Shown: in pieces, positions 1-64,000 of the stretch
Layout of the letters: each line of letters begins with the position of its first letter
How positions within the stretch are numbered: the first letter of the stretch is position 1
Virus record (IMG/VR): IMGVR_UViG_3300045988_152944
DNA: 64,000 nt
Origin: a virus
Reading direction: 5' to 3' (one strand)
Program-made: the position numbers and the translations under genes
The notes under the pieces: model-generated
What the model was told of the DNA's origin: nothing
Databases searched by the model: none
What the model saw: the letters and a program-made list of their open reading frames with translations, nothing else

Positions 1-59
1 CCTATATTTCTTCTCAATTCATCGAAGACTTCTTGTTTTGTCGGGTTTACAACCTGCAT
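1..59 (-). CDS. 5' end of an unidentified gene running off the left edge (MQVVNPTKQEVFDELRRNI...)
   Basis: ATG at 59-57, GGAGGT at 69-64, open frame to position 1, consensus promoter just upstream (100-128). Confidence 0.35.
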   Translation of the reverse strand, partial: MQVVNPTKQEVFDELRRNI

Positions 60-99
60 ACGTACCTCCATCGATGAAATAGTCTTCATCTATGGTTTG

Positions 100-128
100 A
101 TTATAGTAAAAAAAAAGAAACTTGTCAA
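100..128 (-). promoter_or_regulatory. sigma70/sigmaA-type promoter, perfect consensus TTGACA-17 nt-TATAAT
   Basis: Minus strand reads TTGACA (128-123), 17-nt spacer, TATAAT (105-100); lies in the ORF-free gap upstream of the gene starting at 59. Confidence 0.5.
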
Positions 129-188
129 CTTGTAATGACAAATTTCTTTTAATTTTTTAAAATAAAATTATTCTTTTATTCAACAGTT

Positions 189-1088
189 CTAAAACACTTT
201 ACGAAATTTATATTTGTTAATATCGTATAAGCTATAGTGCCATTTTGCTGTTGAGGTGTTATCCCTTTGTAAAACACCTCCTTTCACCGCTAAAGTTCCG
301 TCTATTCGAATAACCACGTGGGTGGTATATAAAGCGACGGTGTTGTTTGAACTATCAAGGTTTGTGTTGGTGTAAACACTTTGAGCAATTTGGCCTGAGC
401 CATCCCAATGTACCAACGTTGTGCCATAAAACGCCAAAAGTTCATAAGTGTCCAAAACCGTAACTTCATAGGTCCCGGCTTCTGTCACCTTTGAATCGGC
501 ACCATTTGTGCCAGTAGTGATAGTCACCCACTCTCCCACCTGCGGTATATCTTCCTCTAGCGCAATTTCTTTTGTTACCGTTGTTTCCCCACTCTTCACC
601 TCCGCCTTGGGTCTGGGGTCTGAAGTTTTTATAATAGTGGGAGAGTTTGCAGAACCAAAATACTCATTTCTACCGTTAAATTCATACCAGTTTGTACCAT
701 TGGCGGACTGTGCCGTATCGCTCTGAAGCCCCTTGGCCATTGTGGCAGTTTTAGCCGTTGGTTCACCACTCTCAAATATGTCTGTAATTTTGTACTCACC
801 GATGTTGGTCGACACTGTTGTCGCTGTTGTCGCTTCTGTGGCCATAGGACATTCCTTAATTGTCCAGCCAACCGTTGACCCCGAGTCGGCAACCAACACT
901 TTGTTATCGTCATCCGCACCGCTTGGGGCAATTGATTTAGTGACAGTAAACAAATCTTTATCAGGTATGCCCGTTCCGACATATAAAGCCCCTTTTGTTG
1001 CCAAAGTGTCTTTGCTCTCCATTTTGCGTCTCATTTTACTGGCTTCTAAACCACTGTCAATAGTTACGCCATCGTTAATTGTCGCCAT
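189..1088 (-). CDS. hypothetical virion/tail-module protein (299 aa)
   Basis: Long ORF tightly packed with minus-strand neighbours; no recognisable motif. Confidence 0.6.
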   Translation of the reverse strand: MATINDGVTIDSGLEASKMRRKMESKDTLATKGALYVGTGIPDKDLFTVTKSIAPSGADDDNKVLVADSGSTVGWTIKECPMATEATTATTVSTNIGEYKITDIFESGEPTAKTATMAKGLQSDTAQSANGTNWYEFNGRNEYFGSANSPTIIKTSDPRPKAEVKSGETTVTKEIALEEDIPQVGEWVTITTGTNGADSKVTEAGTYEVTVLDTYELLAFYGTTLVHWDGSGQIAQSVYTNTNLDSSNNTVALYTTHVVIRIDGTLAVKGGVLQRDNTSTAKWHYSLYDINKYKFRKVF

Positions 1089-1091
1089 CTC

Positions 1092-1379
1092 TTATACCTC
1101 CGATAAATTATCGCTTTTATCTCCGACAGGTTTAGTCGAAGAGTTCTTTTTACGTTTGTCGATTGCCGCACTCGCGAGCAGCTCGTCGATAACCGCCAGT
1201 TCCTGCGCAATTTCGGTTTCGTTAATTTCCGAATACAAAACGCTAAGTTTGATGCAGGTTTCTTGTAGTTGTTTTATCTGTAGTTGCGCTTGGTCAAACC
1301 GCTCTTGTAAAACATCTTTTTGAGCCAACTGTTGTTGTAAGGTTTCTTTACGCTTATTTAAATATAAAGTACAGTCCAT
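1092..1379 (-). CDS. small coiled-coil protein (95 aa)
   Basis: ORF 3 nt from the next gene; heptad-like Q/L/E-rich sequence. Confidence 0.5.
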   Translation of the reverse strand: MDCTLYLNKRKETLQQQLAQKDVLQERFDQAQLQIKQLQETCIKLSVLYSEINETEIAQELAVIDELLASAAIDKRKKNSSTKPVGDKSDNLSEV

Positions 1380-1390
1380 AGATTCTCCTT

Positions 1391-1894
1391 TTATACATTA
1401 GTAAATTCTGCCAATTGTGGCTTAAGTTTGTTATATAAATACTCAAGAGTGAGTGGTTTACCGTCATATCTACCACAGTTGACAGTGATTCGGTCGAGAA
1501 TAACTATTGGATCAGAAAGAAACTCGTCTTTGTATCCAAGTTCTATCAACTCTTGTTTCACACTGTCGGAAATAGAAATTACCGCCGGTTGCTGAGCAGC
1601 AACAATAACCGCAAAGTTTTCTACTGTATAGAGGACGCGCTCAATTTCTGCAGTATATTCGGCCTCTTCCTCGGTAAGGGATTCGTTTTCCTCGTTCTCT
1701 GCGACCAGTGTTAAATATCGATTATTGACATTCGACATGAATATCGATAATTCCTCTTCTCTTGCTTTTTCGCGTTCACGTTCTTCTTGGCTAGGGTATC
1801 GAGCCACGGCGACAAAAACGAAGCCGTTATAGACATAACAATCATCTTCTAATACCTTATAATATTGACTTGTAATATTTTCGCTGACTGCCAT
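1391..1894 (-). CDS. hypothetical acidic protein (167 aa)
   Basis: ORF in the operon-like array; E-rich central segment. Confidence 0.55.
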   Translation of the reverse strand: MAVSENITSQYYKVLEDDCYVYNGFVFVAVARYPSQEEREREKAREEELSIFMSNVNNRYLTLVAENEENESLTEEEAEYTAEIERVLYTVENFAVIVAAQQPAVISISDSVKQELIELGYKDEFLSDPIVILDRITVNCGRYDGKPLTLEYLYNKLKPQLAEFTNV

Positions 1895-1905
1895 AGATTC
1901 ACCTC

Positions 1906-2913
1906 TTAATAATAGATATTCGCCAACCCTTCGCCACCGTGACTTCCTGGGTTAGCTTGACCAGCAGTAAACCCTGCGCCAGCACCGCCACTACCTTGAC
2001 TACCAGGAGAAGAAGGTTTCTTTCGACTATCCCCATTTGCACCATTAGCAAATGCAGATGCTCCCCCGCCTCCGCCATAGTTATTACCACCAGATGTGCC
2101 ACCCGATTTACCACCACGCACAAAGGTAGTACTTTCAGGTTTGTCATAAGTTAATGTCGTAGAAGTTGTTCCTCCACCCTCGCGTTCTTTTTCAGCCCCA
2201 TAGCCTCCATTGAGCCCAGTACCGCCGCTGTAAACGCCAGGAGTTCCTTGACCATCGTCAGTCTTTCTTCCCTTGCCACCGCCATTAGCCTGTAAAATAA
2301 TGCTATCATTAGCATCATATAAGTAAGAAGTTCCACCATTGCCACCGTCTTCTCTGTTTTCTCCACGAGGACCAGCGTCTCCGACCACTATTCTTATATA
2401 TGAATTTTCAGGGAGTGCTATACCCGTGAAAGTATAACCACCGCCCCCGCCACCGCCGGAACACCAGACGGCAGAACTACCTGCTCCACCGCCGCCGCCG
2501 CCTTGAATTTCCACAAAAATATATTTTGGGTTGTAATTCAGGCGTGTTCCTGTCGCGGAATTAGCACTTGTTGAAAGCCAGGTCTCCCCGTTTACACGGT
2601 TTACATAGTGAGTTCCTGGCGATAACGTTGCTAATGGTATTCCTATTGGTCTACAACCTTTAAGGGCAACGTCGATAGGTTGTTCGTTTATTTTATATTG
2701 AGCGCAAGTGTTCGAACCTCCAAGGTGTGTCCCTGCGCTTGTGGGAAAGGTTTTTCCGATGGCGGTTTTCAACGGTTGTCCGTTTTTCTTAAATTTGGCA
2801 GTAGAATCGGTAAATTTACTATCTGTCACGCCGTATTGTTCAGCAACCGAAGTCTCGAACGTTTCATACATTTCGTCGATGTCGATGTTGTTTATCTTGT
2901 AGTTAGTTGCCAT
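1906..2913 (-). CDS. glycine-rich-domain tail fibre/tip protein (335 aa)
   Basis: GGAGGT RBS upstream. Runs such as IQGGGGGGAGSSAVWCSGGGGGGGYTF, then repeated GG/NGG blocks to the C-terminus, as in phage glycine-rich fibre domains. Confidence 0.7.
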   Translation of the reverse strand: MATNYKINNIDIDEMYETFETSVAEQYGVTDSKFTDSTAKFKKNGQPLKTAIGKTFPTSAGTHLGGSNTCAQYKINEQPIDVALKGCRPIGIPLATLSPGTHYVNRVNGETWLSTSANSATGTRLNYNPKYIFVEIQGGGGGGAGSSAVWCSGGGGGGGYTFTGIALPENSYIRIVVGDAGPRGENREDGGNGGTSYLYDANDSIILQANGGGKGRKTDDGQGTPGVYSGGTGLNGGYGAEKEREGGGTTSTTLTYDKPESTTFVRGGKSGGTSGGNNYGGGGGASAFANGANGDSRKKPSSPGSQGSGGAGAGFTAGQANPGSHGGEGLANIYY

Positions 2914-2934
2914 TACAGTGTACCTCCAGTTGGG

Positions 2935-4062
2935 TTATTTCCCCAATTTTGCTTTATATATTTTTGACATTTCAGCTTCGAGCTTGGTGAGAGCACACCT
3001 TTGAAATGGCTTATTGATATCGCCGTACATATAATAACTATCCGCCGGACAAACACTGCAAACGCTCGAACATTCACAATCAAAACACTCTTTTTTGTAA
3101 TTACTAAAATTGCGACACTGCATTTGTTCTAAAAACGCAGTATTGGATATGCCCGTGTTGATATTACCAATAGGCACCTTCTTCGCCCCTTGGCTATCCT
3201 CACAGAATCTAAAGCAAATATAAATATCACCATTCCAATCAATTGCGAAGCCTGCTTTTGTCGCCAATCCACAAGTGCATATTTGCAAGTCTTTGGTATG
3301 TTCAACTTCTAATGCCGAAAGCGCCAATGGAGTGTTGGTAACTTTAATCCACTCAATTGTTTTTAACAGTTGCTGTCTATACTCTTTTAAGAACTTTTCA
3401 TCTGGGATGTAGTTGACATCAATACTGTGTTTAAGACGTGTGAAGCCTAGTGAAGCCAGATACTTACAACTCTCAAAAAAGTATTGAATGTTGTCAGGCG
3501 CGAATGTCAACTTTGTGGTTGTTTCGTAGCCAAAATCAACAAAATGTTGTTTAACGGCTTTTTCGACTTTGTCAAACACCGAATTGCCGTTTTTATCTCG
3601 TCGGCACTTGTCAAAACACTCGCGAGGTCCATCGATAGTTATCGCAAAGAGTAATTTATCTTTATATTTCTGAATGAAATCTTGGACATCTTTGTTGAAA
3701 TAAGTCGTGCCGTTAGTGTCAATAGCAATACAGCTACGAGACACAAGATCATAAAATTTGTGCTCGAGGCACTGGCGGAAAAAGTAATCACATATGTCAT
3801 TTACTATTGGCATATATAGAGTTACTTCTCCGCCCAGAAAAGTTAGCATCACGTTGTCAAAATCATCGCGCACCAACGCGTCGAAAGGTGTCGACTTGCC
3901 GAGTTTTCGGTCGATTAAACAGTCGATCACCTTTTTCGCGTCTTCGAGTTTAATGATTTGCTTTGCGTCACAATGTTGTTGGTAACAATAAGTACACCGC
4001 AAATTACAATTTGAAGTAATGTGAAATGTAATTGTTACCTGTTTATCTAATCGTTCGTCCAT
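2935..4062 (-). CDS. radical SAM enzyme with C-terminal SPASM/twitch-type Cys cluster (anSME/peptide-maturase-like)
   Basis: CNLRCTYCYQ (CxxxCxxC), FLGGEVTL (GGE motif), IDTNGT. C-terminal CTCG...GDIYIC, CFDCECSSVCSVC and a later QRC match the SPASM Cys pattern. Confidence 0.85.
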   Translation of the reverse strand: MDERLDKQVTITFHITSNCNLRCTYCYQQHCDAKQIIKLEDAKKVIDCLIDRKLGKSTPFDALVRDDFDNVMLTFLGGEVTLYMPIVNDICDYFFRQCLEHKFYDLVSRSCIAIDTNGTTYFNKDVQDFIQKYKDKLLFAITIDGPRECFDKCRRDKNGNSVFDKVEKAVKQHFVDFGYETTTKLTFAPDNIQYFFESCKYLASLGFTRLKHSIDVNYIPDEKFLKEYRQQLLKTIEWIKVTNTPLALSALEVEHTKDLQICTCGLATKAGFAIDWNGDIYICFRFCEDSQGAKKVPIGNINTGISNTAFLEQMQCRNFSNYKKECFDCECSSVCSVCPADSYYMYGDINKPFQRCALTKLEAEMSKIYKAKLGK

Positions 4063-4364
4063 ACCAACACTTCTCTTTTTATAATTAAGCCATCGTATTG
4101 TGGTTCGATGCGCACCATGTTGGGATAATAAAATTGCAATAAATAAAACAACTCTTCTGTTTTTTTACGATATGCCTCTAACGTATTTGTGTAAAATTTA
4201 AAAGCATCGTCGAGCGTTTGTTGAGTCACACCCAGTTGTTGTTTGGTTGCGTCTGTTAGTTTAAACAACCAATTGTAGTTATTGACACTATCGCTTAATT
4301 GTGTTGTTAGACGCAATAACTCATTATAGATATTATCTGTTAATACATAAGTAATCGACTGCAT
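4047..4364 (-). CDS. hypothetical helical protein (105 aa), possibly a fibre chaperone
   Basis: ORF between the 678-aa repeat protein and the rSAM gene, overlapping the rSAM start by 16 nt (translational coupling). Confidence 0.5.
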   Translation of the reverse strand: MQSITYVLTDNIYNELLRLTTQLSDSVNNYNWLFKLTDATKQQLGVTQQTLDDAFKFYTNTLEAYRKKTEELFYLLQFYYPNMVRIEPQYDGLIIKREVLVWTND

Positions 4365-4378
4365 AATGTTCTCCCAAA

Positions 4379-6415
4379 TTAAGACTCACACAGACCAGAA
4401 AACGTTGATGTCCCACCACATACAGCAATTTGCTTCAAATTTGTGCTACACCGAATATTACAAATGTTGTGACGTGCTGAGGTGTTACACGACGAACAAG
4501 ATACAGAGTGGCTCACATCAATGGTGAGTTGTCCATCCTCGGTCACCGTGTAGGATTGTCCAAAAATTCTATAACTGTCGAATCCGCTCGAATAACTTTG
4601 TGCCTTAACATACAATGTGTCACCATAATACCCAACTATTTGCTGGCCATCAGCGGACGTCGACGCTACATTTATCACATACGAGCTTTCACCACCGGAA
4701 GAATCGTAAACCGCACTCGGTTCTTGCCCTTTTGCATTACTCGAACGATAAATGATGACATTAATATTAGAATTGGGAGTCCCAGTTACTTTGATGGTAA
4801 TAGTATATGGTTTAACCCATTGACAAGTATCACCTTTGTAGAAATAATGGATGGGGATTGGGGGTTCGAGCTGATATTGAGCGTCATTGTAGGAATAGTA
4901 CATATTAGTGCCATCGGTCCAAACGTATGCACCCACAAACTCTGTGGCACCCTCCCATGTCTGCGCATTCCAGGCGGATGTGGCTTTGTGCAGTTGATAT
5001 ATACCAGAATAATATATACTAACCCCATCGGTCCACACATTAGAACCATAAAAATTAGTCAACCCACTCCACGTTTTCTGATTCCAAGTCGAAGTGGATT
5101 GATCCAACTGGTACTGATCCGTACCCAAGGAGTAATATATATTCTCACCATCGTTCCAAATGTGTCTTCCATACATCCCTGTAAAATTAAACCACGTTTT
5201 TTGAGTCCACGTAGACGTGCTGGTATTAAGCTGATACTGGTCTGTACCGCCCGAATAGTAAGTTATAGCCCCATTGGACCAGATGTGATCACCCGTAATT
5301 GATGTGAGCTCTCCGTTCCAGGTTTTAGGACTCCAAGTCGATGTTGCTTTGTCTAATTGATATTGGTGTTGATAAAACGAATAATAAATATCATCTCCCA
5401 CAGCCCAAATATACATCCCGGTAAATTCTGTTAATCCTGTCCAACTCTTTTTGTTCCAAATTAACGAGGTTTTGTCCAGTTGATATTGAGTCGTGTTATA
5501 TGAGTAATAAGTGTTATTTCCATCTGTCCAAATATGTTGTCCCACGTTAATTTTGAACTCTTCGTACCAAGTTGTTTCGTTCCAAGTAGAGGTGGTTTTG
5601 TCAAGTTGATATTGTTTGGTTACATACGAATAATAAAAATTGCCACCGCTCGTCCAGATAGTGGCGCCGGAAACTTTGGTGAACCCATTCCACGTTTTGG
5701 GATTCCAAGTCGAAGTAGATTTATCTAACTGGTACTGGTCGTTAGACGAAGAGTAATATATATTTTCTCCGTCGGTCCATACCCCGCTTCCGGAAACTTT
5801 GGTGAACCCATTCCATGTTTTGGTGCTCCAAGTAAACGTGGATTTATCCAATTGATAGTGAGTGGGAGCGTTGAGGCCATCATAAAAAGAATAATAAATA
5901 TTAGTGCCGTCGGTCCAAACATAAGCGCCATTAAAATTTGTTAGCCCATTCCAAGTTTTTGAAGTCCACGTTGAAGTGGCTTTATCCAATTGATATTGGG
6001 CTGTGCCTAATGAGTAATATATATTTCCACCATCGGTCCAAGGCCCATAGGCTCCATCCAAATTGGTAAATCCACTCCAGTTTTTTTTATTCCAAGTCGA
6101 TGTGGTTTTATCTAATTGATATTGTTCGGCGTCACTGGAATAATATATGTTTTCTCCATCGGTCCAAATCTTTGCGCCATAAAACTTTGTCAATCCTCCC
6201 CAAGTCTTTTTAACCCAAACAAACGTTGTTTGATCTAATTGATAATGTATTGTGTCCCAGGAATAGTAAACATTATTGCCGTCGGTCCATATATTTTCCC
6301 CGCTTATTCCTTCTCTATCCCATGGCGTTTTCCACATAATTGGTGTCACTGTACCAACCATATTATTATTCGCCTCAATGCTTTTTATTAAAACGTTATT
6401 TGCTTCTAATGCCAT
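4379..6415 (-). CDS. repeat-rich tail fibre/receptor-binding protein with 12 Trp-rich propeller-like repeats (678 aa)
   Basis: 12 copies of a ~41-46 aa unit (I/V)WTDGxNIYYS...QYQLDKxTSTWxxKTWxGLTxFxG, followed by a Cys-rich C-terminal domain. Confidence 0.8.
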   Translation of the reverse strand: MALEANNVLIKSIEANNNMVGTVTPIMWKTPWDREGISGENIWTDGNNVYYSWDTIHYQLDQTTFVWVKKTWGGLTKFYGAKIWTDGENIYYSSDAEQYQLDKTTSTWNKKNWSGFTNLDGAYGPWTDGGNIYYSLGTAQYQLDKATSTWTSKTWNGLTNFNGAYVWTDGTNIYYSFYDGLNAPTHYQLDKSTFTWSTKTWNGFTKVSGSGVWTDGENIYYSSSNDQYQLDKSTSTWNPKTWNGFTKVSGATIWTSGGNFYYSYVTKQYQLDKTTSTWNETTWYEEFKINVGQHIWTDGNNTYYSYNTTQYQLDKTSLIWNKKSWTGLTEFTGMYIWAVGDDIYYSFYQHQYQLDKATSTWSPKTWNGELTSITGDHIWSNGAITYYSGGTDQYQLNTSTSTWTQKTWFNFTGMYGRHIWNDGENIYYSLGTDQYQLDQSTSTWNQKTWSGLTNFYGSNVWTDGVSIYYSGIYQLHKATSAWNAQTWEGATEFVGAYVWTDGTNMYYSYNDAQYQLEPPIPIHYFYKGDTCQWVKPYTITIKVTGTPNSNINVIIYRSSNAKGQEPSAVYDSSGGESSYVINVASTSADGQQIVGYYGDTLYVKAQSYSSGFDSYRIFGQSYTVTEDGQLTIDVSHSVSCSSCNTSARHNICNIRCSTNLKQIAVCGGTSTFSGLCES
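4780..6300 (-). repeat. 12 tandem, diverged coding repeats (~125-140 bp) encoding propeller-blade-like units
   Basis: Periodic WTDG..YYS..YQLD..STW..KTW motif in the translation; DNA copies are diverged. Boundaries approximate. Confidence 0.75.
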
Positions 6416-6422
6416 AACTCAC

Positions 6423-6974
6423 CTATGTGTTTAAATATAATGTGTCGCCCTCAACGTACATCTTAATATGTCCCAACGTCGTTTGAGTGGCGACGGTGTT
6501 GATGTGGGCTGTTAGTTCCGATTTCAACGCGAAACTGCTTATATCGGGAATGTCGGGTTTGTTTAGTAAATCGTTGTAATCACCGGTCGTTGCAACTTGT
6601 GCCAAAGTAGGAATATCACTCTTAAATGCGAGTTCCTTAAAATTTACATTATCACTACTATATACAGGATTAGTCGCACTTCCTCTTAACCTTAATGGTA
6701 TGCTTTGGTGTCCTACGATCAAAACTCCACCACTGCGCCCAAACAGCGTTGAATTGCTTTCGTTCGTAATTTGACCATTCGACGTCAATATCATTTTAGA
6801 TGCTGCCGCTCCATCACCGCCTGTAAGCGTCAGTGGGCTTGTCAGCGTTCCGCCACTTAACCCATCTATTGAAGTGGGGATGTCGTTAACATCTGCCTTG
6901 GAGGTTAACCCCTGATCAACATATTGCTTAGTAGTAATGTCTAAACTCTCTGTGATCTCACTATAGTTTTTCAC
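6423..6974 (-). CDS. tail fibre-like protein (183 aa), GTG start
   Basis: AAGGAGGTGA RBS then GTG. Motifs TKQYVDQGL and LSGGTLTSPLTLTG are typical of phage fibre collar segments. Confidence 0.65.
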   Translation of the reverse strand: MKNYSEITESLDITTKQYVDQGLTSKADVNDIPTSIDGLSGGTLTSPLTLTGGDGAAASKMILTSNGQITNESNSTLFGRSGGVLIVGHQSIPLRLRGSATNPVYSSDNVNFKELAFKSDIPTLAQVATTGDYNDLLNKPDIPDISSFALKSELTAHINTVATQTTLGHIKMYVEGDTLYLNT

Positions 6975-7026
6975 GTGGTGTCACCTCCTTGGGCAATAAA
7001 TGTGTAATTTTATTTAATATATATTT

Positions 7027-7055
7027 ATTATACATAGTGTTAATTGATTTGTCAA
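7027..7055 (-). promoter_or_regulatory. sigma70/sigmaA-type promoter, perfect consensus TTGACA-17 nt-TATAAT
   Basis: Minus strand reads TTGACA (7055-7050), 17-nt spacer, TATAAT (7032-7027), in the 97-nt AT-rich gap upstream of the gene at 6974. Confidence 0.5.
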
Positions 7056-7071
7056 CTTAATGTGACAGAAA

Positions 7072-8565
7072 TTATCCAATGATTACCACTTTAAATGTTT
7101 GTGCGGTAGTGGGGGCGGTCGCAAACAACAATTTCACTTTGTTATTCATGGTGTAGGTGTCTACCATAACCAGCTCGTCGACCGTATCTGCTCCAACCGT
7201 TTGATTCTTGAGATAAACCTGAACGCTAACATCGGCACCCAGTGTATGAGCAACATCAAATGAAGTTTTGCTACCATCCCCCGTGATAGTTTGCACGACT
7301 TTTGTGGAATAATTTTCACTCGATGCAGCGGTTACTCGACCTTTTTCATTAACCGTCACAGTGTTATATGTGCCCGCCGTTACGCCAGTATTCGACAGTG
7401 TGACATTAATATCTTTGTTTGCACTTCCGTCGAAAGTAGTCGAACCAGTTGCATCTCCTGTGAGTGCAATTGTTCGCGCTGTCTTAAGTTTATCGGCCGT
7501 TCCCGCTTCGTTGACTCTGGTAATACTCACATCACCTATTTGACCATTGACACTCGTGACAGCATCGGTGTTATCAATTTTTTCCCACCTAGTTCCTGTC
7601 GAAATAATCCAGTCACCCGTCTCAAAACCAATCCCCGCAAACGTCCCGCTTGCTTGACAAATGAAATAAACACCTTCCATGTCTTGCCAACCATATGTGT
7701 TGGCTGCTGTGCTTGTTACAGAGTTTACAATCGCAATCGAAGTTGCTGTTATGTTCTTTTTTGTTTTTAAGCTATCGGAGGGTGAAATAGTGGTTGTAGT
7801 TGCAACCGTGGAAGCATTACCACCATACATTACTTGCCCAAGCAAATAATCAGGCAATTGGCTTGTAATAATCTTACTGTTGGCATCCAGTGACGCAACA
7901 CCACTCGCTTTACCTTTCCCCAAAGTTGCGGGAGTGATAACTTTTGTAGTGTCAGTACCATTGTTTACTTCGTCTTGAGTAGCCAACTGAACAACGCCTT
8001 TCACTGTTGTAGAAGCATTAACACCACTCAAAGTAAAAGAATTGCCTGGTGTCGTACTACCGCCTGTGATACCATTAGAGGTCTGAATTGTGACTTTTGC
8101 AGAATCTATCGCACTTTGTTTGGCCGCCGCAAGTTGTTTTGCATTGATAGCACGAGTAGTATCGGTACCCGCTGTGGCTTCAGCATCAGTAGCTAATTCA
8201 ATAACACCCTTGGCTGAATCTGTTGCATCAGGCAGAGAGATTTGATGGGTGTGACTATTTGCTGTAACGCCATTAGAACCGTAAGTGTTAGAGCCAGAGC
8301 CCGAAGCTGAAGGAGTACCCAAGCTAATAGTAACCGTGTCTGTTCCTGAACTGGTCAAACCATTGCCCGCTACAATGGATTTCACCGCTTCCGCTGTGAT
8401 ACTTACCCACGCGGTTCCATTGTGGTATCTATACCCATTATCTGTGGTGTTGTAATAAATTTGACCAGCTTTTCCCGACGAGGGATCGCTAGCCAAGTTT
8501 TGAATTACAGCATTTTCCAGTTGGTTTTGTTGTAAATTTAATCCGTTAAACCATTTTTGACTCAT
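7072..8565 (-). CDS. tail fibre protein (497 aa)
   Basis: N-terminus resembles the shared fibre N-domain (GQIYYNTTDNGYRYHNGTAWVSI). Repeated AxDAEATAGTDTT / ATQDEVNNGTDTTKVITP fibre motifs. Confidence 0.7.
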   Translation of the reverse strand: MSQKWFNGLNLQQNQLENAVIQNLASDPSSGKAGQIYYNTTDNGYRYHNGTAWVSITAEAVKSIVAGNGLTSSGTDTVTISLGTPSASGSGSNTYGSNGVTANSHTHQISLPDATDSAKGVIELATDAEATAGTDTTRAINAKQLAAAKQSAIDSAKVTIQTSNGITGGSTTPGNSFTLSGVNASTTVKGVVQLATQDEVNNGTDTTKVITPATLGKGKASGVASLDANSKIITSQLPDYLLGQVMYGGNASTVATTTTISPSDSLKTKKNITATSIAIVNSVTSTAANTYGWQDMEGVYFICQASGTFAGIGFETGDWIISTGTRWEKIDNTDAVTSVNGQIGDVSITRVNEAGTADKLKTARTIALTGDATGSTTFDGSANKDINVTLSNTGVTAGTYNTVTVNEKGRVTAASSENYSTKVVQTITGDGSKTSFDVAHTLGADVSVQVYLKNQTVGADTVDELVMVDTYTMNNKVKLLFATAPTTAQTFKVVIIG

Positions 8566-8579
8566 AATACTCTCCTTTT

Positions 8580-9152
8580 TTAGTTCAGATATGCTTTACC
8601 GCTGAAAGCTGCCGAAAAACTGATTGTTAATTTGTTTTTATCAATATAGTTGACTTCTGCTCCACCAACGATGTCCCCCGCGCTAGTAACCACGCTCACA
8701 CTAGGATATTTGTCCATATTGTGATTGATAGTCCAAGTTGCGGCTGGAGTGCTTTGCAAATGTGTGTATGTGGGGGCGGTTTGGGTGATTTGATAATAAT
8801 TGTTGACCACAGTCCCCTCAGAATTATTGTTGCCAACATTCTCATCGGCCACTTGTTTACTCAAGGGCTGATTATCGGCATACGACGGTCCTAATTTAGC
8901 AATAATGAACGCATTAGCTAAATTATTACCAATCTTATATAAAATGCCGTAATCACCCATCTGAAATTCATATTTTGAAGCGTTCACGACGTTTCTGACA
9001 CGAGTGTGCTCATCGGGTACGATTGTGACATCTAACGTGTAGTCCTCATTAACACCAACCACCTTACAATAGATAGTTTGATCAAGTGTGGACACTTTGT
9101 CGTCAATCGTCCCCTTTAGCACATCTAGAAAGTCATAACTTGTTCTGTCCAT
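8580..9152 (-). CDS. hypothetical tail/baseplate protein (190 aa)
   Basis: ORF in the tail module; no diagnostic motif. Confidence 0.55.
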   Translation of the reverse strand: MDRTSYDFLDVLKGTIDDKVSTLDQTIYCKVVGVNEDYTLDVTIVPDEHTRVRNVVNASKYEFQMGDYGILYKIGNNLANAFIIAKLGPSYADNQPLSKQVADENVGNNNSEGTVVNNYYQITQTAPTYTHLQSTPAATWTINHNMDKYPSVSVVTSAGDIVGGAEVNYIDKNKLTISFSAAFSGKAYLN

Positions 9153-9162
9153 AAATTACCCC

Positions 9163-10422
9163 CTAGATTCGTGATGCAAATGGTAAATTGCGTACGTTTG
9201 ATACTGTAATCGACATTGCGCCCGAATAGTCCAAACTACACGATACGCCCTGTAACAAAAACCTCTCGTGGTCTAATCCGAAGAACTCATCCGTGATTTC
9301 GATCAAATTATTAACCGACAGCAGAGGATTAAAACTAATATTTGTACTTACTGACGACTTGAGAATCAATTGTTTTCTCAGCTCATATTTTGCCCTGTCG
9401 TCAGCCAAACTTTGCGACGTAATGTTACTATCGTTGACAACCGGCCCAGTTCTGTAACCAATTCGTTGATAGCAAAGCGGTGAAGTTGGATCGTCATTTT
9501 CTGCAATTGCAGTATAAACTTTTCCATCCACTGTTGCGCCTATAACAACGACACGGTTGACAATGCTATTAACCTGTAATCCAAACGACAGCCCTGAAAA
9601 ATCTCCATTGCTGTCAGTTAATTCACAGATAACAGGTTTGTCTATATCCAGCGTGGTTTCTTGTGTCGGTAATATTGTTAAATTACCATTAGAATTATAA
9701 AACATTTCTGCTGACAACTGGTTAGCCAATTCCAGCAAAATACTACCGAGAGTCTCACCCGCAGATTTGCTAATTTTAGATTGAGTTTTCTTCCCTTTAA
9801 AACTTGAGTGATAAATAATGGGGGCCGGATCCAAAGGGTATCCATTACCCTTTGAACCGAGCAAAATCCCTCTAATTGTATCTTCAATGTCTGTTCCTGT
9901 AGGAATCTCATAACTGGTCTCAAGTGTACCAGGTTTCCCCTCGAAAATCGAGAACTTGTCACCAGTCTGTACGGCGACGGTTTGGGAGTCTGGATCTTCC
10001 GACGGTGTCAGTGACGAGGCCACATAAACACCGCTGCGTTTCCAGATAATGCTCCCGTCATCTTTTTCAATACCCAAGTCGAGGGCGAATTTAGTTTCCG
10101 CCCATAGGGTGTTGACCGAGGGGGTATATTTTTTATCCGTATTATAGAGTGAAAACGATAACGAACGACGTTGACCATTTTGATATTGTTCACTATAAGA
10201 CGAACCACTTAATAGAATATCTTCATCGGGAATTTGATAATCGACTGTTTCGTCGGGATGAAGAAGGAAAATTCTATATCGGGGGCGCAAAATCGGAGAG
10301 TTGATTAAATCGTTAAGCTCTGGGATACTCACATTAGAATCTAAGTAAGTATCCCCACTCATAACACTTAATGATAATACATCTCCGCTCGCTAAACCAA
10401 TAGTTTTTATAATTCGAGCCAT
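9163..10422 (-). CDS. tail-tip/baseplate hub-like protein (420 aa)
   Basis: Start moved to the internal ATG at 10422 (MARIIKTIG...), preceded by AGGAGGTG. Size and position fit a Tal/hub-like component; assignment is by context only. Confidence 0.5.
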   Translation of the reverse strand: MARIIKTIGLASGDVLSLSVMSGDTYLDSNVSIPELNDLINSPILRPRYRIFLLHPDETVDYQIPDEDILLSGSSYSEQYQNGQRRSLSFSLYNTDKKYTPSVNTLWAETKFALDLGIEKDDGSIIWKRSGVYVASSLTPSEDPDSQTVAVQTGDKFSIFEGKPGTLETSYEIPTGTDIEDTIRGILLGSKGNGYPLDPAPIIYHSSFKGKKTQSKISKSAGETLGSILLELANQLSAEMFYNSNGNLTILPTQETTLDIDKPVICELTDSNGDFSGLSFGLQVNSIVNRVVVIGATVDGKVYTAIAENDDPTSPLCYQRIGYRTGPVVNDSNITSQSLADDRAKYELRKQLILKSSVSTNISFNPLLSVNNLIEITDEFFGLDHERFLLQGVSCSLDYSGAMSITVSNVRNLPFASRI

Positions 10423-10453
10423 TTTGCACCTCCTAAAGAATTGAAGAAAAATT

Positions 10454-11506
10454 TTAATTGTCGCCCGTAATAATTGTATCATCCAGTGAGGCAATTTGTG
10501 TCCAACTGAAATTGATTTTGTCGGGCTGATAACCGATGTTGTCGGTTGGTTTGTTTGAACCGCTGGTGATTTGCACAATGAAGGCTTGCCCTTTGCGGTC
10601 TTTGATTAATTTTGGATTTTTCGACGCCACAACTTTACGCCATTCTTGCAACATCATAACCTTTTGGTTGGTAGTTAAATGAGATTTCCAAGGAAGTCTT
10701 TCCAGATAACCTTGTGCATACGGAATCTTCTCCTCCTCGGTTAAACATCCCAAATTGATAATTTCGCTGCCCAAATAACAACTTACAGAACTGGAAATGT
10801 TATTCTGGCGGCCGTGAGCGAACCTCGGGAACTGACCAAGCGTCTTTTGTTCTGTTTTAGAAATGTTCTGCGCTTGATCGCCTGATTCTACGTCATATTT
10901 GAACAACCAAACGTTCGTCGGGTTTGCTATGTAAGCTTTTTTGATAGCTGGGCTGGCCGTGTCTATTTGAACCGGCGTGAGCTCTGTTAAGCTCCAGCAA
11001 TCCCAATCTACTTTTATTGGTTGTGCCAGTTTTTGAATCGCAGTTGGATTACCTTCGGCAGAGTAAGCAATATATTGATATTCTCGCCCAGCGGTGACGT
11101 TGAAGTCGTACACCGTCGTTTGAGTAGTTCCAATCGCCACCGGTGAATAGTACGTAATACCATCGGCCACCTCTTTTTTGTAAATCGAATAAGAGTTACC
11201 TGGAGTACCAGGAGCTATTTTATATACCCCATAATCGGCTTCTGCATGGAAAGTCTCGTCTGTGATTATCAAATAGCCAATTTCGCCATTGTCGTTAAAC
11301 AACTTAGTATAACTTGTAGGCGTTTGCACGTTTGTGGGAAAAGTTTCGCCGTCCCACTGTTTTTGGTAAAAATACGACACCTTTTGTTTGGTGTCATAGC
11401 CAATGGTATAAACTCCTGTATCTGCATTTGGTATATCGTACGTCTCAGACTCTGCGGAGCGACCAGAGAACGAAATTTCACAATATCTGTTTAATCCTTC
11501 TTTCAT
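10454..11506 (-). CDS. hypothetical tail component (350 aa)
   Basis: ORF whose ATG overlaps the upstream stop (ATGA at 11503-11506). Confidence 0.55.
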   Translation of the reverse strand: MKEGLNRYCEISFSGRSAESETYDIPNADTGVYTIGYDTKQKVSYFYQKQWDGETFPTNVQTPTSYTKLFNDNGEIGYLIITDETFHAEADYGVYKIAPGTPGNSYSIYKKEVADGITYYSPVAIGTTQTTVYDFNVTAGREYQYIAYSAEGNPTAIQKLAQPIKVDWDCWSLTELTPVQIDTASPAIKKAYIANPTNVWLFKYDVESGDQAQNISKTEQKTLGQFPRFAHGRQNNISSSVSCYLGSEIINLGCLTEEEKIPYAQGYLERLPWKSHLTTNQKVMMLQEWRKVVASKNPKLIKDRKGQAFIVQITSGSNKPTDNIGYQPDKINFSWTQIASLDDTIITGDN

Positions 11507-13248
11507 GATTGCCCCTCCTGTTCTTGTGTCTGTGTAACCTTGAGCGTAATATACGTCGAACCGTCGGGCTTTTTAAGGTACCAAGTTCCGGAATTGCCGT
11601 CAGTGCCGTCCTCGTATGAGAGGGTACAAGTTTCCAATCCTGTATATAAATCGTCAATATTTTTCATATAACAATCAATCTTGAGTGTTTTATTAGTTAA
11701 TTGTGGATGACGTTTGACTTGTGCCATATGGGTATCAGTGTCTTTGTTCCAACCTTCTACCCAGAATTTGGTATCGTCCCATGTGGCGGGCTCTTGGGTT
11801 TGCACTACGCGAGGCCCCGCCGGAGTATCGATTTGAACCCGTTTTAGGTCGGTCCAGACGTTGTATTGCCCGCCTGTGTTGGTCGGCTTCTCCTTCTGCA
11901 AACAACATATTCCAATTTCTCTCTTTGCTTTGGTGTTAATTAAGTCGTTGATGTTGGTATAGCTTATGAGTTCCTCACCCGTGTTTGGGTCAAACGGATG
12001 GGAATAATTTAAATATTCAAGCTCTGCGTTGCCATCCTTGGTTAAATCGCCCGTTGTGTCATCAGCCCAAGATTTAGGTTGCAAATAAAACGCTTCCGTA
12101 GTTGTTGTGGCTAGTGGGAACAAAGTTGATCCAACGCAATCAAGCGTAGTGGAGCTGCTCTTAATCGTGCATTTGAGACGGTTGCGCAGGGGGTTAAAGG
12201 AAGCAACTGGTTTATAACAAAGGCGACCTCCGATAGGCAAGTACATGTCCGACGGATTATAACTACCGGCCCAATACCACAAACCCGCGTACCTCGTGTC
12301 GCTCCAAGCACCGCCAACAGCAAGAACGGAGCTACTGACGTCCGTGTAGTCGCAAAAATAAGTTGTGTTGCCACTTCTGGCGATTTCTGTTACGTATTGT
12401 ATAAGTGGGTTGCGTCCGAGCGGTTCAACCTTTTTAATCCAGCCGTCACCCACCGAGCAGTTACCTTGATAAACGTACGGTGCATCAATTTTGCCAGCGA
12501 TATAAGACACAGGGTCTGTGCAAACGTAAACTTTGTCAGAGGAGAAAGATATACCGTCGCACCAAGTAAAAATATTACCCCACAAATTCTCAATACCGCG
12601 ATACTTACACGCATGTTTGCCATCGGCATTGCTTTCTGGTGAACCGGACGGAGTGATAACGCTGTCTGTGGCACCCGTATTTGTTGCTGCCGAGTTGTTA
12701 TTCACATAGCCGTACATAATCGACTGGCAATTGGTGGTTTTCATTTCGATCAACCATAGCTCCTTAATAATCAAGTCAATTAAAAAATCGTATTGTTGAT
12801 AACCTGTGCCGTTTGCTTTACACGCCGTGCGGAAATTATCGCAAGTAATCTTTGTAAGTACGGTTTGCCCGCTCTTGGAATAAACGCGCTCCGACGACCC
12901 ACTTCCCTCATATTTGCCAACCATTACATAGTCAATCTCTTTTTCTCCGATTTTGAACAAAGTGTCAAAGCCCTCATGTTTCGTTCCTGACAATTGGTGC
13001 TTATAGGTGCCATCTACGTTTTTCGTGATTTTGCTGTAAAACTTTGGGATTTTAACAAAAACATTCCCAAATTTGTCTGTCACCTCTTCAATATCGCTCC
13101 AAGGATAGCAACTATCAAAATCGCTTGTGATTTCCGAGGTGCCAACTGTTATATTCAATCCCACTGCATCATCCACACGTATAAGCGCATTGGGATCTTG
13201 AGAACCAACAAGGTTTACGCCGTAAATTTTTTCTATATTTCCTTTCAT
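11503..13248 (-). CDS. tail protein with a central FGE-sulfatase/C-type-lectin-fold-like domain (581 aa)
   Basis: YRGIENLWGNIFTWCDG and GGAWSDTRYAGLWYWAGSYNPSDMYLPIGGRLCY recall the GNVWEW...GGxW...AG...IGxR pattern of FGE/CLec-fold receptor-binding domains. Confidence 0.6.
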   Translation of the reverse strand: MKGNIEKIYGVNLVGSQDPNALIRVDDAVGLNITVGTSEITSDFDSCYPWSDIEEVTDKFGNVFVKIPKFYSKITKNVDGTYKHQLSGTKHEGFDTLFKIGEKEIDYVMVGKYEGSGSSERVYSKSGQTVLTKITCDNFRTACKANGTGYQQYDFLIDLIIKELWLIEMKTTNCQSIMYGYVNNNSAATNTGATDSVITPSGSPESNADGKHACKYRGIENLWGNIFTWCDGISFSSDKVYVCTDPVSYIAGKIDAPYVYQGNCSVGDGWIKKVEPLGRNPLIQYVTEIARSGNTTYFCDYTDVSSSVLAVGGAWSDTRYAGLWYWAGSYNPSDMYLPIGGRLCYKPVASFNPLRNRLKCTIKSSSTTLDCVGSTLFPLATTTTEAFYLQPKSWADDTTGDLTKDGNAELEYLNYSHPFDPNTGEELISYTNINDLINTKAKREIGICCLQKEKPTNTGGQYNVWTDLKRVQIDTPAGPRVVQTQEPATWDDTKFWVEGWNKDTDTHMAQVKRHPQLTNKTLKIDCYMKNIDDLYTGLETCTLSYEDGTDGNSGTWYLKKPDGSTYITLKVTQTQEQEGQS

Positions 13249-16200
13249 GCCTTATCGCCCCCTTGTAATGTTAAGAAATTTTCTGGCAACGCCAATGAAA
13301 TGCGTAATTTATCTGTGTTGCCAAAACGGTCACCAATATCAACCACATATGTGAAGATGTCGCCACAGAAGTTAGCATCCAACTCCACCTGTGTGTGGAA
13401 TTCTATGTTACCTTCCTTGTTGGTAACCATTTTACTTGGAGTTTGTGTGATATCAGTAATCTGATTAACTTTGTATTTAAAAAATCGCTTCAGTTGCGCT
13501 CCTTCTAAGGGGAGTGCCATTTTTGAAGCAGCCTTCCACGAGGGCGTTGGCACGAGGTTCCCTGTGGCGTTTACCTCATCAACCCCTTGCAAACCAACGT
13601 ATGGTGGTGCCGTTACCACACCATCAGCAGTACTAAGCTTGATTGCTTGATTATTTTCGTCCTTTGATAAAGCAGGATAACCATAATCTTGAATGCCCAA
13701 TTTAACCGAATGTGTCTTACAATCAAACTCTCCTGAAAACTGTGCTATCAAGTCGGTAGGATCGATAGTAACCTCAATCTTAATACCCATTAACAATATA
13801 TTACCAAGTTCGTCTTCTACGATTAACACAATATAGTAGACATTAGGTATCGCTTGATGTTGGTTAACCGCCTTAGACGTCGGTCCGTCTAATCCATAAA
13901 AGGTTGTTTTAATGGCGCCATCATATTGCTTGCCTGTATCTTGAATTATATTACCATACGCATCGACCAATAGCCAGCGATATGAAGTCCAAAATTTGTT
14001 TTGTGCTTGTAAATATTGACCACCGACTTCGATATAACGACGATCAACTTTTTGTGAACACAAAATCGGCACTGTTAAAATTTCTCCACCGGATTCTAAT
14101 AGAAACTCGTGTCCATGCTCGTTGGCGACCGCCAGATTCTCTAAAACCCAAGGTACGAGACGCGGTGAGTCATAAGCGTAAAACGGCGTTTCATCACTTG
14201 ATTTAAAATTGGTACGAATTTCATATTTTAATGGATTGATTGAGGAGTAAGACGCTGTTGATGCTGGCGATTCTGGGTTGTAGGTAACCGCCCAGTTAGT
14301 GGTGTCAACATCCGTAGCTTTAATAACCGTACCATCGGAAACATATAATCTCGCCCCCGCTTGTAGCCCAACAAACGGAGAAACATAGACCTTGCCAGCA
14401 CTATTTTTGAAAATCTCACCATGGAACTTATCGTCTGCGTCAGGGTAGATCGCCAAAGGTTCTTCTTCTGTAAATGTAATTGGGGCGCCTAAAGATAAGA
14501 TGTTGTTGTCACCGGTTGCTTCTGCTTTGGAAACGATATTTTGATTGGTAAACGAACCATCTTTGACGAAAAATACTTTGCCAATATACGAAGAAACCTT
14601 ACGATAGGCGTAAGCCATCAAAAATGTAAACTTAGGTATATTCTTGCCGTTAGCTCCTTTCGATGTGGTGAAATTAATCGTAAAATACCCCGTTAACGGG
14701 TTGGCCGTCGAATTTTCTTCATTCCAAATAAGCACCGACTGGCCGCCATAATCTGCCGTATAACTATCTTGTTCTTCGTCGTGTTTATAGTTGCATAAAG
14801 GGGTTGTCTGAAGTGCGTTGCACTTGGCGTTAAACTTGTCAATCTTGTCTTTGCCCTCAACCTCGTAAGAATAGTTCTCTTGAGTATAACTTGCTCCACT
14901 TGCTGTCAATGCAAAATTGATTGACTGATCGACAGAGTTTTGTGAGGTCATGTGTTCTGGATCGTTGGAATATTTATATACTGCGAAATGTGTGGCGGGA
15001 TTTACTCCATATAGGTCATCATTGCTAAAGCCGCGCGAATCCCCAGAAATGGGATAAATATGCCCTAGGCTCTGACTGTATGATTCTATATAAGTGCGTG
15101 TGCCCACCTGGGCAGATGGTGTAAGAAGAAGTTGATATTGCGCATTCTGATTTTGAATATGGTGGGAGTAATACACATTAACGCCATCAGTCCACACGTC
15201 ACGACCGGTGAATAATGTGAACCCTTTCCAAGTTTTTTCCGCCCATATCCCGTTTATCTTGTCTATCAATTGATAGTGCTCTATCCCCCCCGTAATAGCG
15301 TGGGAATAATAAACATTAACGCCATCAGTCCAAATGTCGGTACTATCAAATGACGTCAATCCGCCCCAAGTTTTAGATGCCCACGTATCGGTAAAATGAC
15401 CGTCGGTATCTTTAGTTAAATAATGAGTATACTTGTAATATATCTCATCGTTGGTTTGCCAAATCTCGTTTCCCGCCGTTGGGGTAATGCCATGCCATGT
15501 TTGAGATTCCCAAATGGCATTTTCGCCTAAATAATATTGTTGGTTGGTGTTTAGTGAATAATAAATCTTTTCTCCGTCGGTCCAAACGTATCGACCCTGA
15601 AAACTTGTCAGTGGTCCGTCCCACGTTATCTCTTCCCATTCGGAACTGTTTGGGTTAAGCCAATATTGATACAGGTAATCAGAATAATATATCTTGTTAC
15701 CATCAGTCCAAATGTCGGTGCTATCAAACGACGTCAGTTTGTCACCCCAGTCTTTTGTGTGCCACGTGGATGTGCTTTTGTCTAATTGATATTGTTGCTC
15801 GAAATGGGAGTAATATATGTTTTTTCCATCAGTCCAAACATAGCTTCCATCAAACTGTGTTAATACGCCCCATTCTTTGTTTGCCCACGTGTTCCCAGGC
15901 ACTTCTCTTAACAACTGCAACCATTGTTTAGCATAAATCTTATCACTTATCGGACCTTGAATTCTGTCTTCGGTTGAACCCAGAATTGTTCCACTAGTTA
16001 ACAGTGTGTCAAACTCGGAATCGGCCATTTCGTCGTAGTTGATTGTACGCGCAACAAGTTTTTGGGAACCTGCGTCCTCTGAAGCGGTAGGTTTCGGTTC
16101 TATAGTGATCCCTTTAGAACCGGAGTATAAGGTTATTTGCCATTTATATGTCTTGCCTTTGTTAGACAAAGATAGCTGGTGCTTGTCGCAATCTACCCAC

Positions 16201-16850
16201 ACACCGTCTGTGGATTCGACCCACTTCTCATTTTTGTATTGAAAAATGCTTCCCGCGTGTGTGTATCCACTTTTAACGTAGATAATATCATTTTCTGTCA
16301 GCGCAGGGGCAGCCGCAACACCAGATGTGGTTACGGTGTAGAGCTGGTCTTTGGCTACAACCGTATCCCCTACAAATATGAGAGACCCGTCAATCACCAT
16401 TGGTTCGTAGGTTTGAGAATCTTTCTCTTTTACATAAAGTTGGCCATTGTCACCTATTTTGAACTTGCGCCCTTCCGTTACTAATGGTTCTGACTGATAA
16501 TAATCCACATACTTTGTTGCCCTAAAATAAATTGCATTATAGGATGTGGTGATTTTGTCGTCAAAATGCTGAATAAATGGGATACGCAATTCGCTTCCAT
16601 TTAAACCATCTATATTTGTTACAATTGGTAATTCACTAATAGGGCTAATCTTATTTTTATTGCTCTTGTTTGGAAATACCAGCGTATTGTTTTCGTCGTA
16701 AACCTCAATCTTGTAACCCGTGATTGCAATATTTGACGTGTCAATTTGGCAAGTGAAATATTTTTCACCATCCGGGATGGTTAAATCCACGGGTTCAAGA
16801 TAAGGGTAACAATAAGTAGGTTTATAAACTGCCATTTGGACCTCCTTCAA
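13245..16850 (-). CDS. giant tail/receptor-binding protein containing six Trp-rich propeller-like repeats (1201 aa)
   Basis: Six copies of the same WTDGxNIYYS...YQL...W..KTW unit as in 4379-6415; ATGA overlap with the next gene. Confidence 0.8.
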   Translation of the reverse strand: MKEVQMAVYKPTYCYPYLEPVDLTIPDGEKYFTCQIDTSNIAITGYKIEVYDENNTLVFPNKSNKNKISPISELPIVTNIDGLNGSELRIPFIQHFDDKITTSYNAIYFRATKYVDYYQSEPLVTEGRKFKIGDNGQLYVKEKDSQTYEPMVIDGSLIFVGDTVVAKDQLYTVTTSGVAAAPALTENDIIYVKSGYTHAGSIFQYKNEKWVESTDGVWVDCDKHQLSLSNKGKTYKWQITLYSGSKGITIEPKPTASEDAGSQKLVARTINYDEMADSEFDTLLTSGTILGSTEDRIQGPISDKIYAKQWLQLLREVPGNTWANKEWGVLTQFDGSYVWTDGKNIYYSHFEQQYQLDKSTSTWHTKDWGDKLTSFDSTDIWTDGNKIYYSDYLYQYWLNPNSSEWEEITWDGPLTSFQGRYVWTDGEKIYYSLNTNQQYYLGENAIWESQTWHGITPTAGNEIWQTNDEIYYKYTHYLTKDTDGHFTDTWASKTWGGLTSFDSTDIWTDGVNVYYSHAITGGIEHYQLIDKINGIWAEKTWKGFTLFTGRDVWTDGVNVYYSHHIQNQNAQYQLLLTPSAQVGTRTYIESYSQSLGHIYPISGDSRGFSNDDLYGVNPATHFAVYKYSNDPEHMTSQNSVDQSINFALTASGASYTQENYSYEVEGKDKIDKFNAKCNALQTTPLCNYKHDEEQDSYTADYGGQSVLIWNEENSTANPLTGYFTINFTTSKGANGKNIPKFTFLMAYAYRKVSSYIGKVFFVKDGSFTNQNIVSKAEATGDNNILSLGAPITFTEEEPLAIYPDADDKFHGEIFKNSAGKVYVSPFVGLQAGARLYVSDGTVIKATDVDTTNWAVTYNPESPASTASYSSINPLKYEIRTNFKSSDETPFYAYDSPRLVPWVLENLAVANEHGHEFLLESGGEILTVPILCSQKVDRRYIEVGGQYLQAQNKFWTSYRWLLVDAYGNIIQDTGKQYDGAIKTTFYGLDGPTSKAVNQHQAIPNVYYIVLIVEDELGNILLMGIKIEVTIDPTDLIAQFSGEFDCKTHSVKLGIQDYGYPALSKDENNQAIKLSTADGVVTAPPYVGLQGVDEVNATGNLVPTPSWKAASKMALPLEGAQLKRFFKYKVNQITDITQTPSKMVTNKEGNIEFHTQVELDANFCGDIFTYVVDIGDRFGNTDKLRISLALPENFLTLQGGDKA
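15125..15885 (-). repeat. six tandem, diverged coding repeats of the WTDG-YYS-YQLD family
   Basis: Periodic motif in the translation at about aa 322-575; boundaries approximate. Confidence 0.7.
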
Positions 16851-17025
16851 TTACCGAGGAATCCTCGGCTGTTTTACCTTTTTTACTTTGAAATTTTTTG
16901 CACTCGGTTGGGCAAAATGAGATGCAATTCTTAATGCGGTCGCTTTCGGTTGCGGCACACAAATAAAAATTCCCATCGGGAATTAAAAATTTACATTTTT
17001 TATTAAATCGATTTGTGTCTGGCAT
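16822..17025 (-). CDS. small Cys-rich protein (67 aa)
   Basis: GGGAGG RBS upstream; Cys pattern CKF..LCA..NCISFCPTEC; 3' end overlaps the start of the 1201-aa gene by 29 nt. Confidence 0.4.
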   Translation of the reverse strand: MPDTNRFNKKCKFLIPDGNFYLCAATESDRIKNCISFCPTECKKFQSKKGKTAEDSSVIEGGPNGSL

Positions 17026-17107
17026 ATCATTGCCTCCCGAAGAAAAGTATTGTTTTATTTGTTGTCTGGGGGCTAATTAACTTAGCCACCCAGACATTAA
17101 AAATGAA

Positions 17108-18538
17108 TTAAGTTGTGGGTTCGCTATCATTTAGCGTGGTTTTAATTCCAAATAGTTTTATATCACCTGTGGATGAATTACGCGTAATCGAAACTTGTAA
17201 CATAATCTTCCATTGTTCTGCAGTCTTGGTCGCATTCTTAAAAACGTGATTTGCCCCCATTTTGACCGCCGTGGTCATATCTTCCCAAGCGGGTTGTGCA
17301 TCGTTGCCATTGTTACATACCAACACTTCTAAATCTGCGCCAAAGGGTTTGGTATAATCTAGTTCTACGTTAATTGCTGTAGGTTGTGTTATTGTGGATG
17401 GACTCGCAGTATATTTAAGTTGCAAAGTCGAGTTTTTGACAAAATGCTTCGTTTGTGTAACTGTTTGTTCACCCTTAATCGCGGTAATTTGAATGGCATT
17501 ATCTCCATTTGGTACAGCAGCCCATAGTTCATTTGTTAAAGCGAAGGTTTGTTCCTCATCCCCTGTTGCGGTATAACTACGCACTTGTGTTTGATTTAAT
17601 GTCTCAACCACGGTGACGCCGGTTGCATTAAGTATATTATACTTATAAACAAATGGAAAAACAAACGTGCCCAAGGGGTCGTTGTTACCAACAATCTCCA
17701 CAGGGTATTGAAGCTGGTATATCCCATCACTATCAGGCTGATCAGAAACAGGGAGCGTGGAGTTTAAGTTACACAGTGGCCGCACCCCGCCGTACCCGAT
17801 GTACGCATAATCGTAGTCCAGCGAACCAGCCGCAAGGACAATACGGACAAAGTACGATTTCGACGAATCTGGTGTTCTCAATAAATAATAGTGAGCTGAA
17901 TCCGCTGTAACGCTTGACGAGCCCGAATGACTGTTGTTATCTTCTGCACAATAGTTGGATATTTTCGCTATTCTAATTGCGTTTGTATTTGCTTGAAAGT
18001 ATTGTAACAGCGAGCCTTCCATAATCGAGTTTTCGGCTTGATTAAAAAGTTCTGCCAACGACGGTAAAAAAATCTTCCTTACAAGCGTGTCGTAACCGCC
18101 ATCGTCCGTTACGGTGTTGCGTGCGACCTTGATTGTGGTGTCTTGAATTGCAGAAACAAATCTTGCGTCAAAACCCGTCAAAAACCCTGCGTCCGTGTCA
18201 TAAGGGTTTTGTGACACAACGTTCGTGCTGTTTGGAGACTGGTCTGTCGCGTGTTGTGGGGAATACCATTGTCCCGCAGAAGCCGTCGAGTTCAACCAAT
18301 GATCTATGTTCGATACGGAATAGCGGTTATTGCCGTAATCTCGTCTATTGCTGTCCGTGTTGTTCGGCTCTTTTGCGTCAAACGCACGCAGTAAAATGAG
18401 TTCGTCCGTGATGAGCGTTGTCGAGTTTTCGGGATAACCCGTATGATTTTGGTCGCACTTGAGAAATACGATATCCCCCATCACAGAGTGTGGTACTTTT
18501 ATTTTTGCCCCGATGGGCAGACTTCCTAATGTTGCCAT
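17108..18538 (-). CDS. tail-associated protein with DUF6273-like N-terminal domain (476 aa)
   Basis: The pattern ...NRYSVSNIDHWLNS...IFLPSLAELF...YYLLRTP...GGVRPLCNL recalls the DUF6273 family common in Bacillota prophage tail genes (from memory). Confidence 0.55.
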   Translation of the reverse strand: MATLGSLPIGAKIKVPHSVMGDIVFLKCDQNHTGYPENSTTLITDELILLRAFDAKEPNNTDSNRRDYGNNRYSVSNIDHWLNSTASAGQWYSPQHATDQSPNSTNVVSQNPYDTDAGFLTGFDARFVSAIQDTTIKVARNTVTDDGGYDTLVRKIFLPSLAELFNQAENSIMEGSLLQYFQANTNAIRIAKISNYCAEDNNSHSGSSSVTADSAHYYLLRTPDSSKSYFVRIVLAAGSLDYDYAYIGYGGVRPLCNLNSTLPVSDQPDSDGIYQLQYPVEIVGNNDPLGTFVFPFVYKYNILNATGVTVVETLNQTQVRSYTATGDEEQTFALTNELWAAVPNGDNAIQITAIKGEQTVTQTKHFVKNSTLQLKYTASPSTITQPTAINVELDYTKPFGADLEVLVCNNGNDAQPAWEDMTTAVKMGANHVFKNATKTAEQWKIMLQVSITRNSSTGDIKLFGIKTTLNDSEPTT

Positions 18539-18562
18539 AATTGACTCCTCCCATCTAATTTA

Positions 18563-21500
18563 TTATACGCAATATACATACTTACCCTCCGCGTCATATT
18601 GTCCTAACTCTAATACACAGTCGGTTAAATCCTCAAATGTCTTATATCGTTTTGTGCCTTGTAGTGTCTCGGTTACTAACTGAGTAATATAACCACTGTC
18701 GTTTTCTAATTCGCTCACCTTGGTTGGCATCGTCGGTATATAACTATTGACAATTGTGAATTGCCCACGCGTATCGGTTCTTAATGGTTTATAAGAATAC
18801 TCAATTGGCTCCGTCGGTTTGGTTGCAGCTTTAATTTTGAGTGTAAAATTGGTCAGACTTAATGCCAATAGCGCTATTGGAGTGTTCACGTTCATAATAA
18901 TATCAGTACGCGACGAAATCGAATAATCTGAAATGGTGTAAGTATAATAACCACTTTCTGCAACCCATTTATCAACCGCAAAAGTGCCGGTGGTTTGTGA
19001 AGATGTGTATTGAGCAAAGGCTACACTATCGGTTGATGATATGCCAATCGTAACCGTCCCATCATCCGCTTTATTCAGAGATATTGGAGAATTATAGTCC
19101 AAATTTTGGGCTGTTAGATACTTAGCATCATTTTGTAGCTCACTAACTTTTTGTGGTACATAAGAGTTAAATAAACGCAGTAACCCTTCTTCTTCCGTGT
19201 CAAGGATCTCCATACTAAACGGAATATTTGCCACCTTAGCACGCTTAAACTGGACATACCCCTCTTGTCTGTCAACGATTTGAATATTTTCACTGTCATT
19301 TAAATATACTTTTATCGCAGATTCAAGTTTGATATTCTCGTTTGAGTAGGTGTAGGTTACGGGCGCCATCCCCGAAGTCGTTAAAGAAAAAAGCTTTGAG
19401 AAAACATATTTAGGGTCACTCCCCGAACTTTGATCTCTGCCGAACACAATTATTGTCCCAGCCGGTGCAACCTCAGGTATGTTTGAGGTCAATACATAAG
19501 CCATAAAAGCCATTGGAAAGGCCTGTACCTCCTCTTCGGTTGTTGGCTGATAGGTGTATATATGGAGCTTATTACCTTCAATCTCTTCGGCGCCCACATA
19601 CGGCATCAGCAAAGTTTTGCGTATATCAGGACTATCTGTTTTTGTGCACAAAACATCTATGGTAATAGAAGTTCCTGTTAAATCCGAAGGGAACGTATAT
19701 CCGTAAAAATTAACTGCCGACATTCCTTCAAGCTCCGAAGAGGGTGTTAACGTGCTACATTTTATCCAATCGGGAGCGGTGGCCGACATGGTTGCGCTTA
19801 TGACTAAAACAATATCGCCCGCTTTATACGTTGCACTATCAGATTTGTAAACATATAATGCCGCCCCTTCGACGCCGTTGTTATCTATTTGAGCATATTT
19901 GTAATACACATCAGTTGTTTCGTTAAATACCATTTGAAGAGGGGTATTGGTATCTGGCTCGGTAGCTAAAATTATATTTACAACCACCGATTGTCCATCA
20001 AAAGCCCAATACCCAATGTTTTTCAGTTCGTCCGCCGTCGCGTGTCCAATCAATAAGGTGTTTTCTTTTGTCTTATCGATAGTGTGTTGCACCGTGCTAT
20101 CGAAAGTCATCAATATAGTTTCTGTTGTGGGTAAGATTTCTCCTTCAACGTGAATTTCATCAGTTGTCCACTTGTCTATGGCGAGCGTGTCTTTAATCGC
20201 GGTATAGTTTACCCCCTTGCCAGACATTCCGCCGCCAACAGAATTTAACAATTCAATATAGTGATATTGCGTAATGCCCAAATCAGCAAACGTTGACTCG
20301 CTATAAGCCAAATTCGCCGCACCGGGATTAGCATTAGAAACCAGGTTAGTCGATTTGAGTCCAGTTAACTTACTATCTTTCACCGTGATGGTTGCAGACT
20401 TTAATTCATATGTGGATGCACCGTCTGTTCCCTGCTGTGTGCCACCAACAACGTTGGCATCAATAGCATCCAGAGCTGCACTCATTGTAAAGATTGCGGT
20501 CAAGGGATAAGGCGTGGTGTCAAGTTTAACGACATAAGTCTTTCCGTTTTCTAAAGCCGTAGTGATAGGCACCGTTGTCCAATCCGTAGGCTCTGGTGTA
20601 ATATTACCAAGATCGATAAGACCACTGGGTTGCGGATTTTTAATAAATCCGTTGATTTTTACTTGTGTAACAGTTCCGATGTTGCTCGTGAAATTCTGAT
20701 CGTTATCAAGTTGGCTCACTTTTGTCGGTATTTGTCCTACAGTGGCATAATCCATATCGTTCGTGAGCTGGCTAATTTTAGTAGGAACCTGAGATTCGGT
20801 AATATAGTGAGCATCATTGTCTAGTTGACTCACCTTCGTGGGTATATTGGGTAAATAATTATTGACTACTATGAATTGCCCTTGATTGTTCGTCTCCCTA
20901 ACTTTGTAAGTATATGGAACTGAGGTTGTGGGTTCTGTGTCGCGAATGATAGTGATGTTATATTTGGACACTCCGTGTGCTTTAATTTGCCCATTGTCTG
21001 ACACTTCCATTAACACGTCACTGGTCTCTGTAATTGAGTTATCACGAATAGTGTACACAACCCCAGGAGCGAGTTTTAAACATGCCCCCGCTTGACCATA
21101 AAACACAGCAACAAATTTGCCATCGCCATAGGCCACATCCCAATAATCACTAGTTGTTTTACCTAACGAGGTCCAATTAATACCATCGCGAGAATACGCG
21201 GCGGCATAGCCATCTCCTATGGTTGCCACAAACAAACCATTACCATAGACCACGTCCCCCCAAAACCCGCTTGCTGGCAATTTTGTCATCGTCCAGTTGA
21301 TCCCGTCGGAAGAATAGGCCGCATTATTACTCTCACGTTCAACAGCTACAAATACGCCATTGCCATAAGTAATACTTCTCCAGCCGGCAGATGGGAACAT
21401 GGTGGTCTGTTCCCAAGTGATTCCATCGTTTGAGTAAGCTAAATTACCCCCTTCATAACTAACGACAACAAACTTATTATTACCATATGCGATGTCGAGC

Positions 21501-23569
21501 CAAGGAGAATTAGACGGCATCGTCGTCTCAACCCAAGTGATACCGTCCAACGAATATGCCGCACGATCATTCTGATTGGCGATCGCCACAAATTTATCCG
21601 CCCCATAAACAACACTACCCCACTCGGCGCTCGCGGGCATCGTTGTTTGAGTCCAACTTACACCGTCGAGCGAATAAGCACTCACTGTTGAATTCTTGTA
21701 CGACACAGCAACAAATTTCCCATTACCATAAGCTATACTTTGCCAATAGGCCGAAACTGGCATGTTCATCTGTTTCCATGTTATACCATCTTCAGAATAA
21801 GCGCCACGCGACGTTTGTTCTGCTATGGCAACAAATTTCCCATTACCATAGGCAACATCGTTCCAGGGTTGCTCCCAAGGCATTGTTGTTTCTTGCCAAT
21901 CTCCATCAAACGGACTCCACCCAACTGTTGGTAAGATGCCACTTTGTATTGTGCCAGTTTTTTGAGGAAGAGCAACGGGCACCTGATTTTCAGTAACATA
22001 ATGAGCGTCGTTCTCTAATTGACTAACCCGTGTGGGAATCTCAGGCATAGTAGGCACAAATGAATTTACAATAGTAAATTGTCCTTTCCCGCTCGTTTGT
22101 TTTTTTTTATACTTATACGTAATAGGGGTTGAAGGGACAGTGTCTCTCATTACTATCATATGTTGATTCTGCATGGTCGCAGGGTTTATTATGTGTTCAT
22201 CCTCTAATGTCATAACCACATCAGAATGAGTATCAAGTTCCGAATCCGAAATTGAATACGTATATTTATTTAACGAGGGCGTGGCCACCCAATAATTAAC
22301 TCCGGTGCTATCGCTATATCCCACTGTATCAAGTGCAACAAACCGATCATTACCACAAACAACCTTAACCCATGAACCACTCCCTGTGAAATCGCACAAA
22401 GACCAGTTAACACCATCATAAGAATATAAACACTGGGAAGAGCCATAATACTGGGAGTCGTCCACTGCGATAAATACCCCATTACCATACGCAATGTTTG
22501 TCACCTGATTAAATGTATCTTGTATAGATTTGGGCAGTATTGTCCAGGACCAGTTTAGTCCGTCCATGGAATAACCACAGGCCATTCCAGAGTAGTGGGT
22601 TTCGGTTAAGATAACAAACTTCCCTTGACCATAACAAATACGACACCGATCCAGATCGTGCCCAGGCATGTTAGATATGGTTGCCTTTGTCCAACTCAGC
22701 CCATCGTTTGAATAAGCTATTGTACCACCGTCGTCCACTGCAACAAACTTGTCTGCTCCATAAGTAATATCTGCGCAAACAATCGGGAAACCCGTTTGTG
22801 ACACCCATGATTTTCCATCGGTCGAATACATATAAGGATGTGAGGTGATTCCACTTTCGTTTGTAATGGCCAGGAACTTGTCTTTCCCAAATATTAAGGG
22901 ACCAAACCTGGTTTTTAAAGGAGCTTTGAACTGGGTCCAGCTTGTACCATTTGTAGACCACGCACCAGCAAAGCTGTCGGTAGTATCACCCACACCTGGT
23001 ACAATGTTGCCGTTTGACAAGGTTACAAAAACCCCAGCGCCATAACAAATTTTCCCCCAATGTTGTGCCGATGGCAAGTTCATTGTATTCCATGTGATAC
23101 CATCTTTGGAATATACTCCCTGTTGAGCCGAAATTGTACTAGATGTGCCTCCGGAACGTTCGGCAACAGCAACAAACTTTCCGTCGCCATAAGCCACGTC
23201 GGTCCAATAGTATCCCGATAATGGGAAAGTGGCATTTTGCCAAGTGTCTTTTACCCATCCGGTGGTTGGTAATTCGCCCTGAATAATATTTGAAGACGTT
23301 TGTGGAAGCGATGTGGGTATAGCTGGTATTAATTGTTCAACCTCTGCCGAGGTCGTATACCCTGCATCGTTTTCTAATTCGCTTACCTTTTTAGGCAACT
23401 GATCTGTCCCCAAAGCACCTATATTTTTCCTTGCTTGTTCTTGTTCTTTTTCTTCAAGATTTTGTGGGGTATACAATACAGCATCAGTGACTTGTGCTTG
23501 CCCACCATTCTTAATCTGGTTGAGCAACGCTTGAACTTCTTGCCCCGTTTGGGTTAGTTTATAACTCAT
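18563..23569 (-). CDS. giant tail fibre/central fibre protein with two propeller-like repeat blocks (1668 aa)
   Basis: Five KVS(E/Q)L(E/D)NDxxY(I/V)T fibre motifs. Two blocks of (A/I)YGNGKFVAV...AYSxDGITW repeats. Lies directly downstream of the tape-measure gene. Confidence 0.85.
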   Translation of the reverse strand: MSYKLTQTGQEVQALLNQIKNGGQAQVTDAVLYTPQNLEEKEQEQARKNIGALGTDQLPKKVSELENDAGYTTSAEVEQLIPAIPTSLPQTSSNIIQGELPTTGWVKDTWQNATFPLSGYYWTDVAYGDGKFVAVAERSGGTSSTISAQQGVYSKDGITWNTMNLPSAQHWGKICYGAGVFVTLSNGNIVPGVGDTTDSFAGAWSTNGTSWTQFKAPLKTRFGPLIFGKDKFLAITNESGITSHPYMYSTDGKSWVSQTGFPIVCADITYGADKFVAVDDGGTIAYSNDGLSWTKATISNMPGHDLDRCRICYGQGKFVILTETHYSGMACGYSMDGLNWSWTILPKSIQDTFNQVTNIAYGNGVFIAVDDSQYYGSSQCLYSYDGVNWSLCDFTGSGSWVKVVCGNDRFVALDTVGYSDSTGVNYWVATPSLNKYTYSISDSELDTHSDVVMTLEDEHIINPATMQNQHMIVMRDTVPSTPITYKYKKKQTSGKGQFTIVNSFVPTMPEIPTRVSQLENDAHYVTENQVPVALPQKTGTIQSGILPTVGWSPFDGDWQETTMPWEQPWNDVAYGNGKFVAIAEQTSRGAYSEDGITWKQMNMPVSAYWQSIAYGNGKFVAVSYKNSTVSAYSLDGVSWTQTTMPASAEWGSVVYGADKFVAIANQNDRAAYSLDGITWVETTMPSNSPWLDIAYGNNKFVVVSYEGGNLAYSNDGITWEQTTMFPSAGWRSITYGNGVFVAVERESNNAAYSSDGINWTMTKLPASGFWGDVVYGNGLFVATIGDGYAAAYSRDGINWTSLGKTTSDYWDVAYGDGKFVAVFYGQAGACLKLAPGVVYTIRDNSITETSDVLMEVSDNGQIKAHGVSKYNITIIRDTEPTTSVPYTYKVRETNNQGQFIVVNNYLPNIPTKVSQLDNDAHYITESQVPTKISQLTNDMDYATVGQIPTKVSQLDNDQNFTSNIGTVTQVKINGFIKNPQPSGLIDLGNITPEPTDWTTVPITTALENGKTYVVKLDTTPYPLTAIFTMSAALDAIDANVVGGTQQGTDGASTYELKSATITVKDSKLTGLKSTNLVSNANPGAANLAYSESTFADLGITQYHYIELLNSVGGGMSGKGVNYTAIKDTLAIDKWTTDEIHVEGEILPTTETILMTFDSTVQHTIDKTKENTLLIGHATADELKNIGYWAFDGQSVVVNIILATEPDTNTPLQMVFNETTDVYYKYAQIDNNGVEGAALYVYKSDSATYKAGDIVLVISATMSATAPDWIKCSTLTPSSELEGMSAVNFYGYTFPSDLTGTSITIDVLCTKTDSPDIRKTLLMPYVGAEEIEGNKLHIYTYQPTTEEEVQAFPMAFMAYVLTSNIPEVAPAGTIIVFGRDQSSGSDPKYVFSKLFSLTTSGMAPVTYTYSNENIKLESAIKVYLNDSENIQIVDRQEGYVQFKRAKVANIPFSMEILDTEEEGLLRLFNSYVPQKVSELQNDAKYLTAQNLDYNSPISLNKADDGTVTIGISSTDSVAFAQYTSSQTTGTFAVDKWVAESGYYTYTISDYSISSRTDIIMNVNTPIALLALSLTNFTLKIKAATKPTEPIEYSYKPLRTDTRGQFTIVNSYIPTMPTKVSELENDSGYITQLVTETLQGTKRYKTFEDLTDCVLELGQYDAEGKYVYCV

Positions 23570-23684
23570 GTTTCACTCCTTCGGGACTAAGCCCCCTAAA
23601 GTATTTTGGAAGAGACGTTTTTCCGAGAACGTCGCTAAAAACTCGTTATCAACCTTCAAATAAAATGAAGATTTTATTATTTCA

Positions 23685-23718
23685 ACGCAGAATCCCCTAA
23701 TAAATGGGGAATCTGCGT
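23685..23718 (-). terminator. hairpin downstream of the tape-measure gene (possible terminator)
   Basis: ACGCAGAATCCCC/GGGGAATCTGCGT imperfect inverted repeat 19 nt past the stop; the downstream tract is only moderately T-rich. Confidence 0.4.
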
Positions 23719-23736
23719 AAAATAAGTTAAAATACA

Positions 23737-26700
23737 TTAAGAATGTCTAGTGAGATTACGCGCGGCTTGAAGTTGTCGCACAAAGTCATCCATATCAAAC
23801 CCAGGTTGAGCAACCATATGAACATCCAGATGTTCAACATTAAACGATTCGTCGGTTCCGAACCCTGTTGTGTGACTGAACTTGCCGTTGATGTCCACAA
23901 GTTGTTTAATCAGATTAGGAGCAACCTCGCCCAGTTGCCATACGTTGCGCGTAAGGTCGGCGGGAACAACTCCAGACTTCGACGGAAGAGCCGTCAAAGT
24001 ACCTTGAGGAGTAATGATGCCTTCAAGACCATATTGAGGATCGTCATTGACCAGAGAGAGGCCACCGGCGGTAGATAGAGTGCCTGTTGCGTGTGAAGAG
24101 AAGTCGTCTTGTGGGAGTTCACCTTCGCCTGCATATGTTTCATATATTGTCCCGTTAGCATCAATATAGTACACTTTTTTACTTCCAGAATCATAAATAA
24201 AACGATTGCGTCCGCCCTTAATGATGTCTGCGGCTTTATACCCCAGATCTATTTCCTTAGTTTCTAGTGGATCGAACCACAGGTTTTTAGCAGGAGAATA
24301 AAACAAATAAGAAGGACTAGTCGAGGAATAATCTTTAATAAGCGAAGAGTCCACCTTTTTATTTGTGATCACCACTTTTGAGAATTTCTGAGTCGCATTG
24401 GGATTTGCCCACCACCCATACCAACCCTTGCTGGTGGATGAAATTGCACTATTTAACGAATTCCAACTAGAAATAGCCCCAACGCCGCCCGAACTTTCAT
24501 TACTCTTTTCAAACAATTCTAGATACTCTGCCTTATCTTTATTAGACAGGTATTTATTGTTAAAGGCATCTTCAAAAGCGCTGCGATTTGTGTTAAACTG
24601 TTCAATTTCCACATTGTCCAAATTATCATATAGAGCCTTCTTGTTTGACGCCGCATCCTTGGTTCCTTTTGACTGTAACCATCCACCACCTTTGGTGTTG
24701 ATGAAATCGTCATACGCCGTTTTTAAGGCTTTTTTGGCCGCAGCCTTACGATAGCTATCTTCACTCTTATTCCATTCCTCCAGCTCTTCTTTTTGTTGTG
24801 CCTTATCGGCCGACGAAAACAAGGAAAATTGCTTGGGATCGTTTAACCGTTTGGTCCACAATTCTATCAGTTCAGTTGTGTCTGTGATATTACCCGACCA
24901 AGACTGCATAAACTTTTGAGCCTCTTCAAAGGATTTGTCGTCGACAATTTTGGTCATCCAATCTCGTTGACCTTGTAATTCATCAATCAAAGTTTGTAGT
25001 TTGTTGATTTGTTTTTCATTATCCAGTTCTTCGAGTTCTTTTTGCGCATCAGCGATTGCCGCCGTATCTGCCTCATAAACCCAACCAACACCCTCTCTCC
25101 AAACCTTCTTTTTTTCAGTTTGAGCATTTTCGAGTTTAATTTTAGCTTCAATAAGTTTATTTTCGTATTCTCGTTGCTTATTAATTTGCTCTAGGGCCGA
25201 TTTTTGTTCCTCTAATGCTGTCTGCTCTCTTTCCAAACGTTTATCAATATTGGATTGTATCGCAGCCAATACAGTATTATTCCAGCTTTCTTGAACCACC
25301 TGTCTTATATTTTCGGCTCCATTCAAATACGCCTCAACATATGCGTTTTTGTATTTATTTAATATATCGCCATAGGCGGTGATTTGTTCGTCTGAAAAGT
25401 CTTCAGAACTTAACGCCTGATACAAATCGTCTAAAGATGTATTATCCGCGCCAAACCCCATTTTTTCCATCATATCAACAAAACCCTGGCTTTCGTTAGA
25501 TACCATAGCTTTAAAAATCTGGGAACCCGAGGCGTTTCCGCCAGACCAGTCCTCAAATAGAGAACGGGTTTTATTTGCATAATACTCTTTTGTTTTATTA
25601 GCAATACTAAAGACTCCGGCTTCTGTTAATGCACCCGCCTCGTTACCATTTGCTTGAATAATTTGATATAATGAATCCAGCGACACTTTGCCAGTGGAAG
25701 CCATTTCTGAAAAATAATTTATCAATTTTTCACTTTGTTCTTGCAAATCTGAAAATGTGGAATTCAACTCACCAATTGTTAACGAACCAAATTTATCCAC
25801 ACTTTGTTTCACATCGTCCACCGAACGCCCAAGGGCATTAGCAGCCTGATCTAAGAGTTCATTAACCACATTCGTATCCAATTTATAAGTGTTGTTAACA
25901 ATATCAGATAAAGTGAATTGCCCGCCAGCTAAAAGGGATTGTATCGAGGTGGAGGTGTCTCGTTTCATCATTAGTTGAATTAATCTTCTTATTTCCGTCG
26001 TTAACGACAGTCCCGCCTTATCCGCCACTTGTTGTTCAACCCAAGAGATACCCTTGCGTGCTAATTCCATAGAACCCATTGAGGAAACACCGCTGCGTAA
26101 ATACGCTTCTTGCATCGTATAATTCAAGAGTTTTTTTCGCTCGTCTGCGGTCAATTGTTGTCCTTCTTTGGATTGTTCATAGGCGGCCTTTTGCGCTCGA
26201 ATATTGGCGATTTGCAACGCTTGTGCTAACTGTGTCCGGCTTTCGCTGGATTTGTTTTCATCTGCTAAGTAATCATCAATGTTTCTATAAAGCTCGTCTA
26301 ATGAGGCAGCGCCAAATGTTTCGCGTAATTTAACCCCATCTTCTGAAGACAAGTAACTCTTAAAAGTATCCTCAAGAACTTTGTTGTCTACCGATGCTGC
26401 TTTTATAGCTTCCACATTTTCACGAATAGCCTTCACATCATCCGAAAGTAACTTATCTTGCTTGGAAACTTCAACAACGTTTTGAAGCGCGGTTTCTTGA
26501 GCCTTTAAAGTTTCTAAGAGTTTAGACGCCTCTGCCACTCTTTTTTTACGGTTGATTTCTTCTTTGTCAAGCGCATTGGCAATAGGCTCAGCGGCAAAGC
26601 TCCCAATCGTGGAACCTATCATTGCTCCAATTGGCCCCCCAAGTGCTCCTCCAATGGCTGTTAAACCACCCGCAAAAGCACCAGCAACTACTTTAGCCTC

Positions 26701-28075
26701 TGTAGATCCTTCTGTACCAACGCCAGTTGTTATACCACTAAACAATCCCCCGAGTGCGGCTCCAGGAATATTAGATGGGACGGATTTGAAATATTTTTTT
26801 ACTTTCCCATCTTCTCCCGTCGTTTCTCCAGGAACTCCACCTGTTTTTTGCTGATTAGTATCTTGAGCAACTGCTTTGGCGTGTTTTTGAGTTTCTTTTG
26901 TATCTCGCGAAGTAGCATTTGTGTTTTTGTTTTCCTCTTTGGTTCCTTGCGCTTCGGCGGCGGCCCCTTGTGACGCACTCTCGGCAACTTGGTCTAGCGC
27001 AGAAGCTGTACCAGTTGCAGATTGAGCCAATTTGTTATTGGCCGCTGCTACAGCCTCTTCGGTCTTTTTCTTTTGTATATCTTCTAGTTTGGACGCCTTC
27101 CAATCTTGCTGATGTTGTGCAAATCTTGTGGGTCCTAATCCACTCACAAAACTCTTCCCCTTACCCACAGAGAAAAACTCTTTCATCCAAAGAGGAACTT
27201 TAAAAGCGTTGTATTGAATCAGAGCTGTCCCGACAGCTCGAATGGAGGGAAGAAGTATTTTCATTAAAACAACGGACAAATCGGTAAACAATTTAACGAG
27301 TCCCGACTGCTCCAAAGTCATAGCGAGGTTTTCCCAAGCTGATTGCAGTCTATTTGATGCGCTTTGAATGGTTTCCATATATGCGGCATACTTGCTTTCG
27401 GCCGTACCTTGTGAATGCGCCGAAACCTCTTCTAGTTCTTCCGCACGATCCATATTTTCCATCAACACAAGGAATTGCTCGCGTTGACGAACACCGGCCA
27501 TAGCTGTAGCAATCGCGTTTTTCGACACGTTGTCAAGATTAATCCACCTATCACTCAGTTCGTCAAGAACGTCGCTAAAACTTCTAAATTCTGTATTGGT
27601 CGATCGAATACTGATACCAATTTTACCCAATACTTTTTCTATATCGTTTAAATTCTCGAGATCGGTATCAGACGATGCCTCGAGATTCATTTTTGTATAA
27701 GCGCCCGCTTTTACGTTGCCGTAACGGGACATAATTGTACGCAAGGCCATACCCACACTCGACGCGTCGCGTTGGGTGGTTTCAATGATTGTTGAAGCAT
27801 AGGCTATCGTCTCGTCTAACGACACGCCCGCCAGTTGCGCTGTCGTGGCAACGTTTTGCAAAGCAGCACCAATATCTGCGGCGGACACCGCTGCTTTCAT
27901 GTCAACTGCTGTCAGTTTCGAAACCACATTAACGGCATCAGACACCTCTAATTTAAACCCTTTAATCATTGAGGTTAAATACTCAGTTGCCTGACCGGCG
28001 TCAATCATACCCAGTTTACTTAAATAAGTTGAGGCGGTAATAAGCTCTCCAGCTTGTTGTGCCTCGTAACCTTGT
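23737..28075 (-). CDS. tape measure protein, exon 2 (C-terminal ~1445 aa)
   Basis: The frame stays open upstream of the called Met (…QGYEAQQAGELITASTYLSKLGMIDAGQATEYL…) and continues the TP901-type TMP core that starts at the end of the upstream ORF. Confidence 0.8.
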
Positions 28076-28405
28076 CTATAATTGTGTTACTTTTGAACTT
28101 CGTTACGTTTCAAAAGATTAAGAGAATTTTTATGTCTCAAAATTTTCTTTTATTTTCATAAAAGTTCAGACTATATCTTTGGTAAATAAAAGTTTCCTTT
28201 TATTCCCATCCCCCGCTTCCATTCACTTGAATGTACATAATAGTCTTTGAACCTTCCCCTATTCGGGGCTTGGCTGCTGATTATCCAATTTATATAATTT
28301 TTTAACCATCACACTTAAGCCTATTTCATCTTTATGTTGTGGTTTATATAACTTTAGGAACTTCCAGCAATTCAAGGGATTTATAGTGACCTAGACTTTT
28401 AGTTA
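28076..28405 (-). ncRNA. group I self-splicing intron, ORF-less (~330 nt), interrupting the tape-measure gene
   Basis: Minus strand carries P AATTGCTGGAAG (28372-28361), Q AATCAGCAGCC (28282-28272), R GTTCAAAGACTA (28252-28241) and S AAGATATAGTCT (28179-28168). P7 AGACTA/TAGTCT and P4 TGCTG/CAGCA pair. P1 GTGGCTTA/TAGGTCAC has a U.G at the 5' splice site. The intron ends in G, and the predicted splice restores the frame. Confidence 0.85.
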
Positions 28406-32109
<3,704 letters not shown>

Positions 32110-32112
32110 AAC

Positions 32113-32592
32113 TTACCTCCGAATTAATTGTTTAATGAAAGTTACAAAATCAGTAGTTACAAATTTCGCGATAGCTTCAATCGCTTCTTTAGTATAATAG
32201 TCATCCTCTCTCTCCCCATCAATTGGAGTTTGCCAATAACTATATAAATCATGAACCTCTGATTCTTCATTTTGCATATAATGTATTTTATAAATTGGGT
32301 CCCCTGTGGAATCTTCCCAATTGATTATTGTCTCATCAAAAAATATTTTACAGCTCCATCCGTCAACTTCGGACATCACGGAGCCCAAAAACCTATCCAA
32401 CGGAACGACATTTGTCCTAAAACTATTAATTTGATAGACTTCTGCCACTTTTTGCCTAAAAATATACAGACAATTGTCAGACAAGTAATTCATAATTTGA
32501 GGACGCAGTTGCGCTAGCCGTTTTGCGGCCGATGGAGAGTTTGCATTATGTATCACGATTTCCCCCACTATTTGAGTTAAATTAATTTCCAT
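32113..32592 (-). CDS. hypothetical protein immediately upstream of the tape measure (159 aa), possible tail assembly chaperone
   Basis: Position only (stop 3 nt before the TMP start). Confidence 0.45.
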   Translation of the reverse strand: MEINLTQIVGEIVIHNANSPSAAKRLAQLRPQIMNYLSDNCLYIFRQKVAEVYQINSFRTNVVPLDRFLGSVMSEVDGWSCKIFFDETIINWEDSTGDPIYKIHYMQNEESEVHDLYSYWQTPIDGEREDDYYTKEAIEAIAKFVTTDFVTFIKQLIRR

Positions 32593-32609
32593 ACGCCCTC
32601 CCTCTTTTT

Positions 32610-32650
32610 TTCAAATAACAAAACTAGGCGGAGTAAGTGCTCCGCCCAGA
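32610..32650 (-). terminator. rho-independent terminator
   Basis: GGCGGAG-6 nt loop-CTCCGCC stem (32627-32646), followed on the minus strand by TAGTTTTGTTATTTG. Confidence 0.6.
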
Positions 32651-32670
32651 ATTGCGTTATTCAGTACACC

Positions 32671-33324
32671 CTATTCGTCTGTGGTTTTTATTAAATTGGT
32701 TAACTCATCGTCTTTGAGTAGACCGTGTTCCGAAAGGGCTCCCGCAACCGCCGCCGTCATCGGATCATTTTGTTGAGTAATTGTTGCCAAATTCTTTACT
32801 GTTTCAGCGTCTAATCCCTGTATCGTTTTCTTCATAGCTTTCACCGTTTTTGCAAGTTTATCAGCGTCAAGTCCATCAAACATTTCAACCATTTTGAACA
32901 GATTTGAATAGTTTAACATTCTGTCAACCATTTGTTCTAAATATCTATAATCCCTTTCACAGAATTTTAAGATATCATCAACAATTCCGCTATCGTATAA
33001 AGCATCGATTGTGACCGGCGACATTGCAATTTCACCCATATCGTTGTTAATGTTGGAATAAGCCAAAAGACAGTATAAAATTTTTGCACACTCTATACGA
33101 ACAGTGGCCTCAACCGCATCATGCTCGTTATTTTTTAAACTCCAGGCTGTATATAATAGCGCTGCGGTTTTGTCACCCATTGTGAGTCTAGATTGCACAA
33201 GCAAATCTTGTTTCTGTTGTTGTAAAGCCTTCTCGGCCTCTTGATTTGTCTTACCTTCTTTATAAGCATCGCGACAATTAAACCAATTGATTAGTATATC
33301 TGATAATAAAACCTTATTTTCCAT
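32671..33324 (-). CDS. hypothetical all-helical protein (217 aa)
   Basis: Start moved to the internal ATG at 33324 (MENKVLLSD…), just after the integrase stop; the longer ORF would overlap the integrase gene. Confidence 0.5.
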   Translation of the reverse strand: MENKVLLSDILINWFNCRDAYKEGKTNQEAEKALQQQKQDLLVQSRLTMGDKTAALLYTAWSLKNNEHDAVEATVRIECAKILYCLLAYSNINNDMGEIAMSPVTIDALYDSGIVDDILKFCERDYRYLEQMVDRMLNYSNLFKMVEMFDGLDADKLAKTVKAMKKTIQGLDAETVKNLATITQQNDPMTAAVAGALSEHGLLKDDELTNLIKTTDE

Positions 33325-33325
33325 A

Positions 33326-34318
33326 TTACTCCTCTTCTTCTCCAACAAAAAATTGAGCCCAACGCTCTTCTGTCGGAATATCTGAATATCTCTTGACCAT
33401 TTCAAGAGAATCCCAAGATTGGATTTCAGCAATAGCCGAATCCGAAATACCTTCTTTTTGCATATTGGTTGTCCACAAATGTCTCATACAGTGGAAATAA
33501 AAAGGTACATTCATCAACGCACCAATCTTCTCAGCGTACGTATTCATTTGCGACACCGTTGCTTGAACAAATTTGCCATCACTGGTAGTAACAAACAGCC
33601 ATGGCGATTCTATTCCGCGTTCCTCGCGCTGTTTCATCCAAGCATCAAAATAGGGTTGAAATTTATTTTTTAATACATATTTAGGGATCTGTTTGCCGTT
33701 TGAGCCGCGTCCTTTTGTCTTAATAACACCCGTTTTATACATTTTACCATTAAGAATTAAATGTGCGTCATCAAAAAACTCAACCTTCATCCTGGTCAAT
33801 TCGGCCTTTCTCATTCCCGACGCAAAACTTAATGCGAGTGCGCAGGCTATTTGACACTGACCTTGTGTCAAGAGTTTGTCCAAACACTCTTCGACTTGTT
33901 CGTCAGTCAACACCGTTTTTTCACGTACTGGTTCTTTGTGCACCGGTTCAAGACTTTTGATCAAGTTCCTAAAGTTTGGATATAAATCTTCGTCCAAAAC
34001 CTCAATACAGTTCGACAGACTGCTAATGGCAGACTTTAAAGAAGCCACCCTATTGGAGCTCAAGCCGAGTCCGCGCAAATAACCAATGTATCTCACAAAA
34101 TCTCGCTTTTTGAGATCGATGAAAAACTTGTCTTCATTCTCGGTGTAATTCCAACAGAAGAAAACTTTCAACTGAGCCTCATACTGCTTGATGGTTTGCG
34201 CACTGCGGTCATTCGCTTTGCAATAGTCTATAAACTCTTTAACTAATTGTCTGTTTGGCTTACTGACTGAAGGCCAAGCTTGAGTGAGATTTGCGTTGTA
34301 AACTGTTGTTCGTCCCAT
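33326..34318 (-). CDS. tyrosine site-specific recombinase (phage integrase / Xer-like)
   Basis: N-terminal SAM-like core-binding region. Catalytic signature ASGMRKAEL (R), HCMRHLW (HxxR), SWDS, MVKRYSD (Tyr). Confidence 0.8.
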   Translation of the reverse strand: MGRTTVYNANLTQAWPSVSKPNRQLVKEFIDYCKANDRSAQTIKQYEAQLKVFFCWNYTENEDKFFIDLKKRDFVRYIGYLRGLGLSSNRVASLKSAISSLSNCIEVLDEDLYPNFRNLIKSLEPVHKEPVREKTVLTDEQVEECLDKLLTQGQCQIACALALSFASGMRKAELTRMKVEFFDDAHLILNGKMYKTGVIKTKGRGSNGKQIPKYVLKNKFQPYFDAWMKQREERGIESPWLFVTTSDGKFVQATVSQMNTYAEKIGALMNVPFYFHCMRHLWTTNMQKEGISDSAIAEIQSWDSLEMVKRYSDIPTEERWAQFFVGEEEE

Positions 34319-34974
34319 TTGAGTCCCTCCAATCTTTCTATTTCATTATCGACATCTTTGATGGCATGATTCGCTGTCAAAGTTTTACGATGTTTTTTTT
34401 CAAGTTTAATTTGGTCGTCTATATCTTTATTCCACTTGGCACCTCGAAGACAGAACCAAAGTGCGATGGCATCTGACTCGTCGCGCGTAATCGATTCGGG
34501 ATCGATGTCATAGTATTTACACACCGCCGCACGGATGTCATCTTTTTGCGGTTTCTCAATCCCTAGAAGTTTTTTAAAATATGTCTTCACGGAAATCGAG
34601 TGAATACCGTTGGAATAAGTGTAAAGTTTTCTTAAATAAGTGTTGATATTAAAAACCGCGTGTGCCGCTGCAAGGGCTTGCAACGTTTGAGCCGTTGAGT
34701 GCGGTCCGCAGTTAATAGGCAGTTGTTCTTTAATAATAATTAAATCTTCTGCTTGAAGACTGTACCTATCCAAGAAATCGTTGACCATCTCATCGAACAT
34801 TTGATACATCTCGCCGGTAGGCTGATCTGTCGTTCGAGATACGGATATCTGTTGCACCTCTATGAGGGCATTTGTTGATACATCTAAAAGAGCAAAGCCG
34901 CTCTCGTATTGCGCCAAATCGCATACGAGAGCGTACTTATAATCACTTAACCGTTTGAGGAATTTTGCTTCCAT
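34243..34974 (-). CDS. RuvC-like Holliday junction resolvase (243 aa)
   Basis: Acidic residues in RuvC-like spacing: ALVCDLAQ (D), IIIKEQLP (E), DESDAIALWF (resembles RuvC DAADALAIA). Confidence 0.5.
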   Translation of the reverse strand: MEAKFLKRLSDYKYALVCDLAQYESGFALLDVSTNALIEVQQISVSRTTDQPTGEMYQMFDEMVNDFLDRYSLQAEDLIIIKEQLPINCGPHSTAQTLQALAAAHAVFNINTYLRKLYTYSNGIHSISVKTYFKKLLGIEKPQKDDIRAAVCKYYDIDPESITRDESDAIALWFCLRGAKWNKDIDDQIKLEKKHRKTLTANHAIKDVDNEIERLEGLKWDEQQFTTQISLKLGLQSVSQTDN

Positions 34975-35022
34975 TCGTTTCTCCTTGTTTTCCTTGTTAT
35001 TTACCTTGTGTACTATATTACC

Positions 35023-35841
35023 TTAGAAGTTGATAATTAACGTGTCTCCTGAAAGTTCGAAGGTGGGTATATCACTTGCCTTTGCGCCGCCTGCTTCAGT
35101 TAAAATCTCACTTGGTGTCCTGTAATATATCCAGCCGTTACTATCGAATACACATACCATTCCAGTTCCCGAACCTTTGTTAGACTTAACACTCGATTGC
35201 AACCAACTGCCTTTTACATATCCGCTTGCGTTGATTGAATAACCACCGTCTTCTCCTGTTATTGTTTGCCCTCCTGTGAACGTATTATTTCCAGCAAGGT
35301 TTGCCTTTCCACTTATATCTTGATGACTTGTTATTACCGTACCTAAATCTACAACACCACTCGTACCTTTACTTCCACCATTCATCTTGATTTCAGTAAT
35401 AGTACCAGTTTTGTTCAAGCCAGGAAATGCTGTTTCATTAACGCCAACGTCGCTTGTACCTAATGTAATATCAGCATTTAGAGCTTTATGATTAACTTTT
35501 CTTGTGTTAGGTACAGCATTGTCTGCTTTTGTACCTTGTGCTGCAGTAGCAAAGAATCCTACGTCTTTTTGAGCAGCAGTGCCCAATCCGTTGACCGTGC
35601 TTTCGAGGCTAGCGATTCTATTGTCATAATCTATCAAGGCAAACGGGAGATTATTGATTGTTCTCGAACCGTCGCCAATTTTGAAACGAACTGCTTGTGT
35701 CTGGACTCCGCTGGTGTTATATTCCGCATCGTATATCACGATTTCTCCCTTTTTGGGGATAAAAGTCGTTGCTTTTGCCCAGTTGGCAGCAGTATCGTGC
35801 TTTTGTTGTATTCTAGAAGTTATATTTTTTTCAGCAGCCAT
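35023..35841 (-). CDS. fibre-like protein, paralog A (272 aa) with the shared N-terminal domain
   Basis: Start at the internal ATG 35841 (AAGGAGG RBS). MAAEKNITSRIQQKHDTAANWAKA…KGEIVIYD…RFKIGDGSRTINNLPF. Central module is shared with the gene at 38092-39774. Confidence 0.75.
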   Translation of the reverse strand: MAAEKNITSRIQQKHDTAANWAKATTFIPKKGEIVIYDAEYNTSGVQTQAVRFKIGDGSRTINNLPFALIDYDNRIASLESTVNGLGTAAQKDVGFFATAAQGTKADNAVPNTRKVNHKALNADITLGTSDVGVNETAFPGLNKTGTITEIKMNGGSKGTSGVVDLGTVITSHQDISGKANLAGNNTFTGGQTITGEDGGYSINASGYVKGSWLQSSVKSNKGSGTGMVCVFDSNGWIYYRTPSEILTEAGGAKASDIPTFELSGDTLIINF

Positions 35842-35880
35842 TCGGGCCTCCTTTATCCATTTCAAATTGAGCCAAAAGAA

Positions 35881-35932
35881 AAGCGTTAGGATCAATTTCA
35901 CCTAAAGCTCGACGGGGTTGCTACACCCCGTC
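35881..35932 (-). promoter_or_regulatory. conserved double-hairpin leader element, copy A
   Basis: GACGGGG…CCCCGTC hairpin (35911-35932) directly followed on the minus strand by a second ~10-bp hairpin (35881-35910). The ~105-nt leader is repeated at 37971-38075. Confidence 0.55.
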
Positions 35933-35967
35933 TATTGTTTAAGTTTATGTGTGTTTATTGATATTGG

Positions 35968-37158
35968 TCATTGTTTCGGTATATCTCCATCTGTACAGTG
36001 GATTGTATAGTTACCTGTGTCTGTATCCCAATAAGAGCCTTTTGTTATTGCATTCCATTGTGCTTTCGTTCCATTAAAAGTAATGTTGGTAAGTCTACTG
36101 CACTCCCGGAACGCACCCTTGCCGATGCTCGTTACTTTATCTGGAATAACTATTTGCGTAAGAGAAGTGCACTGCCAAAAAGCGTATTCACTAATGCTCG
36201 TCACACTGTTGCCTATTGTCACACTCGTAAGCCCGGTGCAATACTCGAAGGCATCTTTATCGATGCTCGTCACACTGTTTGGAACTTCTATGCTCGTAAG
36301 CCCACTGCAACCAGAGAAGGCATACCTGCCTATGCTCGTCAAATTGTCCGACATTGTTATACTGGTTAAACTTGTGCAGTTTTCAAAAGCATAAGGTAAA
36401 ATATTGCGACCATTAAATATAACAGTTGTTAATGATGATGGAATATAATATGTGTTGTGGTCGTTATAACCAATGTGTTGGTATGCTTCATAACTTCCTG
36501 TGTACTTACTTGTGCCAAAGATGTGCCCAAATGGGCGCCAATCTCCAATGGATGTTGAATCATTTGCCCCTCTACCAGCAAATGGAATGGTTATGCTTTT
36601 TAGTGATGAACAACCATTAAAAGTACCTTCTTCAATCGAGATAATATTTGTTGGAATTGTTATACTTGTAAGCCCAATACAACCAGCAAAATTAATGTTA
36701 ATTTTTGTACCACTGGTTATAATAACTTCAAAAGAATTACTTTTACATTGTTTTGCAACAATAGGAGCAACAGAAGAAGACCCTATTATTTTTGTTAAGT
36801 TACTGCAGCCTCTAAAGGCGTAATCCTTTATATCATTAACACTACTGGGTATTGTTATACCTGTAAGTCCAACACAACCATCAAAAGCAGAGTAACCAAT
36901 AGTCGTAACTATAAGTGTATTTTTTATTCTGTTCGGAATTTTTAGATAACCATTATGTTGATAATTAGACCGAAATCCTGTAATTGTAGCTTTATCATTT
37001 GTTACAGTATAAGTAAATAATAAATTTGCAAAATCATTTCCCCATACACACACAACTTCTTGTGCTCGTTCTTTAGCATAAATTGCTTTAACCGCTTTAT
37101 TATTTCTTACTGCGTTTGTGCTAATTTGTTTGTTCTCTTGGTAAACATAAATAGGCAT
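35968..37158 (-). CDS. BspA-type leucine-rich-repeat protein (396 aa)
   Basis: About 10 repeats of AFxxCxxLTSITIPxSVTSIGxxAF (LRR_5/TpLRR-like). Confidence 0.8.
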   Translation of the reverse strand: MPIYVYQENKQISTNAVRNNKAVKAIYAKERAQEVVCVWGNDFANLLFTYTVTNDKATITGFRSNYQHNGYLKIPNRIKNTLIVTTIGYSAFDGCVGLTGITIPSSVNDIKDYAFRGCSNLTKIIGSSSVAPIVAKQCKSNSFEVIITSGTKININFAGCIGLTSITIPTNIISIEEGTFNGCSSLKSITIPFAGRGANDSTSIGDWRPFGHIFGTSKYTGSYEAYQHIGYNDHNTYYIPSSLTTVIFNGRNILPYAFENCTSLTSITMSDNLTSIGRYAFSGCSGLTSIEVPNSVTSIDKDAFEYCTGLTSVTIGNSVTSISEYAFWQCTSLTQIVIPDKVTSIGKGAFRECSRLTNITFNGTKAQWNAITKGSYWDTDTGNYTIHCTDGDIPKQ

Positions 37159-37169
37159 AACTCACCTCG

Positions 37170-37970
37170 TTATTGAACGTCAAAGGTTGTAGCTTTAACA
37201 ATGGTATTATTAAATTTAACACTGGTAGTATCAACCGTAAGTTTATTGAGTAACGCAATCAACTTGGTTAGTTGTTCTTCTGTTAAATTCAATAATGTTA
37301 ATATATCTATTTGTGTTAATTTATCTGTTAAATCATTGTAAGAACCAGAAAATAATGTAGGTTTATCAGTTAAATCATCATATGAACCACTAAATATTTT
37401 ACTATTTATTTCGTCAACAGCACCTTGCAAATTCGTTGCCGTAAGTCCAGAATTAGCATTATTATACACTATATGGTCAGCCGTAGAAACAAAATTTACC
37501 GTTCCTGTTTCGCCTTCAATTAGGTATAATTTATCATCTTGTAAAGTGCCTGCTAAATACGCTTGAGAAAATTCAGCCTCTGTCATAATTACAACGTCAG
37601 CGAATGTAAGAGGTCCTGAACCACCACCCAAGTTCCCTAAATCAACTTTGCCTGTTGAGTCAGGATTAAAATTCACCCCGTTGGCTTTCACCGACGTGAC
37701 AGTGCCAACCTTGTCTAAACCAGGCTTGCTCTCAAGAGCAGTGATTCTATTGTTATAATCTATAACAGCAAATGGAAGATTATTAACCGTTCTAGTGCCA
37801 TCACCGATTTTAAATCTAACAGCCTGGGTTTCACTTCCACTTGCATTGTATTCTGCGTCATATATAATAATTTCCCCTTTTTGAGGAATAAAATTTATCG
37901 CTTTTGCCCAATTGGCAGCGACGTCATGTTTTTGTTGAATTCGTGAATTTATTTTTTTTTCAGTAGCCAT
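37170..37970 (-). CDS. fibre-like protein, paralog B (266 aa) with the shared N-terminal domain
   Basis: MATEKKINSRIQQKHDVAANWAKA…KGEIIIYD…RFKIGDGTRTVNNLPF. Tandem FSGSY(D/N)DLTDK(P) fibre motifs. Confidence 0.75.
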   Translation of the reverse strand: MATEKKINSRIQQKHDVAANWAKAINFIPQKGEIIIYDAEYNASGSETQAVRFKIGDGTRTVNNLPFAVIDYNNRITALESKPGLDKVGTVTSVKANGVNFNPDSTGKVDLGNLGGGSGPLTFADVVIMTEAEFSQAYLAGTLQDDKLYLIEGETGTVNFVSTADHIVYNNANSGLTATNLQGAVDEINSKIFSGSYDDLTDKPTLFSGSYNDLTDKLTQIDILTLLNLTEEQLTKLIALLNKLTVDTTSVKFNNTIVKATTFDVQ

Positions 37971-38007
37971 TTGGGCCTCCTTATCATTTTCAAATTAAGC
38001 CGAAACA

Positions 38008-38061
38008 GAGCTTTGAGATCTATTTCACTCAAAGCTCGACGGGGGTTGCTATACCCCCGTC
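38008..38061 (-). promoter_or_regulatory. conserved double-hairpin leader element, copy B
   Basis: GACGGGGG…CCCCCGTC (38038-61) plus a perfect 10-bp stem GAGCTTTGAG/CTCAAAGCTC (38008-37). Two compensatory base-pair changes relative to copy A. Confidence 0.55.
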
Positions 38062-38091
38062 GATTATTTAAGTTTTTGAGTGTAGAAAAAA

Positions 38092-39774
38092 TTAATCGAT
38101 ATTTACCGTAGCTGAGCCACAGTCAAACACGAACACTACCGAATCGTCAATTTCGACTTTCGGAGCAACAGCAGCGGTGCCAGTCACTTTCAAACCAACT
38201 CCGGCGCTAACATTAGTAACGGTACCAACTTTGTCTAGACCAGGTTTACCTTCAAGAGCAGTAATCTTATCTGCATAACCGTCGTAAGTGCTAACTTTTG
38301 CTTCAGTGATACCAGAGTTAACAGCGCCGAGTTGTGCAGTCGAAAGTTTATCTTGTTTACTTGTTGCATAACCGTCATACGTGCTAACTTTTGCTTCGGT
38401 AATACCAGAGTTGACTGCACTAAGTTGATCAGTGGTCAACTTGTCTTGTTTACCCGAAATGTCTTGGTGAGCGGTGATAACAGTACCAAGGTCAACAACA
38501 CCAGAAGCTGGATTCTTTGTTGTGCCGTTCATCTTAACAGCAGTAACAGTACCAGTTTTGTTCAAGCCAGGGAAGGCTGCTTCGGTAACGCCAACATCAT
38601 CAGCACTCAAGTTGATGTCACTTGAAAGCGCTTTATTGTTAATTTTTCTTGTGTTAGGCACATAACCAGAAAGGTCAATGTCTGTATTGCCAATACGCTC
38701 CCACTTATAAGTCGAACCTGACTCAACAGTTATAAATTCATCATAACTGTCGGGTTGTCCGTCGCTCGGATTGTGCGAGTGAGCCATAAGATAAATCTTG
38801 CCCATAGTCGCTTTTGCTGCTGTAGGCAATTCGGTAACAACCTGATATTCAAATTGTTTAACCGTGCTTATTGCGGTGTCCACATATTGTTTAGTCGCGG
38901 GATTCATTTCCGCCGTAGGCGCTTGAACTGTTACAGCACCAGTGAACGCACCACCCGCTTTAGGCATTGCGTCATCAGCTTTCGTACCTTGTGCCGCAGT
39001 TGCGTAAGCAGAACTTTCGGTATAAGCCGCACTCTTAAGACCTTTAACAGCAACATTGTCAGTAGCAGTACCATTAACAGTAATCTTTACTGTACCGTTG
39101 TTAGTACCGGACGCAAGAGTAACTGTTTGGTGACTCTGGAGAGCAGTGTCTGCTTTGCCCAATGACGTTTGGACCGCTTCTGCTAAATCTGCTTTGGGGA
39201 TTCCGCCAGCAGGTTTTGAATATTTACCATCTGCCGTAGATTGTGCAGCCTGTGCAGCAGATGCGGCAGCAGCAGCGTCATCAACACCTTTTTGAGCTTT
39301 AGTAAGCAGTGCAGCCCAACCTTTAACAACAGCGTCATCACCAACAGCCACACCGTTCTTTTTCAGAACAAGCGAGCCATCAGCAGCTCCAGTTTCAAGC
39401 GTAAACTCAGCCTGTGCCGGAAGAGCGCCGATTTGTTGATCTGTGTAGGCTTTAGCACTTTGCAACGCACCAGCGGCTGAGCCAGCACTATCAGCACCAA
39501 CTTCATTTGCGGTATAAGTTGGCTTGGTCGCCGCTTTGGCCCATCCGTAAACATCAGCAGCAAGACCACTCGCCCATGGGAGTTCGCTAAATTTGTGAAC
39601 ACCATCGCCCACCTTTAATAATACTGCAGGAGGCGTGGATTGTTCGGCAGTCTCACCAGTAGCCAATGAACAAATTGCGACTTCACCCTTTTTAAGGATA
39701 AATTCGGAAGCATTCCAATTGGCTAAAGTATCATATTTTAAAGCAATTCTTGTATTAAGTGTAGTAGTTGCCAT
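38092..39774 (-). CDS. fibre protein, paralog C (560 aa)
   Basis: N-terminus TRIALKYDTLANWNAS…KKGEVA…KVGDGVHKFSELPW. Shares the AMPKAGGAFTGAVTVQAPT…NPATKxYVD and IGNTDIDLSGYV modules with 39796-41493, and the NTRK(I/V)N…FPGLNKTGT…VDLGTVIT(A/S)HQDISGK module with paralog A. Confidence 0.8.
   Translation of the reverse strand: MATTTLNTRIALKYDTLANWNASEFILKKGEVAICSLATGETAEQSTPPAVLLKVGDGVHKFSELPWASGLAADVYGWAKAATKPTYTANEVGADSAGSAAGALQSAKAYTDQQIGALPAQAEFTLETGAADGSLVLKKNGVAVGDDAVVKGWAALLTKAQKGVDDAAAAASAAQAAQSTADGKYSKPAGGIPKADLAEAVQTSLGKADTALQSHQTVTLASGTNNGTVKITVNGTATDNVAVKGLKSAAYTESSAYATAAQGTKADDAMPKAGGAFTGAVTVQAPTAEMNPATKQYVDTAISTVKQFEYQVVTELPTAAKATMGKIYLMAHSHNPSDGQPDSYDEFITVESGSTYKWERIGNTDIDLSGYVPNTRKINNKALSSDINLSADDVGVTEAAFPGLNKTGTVTAVKMNGTTKNPASGVVDLGTVITAHQDISGKQDKLTTDQLSAVNSGITEAKVSTYDGYATSKQDKLSTAQLGAVNSGITEAKVSTYDGYADKITALEGKPGLDKVGTVTNVSAGVGLKVTGTAAVAPKVEIDDSVVFVFDCGSATVNID
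38273..38458 (-). repeat. tandem 93-bp (31-aa) duplication inside fibre paralog C
   Basis: DKLTTDQLSAVNSGITEAKVSTYDGYATSKQ / DKLSTAQLGAVNSGITEAKVSTYDGYADKIT; the DNA units start at 38273 and 38366. Confidence 0.85.
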
Positions 39775-39795
39775 TGTTTTTATTCCTCCAAATTA

Positions 39796-41493
39796 TTAGG
39801 CGTTTGCGCTGCCGCCGTTGAGAATAAGTTCATCTCCGTCCGTCTGGACAAGTTTATTCACGTTCAACGCACTGATTTTTGCATCGGTCACTTGACCATC
39901 ACCAATCATCGCTGTCAGTACACCGCCGGTTGCAATCGAGAACTCGCGTTTCTCATTGATGGCAAGACCGCCATTGGTAAGGACATTATACGTAAGAGCT
40001 TCGGGTACGGGAACCGTAACATAAGCTTTCCCATCTTCGTCCAACACAACTGCGTGTTCGTTTCCGCCTTCCGTGTGTCCAAGTTTGATGCCACCAAGAG
40101 CTTCGGTTGTGGCTTGGGGAATCTCAGTCAGTGCGCCCAGATCAGCAGCGGTAATTTCAACAGCTTCAGAACCATTGTAAGTTTTACCGCCCGCCGTTAA
40201 AATGTTTTTAACCGAATCAGCAACACCTGCGTTCGCTACGGCTCCATCAATCAATGTGCCACTCAGTTTGTGATCAGCGTCGATAATGGATTGTTTCTTA
40301 TTGATCTCGCCTTCGAGTTCAGTCTTCGCTCCGCTAACCGCTGTGCTGATTTCACTCGTGACGTCTGCTGATTTAGCATAACCATCAAGAGCTGCCCCAG
40401 TAATGTATGCAGAATTGTCGACTTCATAACCGTCGGCTGTTTTCTTAACAAGACCAGTACCAGTTATAGCGTTTAACTTATCGAGATTCGCGTTGGCAGC
40501 CTGTTTGCCCGCCAGAGCTTCGGCAAGGCCATTGACTTGACCTTGTTCAATTGCGATTGCTTGTTTTTCAACCGCAACTACACCGTTAGTTTCGGAAATA
40601 GATTTGATTGTTTCGCTCGCTGCAACATCAACTTGTGCCAAGATAAGCTTTTTAATCTCATCCGAAAGCGCTTGTGTGGTTACATAACCCGAAAGGTCAA
40701 TATCCGTGTTACCGATCTTTTCAAACTTATCCGTAACCCAAATGTATTCATCATAAATATCTTGAGTGCCGTGTGTGTGTGCTACAAGATAAATGACACC
40801 AGCTTCGCCAGTGGTAGGAAGTTTTTCAACAACCTTGAACTCAACACCCGTGATACCACCAATAGCATCATCAACGTATTTCTTCGTTGCGGGGTTCATA
40901 TTCTCCGTTGGAGCTTGGACTGTTACAGCGCCAGTGAACGCACCACCCGCTTTAGGCATCGCTGCATCTGCGGTGGTCTGTACGGCTTCAACTTCCGTCT
41001 TTTTAGCATATGCGCTGAGATCAATATTTACTTTTTTATCAGCGATTGCAACGTCTGCGCCGTTAACCTGAACACCTTCAAGAACGTTAACCTGTGCGCC
41101 AGCAGCAATACCGTCAAGTTTTGCTTTATCTTCTTTTGACAGGAAACCATCTTTTTCCGTGGTCGCAAGAATAAGTTTACCTTCGATAGTCGTGCAGCGT
41201 GCTTCCAGTGCGCTAACTTTTTCAGCAAGTTCATCTGCACTAGATGCCTGGCCAAACTTCGTAAGCGTCTTGCCCGCGTTGATTTGATAGAGACCAACAC
41301 CAACTGTCGTGTCCTTAACGATCAATAATTGACCAATGTAATATGCACTATCTGCACTACCTACTTCTGCAGCGCCCGCAGCAGCAGTGACAGCATCATT
41401 ATAATTCTCAAAATAGCTGTTAGCATCCAGTGGGAAAGCAGAAGTCCTATTAAAGCCAACAGCAAAATTTAATTTACCAAAATCCATTGACAT
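39796..41493 (-). CDS. fibre protein, paralog D (565 aa)
   Basis: Shares the internal collar module with paralog C; Ala/Gly-rich coiled regions. Confidence 0.75.
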   Translation of the reverse strand: MSMDFGKLNFAVGFNRTSAFPLDANSYFENYNDAVTAAAGAAEVGSADSAYYIGQLLIVKDTTVGVGLYQINAGKTLTKFGQASSADELAEKVSALEARCTTIEGKLILATTEKDGFLSKEDKAKLDGIAAGAQVNVLEGVQVNGADVAIADKKVNIDLSAYAKKTEVEAVQTTADAAMPKAGGAFTGAVTVQAPTENMNPATKKYVDDAIGGITGVEFKVVEKLPTTGEAGVIYLVAHTHGTQDIYDEYIWVTDKFEKIGNTDIDLSGYVTTQALSDEIKKLILAQVDVAASETIKSISETNGVVAVEKQAIAIEQGQVNGLAEALAGKQAANANLDKLNAITGTGLVKKTADGYEVDNSAYITGAALDGYAKSADVTSEISTAVSGAKTELEGEINKKQSIIDADHKLSGTLIDGAVANAGVADSVKNILTAGGKTYNGSEAVEITAADLGALTEIPQATTEALGGIKLGHTEGGNEHAVVLDEDGKAYVTVPVPEALTYNVLTNGGLAINEKREFSIATGGVLTAMIGDGQVTDAKISALNVNKLVQTDGDELILNGGSANA

Positions 41494-41511
41494 AGTGTAT
41501 ACCTCCCTCTA

Positions 41512-42777
41512 TTATGCTACGGTGAAATGCCACTTGTTCGCTTTGTCGCAAGCTGCAGCATTATCTTTGTAATATACGTTATACGACTTAGCCTCATAGC
41601 CATTCGCACCTTCTACATCCACAGTAATGTGGGTAAATGCGCTGAATGCTTCTGCGTTCAGTCCGTTAACGTCTTTGATTGAATTGATAGTTCTCGGTGC
41701 AGGGACAGCTATGATAACACGCATGTCACCAACAGCCTCTTGAGCATCGCCCGTATTGCCCGCTGAGATTGCTCCATTTCTCTTACCAGCCAAACCTCTG
41801 ATAATCGCACTCGTGGGCGTGCCTTCTTTAGATTTGACACCACCCCAGAAACTGTTTCTATAACCAGTAATAGCACTCGAAGCAGCGCTCTTTGTGCCAG
41901 CCGCAATTTTACCAGCTACGCCCTCAGTCGCACCAAGGTTGTTTTTAGGATCGGCACCGGCCGTGTGTGTAGCAACAACACTGACCTTATAACTGGTACT
42001 GTCACCAACTGTAAACTGAGCAAACGAACCCGTTTCTGTAGTAGCCGTATGCGAATCTGTATCGCTGACCTCATAGGTCGCTGTAATACCCGTGTCTGGA
42101 CCATATTGATAGCTACCTTTGTTAAAAGCCACTGAGTACGCAGGAGTGAATTCGCTACCAACCTCCTTTGCGCCGGCACCGGTTAAACTAATAGACACTG
42201 ACGGTTGGTTTACTGTAGGATTATTGTTAGCTTTTGCGAGCGCTCCTTTTAAGAATTCTTCTACAGACTTACCACTTGCGGGCAGCACAACCGAACCGGA
42301 TGCACCAGGAGCATAAATACCAAACGCTGTGGTTGCTGTGATATCATCTTTAAAATATACATTGCCTGCGTCGTAATTGCCATCCATGGCTTCCCAGTTG
42401 GTCTCGCCGCGTACATATGCAGTATACTGATATTTGCCACCAACCAACGCTTCCCTGATGATCGCAATGTCACCTTTAACAGGCTCTGCAATTTCAGCAA
42501 GCGCTGCCGCTTTGTCACCACCCAACGCGATGTCTTTCTGATAAACATCGGTAGTATGCAAATTTTTGGTAGCATCACCGATTGCTTTTTCGACGGCTGC
42601 CAAATCTACAAATGAAACGGTAATTTCGCTCCAAGTTTTGGTGCCATCGCCAACTTTGAAAATGTGTAAATCGGTATCATAACCAACTTCACCTTTCTTC
42701 AAAACAAGCTTGGAAGCAGCCCAATTGGTGCTGGTGTCATTACGTAAAATTAAAGTAATACGTATTTGTTTCTCCAT
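41512..42777 (-). CDS. fibre-like protein, paralog E (421 aa) with the shared N-terminal domain
   Basis: MEKQIRITLILRNDTSTNWAASKLVLKKGEVGYDTDLHIFKVGDGTKTWSEI. Confidence 0.75.
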   Translation of the reverse strand: MEKQIRITLILRNDTSTNWAASKLVLKKGEVGYDTDLHIFKVGDGTKTWSEITVSFVDLAAVEKAIGDATKNLHTTDVYQKDIALGGDKAAALAEIAEPVKGDIAIIREALVGGKYQYTAYVRGETNWEAMDGNYDAGNVYFKDDITATTAFGIYAPGASGSVVLPASGKSVEEFLKGALAKANNNPTVNQPSVSISLTGAGAKEVGSEFTPAYSVAFNKGSYQYGPDTGITATYEVSDTDSHTATTETGSFAQFTVGDSTSYKVSVVATHTAGADPKNNLGATEGVAGKIAAGTKSAASSAITGYRNSFWGGVKSKEGTPTSAIIRGLAGKRNGAISAGNTGDAQEAVGDMRVIIAVPAPRTINSIKDVNGLNAEAFSAFTHITVDVEGANGYEAKSYNVYYKDNAAACDKANKWHFTVA

Positions 42778-44054
42778 AAAATTTTCGGCAAAGGCCCCGC
42801 ATCCCCTTCAGGGGTGTGGGGGAATTGCCTCCTCCTTTCTATTAGTTTTGTTGAATTGTGTCTAATCCTTTTAAGGTTCTTATAACTTATTGAACCATTG
42901 TTTACCTTTTCTCCGTCTAAATTTCTGATATCTAAAAATCCTGATTTGCGTCTACCAAAAATCACATATTGTTTATTTTGATATTCTACCGTATCAAATA
43001 AGTCAAACCCAAAAACGTTGCCAATTAGTTGATTATTCTTTTTATATCCACCCTTTGAAAAATTATTTTTATGGATTTGTCTACTCTGCCTTCTAACACA
43101 CTTTTGATAAATATAATAATCTAAAGACTTCGCCTTTGGATTACCACTTATACACCGAGCATCTATGTAGTGTGCTTTCGGCAGATTATTTTCAATACGA
43201 GTGTTTTTAGTTATATAGCCATATGTTTCGTGGACATTTGAATATAACGCACATAATCTGTCAAATAGCGTCTTACACATAATCCCCATAAACGCAGCAT
43301 CTCGATAACTTTTACCACGTTTGAACTTTAATTCAACTTCGCCCTTGTGATAAGCTTTATGACAAGTTTCGCACAAGGTAATTAAATTATTCGGTGCATT
43401 GCCACCTGCTTTACGACTTTCAATATGATGTACATTTAATACATTATCTTTTGATTTACCGTGGCAACATTGGCATTCGTGGTGATCGCGGAATAATACA
43501 TAGGCTCTCACATTCCAGAAACCTAATTGCTCGCCCTGTTGATATTCTTTTCCCGATATTTCGGGATTGTTTATCTTCTGGATATCGAATTGAGCGGTTT
43601 CGACAATAAGTTTAGTTATCGGTAAAATCGCATACAAGCGTTTTATAACTTGAATATGCGAATTTATCTTTTGTTCAACACTTGGAGCAAGCCATCCTTT
43701 GTGTTTTGAATAAACACGATTGTTAAATCTTGCAGGGCGATATCTCAACCGGTTTCTTCTCGTTCTTCTTGCTTCTCTACGAGATGATAGTTTATTTACA
43801 ATATCATTACGCAATTCGACATCAGCTTCATATAGCACTTGTTTGTCCGTTGTGGCAGAAACACCAATATGCTTACTTCCGACATCAATTCCAAGATTCA
43901 CTTCTTGTGTTTGATTTTCACAATCGAATAATAACTGAATTGTAAACGGTTCGTATTTTACTATTTTTGCTTTATTTTGTTTTAGCAATTTTCTTGCTTT
44001 TGCTTCTTTGCAAGGCATTAATGGTTTGCCTTGTTTGTTTAATACATATACCAT
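42750..44054 (-). CDS. iscB: IscB RNA-guided nuclease (OMEGA family, Cas9 ancestor-like), 434 aa
   Basis: PLMP motif (GKPLMPC), RuvC-I GIDVGSKHIG, Arg-rich bridge helix RREARRTRRNRLRYRPARF, RuvC-II IVETAQFD, HNH HHIESRKAGGNAPNNLITLCETCH, RuvC-III HYIDARC. Confidence 0.9.
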   Translation of the reverse strand: MVYVLNKQGKPLMPCKEAKARKLLKQNKAKIVKYEPFTIQLLFDCENQTQEVNLGIDVGSKHIGVSATTDKQVLYEADVELRNDIVNKLSSRREARRTRRNRLRYRPARFNNRVYSKHKGWLAPSVEQKINSHIQVIKRLYAILPITKLIVETAQFDIQKINNPEISGKEYQQGEQLGFWNVRAYVLFRDHHECQCCHGKSKDNVLNVHHIESRKAGGNAPNNLITLCETCHKAYHKGEVELKFKRGKSYRDAAFMGIMCKTLFDRLCALYSNVHETYGYITKNTRIENNLPKAHYIDARCISGNPKAKSLDYYIYQKCVRRQSRQIHKNNFSKGGYKKNNQLIGNVFGFDLFDTVEYQNKQYVIFGRRKSGFLDIRNLDGEKVNNGSISYKNLKRIRHNSTKLIERRRQFPHTPEGDAGPLPKILWRNKYVLL

Positions 44055-44320
44055 TGCTTTTATAGCCTCCTATATGTTAGAGTGGTTACTCCACGACAAT
44101 GTTATTCAAAGGTTTTACGTATGCAACACTGTTCCTACCCATCAGAACTGTTTAATCACATACCGCAGAGCGTAAGACTGGAGAGTACATCCTACAGTGC
44201 CTATATATTCTTTGATAACGTAGTGCTCGAAGCACTGAGTCTGATCAACTAGTGAGCTTGAAGCCCACGCCTATTTATGGGCTGGGTAGTTGACAAAAAC
44301 TCCTTTTGAAAATAAATTCG
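44055..44320 (-). ncRNA. putative IscB omega-RNA (guide plus scaffold)
   Basis: A 266-nt ORF-free gap immediately 5' of iscB, where IscB omega-RNAs are encoded. Stems include GTGGGCT/AGCTCAC (44252-44268) and AGTGCT/AGCACT (44222-44236). Confidence 0.65.
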
Positions 44321-44791
44321 TCACTCACTCAAGGCGTCGCCGCCATTGAAAATGAAATGCTCGTAATTTTGTCCCATGCTTTTATAAGATTTTGTGTCCT
44401 TATCCCAGCAATAGGTTGCTTGTTCTGATAATACAAAGTACACACCACCAACATCGCCCACAGCGGGTAGTTGTTCGCGTGTACTCACTTGAACAGCCCC
44501 TGCGGTAACGCCCGAAGCAGAAATAACATTGTTTTCGTCAATTGTAATACCAGAACCAGCGGTTAATTTTTGTTGATACTTTTGTAGCTCCTCGGTTGAA
44601 TCCAAGGCTATCCAATTAGAACCGTCTGAACGATATAGACCGTTGTGTTCTAATTTCTCCGTTGTGGCACCAAGATGATGATAGATTTTATTATCGCTTG
44701 CGTCCTTCGGAGAAAAAGAACTCAGATCTTTGTTCTCAATTGGAGTGTTAAGCAGCTGATTATAATCAGCAATCATAATTCTTTGAATCAT
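44321..44791 (-). CDS. hypothetical fibre-module protein (156 aa)
   Basis: ORF 3 nt downstream of the previous gene; no diagnostic motif. Confidence 0.55.
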   Translation of the reverse strand: MIQRIMIADYNQLLNTPIENKDLSSFSPKDASDNKIYHHLGATTEKLEHNGLYRSDGSNWIALDSTEELQKYQQKLTAGSGITIDENNVISASGVTAGAVQVSTREQLPAVGDVGGVYFVLSEQATYCWDKDTKSYKSMGQNYEHFIFNGGDALSE

Positions 44792-44794
44792 CTT

Positions 44795-45115
44795 TTAACC
44801 CTCTGTAATTATATAGTAAGCATTTTGAACATATTTTTCCGTGGTCGGTCCCACATACTTAACAAATTTACCAAAAAACTCACTTACGTTCAGCTTGTTC
44901 ATTTCTTCTTCGGTTTTGGCTATAATGGGGTTTTCGATCGAACCAAGTTCTCCAGTACCATTAATTACCTTCCCATACGAATCGTAAGCTGAATAACCCT
45001 TTAAAACCTTGGCCGCATCTGCCTGATTGCCAAGAGGGGTTAATACATAATCTCCTGTTGGACTATAATTATCATTAGTTTGGATAATTAACGTCCCCTC
45101 GTATTTTTGTCCCAT
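44795..45115 (-). CDS. small protein, paralog 2 of the MGQKYEGTLIIQTNDNYSPTG family (106 aa)
   Basis: Start at the internal ATG 45115 (GGAGGAG RBS); the first ~22 aa are nearly identical to the gene at 45176-45394. Confidence 0.6.
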   Translation of the reverse strand: MGQKYEGTLIIQTNDNYSPTGDYVLTPLGNQADAAKVLKGYSAYDSYGKVINGTGELGSIENPIIAKTEEEMNKLNVSEFFGKFVKYVGPTTEKYVQNAYYIITEG

Positions 45116-45175
45116 ACTTTCTCCTCCTGCCAAATCACCCATAACCAATAGTGTGGATGCTTTTGCGATAGTTGT

Positions 45176-45394
45176 TTACGCCGCAGGTTCAGGTTCAGGT
45201 TCAGGTTCAGGATCTTTCTCCGGTGCGACATAAGAACCATTCAATACCACGCCCTGTGCTCCATAAGCTTTTTTGCCTTTCAGGATGTCTTCTTCGGATG
45301 CCAGATCAGGTATTGACTCCAAACGATATTCGCCCGTAGGACTATAATTATCGTTGGTTTGAATAATCAGTGTGCCTTCATATTTTTGTCCCAT
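45176..45394 (-). CDS. small protein, paralog 1 (72 aa) with C-terminal (PE)n tail
   Basis: MGQKYEGTLIIQTNDNYSPTGEY…EKDPEPEPEPEPAA. Confidence 0.55.
   Translation of the reverse strand: MGQKYEGTLIIQTNDNYSPTGEYRLESIPDLASEEDILKGKKAYGAQGVVLNGSYVAPEKDPEPEPEPEPAA
45184..45213 (-). repeat. in-frame hexanucleotide repeat (CAGGTT)x4 plus a variant unit, encoding (PE)n
   Basis: Direct reading of caggttcaggttcaggttcaggttcaggat. Confidence 0.9.
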
Positions 45395-45404
45395 AATTTT
45401 CCCC

Positions 45405-45731
45405 TCACTTCTTATTTACTTTTTTTGAAAAATCAATAATGAATTCGATTGCGTCGGAAATTTGATCAACCTCATATTGAATACCCAATTCCTTCGCAAA
45501 AGAATCCACAGCTGCCATAACAATTTCTTTTTTTTCTGCCCCAGATTGTCCAGTGGCTTCAGCATCTGCGATAGCCCGTAAAATCATAGGATACAGTTTT
45601 TTCCAATTGCCATCTTTTGCTAATTCGCCAAACTTCTTTTTCAGTTTTGTAAACATTGCAACCATAGCAGTAATCGCAGCGATGACAATACTGACAAGTG
45701 AGACGATTAATCCAATATCTACATTACTCAT
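45405..45731 (-). CDS. holin, LL-H family-like (108 aa)
   Basis: Start at the internal ATG 45731 (GAGGTGG RBS). One N-terminal TM helix, then GQSGAEKKEIVMAAVDSFAKELGIQYEVDQISDAIEFII, which resembles the LL-H holin family pattern (from memory). Confidence 0.55.
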   Translation of the reverse strand: MSNVDIGLIVSLVSIVIAAITAMVAMFTKLKKKFGELAKDGNWKKLYPMILRAIADAEATGQSGAEKKEIVMAAVDSFAKELGIQYEVDQISDAIEFIIDFSKKVNKK

Positions 45732-45820
45732 GGATTCCACCTCGTTAAATAAAATGATATTTTTATTTGAACCCACACACTGTGGGATTATTTTCGATTT
45801 TAATAGACAAGTGTCTATTT

Positions 45821-45863
45821 GTAAAAAAGAAAATTGGGGCCATACATAAATGTACGACCCCAA
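45821..45863 (-). terminator. rho-independent terminator after the tail-tube operon
   Basis: TTGGGG…CCCCAA long imperfect hairpin (45834-45863), followed on the minus strand by TTTTCTTTTTTAC. Confidence 0.6.
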
Positions 45864-45873
45864 AACCTTTTAA

Positions 45874-46056
45874 TCAGTCTTTTAACTGAAAATATTTGCA
45901 ATTTTCTTTGCAACCATTTGGCACCCAGCATTTCTCATTGTGACAAAATCGCTGAAAAGGACAAACCTCTCCTTTGAGTTTTTCACACACATATGTGTCT
46001 GCGCCACACCCTCTTGCAAATTGGCAAGGATGCAAGGTCCTTTTTGGAAATTCCAT
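45874..46056 (-). CDS. small Cys-rich protein (60 aa), translationally coupled to the upstream gene
   Basis: TAATG stop/start overlap at 46054-46058; 8 Cys in 60 aa. Confidence 0.45.
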   Translation of the reverse strand: MEFPKRTLHPCQFARGCGADTYVCEKLKGEVCPFQRFCHNEKCWVPNGCKENCKYFQLKD

Positions 46057-47093
46057 TACGCAATAGTGAAGGAATCCGTTTTGTTACCAAATGTAGCAGA
46101 AAGAACCTTACCTTGTTCAAGAGCAGTGGTTTCCTCTGCCACCGTATTATCATATTTGATTTCGAGGCCCTCTATGTCGTGTTTAAGCAACATCAGGCTC
46201 TTATCGTTATACAAGGCATAGATTTCAACATCCGAAACCTTATTGCCTACAACGGCGCTTTCGGGATTGATCGCGATAGCAACCAAGCCATCGGTAAGAC
46301 TTCTACCTTCAATAACTTCAATAATACGGAACAGTTTACCACTGCCAACATCACAACCCTCGTTCATAACCATGGCGGTACCATTGAGGTTCATAGTTGC
46401 ATTCGAACTCATGTTGAAGGTGAATTCTTGACCACCATCAAGTTGGAATCTCGGAACCTCAAACGTAAGAGTGCCAGCTTTGCTACCCTTCGAGGCCGCA
46501 CAAGCGTCACCGGCGAAAATAGGCACAGTGATAACCAACATAAGCTCTTGAGGGATAAGATCGCTCTTCACAACCGCTTCTTTAGCTTCGTTGCTAGAAC
46601 CATAATAGCGCACACAATAGGTTTTACCTTCAACGCCATCCTCAATGGTCACGTCTTTACCAACAATTGCCGTGCTGACCTTGTAATCATCATTGCCTTC
46701 CAGTGCATACCAAACCATTTTGGTTACAGCGCCGCTATCACATTTCAGCATGGGAATATCAGCAGGAGTTTGTTTGAGGGAAAGTTTGTTCCCATTGCAC
46801 ACAACCTCTTCACCTTGATACGCGTTGAGACCACGCGCAAAAGTAGTGCCAAGCTGAGCTTCAATATAAGATTCTTTATAAAGAATATCCGTAAGGGTGA
46901 TTGCTACAGCAGGATCGTGGAAAAAGTTTGCAACAACAGGCGCATTCGTGCCACCACGAAGTTCGTCTTTCGTGATTGTGACAGAAATCGAAGAATCCGT
47001 CAACGTCTTGGCAACAAACGCCATCGTCGGTTTCCCATCGACCAAACGAAACGCTTCAGCCGTACCAACGGAGCCTAAAAAATATTTTGCCAT
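46056..47093 (-). CDS. putative major tail (tube) protein (345 aa)
   Basis: Abundant-protein-like codon use (a long antisense shadow ORF), strong RBS, position downstream of the head-tail genes, terminator after the operon. Assignment by context only. Confidence 0.4.
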   Translation of the reverse strand: MAKYFLGSVGTAEAFRLVDGKPTMAFVAKTLTDSSISVTITKDELRGGTNAPVVANFFHDPAVAITLTDILYKESYIEAQLGTTFARGLNAYQGEEVVCNGNKLSLKQTPADIPMLKCDSGAVTKMVWYALEGNDDYKVSTAIVGKDVTIEDGVEGKTYCVRYYGSSNEAKEAVVKSDLIPQELMLVITVPIFAGDACAASKGSKAGTLTFEVPRFQLDGGQEFTFNMSSNATMNLNGTAMVMNEGCDVGSGKLFRIIEVIEGRSLTDGLVAIAINPESAVVGNKVSDVEIYALYNDKSLMLLKHDIEGLEIKYDNTVAEETTALEQGKVLSATFGNKTDSFTIA

Positions 47094-47125
47094 ATTAGTT
47101 TCTCCTTATATAATTAAATTATGTT

Positions 47126-48049
47126 TTAGATTTGAGACATCTCACCCTTGAATTCATCAAGAGTCCTATAAGCGTCGCCCAAAACATCTGTCTCTTTTTT
47201 ATATATCCAATGTTCGGGCGGTTCTTTCATTGAAACCATTCCGGTCATCATACCAACACGAGTAGCCTCATATTGAATTACATCATCAACCGTAGTTAAC
47301 AACATCAAAAACTTTCTGATGGGCATATCATACAGCTCACTCAACTTATAGCTGGTTTTAGCTGAAACACATACCATCTTTTTCTCAGTGGTCGCTTTTC
47401 CACTCTTTTGGCTTTTAATTCTGATACGTTCTGCGTAGTCAGCCTTCAAGTCAGGATCAATCTTGCTGTCATCATAATAATCAGGTAAATTCTGATACAT
47501 TACAATTTGCCTTAAACGCTCAAACGCCGCAGCGTCGATTGAATGTCCCGCTACGACTAACTTATACTTCTTCGTTTCCGGATCTGCAGCATATCGTATC
47601 ATTGCCTCAAGTTGTGTTGAACCGCACTTAGGGCAAGCCACCAACTTCTCCTCTTCTGGTTTTTCTTGAGTGAGAATTTCTCTGTGTTGAGTTATAAACT
47701 CGGCGTAAGTCATCGTGTTGCCACATTGTGGGCACCACACCCCATCTTTTAAATGGAAAATCAACTCAAACAATTTACTCAAGCGAAGAGTCCAAAGCTG
47801 TCCTTCTTCTTGATCGTTAAGTTTTCCGATCAAAAAATCTAGATGAGTTTGTTTAAGGCCTTCAAAGGTTTCATTTTTATTCAATGTTAAACACGGATTC
47901 ACCAACATAAAATCGTTGTAATTCCGCATTGGTATTGGATAAATTTGTAACCCACAAAAGGGAACGGGTTCGTCATAGGTAAAATACGTAGCCTCATATT
48001 GTTGAATTTCGTTGGCTATTTTTTCGCTCAAACACCCATATCTGTCCAT
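47126..48049 (-). CDS. hypothetical protein with a zinc-ribbon (307 aa)
   Basis: CPQCGN…(35 aa)…CPKCGS. Confidence 0.55.
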   Translation of the reverse strand: MDRYGCLSEKIANEIQQYEATYFTYDEPVPFCGLQIYPIPMRNYNDFMLVNPCLTLNKNETFEGLKQTHLDFLIGKLNDQEEGQLWTLRLSKLFELIFHLKDGVWCPQCGNTMTYAEFITQHREILTQEKPEEEKLVACPKCGSTQLEAMIRYAADPETKKYKLVVAGHSIDAAAFERLRQIVMYQNLPDYYDDSKIDPDLKADYAERIRIKSQKSGKATTEKKMVCVSAKTSYKLSELYDMPIRKFLMLLTTVDDVIQYEATRVGMMTGMVSMKEPPEHWIYKKETDVLGDAYRTLDEFKGEMSQI

Positions 48050-48122
48050 TCTATCCTCCTTCTCATCCTTATATTTCAGTAGCTATTAATATATTGCGCT
48101 CATTTCAAGCTATTGAAACCCT

Positions 48123-48815
48123 TTAGAAATTGCGATTCGGTCCTTCCGCTAATCCTGATACCAGCATTGCCATCTTGGTAACGTGGCCCAGATAGGTTCG
48201 ACCATTCCACAAATTTTGTTGTGAGTTGTTATAATAATTTGTTTTTTGGTTAAATTGGAAGTACCCAATTCCATCCAAATACAAACCATTCAACTCTGCA
48301 ATCACGCTCTTTAATAGAACGCTCTCGCGATTTTTATATAAAACCACCGCTTCTCCTTTTTTATCCGAATCGTTGGGATTCGGATTGGGAAGTAAGGGGT
48401 TTATATCTTGTGCGTCGGCATCTCCCATAATTTTAATAATCTTGCTGTGTGAAATTGTTTCTAACGCAATATTAACTACAGCGACCTCGTGGTTGGTCGG
48501 GAAAACGCCGTCTATATAAATATGGAGATGTGCACATTGTTCAGTCCACGCGTCGTCAACATATCTGGATAAAAACACTCTTTTATTTGTTTCTTGGCCA
48601 TCTTCAGTGTCGATTAGGGCATAACGCTCTTCGAGTGAAACATTGTCTTTGAACAAACAATCCATTGTTGGATACTTTAAGATTTTCCAAATATTTTGAG
48701 CATTTTTCGTTTGACTATACAACAAATGGGATATAATTTTCCACTCGATGCTGTCAAGATTGGTGAACCTATTATAGTTGCTCATCTCATCATAACTACC
48801 TTGATATCCTGCCAT
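48123..48815 (-). CDS. hypothetical head-tail/neck module protein (230 aa)
   Basis: ORF and position only. Confidence 0.55.
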   Translation of the reverse strand: MAGYQGSYDEMSNYNRFTNLDSIEWKIISHLLYSQTKNAQNIWKILKYPTMDCLFKDNVSLEERYALIDTEDGQETNKRVFLSRYVDDAWTEQCAHLHIYIDGVFPTNHEVAVVNIALETISHSKIIKIMGDADAQDINPLLPNPNPNDSDKKGEAVVLYKNRESVLLKSVIAELNGLYLDGIGYFQFNQKTNYYNNSQQNLWNGRTYLGHVTKMAMLVSGLAEGPNRNF

Positions 48816-48821
48816 AATACC

Positions 48822-49973
48822 TTATAACCCCCTTAGTGAAATATTAAATTTATATGTCACGTCCACACCTTCAAGAATTGCCTTGCAGGTAACTTCTAAA
48901 TTTCCCGCCGGATAAAATTTTAATTTTTGCAACGAAAAGCTATTACCGTCCAATTGCTCAAATTTGACATATTTATCTCTAACTGAATCATCAACGGGTT
49001 GTGGTGGACTAGAGGCGTTCATAAGCTGATATGTGGTTGCGACCTTCGTATCGGTAGATACACCAGAAGCATATACCACAGGCTTAAATATCAACGGCTC
49101 ATTTGAAAGCGTTTCGGGAATGACAGATGGTTCGTCTAATCGGATTTGATAATCCGTTTCTGTTCCAGTTTCTTCAACAACAACGCTTTCTTTTTGGTTA
49201 TACGCAATGCGCGTTTGAAAATTATCGTATTCAGATTTTTGAACAACTTCAAAATAAAGAATAATTGTTCCTAAATCATCATCCACAAATGTACGATTGG
49301 AAGCAAATTTGCTTATTGCTTGTATACGATAAACCTGGTCATATCCAACAATAAATCGTTGGTTGACATAATATTTACGCGTAAACTCGTTGTGCTGCAC
49401 AATTACGGTTAAGTCCGATGATTGACTCACCGCTGTCTGATTATACACGATGTTAACGCCAGCAAGCTCTTTTGTTTGAACTGCGGGCTCATAATGATAA
49501 CGTGTTATACCTTGAGCGTCTAAGTATTCACTACCTAAAGTGCCGTTGCATCGCGCAATAATAGCACTTGCGGTTGCATCACTAGTATTACGGTTAGTCG
49601 TTAACCAAACACTTTTGTTTTCCTCTGGTTCATCGATATCATATTGGAATGAAAATTTAAATTTTAATCCCAAAGGACAGTGATAGTGAACATCGCGAAA
49701 TACCACACGACGCCAGTCGTCAGAAATCGGAACGCCTTTATCGGTTTTAACTGTTTGTAAAACGACCTCCAAGGGGACGAACTTGTTTGTTCCAATTGCC
49801 GTCTCTTGTTCAATCAATGCGCGATTGGGACGATAATCCCAGTCGGCATCTACCTTATCTTGAATTTCTTTTAGCCAATAATTTTGAGGTACGTAATTGC
49901 GTGGAGTTTGTGAAATTAAATGATAAGGATTTGGTCTGTTTGTAGTATCATAAACTTTACCCATTCGCACCAC
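48822..49973 (-). CDS. hypothetical virion protein (383 aa)
   Basis: ORF and position only. Confidence 0.55.
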   Translation of the reverse strand: MVRMGKVYDTTNRPNPYHLISQTPRNYVPQNYWLKEIQDKVDADWDYRPNRALIEQETAIGTNKFVPLEVVLQTVKTDKGVPISDDWRRVVFRDVHYHCPLGLKFKFSFQYDIDEPEENKSVWLTTNRNTSDATASAIIARCNGTLGSEYLDAQGITRYHYEPAVQTKELAGVNIVYNQTAVSQSSDLTVIVQHNEFTRKYYVNQRFIVGYDQVYRIQAISKFASNRTFVDDDLGTIILYFEVVQKSEYDNFQTRIAYNQKESVVVEETGTETDYQIRLDEPSVIPETLSNEPLIFKPVVYASGVSTDTKVATTYQLMNASSPPQPVDDSVRDKYVKFEQLDGNSFSLQKLKFYPAGNLEVTCKAILEGVDVTYKFNISLRGL

Positions 49974-49983
49974 CTCCTCGTTA

Positions 49984-50322
49984 TCACAAGCTCTTTAGCA
50001 AATGATCGATAATGCCCTTGGTTTCAAAAATCTGTTTTCGCACCAACGAATAAGGGAGATTTTTATAATCTCGAATACCGTTTAGTTTTACAATTACATC
50101 AACCAAAGCACCATCAAATAAAATATTGGCCGAATTCACCTCAAACAACTGACTTACAATATAATCATCCGCAGTGATTCTATGTTCATCTTGGACAGTG
50201 TTGTTAGTTTCATCTTCAATAAGATACAGAATTTTTATACATCGCTTACTCAGTTTATGAAGGTAATCTTTTTTTGCCTCTAAGGGCAGTATTAACTTAT
50301 TTGCCAATTTGTCTACCTCCAA
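49984..50322 (-). CDS. hypothetical protein (112 aa)
   Basis: ORF and position only. Confidence 0.5.
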   Translation of the reverse strand: MEVDKLANKLILPLEAKKDYLHKLSKRCIKILYLIEDETNNTVQDEHRITADDYIVSQLFEVNSANILFDGALVDVIVKLNGIRDYKNLPYSLVRKQIFETKGIIDHLLKSL

Positions 50323-50989
50323 TTGCTCCTGACCACAAATCCCATGACAGCTTCTGTGTCAAATCATTTAACCCTTCACGAATATTTTGGTACCACTCGG
50401 TTTTGGCTCTTACAGAGTTGGCCGGAGAATGCAATTTGAAATCTGTATCAGTTAAAATATTGCGAATATCTAACATGAAATTCTTTTCATTCTCAGCCCA
50501 CCCTAAAAGCAAACAGTGTGCTAAAATATCTTTCGTACGCGATTCTATAAACGCAGACGAAATATTTGACGAAAATCCTGTAAAATCTGCAGCGAACTCG
50601 CCGGCATAATACCATTCAACCGAACATGGTGTTTCGTTTGGAACATCACGCGAGAATGTCACGGTATTGGTTTCGGGATTGTATTCCGCCAGTGGATCGG
50701 CTGTTTTTCCAATGAAAAAACTCATTACTGCATTATCCAGCGGAGTCGTAGACAAAGTATAACTAGCACCACCGTTGCCGTCAAAAACCTCTAACTTGCC
50801 TTGGGCATCTGTATAATTAGAAAACCTGGAGGAAACCGTTGTGGGATTTGCAAACATCCCTAAACCGTTAATCAAGTATGGTCTCATTGTTTTTGAAAAT
50901 TCAACAGGGTTGAGTTCATAAGCACGTAAAATATCGGGGTCATCGAATAAATTCACCGCGCGATTAAAAATATCTTCAAATAGAATCAT
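50297..50989 (-). CDS. hypothetical head-tail connector-region protein (230 aa)
   Basis: ORF and position only. Confidence 0.55.
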   Translation of the reverse strand: MILFEDIFNRAVNLFDDPDILRAYELNPVEFSKTMRPYLINGLGMFANPTTVSSRFSNYTDAQGKLEVFDGNGGASYTLSTTPLDNAVMSFFIGKTADPLAEYNPETNTVTFSRDVPNETPCSVEWYYAGEFAADFTGFSSNISSAFIESRTKDILAHCLLLGWAENEKNFMLDIRNILTDTDFKLHSPANSVRAKTEWYQNIREGLNDLTQKLSWDLWSGAIGGRQIGK

Positions 50990-51008
50990 AACGACCCCCT
51001 ATTAAAAA

Positions 51009-51701
51009 TTATTTGTTAGTAGTTAGCTCGAGGATTTCGTACTCGAACGCGTTGTTGGTAAAACCATTAAGAATCTGCAACTTTTTCAAATCTCTGAATT
51101 CGGGTGCTTTTTCAATGAATTTACGTTTCCAGTAACTTACAATGAAATCTTTTTGACCATCGCAAACTTTTTCGTAAATATCCTGCACTTCATTCATGGG
51201 AAGTGTGCCAAGTTTGCGAATAAACTCAGAGCTTATCAACGACTCAGACGCCATTTTAAGATTGTTACGACGTGCATAGTATTCCGAACCAGCACCGACA
51301 GCAATAATACCACGGTCAAACCAAGAGCGATATCTGCCGACCAACTCTTCAAATTGTTGAACCGTAAGAGTTCTTACTTCACCGAATGCTGCCATATCAA
51401 TAGAATAATTTGATAGATCGATGTGTGTGGTAATACCAGGCGCATTATCAAACAGATGGACAATCGTCACTTCATCATTACGATTATAACTCGTCGATTG
51501 AGCAACAGGCGTCGCCATATTATTCTTCAATTCTGCAAACTGAGCCATCAAAGACTTCATTGCATCTTGAAGTTCTGCATTTTGATTGCGCAAAAAATCT
51601 ATTTCTTCCTGTTTGTTATCAGGTTTAATTTCAGTTTTTACAACCTTTTCTTCGTTTATTGCCTTTTCTACCGTCTGGGTAGCTTCCTTGTTATTTGCCA
51701 T
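51009..51701 (-). CDS. hypothetical protein downstream of the capsid gene (230 aa)
   Basis: ORF; N-terminal coiled-coil. Confidence 0.55.
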   Translation of the reverse strand: MANNKEATQTVEKAINEEKVVKTEIKPDNKQEEIDFLRNQNAELQDAMKSLMAQFAELKNNMATPVAQSTSYNRNDEVTIVHLFDNAPGITTHIDLSNYSIDMAAFGEVRTLTVQQFEELVGRYRSWFDRGIIAVGAGSEYYARRNNLKMASESLISSEFIRKLGTLPMNEVQDIYEKVCDGQKDFIVSYWKRKFIEKAPEFRDLKKLQILNGFTNNAFEYEILELTTNK

Positions 51702-51749
51702 AATAAGTCTCCTTGTGAACTAAAAATCTAAGATAATAAGTCTCAACAA

Positions 51750-51769
51750 GGGCCTCCAAAAGGAGGCCC
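51750..51769 (-). terminator. hairpin terminator after the major capsid gene
   Basis: GGGCCTCC-AAAA-GGAGGCCC 8-bp GC stem, 20 nt past the capsid stop; weak T tract. Confidence 0.5.
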
Positions 51770-51788
51770 CAATTAGACTTTAAATTAA

Positions 51789-52886
51789 TTATTGAAGATC
51801 GATACGACCAAATTTCGAACCAACGATCGCCGAAACACCAACCCTCATTTGAATACGGATACCGTATCTCTTGTCAGTGGTTTCTTCGGGGATTCTTTCA
51901 ACCGTCATCGAAGTGCCTTCGAAAACGATCTTAACAGGTTTGTACGCATCTGCCGCAACCAGATAAATCTTGTTATCGGGAACCGCGAGGTCAGCCGTCG
52001 TATTGATGGTTGTCGGAACGAGAGCGGGATCAACGGGAATCATTCTCGCGCCAAGGAATTTATCAAGATAGCCCTTGGAGAGATAATCTTCGCCAACAAA
52101 ATATTGAAGGCCAAGGCCGTTAGCACCCGTGGTGTTGACTTTCATCAACGCACCAAGCGAACCAATTGCATAAACGGGAGCGCCACCGTTTGCCGCCGAA
52201 ACTTTCTGAACAAGGCCGGTCCAGTTAGCGGGAGTGTAGCCGTTAGCAATATAACCAGCGCCCATCATATCGCCCGTGACCGAAGTCATAGCAGCAATAA
52301 CTTTCAGGAAGATATATGCTTCGAACGAACGGCCAGCGCGGAGACCGAAGTCACCCCAATCGAACACACCAGCTGCGACTGCATACCAGTCAATAGCCGT
52401 TGCGATTTCGATCGGCGAGGGGTTAACCGTAACTTCGTTATCGAAGATGGGTTGCAATACACCACGGTTTACACCTTCTGCGATTTCGTTGACTTTAAAG
52501 AGTTCGTTAGAACGGATAATGAAACGACCAGTGTCGCCCCAACCGATTTGACGAACTTCAGCAAGGAATCTCGAATAATCCGCACTGGTAACCGACGGAG
52601 CGATCGCGTTGACCACTTCAGCGATAACAGCTTCGAAATTGCTACGAACGGTTTCGTTTTTCGTAATTTGAGGGTTTTTCATGCAAGCAAGGCCTTCCTG
52701 TTCGAATTTAGCTTCGAAACGGGTACCTTCAAGCGCGTATTTAACGATTGCTTCGTTTTGGAGTCTGAGGTCATCTTTCGAGGGCTCAGATTTTGCTTCA
52801 TAATGAGCTTGAGCACTTTCAACGATCGAGCTGATAATTGCGTTGAAATTGTCGTCTTGACTATTAAAATTGAAATGTTCCATCAT
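51789..52886 (-). CDS. major capsid protein (HK97-fold type), 365 aa
   Basis: Size, position after the scaffold/protease-like gene, hairpin terminator downstream, and strong codon bias (390-aa antisense shadow ORF). Confidence 0.6.
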   Translation of the reverse strand: MMEHFNFNSQDDNFNAIISSIVESAQAHYEAKSEPSKDDLRLQNEAIVKYALEGTRFEAKFEQEGLACMKNPQITKNETVRSNFEAVIAEVVNAIAPSVTSADYSRFLAEVRQIGWGDTGRFIIRSNELFKVNEIAEGVNRGVLQPIFDNEVTVNPSPIEIATAIDWYAVAAGVFDWGDFGLRAGRSFEAYIFLKVIAAMTSVTGDMMGAGYIANGYTPANWTGLVQKVSAANGGAPVYAIGSLGALMKVNTTGANGLGLQYFVGEDYLSKGYLDKFLGARMIPVDPALVPTTINTTADLAVPDNKIYLVAADAYKPVKIVFEGTSMTVERIPEETTDKRYGIRIQMRVGVSAIVGSKFGRIDLQ

Positions 52887-52905
52887 TGCTGTAGTCCTCC
52901 CTTAA

Positions 52906-53466
52906 TTAAAGTCCAACGACTTCGCAAAGATAGAGTTTGCCATTGGCCGACTGACCATAGTTGAAATCTTTGCCGAGGTGAATTTTGACATTGAGTTGAC
53001 CCGCAGTAATAGTTTTTGCACCACTGTCTTTAAGGGTCGTTTTGTTTGCTTCGAGACCTGCGATGTTGCCAACGACAACAGCACCATCAAAGTTGCCTTC
53101 GCCAAGCCAGAATCTGTCATGGAGAGCAAGTCTGCGAGCGCGAACAGGACGGCCAGCAGGTGCTACAAGGTCAAAAAGTTTGACGCCAATTCTGTAAGAG
53201 TTACCAGAGATAGCTCCTTCAGAAACGCCAGGATAATCGATAACGACAACTTCGTCGGTCACAGCGGCCGGCGCAGCAGCGAGATAAACGTTGTAATCTT
53301 TATCGCCAGCTGCAACATAAGTTTTATCGTCTTTGAGTTCGCCAAGTTTAACAAACGCGCCGTCTTCGATAGGAGCGTCGACGCCGTCAGCTTGGTATTG
53401 GCAGGAAATTACATAGGACTGAACGTCTTCCGACATCATTTCAGCCGCTCTAAACACTTTTGCCAT
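52906..53466 (-). CDS. hypothetical head protein (186 aa), possibly decoration/auxiliary
   Basis: Position between the scaffold-like and capsid genes. Confidence 0.5.
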   Translation of the reverse strand: MAKVFRAAEMMSEDVQSYVISCQYQADGVDAPIEDGAFVKLGELKDDKTYVAAGDKDYNVYLAAAPAAVTDEVVVIDYPGVSEGAISGNSYRIGVKLFDLVAPAGRPVRARRLALHDRFWLGEGNFDGAVVVGNIAGLEANKTTLKDSGAKTITAGQLNVKIHLGKDFNYGQSANGKLYLCEVVGL

Positions 53467-53521
53467 AATAAGTTTTCTCCTTTATATAATTAAATAAAAT
53501 GTATTATTTTTCGTATGCTGA

Positions 53522-54991
53522 CTATTCTCTTCCAACATACAGTTTTAGTTTGTCCATAGCACTCATATTCTTCTCAGATTTGATTTCTACGGGTTTTGCG
53601 ATAGGTGTGGTAAACGTCTCTTTTTTGTGAGTTTTACTGCCCTTGTTCGCGTTAAAGACTGCCAATGCTACTTCTGCACGCAATGCGTCAGACGAAGCAT
53701 ACTCGCCACGTGCGCACTTATCGAAAATCGCATCACATTGCTCTTTATTGACGTTTTCGTCGTCCAAAAGCTCGTGCGCTTCTGCCACACGCTTCTCGCA
53801 CTCAATAGCAAATAGCGCTTGGTTGGCTTTAGCGAGTTGTTCTTTGATCTCGTCATAATCGAAATATTTAGAATAAGCTTCTTCTTTTTCGGCCATCTTA
53901 CACTCAAGCTCTTCAATGCGTTTCATAAGTTCGCAATTTTTTGCTTCGAGTTCGCCACATTTCATCAAAAGCTCTTCTTCTGGATTGGGGGCAGGTTCGC
54001 CTTCGCCTTCGGGTTCTCCCGAATAAGCAGGTTCTGCACCTTCTTCACCAGAGGGACATTCCGAATATGCAGGTTCAGGATTATCGGAACCTTTGTCGTC
54101 ATCCGAATCGTCATCATCTTGATTGTCATCTTGATCGTCGTCGTTATCGTCGTCCATATGGCAATCTTGACACTGAGCGTCTTCTTGTGCCGGTGCGACT
54201 GGGCAATCTTCTTGCGCCACTTCACCTTCACCAAAGTTGACAACTTGGGCTTCTTCCTGTAAAGTCAATTCATTGTCCAACTGCTCGCTATCCTCCTTAT
54301 TAGATTTTTCGACATCCACTGCGTCGCCATCCAATTCTTTGTAAGCAAAACACAATGCCGTCTTCTGTCTGTTGAAAACCTCATTATCGATGATATCCAA
54401 GACTGACGCCGATGCACCCTCGATACCTTCCGTAACTGGTTTCCCGTTTTTCGAACCTAATATAGTGATGCCCAGAAGTTCAAACTGGTTGATATATCTG
54501 ATACCATCCCTATCCTCATAGTCCTTTATATCGATCTCAACAGAAACTTTCTTTTTCTTATCTTTAAGCAGCCGTTTAATTTGAGGCAAAGCGTATTGTA
54601 CCCACAGAGCGCATGTAAGCACAATCCAATTTTTCCCCTTATTATCGGGCTCTATAGAGACAGAATCAGACTCTCTGATCAATCCTAATATTCTCTCACC
54701 ATTGGGCATAGTTGTGTCCCAATAAGGTGTGTCGGTCTCGGAATCTCTTTTCCAAGTACCGTTGTGAGATTCAAAATCTTGCTCTTTTGTATTAAAATAT
54801 CCCAAAATTGGTTTATTTCTAAAACTGGGAAGAGCACCCTGCATTGCTTCTAAAGAGAAGCTACTGTGATTACGATTTTCGCCTTCTGAAATAGCCTTCA
54901 TCTCAAGTTGTAAGAAATTACTACCAAGTATTTTCTTTAACTTGATTCTATCGGCCTCAAGGCTAAACACCATTGGATTCATATAATTCAA
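53522..54991 (-). CDS. scaffolding protein, possibly fused to a prohead-protease-like N-domain (489 aa)
   Basis: Highly acidic low-complexity centre (DDNDDDQDDNQDDDDSDDD) and a C-terminal coiled-coil; position upstream of the capsid gene. Confidence 0.4.
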   Translation of the reverse strand: MNYMNPMVFSLEADRIKLKKILGSNFLQLEMKAISEGENRNHSSFSLEAMQGALPSFRNKPILGYFNTKEQDFESHNGTWKRDSETDTPYWDTTMPNGERILGLIRESDSVSIEPDNKGKNWIVLTCALWVQYALPQIKRLLKDKKKKVSVEIDIKDYEDRDGIRYINQFELLGITILGSKNGKPVTEGIEGASASVLDIIDNEVFNRQKTALCFAYKELDGDAVDVEKSNKEDSEQLDNELTLQEEAQVVNFGEGEVAQEDCPVAPAQEDAQCQDCHMDDDNDDDQDDNQDDDDSDDDKGSDNPEPAYSECPSGEEGAEPAYSGEPEGEGEPAPNPEEELLMKCGELEAKNCELMKRIEELECKMAEKEEAYSKYFDYDEIKEQLAKANQALFAIECEKRVAEAHELLDDENVNKEQCDAIFDKCARGEYASSDALRAEVALAVFNANKGSKTHKKETFTTPIAKPVEIKSEKNMSAMDKLKLYVGRE

Positions 54992-54997
54992 TCCCCC

Positions 54998-55711
54998 TTA
55001 CTCTATTTCTTGTTCAACATGAGAAAATTGAAGGGCTCCAGAAATGCGTTGCGCTTTTTTACTCAAGCATAATTTTAGAGCTTCTTTATCCTCAGGCGTT
55101 TTCGCGTTAAATTCAGCCGCAATGAACCCTAACACAACATCGGAAACGTTGTCCACTAAAGCTTTGAAATAAATAGCATCGCTACCCCAGCACTTTAAAA
55201 ATTGATAACTACCAGGGTTTCTATCTTTTATCGACTCAATATTATCAATATAACATTCGCCTTTTGTGGCTAGCTCATTATCTAACTCAATAAACAAAGC
55301 CCGCTGGACATTTTGATAATCCATCAGAAACGGCCTTGTTTGATTATCAACAGCCTCTGCCACAATACTACATTTGGAAAAATTACGCGCGTTTAGATAT
55401 GTGCCGCCATTATGATATGCTACACAAAAGGCACGATTTGCGCCATTATCCCGAACGATTGCATTTAATTGAGATTTAATGTAGGTCGTAACCTTACGAT
55501 TGTCGGCCTCTTCTGTTGGGCTATGTTTTTTAGAATCGTGTATGGCGAGTTTAATGCTCGAATCGATAAGATCTGTTAGGCGTTTCTCCTGTTCTTCTGC
55601 AGCACGATTTTGACGTTTTTGCATAGCTAAAAGCAGCCATAAAAGAATTCCCATAAGAACAGGATAAATACCATATTCAATAATTAATTTTACAATTTCT
55701 CCAGGACCCAT
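54998..55711 (-). CDS. membrane-anchored hypothetical protein (237 aa)
   Basis: N-terminal TM helix (YPVLMGILLWLLLAM) followed by a globular domain. Confidence 0.5.
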   Translation of the reverse strand: MGPGEIVKLIIEYGIYPVLMGILLWLLLAMQKRQNRAAEEQEKRLTDLIDSSIKLAIHDSKKHSPTEEADNRKVTTYIKSQLNAIVRDNGANRAFCVAYHNGGTYLNARNFSKCSIVAEAVDNQTRPFLMDYQNVQRALFIELDNELATKGECYIDNIESIKDRNPGSYQFLKCWGSDAIYFKALVDNVSDVVLGFIAAEFNAKTPEDKEALKLCLSKKAQRISGALQFSHVEQEIE

Positions 55712-55719
55712 AATTCACC

Positions 55720-56223
55720 TCATTCGACGATGGGAATGAAGTGCGTATAATCGCTAAAGTGAATATCAAAATGGTACGCCGGCACGGTTTTGACAACCTG
55801 AAGCCACTCGTCTGATTGTTTTACATAATTCAACAATACACCGTTAAGCAAATTTTCTCCAAAAATTCTGATGTCCACGTCATCCGACATATCCGCCAAA
55901 TCTACGATTTCCTTGCACTTCTCAAAAACCTTATTAACGGCAGCCGAATTGACAACCATCATTAGTTCCAGATTATCATACTCTTCATTTGCTCCCTCTA
56001 CAGGTAGCCTAATTGGTCTCGCGTTTAATTTGAGCATTTCGTCGCTAATCATATCTGCCACTTGACCCCAAGCGTGCGCATAACTGTGATGGAATAACTC
56101 TGCTGAATGATTATAATACAGATTTGCCATATTATAATATATGTTATCAGCAACAGCATTCATCTCAAAACACATCTTAACCAGCTCATTTAACGCATTG
56201 TAAGTTTCTTCATGAATTTTCAT
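55720..56223 (-). CDS. hypothetical four-helix-bundle protein, Dps/ferritin-like? (167 aa)
   Basis: Loose resemblance to the Dps pattern (LNELV…HHSYAHAWGQVADMISDEMLKLNARP…DDVDIRIF…EWL). Low confidence. Confidence 0.3.
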   Translation of the reverse strand: MKIHEETYNALNELVKMCFEMNAVADNIYYNMANLYYNHSAELFHHSYAHAWGQVADMISDEMLKLNARPIRLPVEGANEEYDNLELMMVVNSAAVNKVFEKCKEIVDLADMSDDVDIRIFGENLLNGVLLNYVKQSDEWLQVVKTVPAYHFDIHFSDYTHFIPIVE

Positions 56224-56235
56224 GCGTGATCCTCC

Positions 56236-58194
56236 TTAAGTTTCACTGTGCTCTTCAAGATACGTCTCTCGACACTCGTCACATAGAACATCGTCGTCGT
56301 CATCTAGTTCTGCCCCGCAAATTGCACACCGTTTTGCGGCATATACATCTTTGTTTTCACTTGTATTTTCACCTTTCTCGCGTGACGCAGCAGTTTCATC
56401 AGACTCTATATCTTCGTCTTCTAATGCAGGACGACCAACTTTCTTAATTGAACCGTCTTCGTTAGTGTTTGAATCGGCTGACTTCGTTTGTTGTGCGCTT
56501 AACTTTGAAGCCGCAACTTGAGTAAGCGTAGTCAAGTTATTATAAAACCCGATTGCATCTAAATACAACTCGGCAGCCTTAGAATCTTTAACCGTAATGT
56601 CCTCATAAGCAAGCAATTTAGGCACAAGTCCCTTCATACCTGCGGTGACAAGCTCTTTAAGATATTTCTTCTGATTTTGTTCAGAGAAAATATCCCCAAA
56701 GATGTCCACTTTCCATTTATAATCGGCACCTATACATTCTTGGACAATATTGTTAAGTGCTGATTTAAACTGTTTCACCACAAAATCATATTGAGCCGCC
56801 GAAAGCATATTAGCAGTTTTTACCTGCGCAATGCTCGGTTTTTCGGTAGCGATAATATTGCCACCTTCGCCCGCGACACTAATAAAGTTTGAAACCGCTT
56901 TAGTCTTAATGTCACTACTATTAGGAACGTTGTTAAGGCTTTGTAATTTTAAATTCTTCAACGGCGCAAAGAACGCTTCCGTATTGGTGCTCGTCATACT
57001 GTTAAACAAGTTTTGGAATTTTAAAACCGTTTCAGGGTTCATTGCCGTCTGATCACGACCAGTTGAAGGGTTAGGAATCAGCTCAATTTCGCCCGTCAGT
57101 AGCGACGTCAAGGGCGTACTAGCAATAAGCCCTGCCAGTACCGAGTAATCCGTCAATTCTTGCAAATCCATAAAGAGACCTGCTGTATCAGGCGCTGCGG
57201 TAGCTGTAGAGGTGTCGCTACAGAAAGTATAACACAAATCTTGAGGTAATTGGACCCAGAACATATATGTCCTTTTTTCGGTCCTCTCTAGCAATGTGTC
57301 ATAAGAATTACCATCATCATCTACGAACGCATAATTGGCCGCTTTCGCAATGTCCAATTTGTATGACTTTTTCTTAGGATCGAAGACTGCAATTTTATTG
57401 TTGATCATATCACTCCACACTCTTTGAATAAAAGCAGGGTATTGATCAGGAACAAATGCTGGATTCATAAAGACCATTAAATTAAAACTTGCTACAAAAC
57501 CATGTTCCCCAATTGCCGTAAGTTTGACAAATTGTGGCGGAAGTTTTTGCAACGCCGCATAATCTACAATCTTTTTACCACCTTTTTTTGTCACATGACT
57601 ACGCAACAAATAACTCGGCTTACCTTCGCGTTTCACTTCAATCGCAATGCGTTTAAAAGTGTTCACTATATCGAATTTTTCGAGCCACTCGTCCACAAAG
57701 TCGTCATCTTTTTTGAATTTTTCCGTTTTATATTCAGATGCTTCTAAAAAAGGCGGATATTTAACATACTTCATTAGAGGGATATCGCCCGCTTGACGAA
57801 GTATTTTATAATACAAATACTGGCTTGACGACAATGAAGCCGCTGCCCCACGAATATCTTCCTCGTGGAATTGAGGATTTTTTAACGCATTGATAATACT
57901 ATCTTTGCTCATCTCAATTGGCAGACCTGCCAACGTCTTCAATCGTGTATTTTGTAAAAATGGATTATATTGATTTAAATTATAAATACCTTGACCAAGA
58001 ACACTGTTGGAATCAACATCTCCTAAAAACCGATTAAAGAAATCCGTGCATCCTTGCAACACATCTTTAACTTCGGCCCCAGCGTCTCCTGTCGTCATCA
58101 ACAACTTGGAGTCTTGCGGTTGTTCTTGTTCTGTAATGGGAATTTGTTTCTTTGGACGGCCACCTTTGTTTGTGGTCTTATTGGCTTCACCCAT
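56236..58194 (-). CDS. putative portal protein (652 aa) with C-terminal zinc-ribbon
   Basis: Size and position downstream of the large terminase; C-terminal CAICGAELDDDDDVLCDEC. Confidence 0.5.
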   Translation of the reverse strand: MGEANKTTNKGGRPKKQIPITEQEQPQDSKLLMTTGDAGAEVKDVLQGCTDFFNRFLGDVDSNSVLGQGIYNLNQYNPFLQNTRLKTLAGLPIEMSKDSIINALKNPQFHEEDIRGAAASLSSSQYLYYKILRQAGDIPLMKYVKYPPFLEASEYKTEKFKKDDDFVDEWLEKFDIVNTFKRIAIEVKREGKPSYLLRSHVTKKGGKKIVDYAALQKLPPQFVKLTAIGEHGFVASFNLMVFMNPAFVPDQYPAFIQRVWSDMINNKIAVFDPKKKSYKLDIAKAANYAFVDDDGNSYDTLLERTEKRTYMFWVQLPQDLCYTFCSDTSTATAAPDTAGLFMDLQELTDYSVLAGLIASTPLTSLLTGEIELIPNPSTGRDQTAMNPETVLKFQNLFNSMTSTNTEAFFAPLKNLKLQSLNNVPNSSDIKTKAVSNFISVAGEGGNIIATEKPSIAQVKTANMLSAAQYDFVVKQFKSALNNIVQECIGADYKWKVDIFGDIFSEQNQKKYLKELVTAGMKGLVPKLLAYEDITVKDSKAAELYLDAIGFYNNLTTLTQVAASKLSAQQTKSADSNTNEDGSIKKVGRPALEDEDIESDETAASREKGENTSENKDVYAAKRCAICGAELDDDDDVLCDECRETYLEEHSET

Positions 58195-58600
58195 TGGTGC
58201 AATCCTCCTTTTGATGTTTCGGTACTGCGATTAATTGGCCGGAAGCCAAGGCTTGGGCTAACTCAAGTTTAAGTGCCTCGATTTCCATTTTCTTCCGATA
58301 TTTCTCGCTATTTAATTCGTCTATCGCCCGTTTGGTCGCAAGATTAGTAAAATACTCACGCGCCCAATCAGCAACGTATCCGCCCTCATTACAAAGACCG
58401 TCTTCTGTAATCTCCAAAATTACACAATCCGACACGCCACTGCGTTTGATAGCAGATTTTAATTTTTGTTTAGAACACTCTCCCAGTGTTTGGAAATAAA
58501 TTACTCCTTTTATTAGCATAAAAGAGCCCATTTTCCCAATTTTATCTAAGAGATTTTCTATATCAATCCCAGTATGATCGAAAATTATTTTACAGATCAT
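58187..58600 (-). CDS. hypothetical protein (137 aa)
   Basis: ORF between the terminase and portal genes. Confidence 0.5.
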   Translation of the reverse strand: MICKIIFDHTGIDIENLLDKIGKMGSFMLIKGVIYFQTLGECSKQKLKSAIKRSGVSDCVILEITEDGLCNEGGYVADWAREYFTNLATKRAIDELNSEKYRKKMEIEALKLELAQALASGQLIAVPKHQKEDCTNG

Positions 58601-58620
58601 CCTTCTGCCTCCTTTTGCTT

Positions 58621-60492
58621 CTATCTTCGCCGCCCAAATGGATTAGTGAATCCATTAAACGGATTGGCGCTTTGTCTTTGCTTGAATCCTTGAGCAATTC
58701 GATTACTAAACAAAACATCCATATTTGTAGTTGGTTCGGCTGAACCTAAAATTTCTTCTCTTCGCAATTGTGCCAAGTGATGCGCCGCCAACACACAGGT
58801 GTAACATCTATCGTCGTGTAGCTTCCTGGATTTTTCTGGCGGCAAACCGTATTTCACATCGCCGCTAGGTGTTTTTGTTTTTACAATTGCTACAAGTTCT
58901 TCTTTCATAAGATCAATTTCAAGTAGTGCTCGCAATTCTTCTTTTGAAAGTTCGTATTTTTCCCCATCTTTTTCCCAAACTCCGCGTTTGGGTACCGGCA
59001 TTGGGAAAATTAAATAATCGTTTATGATCATTTCTGCACATTCACTAAACATTGTTGTGCGCCACTTGCGCGGCTCAATGATTCGACAAACATCCTTAGC
59101 TTGTCTGAATTTTTCTGCCTGTTCTTTAGCTGTATCATCAGTTAAATCGATAATACCCGCGTGCTCGACCCCATCACGATCTGTCCAAGGAAGCATTAGA
59201 TTGTCTGCATAACTACGACCACCACCCCCAGAACCAGCGTCAACATAAAACATAACGTTTTCGTACTCGGGTGATTTCCCGTTATATGCTACAATGAGTT
59301 TGCGAATCCACTCTAATTGTTCGGGAGAACGTAAAGGCTTCTTATCGCCGTTTGGTAATTTTTCGATAAGGTTAATACCATTAACAATTTTACCCATCCA
59401 TCCGCGTTTTTTGTCTTTCCAATATTCAACAATAAGCACAAAACTGTTGTCTTGTTGCAATGCGGGGTCAAAAAATAAACCATAATGGTGTTCTGGACCT
59501 TCTGATTTAAAGATTGGTAAATAGTCTTGTTCGTTTCGTAAAATATCTTGTCGTTTTACTAACGCGTCAATACCACCCGTGTTATCGAATATGTTATAAT
59601 ACTCGCGCATTGCTCGAGACTCGTTGCTTTTTAATGCGTCATCGATCTCACTTTGTTTAAGCAATGGTGACATTAATTTTCCGTTGAGTTTCGGTGCAAG
59701 CGGAATATCACAATTAATATCTGCACAAAAATATCCAGGTATACCCATCATCATATTGGTGGCACAAAGTTTATACATGGACCACAAATGGGTATTGATG
59801 TCTTCAGCTGACGACGAGTAAATACACTGTGTTGGTATATCCTTTGGATAAACCGACGCATCAAAACCAGAGCCTGTTTTAAAATCACGGTTTTGCGCTG
59901 TAAAAGGTTCTGTTAAATCGAAAAAGGCTTGTGGAATCTTGCCGGCCTCGTCGTAGAAGTTAATATTAGAACGAACACCGACAACAGTCTCTGGTTTACC
60001 TACAAGCGCCCTAATACGCGAACCGTTATAGAGATTACACTCATAACCCTTTTGGCTATGGGTAAACCCGTCGGTATTAGCATTGCTCTTGATGAGTTCA
60101 TCAAAAAACACATCTGTCGTGTTCAACAATGAAGCAATATTCTTTTTTGCAATATCTTCGATTTTCATAAAGGTGTCAAAAGACTGACGCCCCGAAACGT
60201 TCATGATATTTATTTTAAATTGTGGGAACAAAACAGCCTTCGCCATTAAATACACCGCTCCCAAAAATGTTTTACCCGCGTTTCGTGAACATACCCAAGC
60301 GGCTTTTTCTGCCGTCCAGGTGCCCATAATAATCCACCGCTGATAATCCAACAATTGTATTCCAAAAATTTTTTCAATAAATCGAGTGGGATGCTTGCGG
60401 CCCCATTGAATTAACCGATTATATCTTTCAAAACTTTCTTGTTTGCGAATATTTACTTCGTTATCTGTGAGATTCCCATAGACTGAAATCAA
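58621..60492 (-). CDS. terL: terminase large subunit
   Basis: Walker A-like CSRNAGKTF, Walker B INFYDEAG, C-terminal RNase H-like nuclease acidic motifs FYVDAGSGGGG and LHDDRCY. Confidence 0.85.
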   Translation of the reverse strand: MISVYGNLTDNEVNIRKQESFERYNRLIQWGRKHPTRFIEKIFGIQLLDYQRWIIMGTWTAEKAAWVCSRNAGKTFLGAVYLMAKAVLFPQFKINIMNVSGRQSFDTFMKIEDIAKKNIASLLNTTDVFFDELIKSNANTDGFTHSQKGYECNLYNGSRIRALVGKPETVVGVRSNINFYDEAGKIPQAFFDLTEPFTAQNRDFKTGSGFDASVYPKDIPTQCIYSSSAEDINTHLWSMYKLCATNMMMGIPGYFCADINCDIPLAPKLNGKLMSPLLKQSEIDDALKSNESRAMREYYNIFDNTGGIDALVKRQDILRNEQDYLPIFKSEGPEHHYGLFFDPALQQDNSFVLIVEYWKDKKRGWMGKIVNGINLIEKLPNGDKKPLRSPEQLEWIRKLIVAYNGKSPEYENVMFYVDAGSGGGGRSYADNLMLPWTDRDGVEHAGIIDLTDDTAKEQAEKFRQAKDVCRIIEPRKWRTTMFSECAEMIINDYLIFPMPVPKRGVWEKDGEKYELSKEELRALLEIDLMKEELVAIVKTKTPSGDVKYGLPPEKSRKLHDDRCYTCVLAAHHLAQLRREEILGSAEPTTNMDVLFSNRIAQGFKQRQSANPFNGFTNPFGRRR

Positions 60493-61664
60493 GTGCTACT
60501 CTCCTGAAGCTCAGGAGCAAGCAGTTCCTCTATTTCTTCTGAAGGAATTCCTTTGCGTTTATATTCTTTAATAAGTTCAGCAATCAACTCTTGTTTACGC
60601 AAATATTCTTTACACATTCGCAAAGCCTCTTCCGCCTGCTTACGCGCCGCAATCTCTCTGCGTACAACCATTGCTTGTTCCTCAACCATTTGAGCGTAGT
60701 CAGAATCTGACAATCTCAACTGTGCCATAATTGATTTTGCACTAATATCAGAACACTGTTGGATGCTTGAACTTGTCTCAATATCGTAAAGATTGGTTTT
60801 GCCATCGTCATAGTTGGTCTCTTCCATGTCACGCATAATACCTGACAGCGTACCAGCACCTCGACTCTTGGAGTTAGCATATTTTGCCGACAATCCGTGG
60901 TCTTTACATAACATTGAAATATTTTTATTAACATCTGATTTCATTTTTCGCAAAACTTCCAAGTCTTTGGCGTTTTTTACGATGTCGTCAGGTGTTATAG
61001 ATAATTTTGCAATCGCCAAATCCAATCGGTCAATTTCCTCATAGTTAGTAACTATTTCAATTGCCGCTCTTTGACGCACCAAGTCATTATTTAAAGTCGG
61101 ATCAATCATTTGGCTGAGTGAACGATACAACATTGAACGTTGTGATATAGGTTTAGATTCAAACGGGTCGTAACCAAAACTTTTTTTAATATCATTACGA
61201 TTTTGTTTATCATCTTCCGTAAGCTCGTCTTCACCCTCTTTGAAACTAGCCATCTTTATAAATACTGACCGGCTTAACTGTTTGCAAAAAGATTTATTAC
61301 AATATTCTTCGTTTGTAAACAGAATCTCTAGATATTTATCTGGCATTATTTCAGTCGCATCCAATGATGTTGCCACACTTGACGCAAGTAAATCATCATA
61401 ATACCAGTCATTGATTGCGCAGAGCTGGAAAAGTGCCTCAAGATGGTCGTTTTCACATTCTGCTAATATTTTATTATATAATGCACGCGTACATTCTTTA
61501 CATAATAAAGATTTGTGCTCTTTATCTTTCACGGTTCGAAGTGCGGATATTGTCCCATTGCTACCCCAAAATTCTTCGGGGTCCAGACTAGTCTTACATC
61601 CGACACAATATAACTTTTGGGCTATTGTGCCAAAAGCTGATAAAATCTTCCTTTCAGTGGCCAT
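60489..61664 (-). CDS. hypothetical protein upstream of terL (391 aa), possible small terminase/DNA-recognition protein
   Basis: Start at the ATG 61664 with AAGGAGGG RBS; N-terminal CVGC…CKEC zinc-ribbon; ATGA-type overlap with terL. Function by position only. Confidence 0.45.
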   Translation of the reverse strand: MATERKILSAFGTIAQKLYCVGCKTSLDPEEFWGSNGTISALRTVKDKEHKSLLCKECTRALYNKILAECENDHLEALFQLCAINDWYYDDLLASSVATSLDATEIMPDKYLEILFTNEEYCNKSFCKQLSRSVFIKMASFKEGEDELTEDDKQNRNDIKKSFGYDPFESKPISQRSMLYRSLSQMIDPTLNNDLVRQRAAIEIVTNYEEIDRLDLAIAKLSITPDDIVKNAKDLEVLRKMKSDVNKNISMLCKDHGLSAKYANSKSRGAGTLSGIMRDMEETNYDDGKTNLYDIETSSSIQQCSDISAKSIMAQLRLSDSDYAQMVEEQAMVVRREIAARKQAEEALRMCKEYLRKQELIAELIKEYKRKGIPSEEIEELLAPELQESST

Positions 61665-61745
61665 AAGCCCTCCTTGTGATCTACACACAACCACTCAAAA
61701 AAGCCCCCACAACAGCGGAGGCTCTTTGAACAATATATCCTTGAA

Positions 61746-62981
61746 TTATTCCTGAATGTCTAAGTTAATACTATGATGCAACACGTTGTCACCATCAAAG
61801 ATTAACAGGGTTTGGCCTGGTTTGCCAAACAGGCGTTTGCTAAACGCATATTGATCTACGCCAACAATACTGCCATTTACATAAACTTTGAAATTGTTGA
61901 ACGTTTTAAGTTTTTCACAATGATAATGGCCGACAAAAGCATAATCTACCACTATCCCAGTGTAAGCAGTCATATTTTGGAAAAGCGTTGTAATATTATC
62001 ATGGTGCCCATGAACAAACACGCCGGTCTTCCCGTTTTGGAAATTAATCATACCAATTTCCTGATCGAGAACATTTTCCTCAAAAGTAATGTTCGTGTCT
62101 CTCAACCTTTCTTTTAAATAGAAAGTAATAAGCTTACCATAATTTTCAGCCTCAATACTTTCTTTAAGAGAAGGCGTCATTCGTGAATGATTATCGGTAA
62201 CAGAATAATATCTCACATCTGGTGCAGCAGCCTGCAGTTGATTGAGCGTGTCTGCAATAAGCTCAGATGCAACCATGATTTGTTCAACAACATCGATTTG
62301 TTGCTCCAATCTTGCACTTGTGTGAATATGCCCTTGGCAATAATCACCAAGTCCTAAAATATTTAATCTTTGAACATTGTTGTTTACACAATATCTAATT
62401 ACATCTTGGATTAGTTTATTTACTCTTTTGCGAGCAATAGTAATATTATATTTATTATAATAATTATCAATCTCTACCCCAATATGTAAGTCCGACAACA
62501 TTAAAACCGCTTCTGTGTAAGTATTTCCAACCGGATGATACACAACTTTGGGAAGTTTGGTAATATCCACAACCAACTCTTTCATCAAAGCTTTAAAATC
62601 ATCCAAACGCGCTTCTTCTCTCATCATTCTTCGATAAGCATTTAAAGAATCGCGTGTTTTTACTTGTTGTTTATACAAATCTTGAATTTGTCCTTGGATT
62701 TCGTCTTCCATTTCTTGGGTAGACAAATCTTCAACTGTTTTATTAGATAATAATTTTGAATTTCGAGGTAATTCGCCGGTGCGTGCAAGTTTTTGCTTTA
62801 CCCAACAACGATAGTTTTCACCCGTTGTAAAAGGCATTCCTAACATCTCGTTCAGGGCACTCCAGTTTTTTACTCCCAATGGTAACTCTTTATGGGTTAC
62901 CCCTATTTCAAACAAATCGTCCTCAGTTAAGTTTTCTTCATTAAACTTTTTGAGGAACTCTAAAAAGTCGGTTTGAGTCAT
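61746..62981 (-). CDS. calcineurin-like metallophosphoesterase (411 aa)
   Basis: Motifs LSDLHIG, GLGDYCQG, VTDNHS, VHGHH, VGHYH in canonical order. Confidence 0.75.
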   Translation of the reverse strand: MTQTDFLEFLKKFNEENLTEDDLFEIGVTHKELPLGVKNWSALNEMLGMPFTTGENYRCWVKQKLARTGELPRNSKLLSNKTVEDLSTQEMEDEIQGQIQDLYKQQVKTRDSLNAYRRMMREEARLDDFKALMKELVVDITKLPKVVYHPVGNTYTEAVLMLSDLHIGVEIDNYYNKYNITIARKRVNKLIQDVIRYCVNNNVQRLNILGLGDYCQGHIHTSARLEQQIDVVEQIMVASELIADTLNQLQAAAPDVRYYSVTDNHSRMTPSLKESIEAENYGKLITFYLKERLRDTNITFEENVLDQEIGMINFQNGKTGVFVHGHHDNITTLFQNMTAYTGIVVDYAFVGHYHCEKLKTFNNFKVYVNGSIVGVDQYAFSKRLFGKPGQTLLIFDGDNVLHHSINLDIQE

Positions 62982-62984
62982 GTA

Positions 62985-63111
62985 TTTCTCCTTTTGCTTC
63001 TAGATAGTTCATTGAACTTCTCACGACTAAAGTCGTGAGATTCTTGGGAACTTCCGACCACTGCCGGAATATTTACCAAGCTAACCCCGTCGTCCCAACG
63101 GTTGTTTATAT
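62985..63111 (-). ncRNA. TnpB-associated right-end / omega-RNA (reRNA) 3' region
   Basis: A 127-nt ORF-free segment directly 3' of tnpB with stems CCGT/ACGG, TTCCG/CGGAA and a ~9-10-bp perfect hairpin TCTCACGACT/AGTCGTGAGA (63019-63040). The scaffold probably starts inside the tnpB 3' end. Confidence 0.55.
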
Positions 63112-64000
63112 TTAGGCTAATTGTTTAAGCCCTTCATTAAGAATATTTATCGCCGCATTAACATCTCTATCATGATGAGTGTGACAAACGGGGCAATCCC
63201 ATTCTCTGACTTTTAGGTCTTTTGTCTCAGTGTTCTTATATCCACAAACGCTACAAGTCTGCGAACTCGGGAAGAATTTGTCAACTTTAATAACCATTCT
63301 TCCATACCAACGTGCTTTATACTCCAACTCTCTTACAAATTCTGACCAAGAAACATCATTGATTGCTTGCGCGAGTTTGTGATTTTTAACCATATTTTTT
63401 ATTTGCAAATCTTCAAGACAAATCACATCATTTTCTCGAATGATAACTGTTGAGAGTTTTTGTAGAAAATCTTTACGTTGATTTGAAATTTTCTCATGCA
63501 ATCTCGCGACTTTTATTCTTGCTTTGTTACGGTTAGAACCATCTTTTGATTTTCGAGATAATTCTTTTTGTAACTTTGCAAGTTTATTTAACGAGTTTTT
63601 GAGATATTTCGGATTATTGACAACCTCACCATCGCTCGTGATACAAAACTCTTTAAGACCCAGGTCTATGCCGACCACATTGTTTGTAATCGGCAATGGT
63701 TGTATATCCACATCCACACAGCACAACGAAACGTAGTATTTTCCGCTGGGCTCTTGTGAAACCGTCGCGTTTACTATTCTACCTTGTGGTACCAACTTGT
63801 TTTTCGTTTTTACCAATCCAAGTTTTGGAAGTTGAATGTAACCGCCAAGATATTTTATGGTGCCATTCCTATATTTAGAGTTGTAAGAATATTTATGAGT
63901 TTTCTTACTTTTGAAATTTGGAAACCCAGCGTGTTCTTTAAAGAACTTTTTATAAGCATTGTCTAAATCTTTGAGAGAAGATTGAAGAGCAGTGGAATCA
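63112..64000 (-). CDS. tnpB: TnpB RNA-guided nuclease (IS200/IS605 OrfB), partial; N-terminus lies beyond the right edge
   Basis: The frame is open to position 64000 (…[22 protein letters not shown]…). Ruv[23 protein letters not shown], zinc finger CSVCG…[18 protein letters not shown]. Confidence 0.9.

Follow-up and report, generated by a model that had tools for sequence, protein, structure and literature searches.

The window analyzed here, a stretch of 64,000 nucleotides of viral DNA (IMG/VR virus record IMGVR_UViG_3300045988_152944), was found to encode a radical SAM (rSAM)/SPASM enzyme inside a tail module, in a cassette with a small accessory protein and a large tail-module protein that ends in six closely placed Cys (Table 1). 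Judged from gene sequence and order, there is about an even chance that this cassette carries out RiPP-like, oxygen-independent thioether stapling of the C-terminal tail of the tail protein.

The ORF at 2935-4062(-) encodes a member of the radical SAM superfamily, with the cluster motif C19-x3-C23-x2-C26. It belongs to the SPASM subgroup, its C-terminal Cys cluster (C264-x13-G-x4-C283, C326-x2-C329-x5-C335-x2-C338, and C356) providing the seven-Cys domain for two auxiliary [4Fe-4S] clusters. The three motif Cys and the seven auxiliary Cys were invariant in a 27-sequence alignment reaching down to 24% identity, and the last SPASM pair was spaced Cx2C instead of the canonical Cx3C. The CxxxCxxC motif was preceded by only 18 residues; because it begins at residue 19, the enzyme lacks an N-terminal RRE domain. 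Strong full-length matches to many rSAM models of NCBIfam were obtained. The score against PF04055 (E = 1.7e-6, 28.8 bits) was 0.7 bits under the gathering score of 29.5, and that against the SPASM model TIGR04085 (31.2 bits) was above the cutoff of 27. An earlier, sequence-only reading of this DNA had described the gene product as a canonical rSAM/SPASM protein of the peptide- or protein-maturase class, and the CxxxCxxC motif, the seven auxiliary Cys, and HMM matches well beyond chance all bore this out.

The best NCBIfam family was TIGR04115, the maturases of "CXXX-repeat targets" (E = 1e-48), but membership was rejected, as the score of 166.7 bits was under the curated cutoff of 350. The next matches were PapB (NF047865; E = 1e-37, 129.8 bits vs. 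a cutoff of 340) and QhpD (TIGR03906; 2e-23, 83 bits vs. 453). The SCIFF maturase model (TIGR03974) gave 1e-20 (73.8 bits vs. 425), anSME (TIGR03942) gave 6e-16 (58.5 bits vs. 349), and a match to prokaryotic viperin (1e-10) covered the N-terminal 80 residues only. The best relative in the PDB was the thioether synthase CteB (5wgg, 2e-13); the alignment began at CteB residue 98, past the RRE of CteB, and all SPASM Cys of the two enzymes were aligned. Matches to anSME structures (4k36-4k39) spanned only the N-terminal half of the window enzyme. Against TIGR04115, the clade of the window enzyme scored 167-225 bits (192-225 for its clade mates) and formed a separate branch; the bona fide members P0050, P0013, and P0028 scored 625, 431, and 390 bits, respectively. 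The enzyme of locus L013 reached 349.8 bits against the cutoff of 350 and that of L014 reached 390, and the partner protein of the former passed TIGR04114, the model of the known rSAM target (38.5 bits, cutoff 20). By these scores, the window enzyme falls in a divergent clade, sister to the TIGR04115 maturases, within a lineage of Cys-peptide maturases in which the CXXX-repeat enzymes are closest, then PapB, then QhpD and SCIFF/CteB.

The TIGR04115/TIGR04114 pair, a radical SAM peptide maturase with its Cys-rich repeat-containing target, has been defined in silico only, and no characterized reaction of TIGR04115 was found in the full-text literature. The window enzyme shares with TIGR04115 a full SPASM domain and no RRE, and both systems share a genetic logic in which the gene for a Cys-rich protein adjoins the enzyme gene. 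In contrast to the CXXX array of TIGR04114, the window candidate is a modular 678-aa tail protein whose very C-terminal end carries six irregularly spaced Cys (C2C8C3C9C9C), and the accessory protein family of the window differs from that of TIGR04115 loci. A TIGR04114-type neighbor with Cys at every fourth residue was accordingly rejected for the window, as no model was matched. PapB, the freyrasin maturase, is likewise a compact rSAM/SPASM enzyme that acts on multiple Cys in short spaced motifs, and it is described as forming Cys-Asp thioethers (PMC10739248). The PapB substrate is a short leader-core peptide with CX3D, whereas the window candidate is a large protein without CX3D motifs; identity with this ranthipeptide maturase was rejected by the score and by a tail without the CxxxD/E motif. 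The substrate of CteB, SCIFF ("six cysteines in forty-five"), resembles the window candidate in having six Cys in a C-terminal stretch of ~40 residues. Identity with the SCIFF system was rejected by the score, by the lack of the fused RRE that CteB carries at its N-terminus, and by a tail that matched no precursor model; the active-site shell of CteB has been described (PMC10288494). Further, the window enzyme and anSME have the rSAM plus SPASM fold in common, and anSME modifies a protein that is folded. Identity with anSME was rejected by the score and by the operon, which had no sulfatase; a C/S-x-P-x-R motif was likewise lacking among the neighbors of the enzyme. The formylglycine option of the sequence-only reading was dropped with it, anSME being the weakest of the HMM family matches. 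The best functional analogy for the stapling of a virion protein is the QhpD/QhpC system, in which an rSAM enzyme crosslinks the gamma subunit of quinohemoprotein amine dehydrogenase. The Cys thioethers formed by QhpD are intraprotein ones, and the crosslinked polypeptide is retained as a structural subunit. In substrate, role in the cell, and accessory genes, this system bears no relation to that of the window.

Table 1. Features of the putative maturation cassette and its flanks in the 64,000-nucleotide window.
Feature	Position	Strand	Description
Terminator-like hairpin	113..150	(-)	15-bp stem and T-run, after gene 189-1088; consensus match only
Gly_rich_2 protein	1906..2913	(-)	335 aa; PF21722, phrog_863; same-operon neighbor, not a conserved rSAM partner
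Radical SAM/SPASM maturase	2935..4062	(-)	375 aa; no N-terminal RRE domain; sister clade of TIGR04115 by sequence
Accessory protein	4047..4364	(-)	105 aa; stop overlaps rSAM start by 16 nt; candidate substrate adaptor/chaperone
Tail-module protein, candidate substrate	4379..6415	(-)	678 aa, repeats; two genes upstream of rSAM
Six-Cys C-terminal tail, predicted modification site	4382..4498	(-)	Residues 640-678: CSSCNTSARHNICNIRCSTNLKQIAVCGGTSTFSGLCES
Conserved C-terminal beta-sandwich domain	4499..4858	(-)	About residues 520-639, directly before the Cys tail
Sigma-70-like promoter match	7027..7055	(-)	Perfect (12/12), in the upstream gap of gene 6423-6974; consensus match only

The 678-aa protein consisted of a conserved N-terminus, repeats in variable number, the conserved beta-sandwich, and the Cys tail. 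The repeats (~45 aa, 'WTDG.NIYYS..QYQLDK.TSTW') were also present in a 1,201-aa tail-module ORF (13245-16850). The protein matched no PHROG or Pfam family, and we infer that it is part of the virion from the position of its gene between fibre genes and from its modular variation. An AF2 model of the C-terminal fragment had strands over fragment residues 4-119, with pLDDT of about 50-85 by block and mostly >70 outside one loop. The beta-sandwich was 82-87% identical in relatives whose repeats varied, and its motif GYYGDTLYVK was common to the 37-41% loci. Six of the seven Cys of the protein were located in the last 39 residues (Fisher p = 1.7e-7), and in homologs down to 46% identity all six tail Cys were invariant, against 3 of 33 non-Cys positions. 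The tail was predicted to be unstructured (pLDDT 33-44) after the folded domain, in an AF2 model built on only four sequences. No match of the tail to known NCBIfam precursor models (SCIFF, CXXX, and others) was obtained.

The 105-aa protein was modeled by AF2 with a pLDDT of 95.1 as a beta-alpha3-beta2 fold (beta-alpha-alpha-alpha-beta-beta order). It had no Pfam or NCBIfam match, and a Foldseek search of the model against PDB and BFVD returned nothing with E < 0.001, the BFVD matches being sub-threshold ones to uncharacterized gut-phage proteins. An RRE, that is, a PqqD-like winged helix with a three-stranded sheet followed by three helices, was rejected for this protein, since the order of strands and helices differed and no PqqD-type match was found. 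Homologs were encoded at the equivalent position in the seven closest relatives (L001-L007) and in L008, L009, L011, and L264, and the protein was missing from one clade member (L265). Homology to the ~100-aa proteins at this position in typical CXXX loci was not detectable by hmmsearch or hhalign (probability <1%); as far as sequence comparison goes, the equivalence is one of position only. In addition, an apparent fusion of a Cys-rich segment with an accessory-like C-terminal half in L266 was not confirmed by the family HMMs. The coupling of a small upstream protein to the enzyme, previously read from the sequence, held, the two genes overlapping by 16 nt, and the small protein was conserved together with the cassette.

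The setting in a tail module, also proposed earlier, was confirmed by matches around the cassette: 7072-8565 matched tail-fibre PHROGs, 9163-10578 and 11503-13248 matched tail proteins, and 23737-28008 encoded the tape measure. The enzyme gene sits at the receptor-binding end of this module. The sigma-70-like match may mark the start of the unit carrying the cassette, promoter-like matches in total being not above chance, and the terminator-like hairpin may mark its end.

The window phage was of the gut type. A megablast search of window positions 1-9200 against 50,697 phage records returned nothing, and the only relatives given by tblastn were at <30% identity among uncultured gut phages, with Erwinia jumbo phages at about 23%. 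For a bona fide TIGR04115-type phage enzyme, no cultured phage exceeded 36%. Relatives of the window enzyme were present on at least 486 IMG/VR contigs, and its cellular relatives were all from Clostridia, Bacteroidales, Margulisiibacteriota, and similar groups, in keeping with an anaerobic setting. Loci L096-L100 are among those from Clostridia, L098 being from Desnuesiella massiliensis (NZ_LN879456).

Across these relatives, the order upstream of the enzyme was conserved: a protein with a terminal or internal Cys-rich stretch, usually a ~100-aa accessory gene, and then the rSAM gene. In L001-L007, reshuffling had affected the fibre genes as well as the repeats of the 678-aa protein, whose length ranged over 178-678 aa, and the C-terminal domain with its tail, the 105-aa gene, and the rSAM gene were all intact. 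In L008, L009, L011, L264, L265, L266, and L267, the enzyme was 34-41% identical to that of the window and the rest of the neighborhood differed; a protein with a Cys-rich stretch was encoded directly upstream in each, the stretch being N-terminal in L266 and C-terminal in the other six. In 28 of 28 dereplicated viral clusters, the enzyme gene had a same-strand ORF no more than 1.5 kb away with six or more Cys per 40 aa, vs. 1 of 136 background ORFs, and a Cys-rich segment adjoined the enzyme in nearly all cellular loci with a delimitable enzyme ORF. The only conserved neighbor of the enzyme was a protein with a Cys-rich, Ser/Thr/Gly/Ala-rich segment. Five of the phage contexts had Pfam annotation, and in each of them the cassette was part of a tail module. 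A substrate-side search of IMG/VR returned exactly the same seven contigs as the enzyme-side search. The window-type substrate appears to be rare, because a metagenome scan for further members of the window clade yielded nothing above 34% identity and an exhaustive search without profiles, for which the C-terminal domain was the query, recovered only three 50%-identity clusters. The sequence-only reading had proposed a virion protein as the substrate; synteny retains a tail-module protein in this role, with a thioether as the likeliest product, and moves the conserved partnership to the 678-aa protein upstream.

The partner favored in that reading was the Gly-rich protein on the other side of the enzyme, with Cys151 in AVWCSGGGGGGG as a possible target, or a distant Cys-rich mini-protein. 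The details of the gene pair were correct: the two genes are adjacent in one operon, the 335-aa ORF starts 21 nt past the rSAM stop, and a lone Cys does lie in the G-run of the product (22% Gly). The protein is also a bona fide member of the tail-associated Gly_rich_2 family (PF21722; 45.7 bits, cutoff 24.3). Against its role as the substrate, homologs occurred only in the seven phages whose enzymes are 93-94% identical and in none of ~160 other loci, so that the pair was confined to near-identical relatives, which for this pair is an outcome that the sequence-only reading had itself named as refuting; unrelated genes stood downstream of the enzyme in L009, L011, L013, and L264. A tblastn search with the Gly-rich protein against phages gave no match, for which the low-complexity filter was probably responsible. 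Moreover, the partners of enzymes in this lineage are Cys-rich segments, whereas the Gly-rich protein holds only three Cys, scattered along its length. The two mini-proteins are encoded 13 kb (16822-17025) and 42 kb (45874-46056) from the enzyme and belong to no conserved cassette. Modification of any of these proteins is very unlikely. Least probable of all, to the point of being hardly credible, is that the enzyme is a metabolic or defence moron unrelated to the virion, for instance a sulfatase maturase akin to anSME or an enzyme akin to viperin. The weak HMM tails toward anSME and viperin would suit such a role, but they were far under the cutoffs and under the peptide-maturase matches, no sulfatase was present, and the gene was embedded and translationally coupled in a late tail operon with which it was conserved.

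Two other explanations concern the six-Cys tail. At the fibre tip, its Cys may bind a structural metal (Zn or Fe-S) or form a disulfide knot instead of being an rSAM substrate; the enzyme would then act on another protein, of host or phage, or have only an indirect effect on the tail. Invariant Cys with variable spacers also mark metal sites and disulfide knots, and some bacterial CXXX proteins (L015) carry a twin-arginine-like signal, which often marks exported cofactor-bearing proteins. We consider this explanation unlikely, since it accounts neither for the Cys-rich segment beside the enzyme throughout the viral clusters and nearly all delimitable cellular loci nor for the one-to-one co-occurrence of enzyme and tail; in addition, cytoplasmic assembly in anaerobes disfavors disulfides, and the nearest characterized enzymes all form Cys thioethers. 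Alternatively, the 678-aa protein could be a giant precursor whose Cys tail, once modified, is cut from the protein and leaves the virion as a phage-encoded RiPP (a toxin, signal, or anti-competitor peptide). Its architecture resembles that of leader-core RiPP precursors with a C-terminal core, and Peptidase_S74 autoprocessing domains were encoded in neighboring genes of L008 and L011. This seems quite unlikely, however, as no gene for a protease, an exporter, or immunity was present in the operon, the "leader" would span 140-1300 aa and shows the modular diversifying pattern of receptor-binding proteins, and the cassette was inside tail modules in every Pfam-annotated phage context.

Under the preferred reading, thioether stapling of the tail, the cassette would be a RiPP-style maturation system whose three genes are co-transcribed late with the tail-fibre genes. 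The chemistry is assigned by family resemblance: residues of the unstructured tail (39 residues) would lose a hydrogen atom to the rSAM enzyme, and the six Cys sulfurs would be joined to backbone or side-chain carbons in thioethers of the sactionine or ranthionine type. Such staples would turn the flexible tail into a compact covalent knot where the beta-sandwich ends. The 105-aa protein most likely holds or presents the tail and would stand in for an RRE despite its different fold, as suggested by its translational coupling to the enzyme and its co-variation with substrate architecture. The purpose, more speculatively, may be to provide redox-independent, protease-resistant crosslinks for a distal tail or receptor-binding protein; disulfides would be unreliable in phages of strict anaerobes. 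The broader proposal, that phages of strict anaerobes routinely carry an rSAM crosslinker of their own by which a tail or receptor-binding protein is stapled with thioethers, is put forward tentatively, at somewhat less than an even chance. RiPP chemistry would then serve as a step of virion assembly and take the place of disulfides in a redox-proof form, with the RRE replaced by a small adaptor of new fold. The window would represent the system at its minimum, with six Cys on a modular, RBP-like protein. No description of a phage rSAM enzyme acting on a tail protein was found in the full-text literature.

To our knowledge, there is no earlier case of an rSAM RiPP-type crosslink as a maturation step of a phage structural protein. 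If true, the present system would be the first such case and would join RiPP enzymology with phage assembly and host recognition. The window system would be a variant of a family so far defined only in silico, and a role would be given to TIGR04114/TIGR04115 and phrog_6085, which are abundant in gut viromes and anaerobe genomes. It would also provide compact, leader-independent stapling enzymes for large proteins, and a route to the covalent stabilization of virions that are built in a reducing cytoplasm and released into the anoxic, protease-rich gut.

The 375-aa radical SAM/SPASM maturase encoded in the tail module (hereafter rSAM) bore out its assignment from sequence alone as a CxxxCxxC enzyme with an auxiliary Cys cluster: it contained C19-x3-C23-x2-C26 and a seven-Cys C-terminal domain, and ten Cys were invariant in 27 homologues with identity down to 24%. 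The SPASM model TIGR04085 was passed (31.2 bits; cutoff, 27), and PF04055 was matched with E=1.7e-6, but a fraction of a bit below its gathering score. Among NCBIfam maturase models, the best match was TIGR04115, the "CXXX-repeat target" family (1e-48, 167 bits), followed by the PapB ranthipeptide (1e-37), QhpD (2e-23), nif11-type (8e-21), and SCIFF (1e-20) models; the anSME model, whose class had been proposed, ranked lowest of the six (only 6e-16), and rSAM reached none of these family cutoffs. TIGR04115 scores were 625 and 431 bits for bacterial members, 390 and 349.8 bits (cutoff, 350) for the members at phage loci L014 and L013, and 167-225 bits for the window's enzyme clade; judged by this gradient, the window enzyme is a divergent sister clade outside the family proper. 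The closest solved structure was the thioether synthase CteB, with all SPASM Cys matched. The alignment began at CteB residue 98, past its peptide-recognition domain, and only 18 residues preceded the cluster motif in rSAM, which therefore has no fused RiPP recognition element (RRE).

All genes in 1-9200 were on the minus strand and tightly packed, and since the tail proteins and tape measure were located upstream, this segment is the distal end of the tail module. The intergenic gaps of the rSAM cassette were, in order, 12 nt, -16 nt (an overlap of the 105-aa gene with the start of rSAM), and 21 nt. Perfect promoter-like matches and a terminator-like hairpin flanked an eight-gene unit (6974-189); promoter-like matches overall were not more numerous than in shuffles. 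The tail module also encoded a 476-aa protein strongly matching Hoc-like head decoration (phrog_10993, 1e-99), flanked by the genes for the 1201-aa repeat protein and for a protein of 1668 aa.

Positions of genes and sequence signals in the window
Feature	Position	Strand	Remark
497-aa tail fibre	7072-8565	-	matches to many tail-fibre PHROGs
Sigma-70-like hexamer pair	7055-7027	-	perfect 12/12 TTGACA-17-TATAAT; consensus match only
183-aa protein	6423-6974	-	second in transcription order, after the tail fibre
678-aa repeat protein	4379-6415	-	third
105-aa protein	4047-4364	-	fourth
rSAM, 375 aa	2935-4062	-	fifth
Glycine-rich protein, 335 aa	1906-2913	-	sixth; Pfam Gly_rich_2
Three further small/medium genes	down to 189	-	3' of the glycine-rich gene
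Terminator-like hairpin	150-113	-	15-bp stem and T-run; consensus match only
Second sigma-70-like hexamer pair	100-128	-	perfect 12/12 TTGACA-17-TATAAT; consensus match only
1201-aa repeat ORF	13245-16850	-	
Mini-protein, 67 aa	16822-17025	-	
Hoc-like protein, 476 aa	17108-18538	-	
Tape measure	23737-28008		
Mini-protein, 60 aa	45874-46056	-	8 Cys

The 678-aa protein ended in CSSCNTSARHNICNIRCSTNLKQIAVCGGTSTFSGLCES, and its last 39 residues held six of its seven Cys (Fisher p=1.7e-7). In ten distinct homologues, with identity down to 46%, all six tail Cys were invariant, vs. 3 of the 33 other tail positions. Searching with the C-terminal domain retrieved the seven IMG/VR contigs already obtained with the enzyme and no other IMG/VR contig; when 1.84 billion representatives were searched exhaustively, only three true clusters emerged, each with the six Cys. 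An AlphaFold model of the C-terminal domain, based on four sequences, contained a beta-sandwich, with pLDDT mostly >70, followed by the tail at pLDDT 33-44, which suggests that the tail is unstructured. A ~45-aa repeat (W[TS]DG.N[IV]YYS...QYQLDK.TSTW..K.W.G), matching no Pfam or PHROG family, was shared with the 1201-aa ORF; close relatives had between 0 and about 11 copies, and the region looks like a propeller-type, diversifying receptor-binding module.

The sequence-only reading had named the glycine-rich protein as the rSAM substrate. This protein is indeed a Gly_rich_2 member with a Cys in its glycine run (AVWCSGGGGGGG), encoded 21 nt after rSAM in a run of tail-fibre genes. The seven contigs with a 93-94% identical enzyme (L001-L007) showed heavy reshuffling of the fibre genes and of the repeats in the 678-aa homologue (178, 388, 425, 428, 429, or 612 aa), with 82-95% identity retained over its last ~155 residues, the 105-aa gene, rSAM, and the genes downstream; by themselves, these contigs do not separate the candidate partners. 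The homologues there of both fibre genes (183 aa and 497 aa in the window) kept their N- and C-terminal ~35-190 residues and had swapped middles among relatives otherwise 93-99% identical, with gene sizes of 179-510 aa and 638-663 aa; immediately upstream of the rSAM cassette there thus seems to be a hot spot at which cassettes are exchanged. In these contigs a conserved ORF of 93 aa (L001, 11974-12255; equivalents in L002-L007), with 5-6 Cys per 40 aa and a CCWLGGAGCQC... motif, was found 2.8-3.6 kb downstream of rSAM; its counterpart in the window would lie just past position 1.

At loci with a 34-41% identical enzyme, the downstream gene was unrelated in L009, L011, and L264, and a Cys-rich, Ser/Thr/Gly/Ala-rich stretch was encoded immediately upstream in every case: L008 (...TCLTCSAVGTCSSSSSCTSCSAVSTCGKSSSGCTSCSAVSTCG...), L009 (...VSCNAACSTSASSSCKTAICSRSIGEGSV), L011 (...TCGTCSATTTCGSSSSCSTCSAVTTCG...), L264 (...GCTSCSATTTCGSSSQCRTCSAYSTCG...), L265 (...GCGSCSTSTKTCTSACTSNARTSKCNAVTCSKSIGSGGW), L266, and L267, which was truncated. 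The stretch was a C-terminal tail in all of them except L266, where it was N-terminal. There, the Cys-rich segment belonged to a 195-aa protein (3436-4023), directly upstream of a 35%-identical rSAM, whose C-terminal half was helical with a beta-hairpin; it may be a substrate-accessory fusion, but accessory-family HMMs did not confirm this. A homologue of the glycine-rich protein occurred in none of ~160 other loci with an enzyme relative. The two Cys-rich mini-proteins, proposed as alternative substrates, resembled small Cys-knuckle proteins and were distant, outside any conserved rSAM neighbourhood. It is thus very unlikely that either the glycine-rich protein or a mini-protein is the substrate; the general idea that rSAM modifies a virion or tail protein was supported, but not with the substrate first named.

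With a profile of the enzyme, relatives were retrieved both from IMG/VR (at least 486) and from prokaryotic genomes sampled at one per species (at least 403). A Cys-rich partner ORF (≥100 aa, ≥6 Cys per 40 residues, within 1.5 kb, same strand) was present in 28/28 viral clusters dereplicated at 90%, vs. 1/136 other ORFs at the same loci. Viral partners typically packed 11-14 Cys into 40 residues, arranged as CXXX repeats of the CTGSCTGSC type; the L013 partner passed the NCBIfam target model TIGR04114, and several matched phrog_6085, a family of unknown function. Five phage contexts had Pfam annotation, and in each of them tail genes (Peptidase_S74, PhageMin_Tail, Phage_fiber_2, Mtd_N, LRR_5) were among the neighbours. 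With 401 member sequences in its cluster, the window-type enzyme represents a lineage that is common in metagenomes; of the cultured phages in the GenBank set, none carried a close family member. Cellular relatives (≤34% identity) likewise adjoined CXXX proteins and, among the matches listed, all came from anaerobes (Clostridia, Bacteroidales, Margulisiibacteriota, and a deltaproteobacterium). Bacterial TIGR04115 loci (L015, about 5400-5780; Bacteroidales L105-L175) encoded short CXXX proteins; the one in L015, overlooked by gene calling, combined CN.ACSNN repeats with a lipobox and a twin-arginine-like signal. Directly 3' of the rSAM gene, these loci encoded a second protein with a Cys motif (APICR.CDAYQCKRC; ~317 aa), and none was found in the phage loci inspected in detail (window, L008-L014, L264-L267). 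Some relatives belonged to stop-codon-recoded phages: the 1315-aa Cys-tail ORF of L265 (3-3950) has in-frame stops under table 11, and Phage Phass-1 (L176, OQ749652.1), filed in a "code 15 clade" with suppressor tRNAs nearby, has its rSAM split over two annotated CDS.

A metal or disulfide knot in the Cys tail, with no connection to the enzyme, is unlikely, as this would leave the 28/28 association and the one-to-one co-occurrence of enzyme and tail unexplained. Cleavage and release of the tail as a RiPP is slightly less likely still, given that no protease, exporter, or immunity gene was found and that the "leader" behaves as a modular receptor-binding protein. It is extremely improbable that rSAM is a metabolic or defence moron: this reading had very weak HMM support, and the operon encloses the gene.

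Homologues of the 105-aa protein occurred at the same position in L001-L007, L008, L009, L011, and L264; the gene was absent from clade member L265. Its AlphaFold model (pLDDT 95.1) comprised a strand, a long, a short, and a long helix, and a beta-hairpin. In Foldseek searches, no PDB structure matched significantly (best E=0.47), and the BFVD matches, to uncharacterised gut-phage proteins, all stayed below threshold, the best being A0A8S5NLY9 and A0A8S5LNB7 (~90 aa, TM 0.62-0.74, E about 0.05-0.1) from uncultured human-virome phages; by that test, the protein is not an RRE. Typical CXXX loci had a ~100-120-aa gene at the equivalent position (44 distinct sequences, one family), with no detectable homology to the 105-aa family. 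At those loci the candidate substrate consisted of repeats preceded by a conserved N-terminal domain of ~110 aa; that of the window had a beta-sandwich and short tail. Because the accessory family changes in step with substrate architecture, we infer that the 105-aa protein acts as an adaptor or chaperone specific to its substrate.

NCBIfam already pairs TIGR04115-type enzymes with Cys-rich targets, so in silico the principle is not new; our literature search found no experimental characterisation of such a pair and no account of it in phages. The window adds a separate clade of the enzyme, a large modular protein of the tail module whose C-terminal tail is a minimal one with six Cys, a new predicted accessory fold, and evidence that the family is widespread in viral tail modules.

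The analysis thus showed the class of the enzyme, its lack of an RRE, a conserved set of three genes, and the invariance of the Cys; the mechanism that follows is proposed. In the QhpD/QhpC precedent, the crosslinked polypeptide stays a structural subunit. The nearest characterised relatives, PapB, QhpD, and CteB, all form Cys thioethers, according to family descriptions and the literature. In the phage, rSAM would reductively cleave SAM and take a hydrogen atom from tail residues presented by the accessory protein, auxiliary clusters would help to join Cys sulfur to carbon, and several thioether rings would form within the last 39 residues of the 678-aa protein. Speculatively, these would staple a distal tail protein in a way that resists proteases and does not depend on redox state, in a phage that would assemble in, and exit into, anoxic reducing conditions, which is consistent with the exclusively anaerobic distribution.

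Follow-up and report, generated by a model that had tools for sequence, protein, structure and literature searches.

In the window, a stretch of 64,000 nucleotides of viral DNA, the gene for the phage tape-measure protein (TMP) is almost certainly split by a group I intron on the minus strand. The explanation that we favour, and consider probable, is that this is a natural omega-A group I intron in the TMP gene of an uncultured human-gut phage, which would join its exons at 28079|28078. An earlier sequence-only reading of the same DNA had ended the intron at G28076. The two exons lie as follows.

28406..32109, minus strand: TMP exon 1, with the ATG at 32109 and the last base, U28406, in the Leu codon CU|N (the ORF runs 28399..32109)
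23737..28078, minus strand: TMP exon 2, starting at U28078 (favoured) or at A28075 (sequence-only reading), with the stop codon at 23739-23737

The two large ORFs had been described as two halves of a single TP901-type TMP core, and the profile searches bore this out. Once joined, the ORFs contain a single PF10145 and a single TIGR01760 (tape_meas_TP901) domain, each continuous over the junction, and TIGR01760/PF10145 cover the end of exon 1 only if exon 2 is attached to it. The homologs are not pairs of separate proteins that end and start at these positions: in tblastn, uninterrupted TMPs of Bacillus, Lactococcus, Enterococcus and Enterocloster phages align through the junction. Conservation among homologs reaches AGA (28077-28075), which lies 23 codons upstream of the first ATG (28008) of the downstream ORF. 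Since the domain spans the junction and the conservation continues up to the gap, the two ORFs are two exons of one gene rather than two genes, and together they make up a predicted TMP gene of ~2,681 codons, whose full-length product would have ~290 kDa. For annotation, the value is that the two large ORFs can be entered as one TMP gene of ~2,681 aa; gene callers split the TMP in all related contigs. Next to it, on the same strand, lie structural genes of the phage, with matches to a tail protein and a Hoc-like decoration protein.

Two further observations concern the gene and its surroundings. The N-terminal half of the TMP has no family match and includes a (GS)n linker, SGSGSGSGSGSGSGSG, at residues ~1000-1015 (window 29000-29100 region, exon 1). 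An integrase-like (tyrosine) ORF at 33326-34318 (minus strand; phrog_1, 1.8e-31) is located in the structural module, ~1.2 kb upstream of the TMP start, where it overlaps neighbouring ORF calls.

The gap between the exons contains a well-defined group I core. The proposed check against the Rfam model RF00028 gave 85.9 bits for the minus strand of the window, well above the gathering score of 50 (E = 1.8e-20; match span 28439..28147). This span is unfit for setting intron boundaries, because the P1 of the model put 34 nt into exon 1 and its end fell at P9. The intron had also been called ORF-less, and no ORF of at least 40 aa was found in the gap, so that a peripheral-loop endonuclease gene is absent from the window copy. 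Folding of the 327-nt sequence gave a z-score of -3.3 and recovered P3, P4, P5, P6, P8 and the 3' hairpins. The elements of the intron are listed below.

28079..28405, minus strand: group I intron with the favoured boundaries, 327 nt, UAAC...CACAAUUA; matched by RF00028, and its excision restores the intron-less GAGTGGCTTAGACAAGG
28076-28405, minus strand: group I intron with the boundaries of the sequence-only reading, 330 nt
28406..28412, minus strand: P1 exon strand AGUGGCU, in which U28406 is the 5' splice-site U; 7 bp with 28385-28391
28385..28391, minus strand: internal guide sequence GGUCACU (P1 intron strand); an identical guide occurs in cyanophage psbA introns
28374..28380, minus strand: P3 5' strand AUCCCUU, pairing with GGGGGAU at 28214-28208 (Rfam alignment and minimum-free-energy fold)
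28361..28372, minus strand: P element AATTGCTGGAAG with the P4 5' strand; UGCUGG pairs with UCAGCA in Q (6 bp, 13/13 alleles)
28272-28282, minus strand: Q element AATCAGCAGCC
28252..28273, minus strand: P6/P6a hairpin CCAAGCCCCGAAUAGGGGAAGG, with two compensatory pairs from C-G to U-A among alleles
28241..28252, minus strand: R element GTTCAAAGACTA, P7 5' strand A[A]GACUA with the G of the guanosine-binding pair
28168..28179, minus strand: S element AAGATATAGTCT, P7 3' strand UAGUCU
28181..28207, minus strand: P8 hairpin (Rfam alignment; minimum-free-energy fold)
28147..28164, minus strand: P9 hairpin CUUUUAUGAAAAUAAAAG (Rfam alignment)
28122..28138, minus strand: P9.1 hairpin GAGACAUAAAAAUUCUC, the site of the homing-endonuclease ORF in relatives
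28090..28116, minus strand: P9.2 hairpin; a different complementary stem is present in L005, L020, L063 and L106

The elements P, Q, R and S, with pairing of P4 and P7, were all found on the minus strand where the sequence-only reading had placed them. The same is true of its P1 hairpin and of its 5' splice site after U28406: the 7 bp between AGUGGCU and GGUCACU, including U28406.G28391, are paired in 13/13 alleles. These counts come from a MAFFT alignment of 13 distinct alleles, in which P4, P6 and P7 are all 100% paired, P7 with one compensatory pair, and the guanosine-binding pair in P7 is G-C in every allele (alignment columns 173-250). We left P3, P5, P8 and P9 out of the counts, because MAFFT shifts subfamilies by one column there. 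Between P7 and P3', where subgroup IA2 introns carry P7.1/P7.2, there is one hairpin (28233-28220). For P9.0, the J7/9 segment GAAC showed no conserved partner ahead of either candidate 3' site. Introns of Staphylococcus, Bacillus, Lactococcus and Streptococcus phages share 70-80% identity with the core, and in the favoured explanation the intron would probably be a self-splicing one of the phage IA type.

The conservation of this core also bears on the idea that the intron is a dead relic, with the two ORFs made as separate polypeptides or the TMP reduced to a pseudogene. The ORF of exon 1 does stop two codons inside the intron, and the downstream ORF (23737..28008) has an ATG of its own at 28008. 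But the split lies within a single conserved domain, protein conservation runs past this ATG to the junction, and ~17 alleles in three subfamilies have kept the ribozyme core, with P6, P7 and P10 showing compensatory changes. We therefore regard a relic as very improbable.

The position of the 3' splice site was approached by comparison with alleles in which the intron is absent. Around the intron the window reads GAGTGGCT|TAAC...CACAATTA|TAG|ACAAGG. In the intron-less alleles the sequence is GAGTGGCT^TAGACAAGG, and excising 28405..28079 is the only way to restore it. Excision of exactly this segment gives GAGTGGCTTAGACAAGG, as found in L010, L013-L015 and L008. Because of the repeated U and A, the excised segment could be shifted by one or two bases; only the 28405..28079 register preserves the invariant U.G at the 5' site, and no register ends the intron in G. 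The closest intron-less allele, L010 (88% aa identity), has GCGGCGAACGAGTGGCTTAGACAAGGTTATGAA, encoding ANEWLRQGYE, and the other intron-less alleles (L008, L009 and L011-L015) all encode W-x-R-Q-G-Y. The join 28406|28075 of the sequence-only reading produces GAGTGGCT-ACAAGG and EWL-QGY, so that three bases of the intron-less allele are lacking.

The second line of evidence is the P10 pairing between the guide region and the start of exon 2, for which the relevant positions are these.

28392..28396, minus strand: P10 intron strand GUCUA, directly 5' of the guide G, pairing with UAGAC at 28078-28074
28074..28078, minus strand: P10 exon-2 strand UAGAC, covering the last base of the Leu codon, all of the Arg codon AGA and the initial Gln base
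28079..28079, minus strand: omega position as placed by P10 and homology, A and not G
28076..28076, minus strand: alternative canonical terminal G (sequence-only reading), the second base of the Arg codon AGA; it pairs with C28394 in P10

GUCUA is complementary to UAGAC, and therefore the guide region pairs without a break along AGUGGCU^UAGAC, the joined-exon sequence seen in the intron-less allele. All five P10 pairs are formed in 13/13 alleles, and the pair adjoining P1 changes from A-U (nine alleles) to G-C (four alleles). In the L063/L065/L110 subfamily P10 is extended to 6-7 bp, as in L065, where UUGUCUG pairs with CAGACAA over 7 bp. When the 3' partners were slid by +3, the contiguous register for a terminal G28076, only 28.6% were paired. 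Position 28079 is A in all ~17 distinct alleles, and the bases just upstream of it vary (AAUUA, AAAUA, CAAGA). A second TMP intron, present in L016-L018, has the canonical terminal G at the corresponding place, reading GUAACAAAUUG|UAGAAC where the tail of the window intron reads GUAACACAAUUA|UAGACA. From the homology and the P10 register, the terminal position would thus be A28079, and the 3' splice site lies probably between A28079 and U28078, giving ...ANEWLRQGYEAQQ....

The main rival is canonical splicing with U28406 and G28076, as the sequence-only reading proposed, because it alone obeys the terminal-G rule. It would remove a 330-nt intron and give a TMP with ...ANEWL-QGYEAQQ..., one residue shorter than all homologs. 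Its history would be that an ancestral terminal G (now A28079) mutated, the ribozyme moved to the next in-frame G, and homing spread the altered allele. We consider this possible but doubtful. Nearly all group I introns end in G, and counting against the omega-A explanation is the in-frame G28076 only 3 nt downstream, the sole site that satisfies both the U(-1) and the terminal-G rules. In a hand enumeration of nearby U(-1)/G(terminal) pairs, only U28406/G28076 was in frame, free of stops and compatible with the invariant W, G and Y. Furthermore, G28076 is invariant in all alleles. The guanosine-binding pair is the canonical G-C in 13/13, so the core shows no visible adaptation to A, and this invariant pair also speaks for canonical splicing. 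The product of the canonical join still passes both TMP profiles, with 86.2 bits (TIGR01760) and 96.2 bits (PF10145). The only variable exon-side position, 28075 (A, or G in L016), is synonymous under both readings. Finally, the first P10 pair has a single independent covariation event behind it, which also counts against omega-A, as does the lack of a clear P9.0. A further join, 28403|28075, was tried and rejected: it yields EWLKQGY, but with A at -1 and no P1.

The protein evidence points to A28079. In the fetched loci, uninterrupted homologs carry W-x-R-[QA]-G-Y in 48/48 cases down to ~40% identity, with the Arg and the W-to-G spacing invariant, and it is this Arg that a join to A28075 would lose. 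When the Arg is restored, the TIGR01760 score rises from 86.2 to 95.1 bits and that of PF10145 from 96.2 to 104.1 bits, so canonical splicing stands 8-9 bits down on the curated profiles. We searched IMG/VR for Arg-less TMP alleles (GARTGGCTRCAAGGNTAYGA, EWLQGY) and found none, as 28/28 matches were in unrelated genes, such as a primase with LEWLQGYE; the EWLRQGY pattern had matches in five contigs. As a control, seven other TMP intron junctions could be rebuilt from a canonical U/G pair at zero cost, while at the insertion site of the window restoration with a canonical U/G pair costs 16 BLOSUM units in every allele. This control was clean for the seven junctions; the low-identity and long-insert cases were noisy and are not interpreted.

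The RNA evidence weighs on the same side. With G28076 as the last intron base, this G would sit inside a conserved, covarying helix of 5-7 bp, and the three guide-side bases between P1 and the exon-2 pairing (28392-28394) would pair only with the last 3 bases of the intron itself. Related introns have their terminal G three bases upstream, and an invariant residue would have been removed in every lineage that the intron invaded. Accordingly, parts of the sequence-only reading stand and parts probably need correction. There is a G at 28076, but as the intron end it is probably 3 nt off, judging by the intron-less alleles, P10 and the related introns. The splice 28406|28075 is in frame, but its peptide, ANEWLQGYEAQQ, is probably off by one residue. 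The alignment to uninterrupted TMPs that it proposed confirms continuity through the junction, but the peptide that it predicted lacks the invariant Arg.

It is also conceivable, and in our judgement improbable, that both 3' sites are used. Here a slow omega-A reaction would compete with the nearby G, and two TMP isoforms, with and without the Arg, would be made. Each junction is in frame, and such a scheme draws alike on the evidence for A28079 and for G28076. But the P10 that favours A28079 sequesters G28076.

Returning to the omega-A explanation, we infer both that the intron splices and that ligation takes place at 28079|28078 rather than at G28076. An exogenous guanosine would attack after U28406, which is held in the 7-bp P1 by the guide GGUCACU. 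The start of exon 2, UAGAC, would then pair with GUCUA beside the guide to form P10, which would align U28078 next to U28406. Exon 1 would be ligated to U28078 after A28079, producing ...GAG UGG CUU AGA CAA GGU... and the peptide ANEWLRQGY. The 3' splice site would thus be set mainly by the unusually long P10, and, as the last intron nucleotide in this register is A28079 and not G, the intron would be a natural omega-A intron. Since each virion needs no more than a few TMP molecules, the phage could put up with a slow second step. The two junctions make different predictions: the omega-A explanation predicts the cDNA junction GAGUGGCUUAGACAAGG, that is GAGUGGCU-UAGACAAGG, and the TMP peptide NEWLRQGYEAQQAGELITASTYLSK, and canonical splicing predicts the cDNA ...GAGUGGCU|ACAAGG... 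and the peptide NEWLQGYEAQQ.

The intron belongs to a family of related elements. The protein search returned uninterrupted homologs at 44-70% identity, as well as many gene calls, at 84-99% identity, that break off or begin at the junction; the protein database yielded no junction-spanning, spliced-transcript-derived protein at 90% identity or more. In the contigs of such broken gene calls the site is occupied by the same intron, which scores 77-85 bits with RF00028 in four relatives. Taking together the protein search, IMG/VR, a metagenome collection and a MAG contig, we obtained ~17 distinct intron-bearing alleles; the sequence-pattern search of metagenomes gave 10 loci. The contigs of the relatives come from human and pig gut metagenomes, and one allele is on a contig binned with a Lachnospiraceae MAG. 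A near-identity search of cultured phages (INPHARED) with the intron and its flanks gave a single match, to 70 nt of the core; the phage itself is absent from that collection.

Some alleles are ORF-less like that of the window (L006, L007, L016, L017, L024 and L103), and others contain inserts of 0.85-1.7 kb (L004, L005, L018, L020, L063, L106, L110 and L111). L004 is collinear with the window except that its P9.1 loop, between 28136 and 28124, holds an extra 852 nt with a 282-aa ORF; L005 has a 538-aa ORF at the same place. Both of these ORFs match homing-endonuclease families of PHROG (4e-42 and 3e-100, respectively) and DUF7487, and the matches of the tested ORFs (L004 and L005) also include DUF559. 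In the favoured explanation the window intron is probably an ORF-less copy of a mobile intron, which in sister phages has an endonuclease gene within its P9.1 loop. Host TMPs that are only 43-56% identical to that of the window contain a diverged subfamily (L063, L065, L110 and L111). Its members fall just below the Rfam cut-off (47.2 bits for L065; no match for L110), so they are missed by threshold-based scans. In this subfamily P7 has A-U in place of C-G (GAAUA with UAUUC).

For the family as a whole, we lean only slightly towards the view that omega-A introns are widespread in human-gut phage TMPs, with the 3' site fixed by the long P10 and not by a terminal G and P9.0, and that this arrangement has been kept through at least three subfamilies and repeated homing into TMPs with no more than 43-49% identity.

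The TMP core of this phage clade is itself an insertion hotspot (loci L016-L078, IMG/VR). Interruptions of 0.3-2.1 kb occur after query residues ~85, ~120, ~140-150, ~160, ~170, ~197, ~230 and ~280, and RF00028 confirms introns in L016, L068 and L078. Two interruptions in one TMP core are present in L016-L018 and apparently also in L006. The second TMP intron is 301 nt long (about 3927-4227 in L016, and also in L017 and L018) and is inserted at ...GMAL|RTIM..., a site that is intron-less in the window. The exon bases around it are synonymously recoded, CTT AGA ACT ATC against TTG CGT ACA ATT in the window.

If ligation after A28079 is true, natural gut-phage ribozymes would carry out the second step without the conserved terminal G. 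The family would then offer a large, diversified natural set for studying the tolerance of A in the guanosine site and the takeover of 3'-site definition by P10. If G28076 is used instead, a selfish intron would have made its host protein lose a residue that is invariant elsewhere, and carrying the intron would have a concrete cost.

Elsewhere in the window we noted a HEARO RNA at 44082-44294 (minus strand; RF02033, 133.4 bits versus a cut-off of 83). It is directly upstream of a 434-aa HNH-endonuclease ORF at 42750-44054 (minus strand; phrog_119, 2e-63), and by these matches the two are a predicted phage-carried IscB/omega-RNA-like pair.

Among known systems, the nearest by host gene are the group I introns (IA1/IA2) at three TMP sites in B. 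cereus-group prophages, TMP-IVS1, TMP-IVS2 and TMP-IVS3 (Tourasse & Kolsto 2008, PMC2504315). These are likewise IA-type introns that occur in the TMP at several sites and target the most conserved parts of the gene; many have no complete endonuclease gene, and their P1 and P10 are fitted to the insertion site. They differ in their hosts and in the site, which in the window is EWL|RQGY of the TP901 core, and there is no detectable near-identity. The comparison took in hosts, sites and sequence identity; the window has an A at its P10-set position. As the B. cereus-group introns were described in 2008, a group I intron in a TMP is a known kind and by itself ordinary; the predicted terminal A is the candidate novelty. 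The introns of phage Moonbeam were rejected as a TMP parallel, since they sit in terminase and polymerase genes and not in the TMP.

Two cultured phages show a similar arrangement, with the TMP annotated in two pieces and a group I core in the gap, at other insertion sites and with no intron annotated in either record. The record of Geobacillus virus E3 (KP144388) gives the N- and C-terminal parts of the TMP a CDS each, and the 310-nt gap between gp42 and gp43 (L001 3475-3784) scores 48.7 bits with RF00028 against the cut-off of 50 (E = 1.9e-11). Very probably this gap is an intron missing from the annotation; it lies ~60 codons downstream of the site in the window. In Streptococcus phage Str-PAP-1 (NC_028666, L146, 17818-19741), gp23 and gp20 are ~1.9 kb apart, and the interval contains a core 80% identical to that of the window over 143 nt together with two endonuclease ORFs. 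It may represent two introns or a twintron, and the TMP is split there at …NSNKMG | …LKLGYGG…, which is not the site of the window. Multiple introns in one gene are also known from orf142 of Staphylococcus phage Twort, which has three group I introns (Landthaler & Shub 1999, as cited in PMC10136302). This is a phage gene of the structural region with multiple IA2 introns; sister phages of the window (L016-L018 and apparently L006) have two introns in the same TMP core. The host gene is another one, and the window itself has one intron only.

An identical guide is found in cyanophage psbA introns (L090, L093-L098); the psbA intron of S-PM2 is mentioned in PMC3706429. These introns share the P1 exon strand and the guide of the window intron exactly (GAGUGGCU with GGUCACU), and E-W-L is encoded at the insertion site in either host gene (DEWL|YNGG in psbA). 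The P3-P7 core is similar, and P10 (CUAU with AUAG) has the contiguous register of the window, starting from the base beside the guide G. In contrast to the window intron, they have a canonical terminal G, ...GAUUG|CUAUAAUGG (...GAUUG|CUAU), and ahead of this G a 4-bp P9.0 that covaries from AAUC/GAUU to AGUC/GACU. They also have no P9.1/P9.2 extension and occupy another host gene in another environment. The shared P1 and guide suggest movement between unrelated genes that both encode E-W-L. One cyanophage contig, L090, gave three RF00028 matches.

For the terminal A, the only omega-A precedent to our knowledge is the Coxiella 23S rRNA intron Cbu.L1917. With the family in the window there would be two natural cases, this one being the first from a phage gene that encodes a protein. 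The terminal base of Cbu.L1917 is reportedly A, and a follow-up in 2009 is said to have found that it uses G for step 1 and its terminal A for step 2, with slow splicing. A natural group I intron without a terminal G in Coxiella burnetii is on record (Raghavan et al. 2007, J Bacteriol 189:6572; cited in PMC3428280). Cbu.L1917 belongs to another subgroup and is located in a bacterial rRNA gene, and it was tested experimentally, whereas the case in the window is made by sequence comparison. The window also has an in-frame G 3 nt downstream as a possible alternative site. What the two introns would share is a 3'-terminal A instead of G.

Follow-up and report, generated by a model that had tools for sequence, protein, structure and literature searches.

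A complete IscB nuclease gene and its omega-RNA are carried by a 1,517-bp element, inserted so as to separate the start codon of a tail-fibre-like gene from its ribosome-binding site, in a window (the whole stretch of viral DNA analysed) of 64,000 nucleotides. We read it, with a probability of about 80%, as a non-autonomous IscB element of IS200/IS605 type that is kept in place or propagated through RNA-guided cleavage of empty sites, a reading drawn from sequence comparison. The carrier is a human-gut tailed phage of roughly 100-140 kb and lytic type. IscB/omega-RNA biology is well characterised, and many IscB orthologues have already been characterised. The kind of element is also known, viruses included, with viral loci reported in 2022 (PMC9755519). 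The present locus is a clean natural case, in which alleles with and without the element are found together with many sister insertions, and few published cases offer that. The features discussed below are as follows.

41512..42777, minus strand: downstream tail-fibre-like gene, 421 aa (Pfam Mtd_N, tail-fibre PHROGs)
42750..44054, minus strand: iscB ORF, 434 aa (ORF list, Pfam, NCBIfam and PDB matches)
42772..42777, minus strand: TAM-like flank ATGGAG (CTCCAT on the plus strand), read at the junction; ATG at 42775..42777 is the fibre start codon
42778..44294, minus strand: inserted element, comprising omega-RNA scaffold, iscB and TAM-proximal end (BLAST and junction comparison)
42787..42829, plus strand (best-folding strand): subterminal hairpin, TAM-proximal transposon end ("left end" in the TnpA convention)
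44055..44081, minus strand: RNA region, 3' tail; contains AGGAGG (44066..44071), ribosome-binding site of iscB (direct reading)
44082..44294, minus strand: omega-RNA scaffold, Rfam HEARO RF02033 (covariance model, 133.4 bits)
44295..44310, minus strand: guide-encoding flank TTCAAAAGGAGTTTTT, phage DNA directly 5' of the scaffold
44321..44791, minus strand: upstream co-oriented gene, 156 aa, with no assignable function (ORF)

Boundaries of the element and its empty sites

A megablast search of the 6-kb region against 50,697 GenBank phages gave no match, and relatives were found through their proteins in IMG/VR. BLAST and junction comparison revealed the empty site in 17 related phage contigs, six of them from IMG/VR (L001-L006) and 11 from metagenomes. 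At the fibre site the metagenome contigs have 11 empty alleles and one occupied, and the overall count is 17 empty and four occupied. The omega-RNA and iscB are missing jointly from the empty-site relatives, which have a clean site, and the fibre gene is intact in occupied and empty relatives alike. The first-pass annotation had proposed that the 266-nt ORF-free segment ahead of iscB (44055..44320) encodes the omega-RNA; as this segment is missing along with iscB, it is not ordinary intergenic DNA. The ORF-free segment is real and contains a full-length HEARO, but 26 nt at its start (44295..44320) belong to the phage flank. The same annotation placed the element between two fibre-module genes, which holds demonstrably for the downstream gene only, the upstream one having no assignable function.

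No target duplication accompanies the insertion: the empty site reads ...AAGGAGAGTTT followed by ATGGAG, and the occupied one ...AAGGAGTTTTT, then the element, then ATGGAG. The element now parts the fibre gene from its native ribosome-binding site. Conservation among sister copies sets the termini, beginning with GTCAAC and stopping at ...GAAAATTTT. Occupied and empty flanks differ by 2 nt (TT versus AG), which had suggested a misplaced boundary; this was rejected because the sister copies keep the termini GTCAAC...AAAATTTT, with the 5 nt upstream of GTCAAC not conserved.

The ends were read from the sequences and an alignment of 11 copies rather than with an end-motif regular expression, which was too strict. 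The subterminal hairpin folds as DNA at -13.6 kcal/mol (z = -2.6), and eight of its 13 pairs show compensatory changes among the 11 copies. The opposite, guide-side end is the structured 5' region of the omega-RNA. Nine of 10 sister copies have TTCAT beside the element end, and either TTCAT or TCCAT is present in the 11 aligned copies. The junctions give the boundaries, the guide and a predicted TAM, ATGRA (complementary to TTCAT), by direct reading. The TAM-like flank in the window is ATGGAG, which departs from the family consensus ATGAA.

The reading frame of iscB does not end with the element. Codons 1-425 lie inside it, and the final nine codons and the stop (42750..42777) lie inside the fibre gene, because the junction reads TGG and not TGA; the 434-aa ORF, earlier taken whole as part of the element, belongs to it up to codon 425 only. 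Most homologues end in ...LPKIL at 426 aa, and the flank-dependent tails start with W; the native length here is about 409-426 aa. Most sister copies have an ATGA in which the stop of iscB overlaps the start of the gene that follows. Here the stop is 25 nt beyond the fibre ATG, so any translational coupling would be weaker than in those copies.

The IscB protein and its RNA

Judged by sequence, ORF 42750..44054 is confirmed as a full IscB with intact active sites. It matches NCBIfam NF040563 (guided_IscB, "RNA-guided endonuclease IscB", an equivalog) over aa 2-302 with 374 bits (cutoff 175), and Pfam RRXRR over aa 2-174 (4.5e-67); the Pfam HNH domain (aa 194-237) separates RuvC-II from RuvC-III. 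Among solved structures the protein best matches the IscB chains 7UTN and 7XHT, with E values of about 1e-45 to 1e-51. The motifs follow the order that the first-pass annotation had listed: PLMP at aa 11-14, where GKPLMPC (aa 9-15) aligns with GKPLMPT of OgeuIscB; RuvC-I (D57); the Arg-rich bridge helix SSRREARRTRRNRLRYRPARFNNR at aa 90-113; RuvC-II (E152); HNH (H209/H210); and RuvC-III (H295/D298). D57, E152, H210, H295 and D298 align to D61, E193, H247, H340 and D343 of OgeuIscB, and the RuvC and HNH catalytic residues are invariant among 31 homologues, which bears out the annotated active sites. An AlphaFold2 model reached a pLDDT of 40, a low value because the 31-sequence alignment is too shallow and because IscB folds around its RNA; the active sites were judged by sequence alignment instead. 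The C-terminal region (aa ~333-408), a candidate TAM-interacting domain, is conserved among 120 homologues, and a comparison of the C-terminal 117 aa alone with the PDB gave a chance hit only, the C-termini of solved IscB structures not being matched in sequence. Codon comparisons indicate that iscB is under purifying selection (dN/dS 0.05-0.21). Between the window and a related phage (L050), two of the nine differences in iscB are non-synonymous (E51D and V58A).

For the omega-RNA, the covariance model RF02033 scores well above its gathering score of 83 (E 1e-28) and is matched over its full length (model positions 1-211 of 211), as the annotation had anticipated. The match has the same orientation as iscB and stops 27 nt upstream of its ATG. 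RNAalifold found compensatory (double) changes in 30 of 47 pairs across 23 phage copies, an alignment in which the 3' tail is also conserved; the RF02033 model is without the downstream omega-RNA structure (Meers et al., PMC10055086).

Guide, mobility and mode of maintenance

The element boundary coincides with the first position of the RNA scaffold, and the guide is therefore phage flank, as described for IscB guides, which lie outside the transposon boundary (Meers et al., PMC10055086). In about 25 copies the sequence 5' of the fixed GTCAAC scaffold start is unrelated from one copy to the next. In the window the guide spans the former ribosome-binding site of the fibre gene and its spacer, and its sole match is its own junction, with no second match even when 3 mismatches are allowed.

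These observations bear on what the nuclease is for. RNA-guided nucleases are known in phages, and a domesticated weapon could be envisaged in which IscB cuts the host chromosome or competitors (superinfection exclusion) with a guide selected for such a target and not for its own empty site; the generic core of the guide, similar to a ribosome-binding site, together with a start-codon TAM could indeed resemble many gene starts. We regard this as very unlikely: guides vary by insertion site and each equals the local flank, here exactly; the window offers no second target; the ends are transposon-like; and the element is dispensable, most relatives being without it at the fibre site. Hardly credible is a nuclease-dead, RNA-guided regulator that binds the 5' region of the fibre gene to tune its expression, as in TldR-type domesticated TnpB. 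The position of the guide over the ribosome-binding-site region would suit it, but every RuvC and HNH catalytic residue is present and invariant, and once the site is occupied, scaffold and not a TAM follows the guide match. Both roles were rejected on the identity of guide and flank, the dispensability of the element and the intact catalytic residues. The annotation had left a choice between a homing-type selfish element and a phage-retained nuclease. The selfish option is the one supported, because the guide is the flank and matches only its own junction in the window, sister copies occupy many sites, and presence is polymorphic; a nuclease retargeted against hosts or competitors found no support.

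Related phages of the same clade have about 17 distinct sister insertion sites. At each of these independent sites the element borders on ATG(A/G), where a gene of like orientation starts; reverse-complemented, the ATGAA-like start codons give TTCAT, the published TAM of ISGst5 IscB. The element of the window is 99.3% identical to that of L050, with flanks at 88-96%, and 86% identical to that of a second phage (L049), with flanks at about 92%. This discordance of element and flank similarities between phages indicates mobility. Empty-site phages are as close in their flanks as occupied ones, and the very phages with an empty fibre site have sister copies at other places. A TnpA had been reported as absent. 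The 1,517-bp element is too small to hold one, and a regular-expression scan of the six frames of the window, itself a weak test, found no HUH...Y motif of a Y1 (HUH) TnpA. The element is thus non-autonomous, which does not remove it from IS200/IS605; about 98.5% of iscB loci are non-autonomous (PMC10055086).

The following course of events would be consistent with a non-autonomous, selfish element. First arrival at a site would need TnpA in trans. Transcription reading through from the upstream late gene would yield an omega-RNA with the roughly 16-nt guide TTCAAAAGGAGTTTTT; between the upstream gene and the scaffold no promoter signal above chance was found, and IscB omega-RNAs rely on outside transcription (PMC10055086). 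The guide would match the unoccupied site, which the IscB-omega-RNA complex would cut beside ATGRA; the genome cut could be that of a co-infecting relative, or a sister genome from which TnpA had excised the element. Repair by recombination with the occupied copy would restore or spread the element (homing), and translation of the fibre gene, coupled to that of iscB, would keep the gene expressed.

The empty alleles set a limit on the present guide. The six counted from IMG/VR mismatch it at 4-5 of 16 positions, and in all 17 sampled alleles both positions lying 4-5 nt from the TAM are mismatched. Because of these mismatches, the natural empty alleles (...GGAGAGTTT followed by ATGGAG) are predicted to be poorly cut. 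An exact search of IMG/VR for a guide-matched empty site found none, and the present guide may lack a live target among sampled phages. These facts would also suit a stranded passenger, intact in structure and now inert in this phage, having neither transposase nor a cleavable target in circulating relatives and inherited only vertically since it does little harm. The absence of TnpA from the scanned window points the same way, as do the loss of the guide in L049 by a 30-nt deletion at the same site and several sister copies with frameshifts or without the end hairpin. We nevertheless consider an inert passenger unlikely, given the strong purifying selection on IscB, the invariant catalytic residues, the compensatory changes in the RNA, the intact end hairpin and the recent movement implied by the discordant identities of element and flanks.

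Beyond maintenance by cutting of empty sites, a more specific proposal can be put forward tentatively, at somewhat less than even odds. IscB elements in this gut-phage clade may be homing drives, guided by RNA, that pass between co-infecting phages; a phage gene's start codon would serve as the TAM (ATGAA/ATGGA) and its ribosome-binding region as the guide; the lost ribosome-binding site would be offset by coupling to iscB, and the surviving empty alleles would be drive-resistant, being mismatched near the TAM. If true, the clade would offer evidence from nature of "non-restorative" OMEGA homing among viruses, treated as theoretical by a 2026 review (PMC13565253). The sister insertions also suggest a rule for how such elements are tolerated in gene-dense phage genomes, namely by landing on start codons in the orientation of the gene and handing translation on. 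RNA-guided homing from phage to phage can be put to the test with this locus. For editing purposes the protein would be a compact scaffold, but the 5-nt TAM is restrictive.

Comparison with known systems

The closest parallels in anatomy are with ISGst5 of Geobacillus stearothermophilus, an IscB-bearing IS605-like element (Meers et al. 2023, PMC10055086). In both, the omega-RNA scaffold forms one end and the guide lies outside the boundary, and in both an own tnpA is absent, as is usual for ISGst5. ISGst5 is read through from a co-oriented upstream gene; such a gene is present here and read-through is probable. The TAM TTCAT stands by the opposite end of ISGst5, as it does in 9 of 10 aligned sister copies here, CTCCAT taking its place in the window. 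The numbers of the catalytic residues are near-identical, the dead mutant of ISGst5 IscB being D58A/H209A/H210A and the residues here D57, H209 and H210. ISGst5 is found on a bacterial chromosome and the present element in a lytic-type gut phage, where, unlike ISGst5, the copies sit at start codons with iscB proposed to be coupled to translation of the downstream gene.

Virus-associated HEARO/IscB loci likewise combine IscB with a HEARO RNA on viral or prophage contigs, and more than 16% of HEARO-encoding fragments are given as viral (Goltsman et al. 2022, PMC9755519). As far as the parts of that report consulted go, viral origin is given without insertion-site anatomy, to which the window and its relatives add empty alleles, boundaries and a start-codon TAM.

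OgeuIscB (PDB 7UTN, 7XHT) shares the domain order, the aligned catalytic residues and a HEARO-type guide RNA. It is longer, at 496 aa against about 409-426 aa for the native protein here, in which ~30 residues after the bridge helix are missing. The putative C-terminal TAM-interacting region is not alignable to it by sequence, and its TAM is NWRRNA, compared with the predicted ATGRA.

T4-like phages have free-standing homing endonuclease genes, SegF, SegG and Mob. Like these, the element is a selfish nuclease gene between conserved phage genes, polymorphic among relatives and expected to spread by cutting the allele without it during co-infection. SegF, SegG and Mob recognise their target by protein alone, whereas here an RNA guide and a TAM are predicted to do so. 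Unlike them, the element has transposon ends, and discrimination of self from non-self would come from the insertion itself. By functional analogy only, then, the element may be said to work like a homing endonuclease, while standing outside those families.

IscB and its omega-RNA

The DNA from the start of the fibre gene (41512..42777, minus strand) to the gene upstream of it contains the following features:

42750..44054, minus strand: iscB, an ORF of 434 aa (ORF call)
44082..44294, minus strand: HEARO (RF02033) omega-RNA, a full-length Rfam match
44295..44310, minus strand: predicted guide-encoding flank TTCAAAAGGAGTTTTT (~16 nt), adjoining the scaffold and outside the element

The first-pass annotation read the ORF as IscB and the segment upstream as its omega-RNA, and both identifications were confirmed. 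With the NCBIfam equivalog model 'RNA-guided endonuclease IscB' the ORF scores 374 bits (cutoff 175). Pfam reports two domains: RRXRR (aa 2-174, E 4.5e-67), which corresponds to the N-terminal/RuvC part of IscB, and HNH (aa 194-237). PHROG 119, labelled 'HNH endonuclease', matches at 2e-63. The top solved structures are the IscB chains 7UTN and 7XHT (E 3.6e-45 with a single sequence, 1.5e-50 with a profile). Residues D57, E152, H210, H295 and D298 align in 7XHT with D61, E193, H247, H340 and D343 of OgeuIscB, and all five are invariant among 31 aligned homologues. With its active sites intact, IscB is most improbable as a dead-nuclease regulator. PLMP (aa 11-14) and an arginine-rich helix (aa 90-113) can be read directly in the sequence. 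The AlphaFold model, with a pLDDT of 40, is too poor to use. Around 75 C-terminal residues are kept across homologues, and sequence comparison with solved structures gave no match to the TAM-interacting domain.

The HEARO match (133.4 bits, gathering score 83, E ~1e-28) covers the whole model; this family was later recognised as the IscB omega-RNA (PMC10055086, PMC13565253). HEARO was also above threshold in all eight IscB loci tested. An RNAalifold consensus of the window RNA and 22 copies from other phage contigs has 47 pairs, and because 30 of these change on both sides and still pair, the structure is under selection in phages. As position 1 of the HEARO model lies at the element boundary, the predicted guide is phage flank, the layout described for IscB elements, whose guide lies outside the element (PMC10055086). 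The guide has no other match within the window. Upstream of the omega-RNA no promoter signal exceeded chance, which is compatible with read-through transcription without proving it.

Empty alleles and the predicted start-codon TAM

Six IMG/VR phage contigs (L001-L006), whose fibre protein is 90-95% identical to that of the window, align to both flanks and lack everything between ~44299 and 42780. Their empty junction reads ...AAAAAGGAGAGTTT|ATGGAGAAACAA, and the occupied junction of the window ...AAAAGGAGTTTTT[GTCAAC...GCCGAAAATTTT]ATGGAGAAACAA. The alignment with related phages that had been proposed for finding the ends therefore defines an insert of 1,517 bp (42778..44294) without target duplication that falls precisely between the ATG of the fibre gene and its AAGGAG ribosome-binding site. 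The fibre gene itself shows an Mtd_N domain and matches to tail-fibre PHROGs. A metagenome scan contributed 12 further alleles, 11 of them empty and one occupied; every one comes from a gut-metagenome assembly. The junction sequence is GGAGA(G/A/C)TTT in all 17 empty alleles and GGAGTTTTT in the window. In the six IMG/VR alleles counted, 4-5 of the 16 guide positions are mismatched, among them the two that lie 4-5 nt from the TAM, and an exact search of IMG/VR found no exact cognate empty site. These mismatches could mean that the sequences have simply diverged, that constraint was relaxed once the element had inserted, or that alleles resistant to cutting survived.

Relatives of this IscB number in the thousands; the best 120 are 77-100% identical, many on contigs of 70-215 kb, and IMG/VR searches yielded ~25 IscB loci. 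Conservation among the sister copies begins sharply at GTCAAC/ATCAAC, with upstream sequence unrelated from copy to copy. The opposite terminus is a conserved CAATTCC-hairpin-TTTGCCGAAAATTTT, followed by ATG in all parseable cases; read by eye, the flank is ATGAA in 11, ATGGA in two, ATGAC in two, and ATGAG and ATGGG in one each. At all sites but those of the window and L016, the boundaries are placed by the point at which conservation ends. Among 11 aligned ends, TTCAT (opposite strand) adjoins the terminus in nine of ten sister copies, with GTCAT in the tenth (L023) and TCCAT in the window; 8 of 13 hairpin pairs show compensatory changes. For the plus strand of the window hairpin, the DNA folding energy is -13.6 kcal/mol. 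In ISGst5, experiments identified TTCAT as the IscB TAM, and the same motif flanks the transposon (PMC10055086). At every locus examined, the abutting ATG serves as start codon for a co-oriented gene downstream.

Occupancy varies at other sites as well. Three contigs (176671, 178591 and 3300030343_000052) are empty at the fibre site and have a sister copy elsewhere. The window itself, at ~33322..33330 (minus strand), carries …GAGGAGTAAT|ATGGAAAAT (TAAT|ATGGAAAAT), the empty allele of the L016/L041 copy (3300001528_000686), between two co-oriented genes and directly 5' of an ATGGA start codon. An IscB domesticated as a weapon is very unlikely, given that the guide is the local flank at every site and is matched nowhere else in the window, and that the element is dispensable. 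The first-pass annotation offered a selfish homing element or a phage-retained nuclease; guide identity and dispensability favour the selfish element.

Most IscB homologues are 426 aa long and end in ...LPKIL*; the TGA that stops them is formed jointly with the next gene's start codon (TTATGA), giving an ATGA overlap. Such overlaps are typical of translational coupling. Shorter variants have lost the hairpin, which leaves GGAGG at ribosome-binding-site distance from the next ATG. Because the second fibre codon in the window is GAG, the junction gives TGG, not a stop, and the ORF continues nine codons (WRNKYVLL*) as far as 42750. L049 and L050, from two other samples, share this junction and keep the fibre ORF intact, so the arrangement is viable; coupling to iscB may maintain fibre expression.

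In L010/L024 (IMGVR_UViG_3300045988_178591) a hairpin-less copy lies between diverged direct repeats of ~41 nt (about 2715-2755 and 4217-4257 in L010), which contain the ribosome-binding site, ATG and first seven codons of a downstream zinc-ribbon gene (MKCPRCG / MNCPKCG); L014/L028 has a weaker form. Single-crossover integration of a circular intermediate, or deletion between paralogues, are possible origins. L018, a 62-kb contig in a 'Bacteroidaceae bacterium' bin (CAVKBM010000005.1), carries an IscB of 86% identity whose end is canonical and whose flank is ATGAAC; the contig may be phage DNA that was binned wrongly. In the phage described here, genes with strong AAGGAG ribosome-binding sites and a tail tube of YomU type suggest Bacillota as the host.

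Selection and signs of movement

Pairwise dN/dS of iscB between phage copies is 0.05-0.21. L050 has an element at the same site, 99.2-99.4% identical to that of the window; its upstream gene is 95.8%, its fibre gene 93.3% and its next gene 88.0% identical. With L049, also occupied there, identity is 86.5% for iscB and 91.9% for the fibre gene. The flanks of the empty-site phages are 96-98% and ~92% identical to the window, as close as L050. Element and backbone disagree in a way that speaks for lateral movement or replacement and against purely vertical descent. Eight of the nine iscB differences from L050 fall within the first 285 nt (43770..44028), and the following 1 kb (42778..43769) is identical, a mosaic that suggests recombination inside the element. 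In L049 (ENA ERZ1674265 NODE_24025, ~165-185) a 30-nt deletion beside the more divergent element took the stop of the upstream gene, the intergenic region and the original guide, and what now stands in the 'guide' position is the upstream gene's 3' end.

That the element is an inert passenger would agree with the guide mismatches to the empty alleles and with the lack of TnpA, of which, in line with the first-pass annotation, a motif scan of the window (a weak test) found none; the purifying selection on iscB and the identity discordance fit poorly, and we consider it unlikely. Evidence against present activity comprises the negative TnpA scan, the lack of a promoter signal above chance, the junction sequence of the 17 empty alleles and the missing cognate site in IMG/VR. 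The account published for IscB elements (PMC10055086), cutting followed by recombination, is best supported here. A transcript from outside the element would become an omega-RNA with the flank as guide, the IscB-RNA complex would cut the element-free joint beside the TAM, and recombination with an occupied copy would restore or spread the element. In a phage, the repair template would be a sister genome, or the target a co-infecting relative; first arrival at a new TTCAT site would need TnpA in trans. This phage version would correspond to 'non-restorative homing', called theoretical in phages by a 2026 review (PMC13565253). The data show the anatomy of the element, the selection on it and its polymorphism; transcription, cleavage and homing are inferences.

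Other features of the phage and comparison with known elements

The phage has a second OMEGA-type RNA-guided nuclease element, a TnpB gene at 63112..63816 (minus strand; Pfam OrfB_IS605 5.6e-30, Cas12f1-like TNB 1.4e-26), with similarity reaching 64000. It shares 82% identity with a TnpB region beside the IscB locus L012, and a TnpB-like ORF is also close to L010. A group I intron without its own ORF (RF00028, 28147..28439, minus strand; 85.9 bits, gathering score 50 in Rfam) parts two large ORFs, 28399..32109 and 23737..28008, the downstream one carrying PF10145, a phage minor-tail/tape-measure domain. An in-frame fusion of ~2,640-2,680 aa would result from many of the candidate splice sites, and judged from sequence the two are probably one giant split tape-measure gene. 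The adjacent small ORFs 44795..45148 and 45176..45394 (both minus strand) have nearly identical N-termini (GQKYEGTLIIQTNDNYSPTG), and a (PE)n repeat closes the second. Related loci have the same internal 74-nt repeat as these ORFs, which probably encode tandem paralogues, small proteins that belong to the virion or associate with the fibre.

Among the defining features tested, the element has those of IscB, HEARO/omega-RNA and non-autonomous IS200/IS605 elements, with the conserved C-terminal residues as a candidate TAM-interacting domain and with TnpA lacking; TnpA is absent from about 98.5% of iscB loci (PMC10055086). Virus-borne HEARO/IscB systems were reported in 2022 and made up more than 16% of HEARO/IscB contigs (PMC9755519). 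Our literature search found no paper on a start-codon TAM with translational hand-over or on such movement among gut phages. The kind of element is already known, and what is new is modest: the start-codon TAM with its translational hand-over, and the population-level signs of element movement among gut phages.
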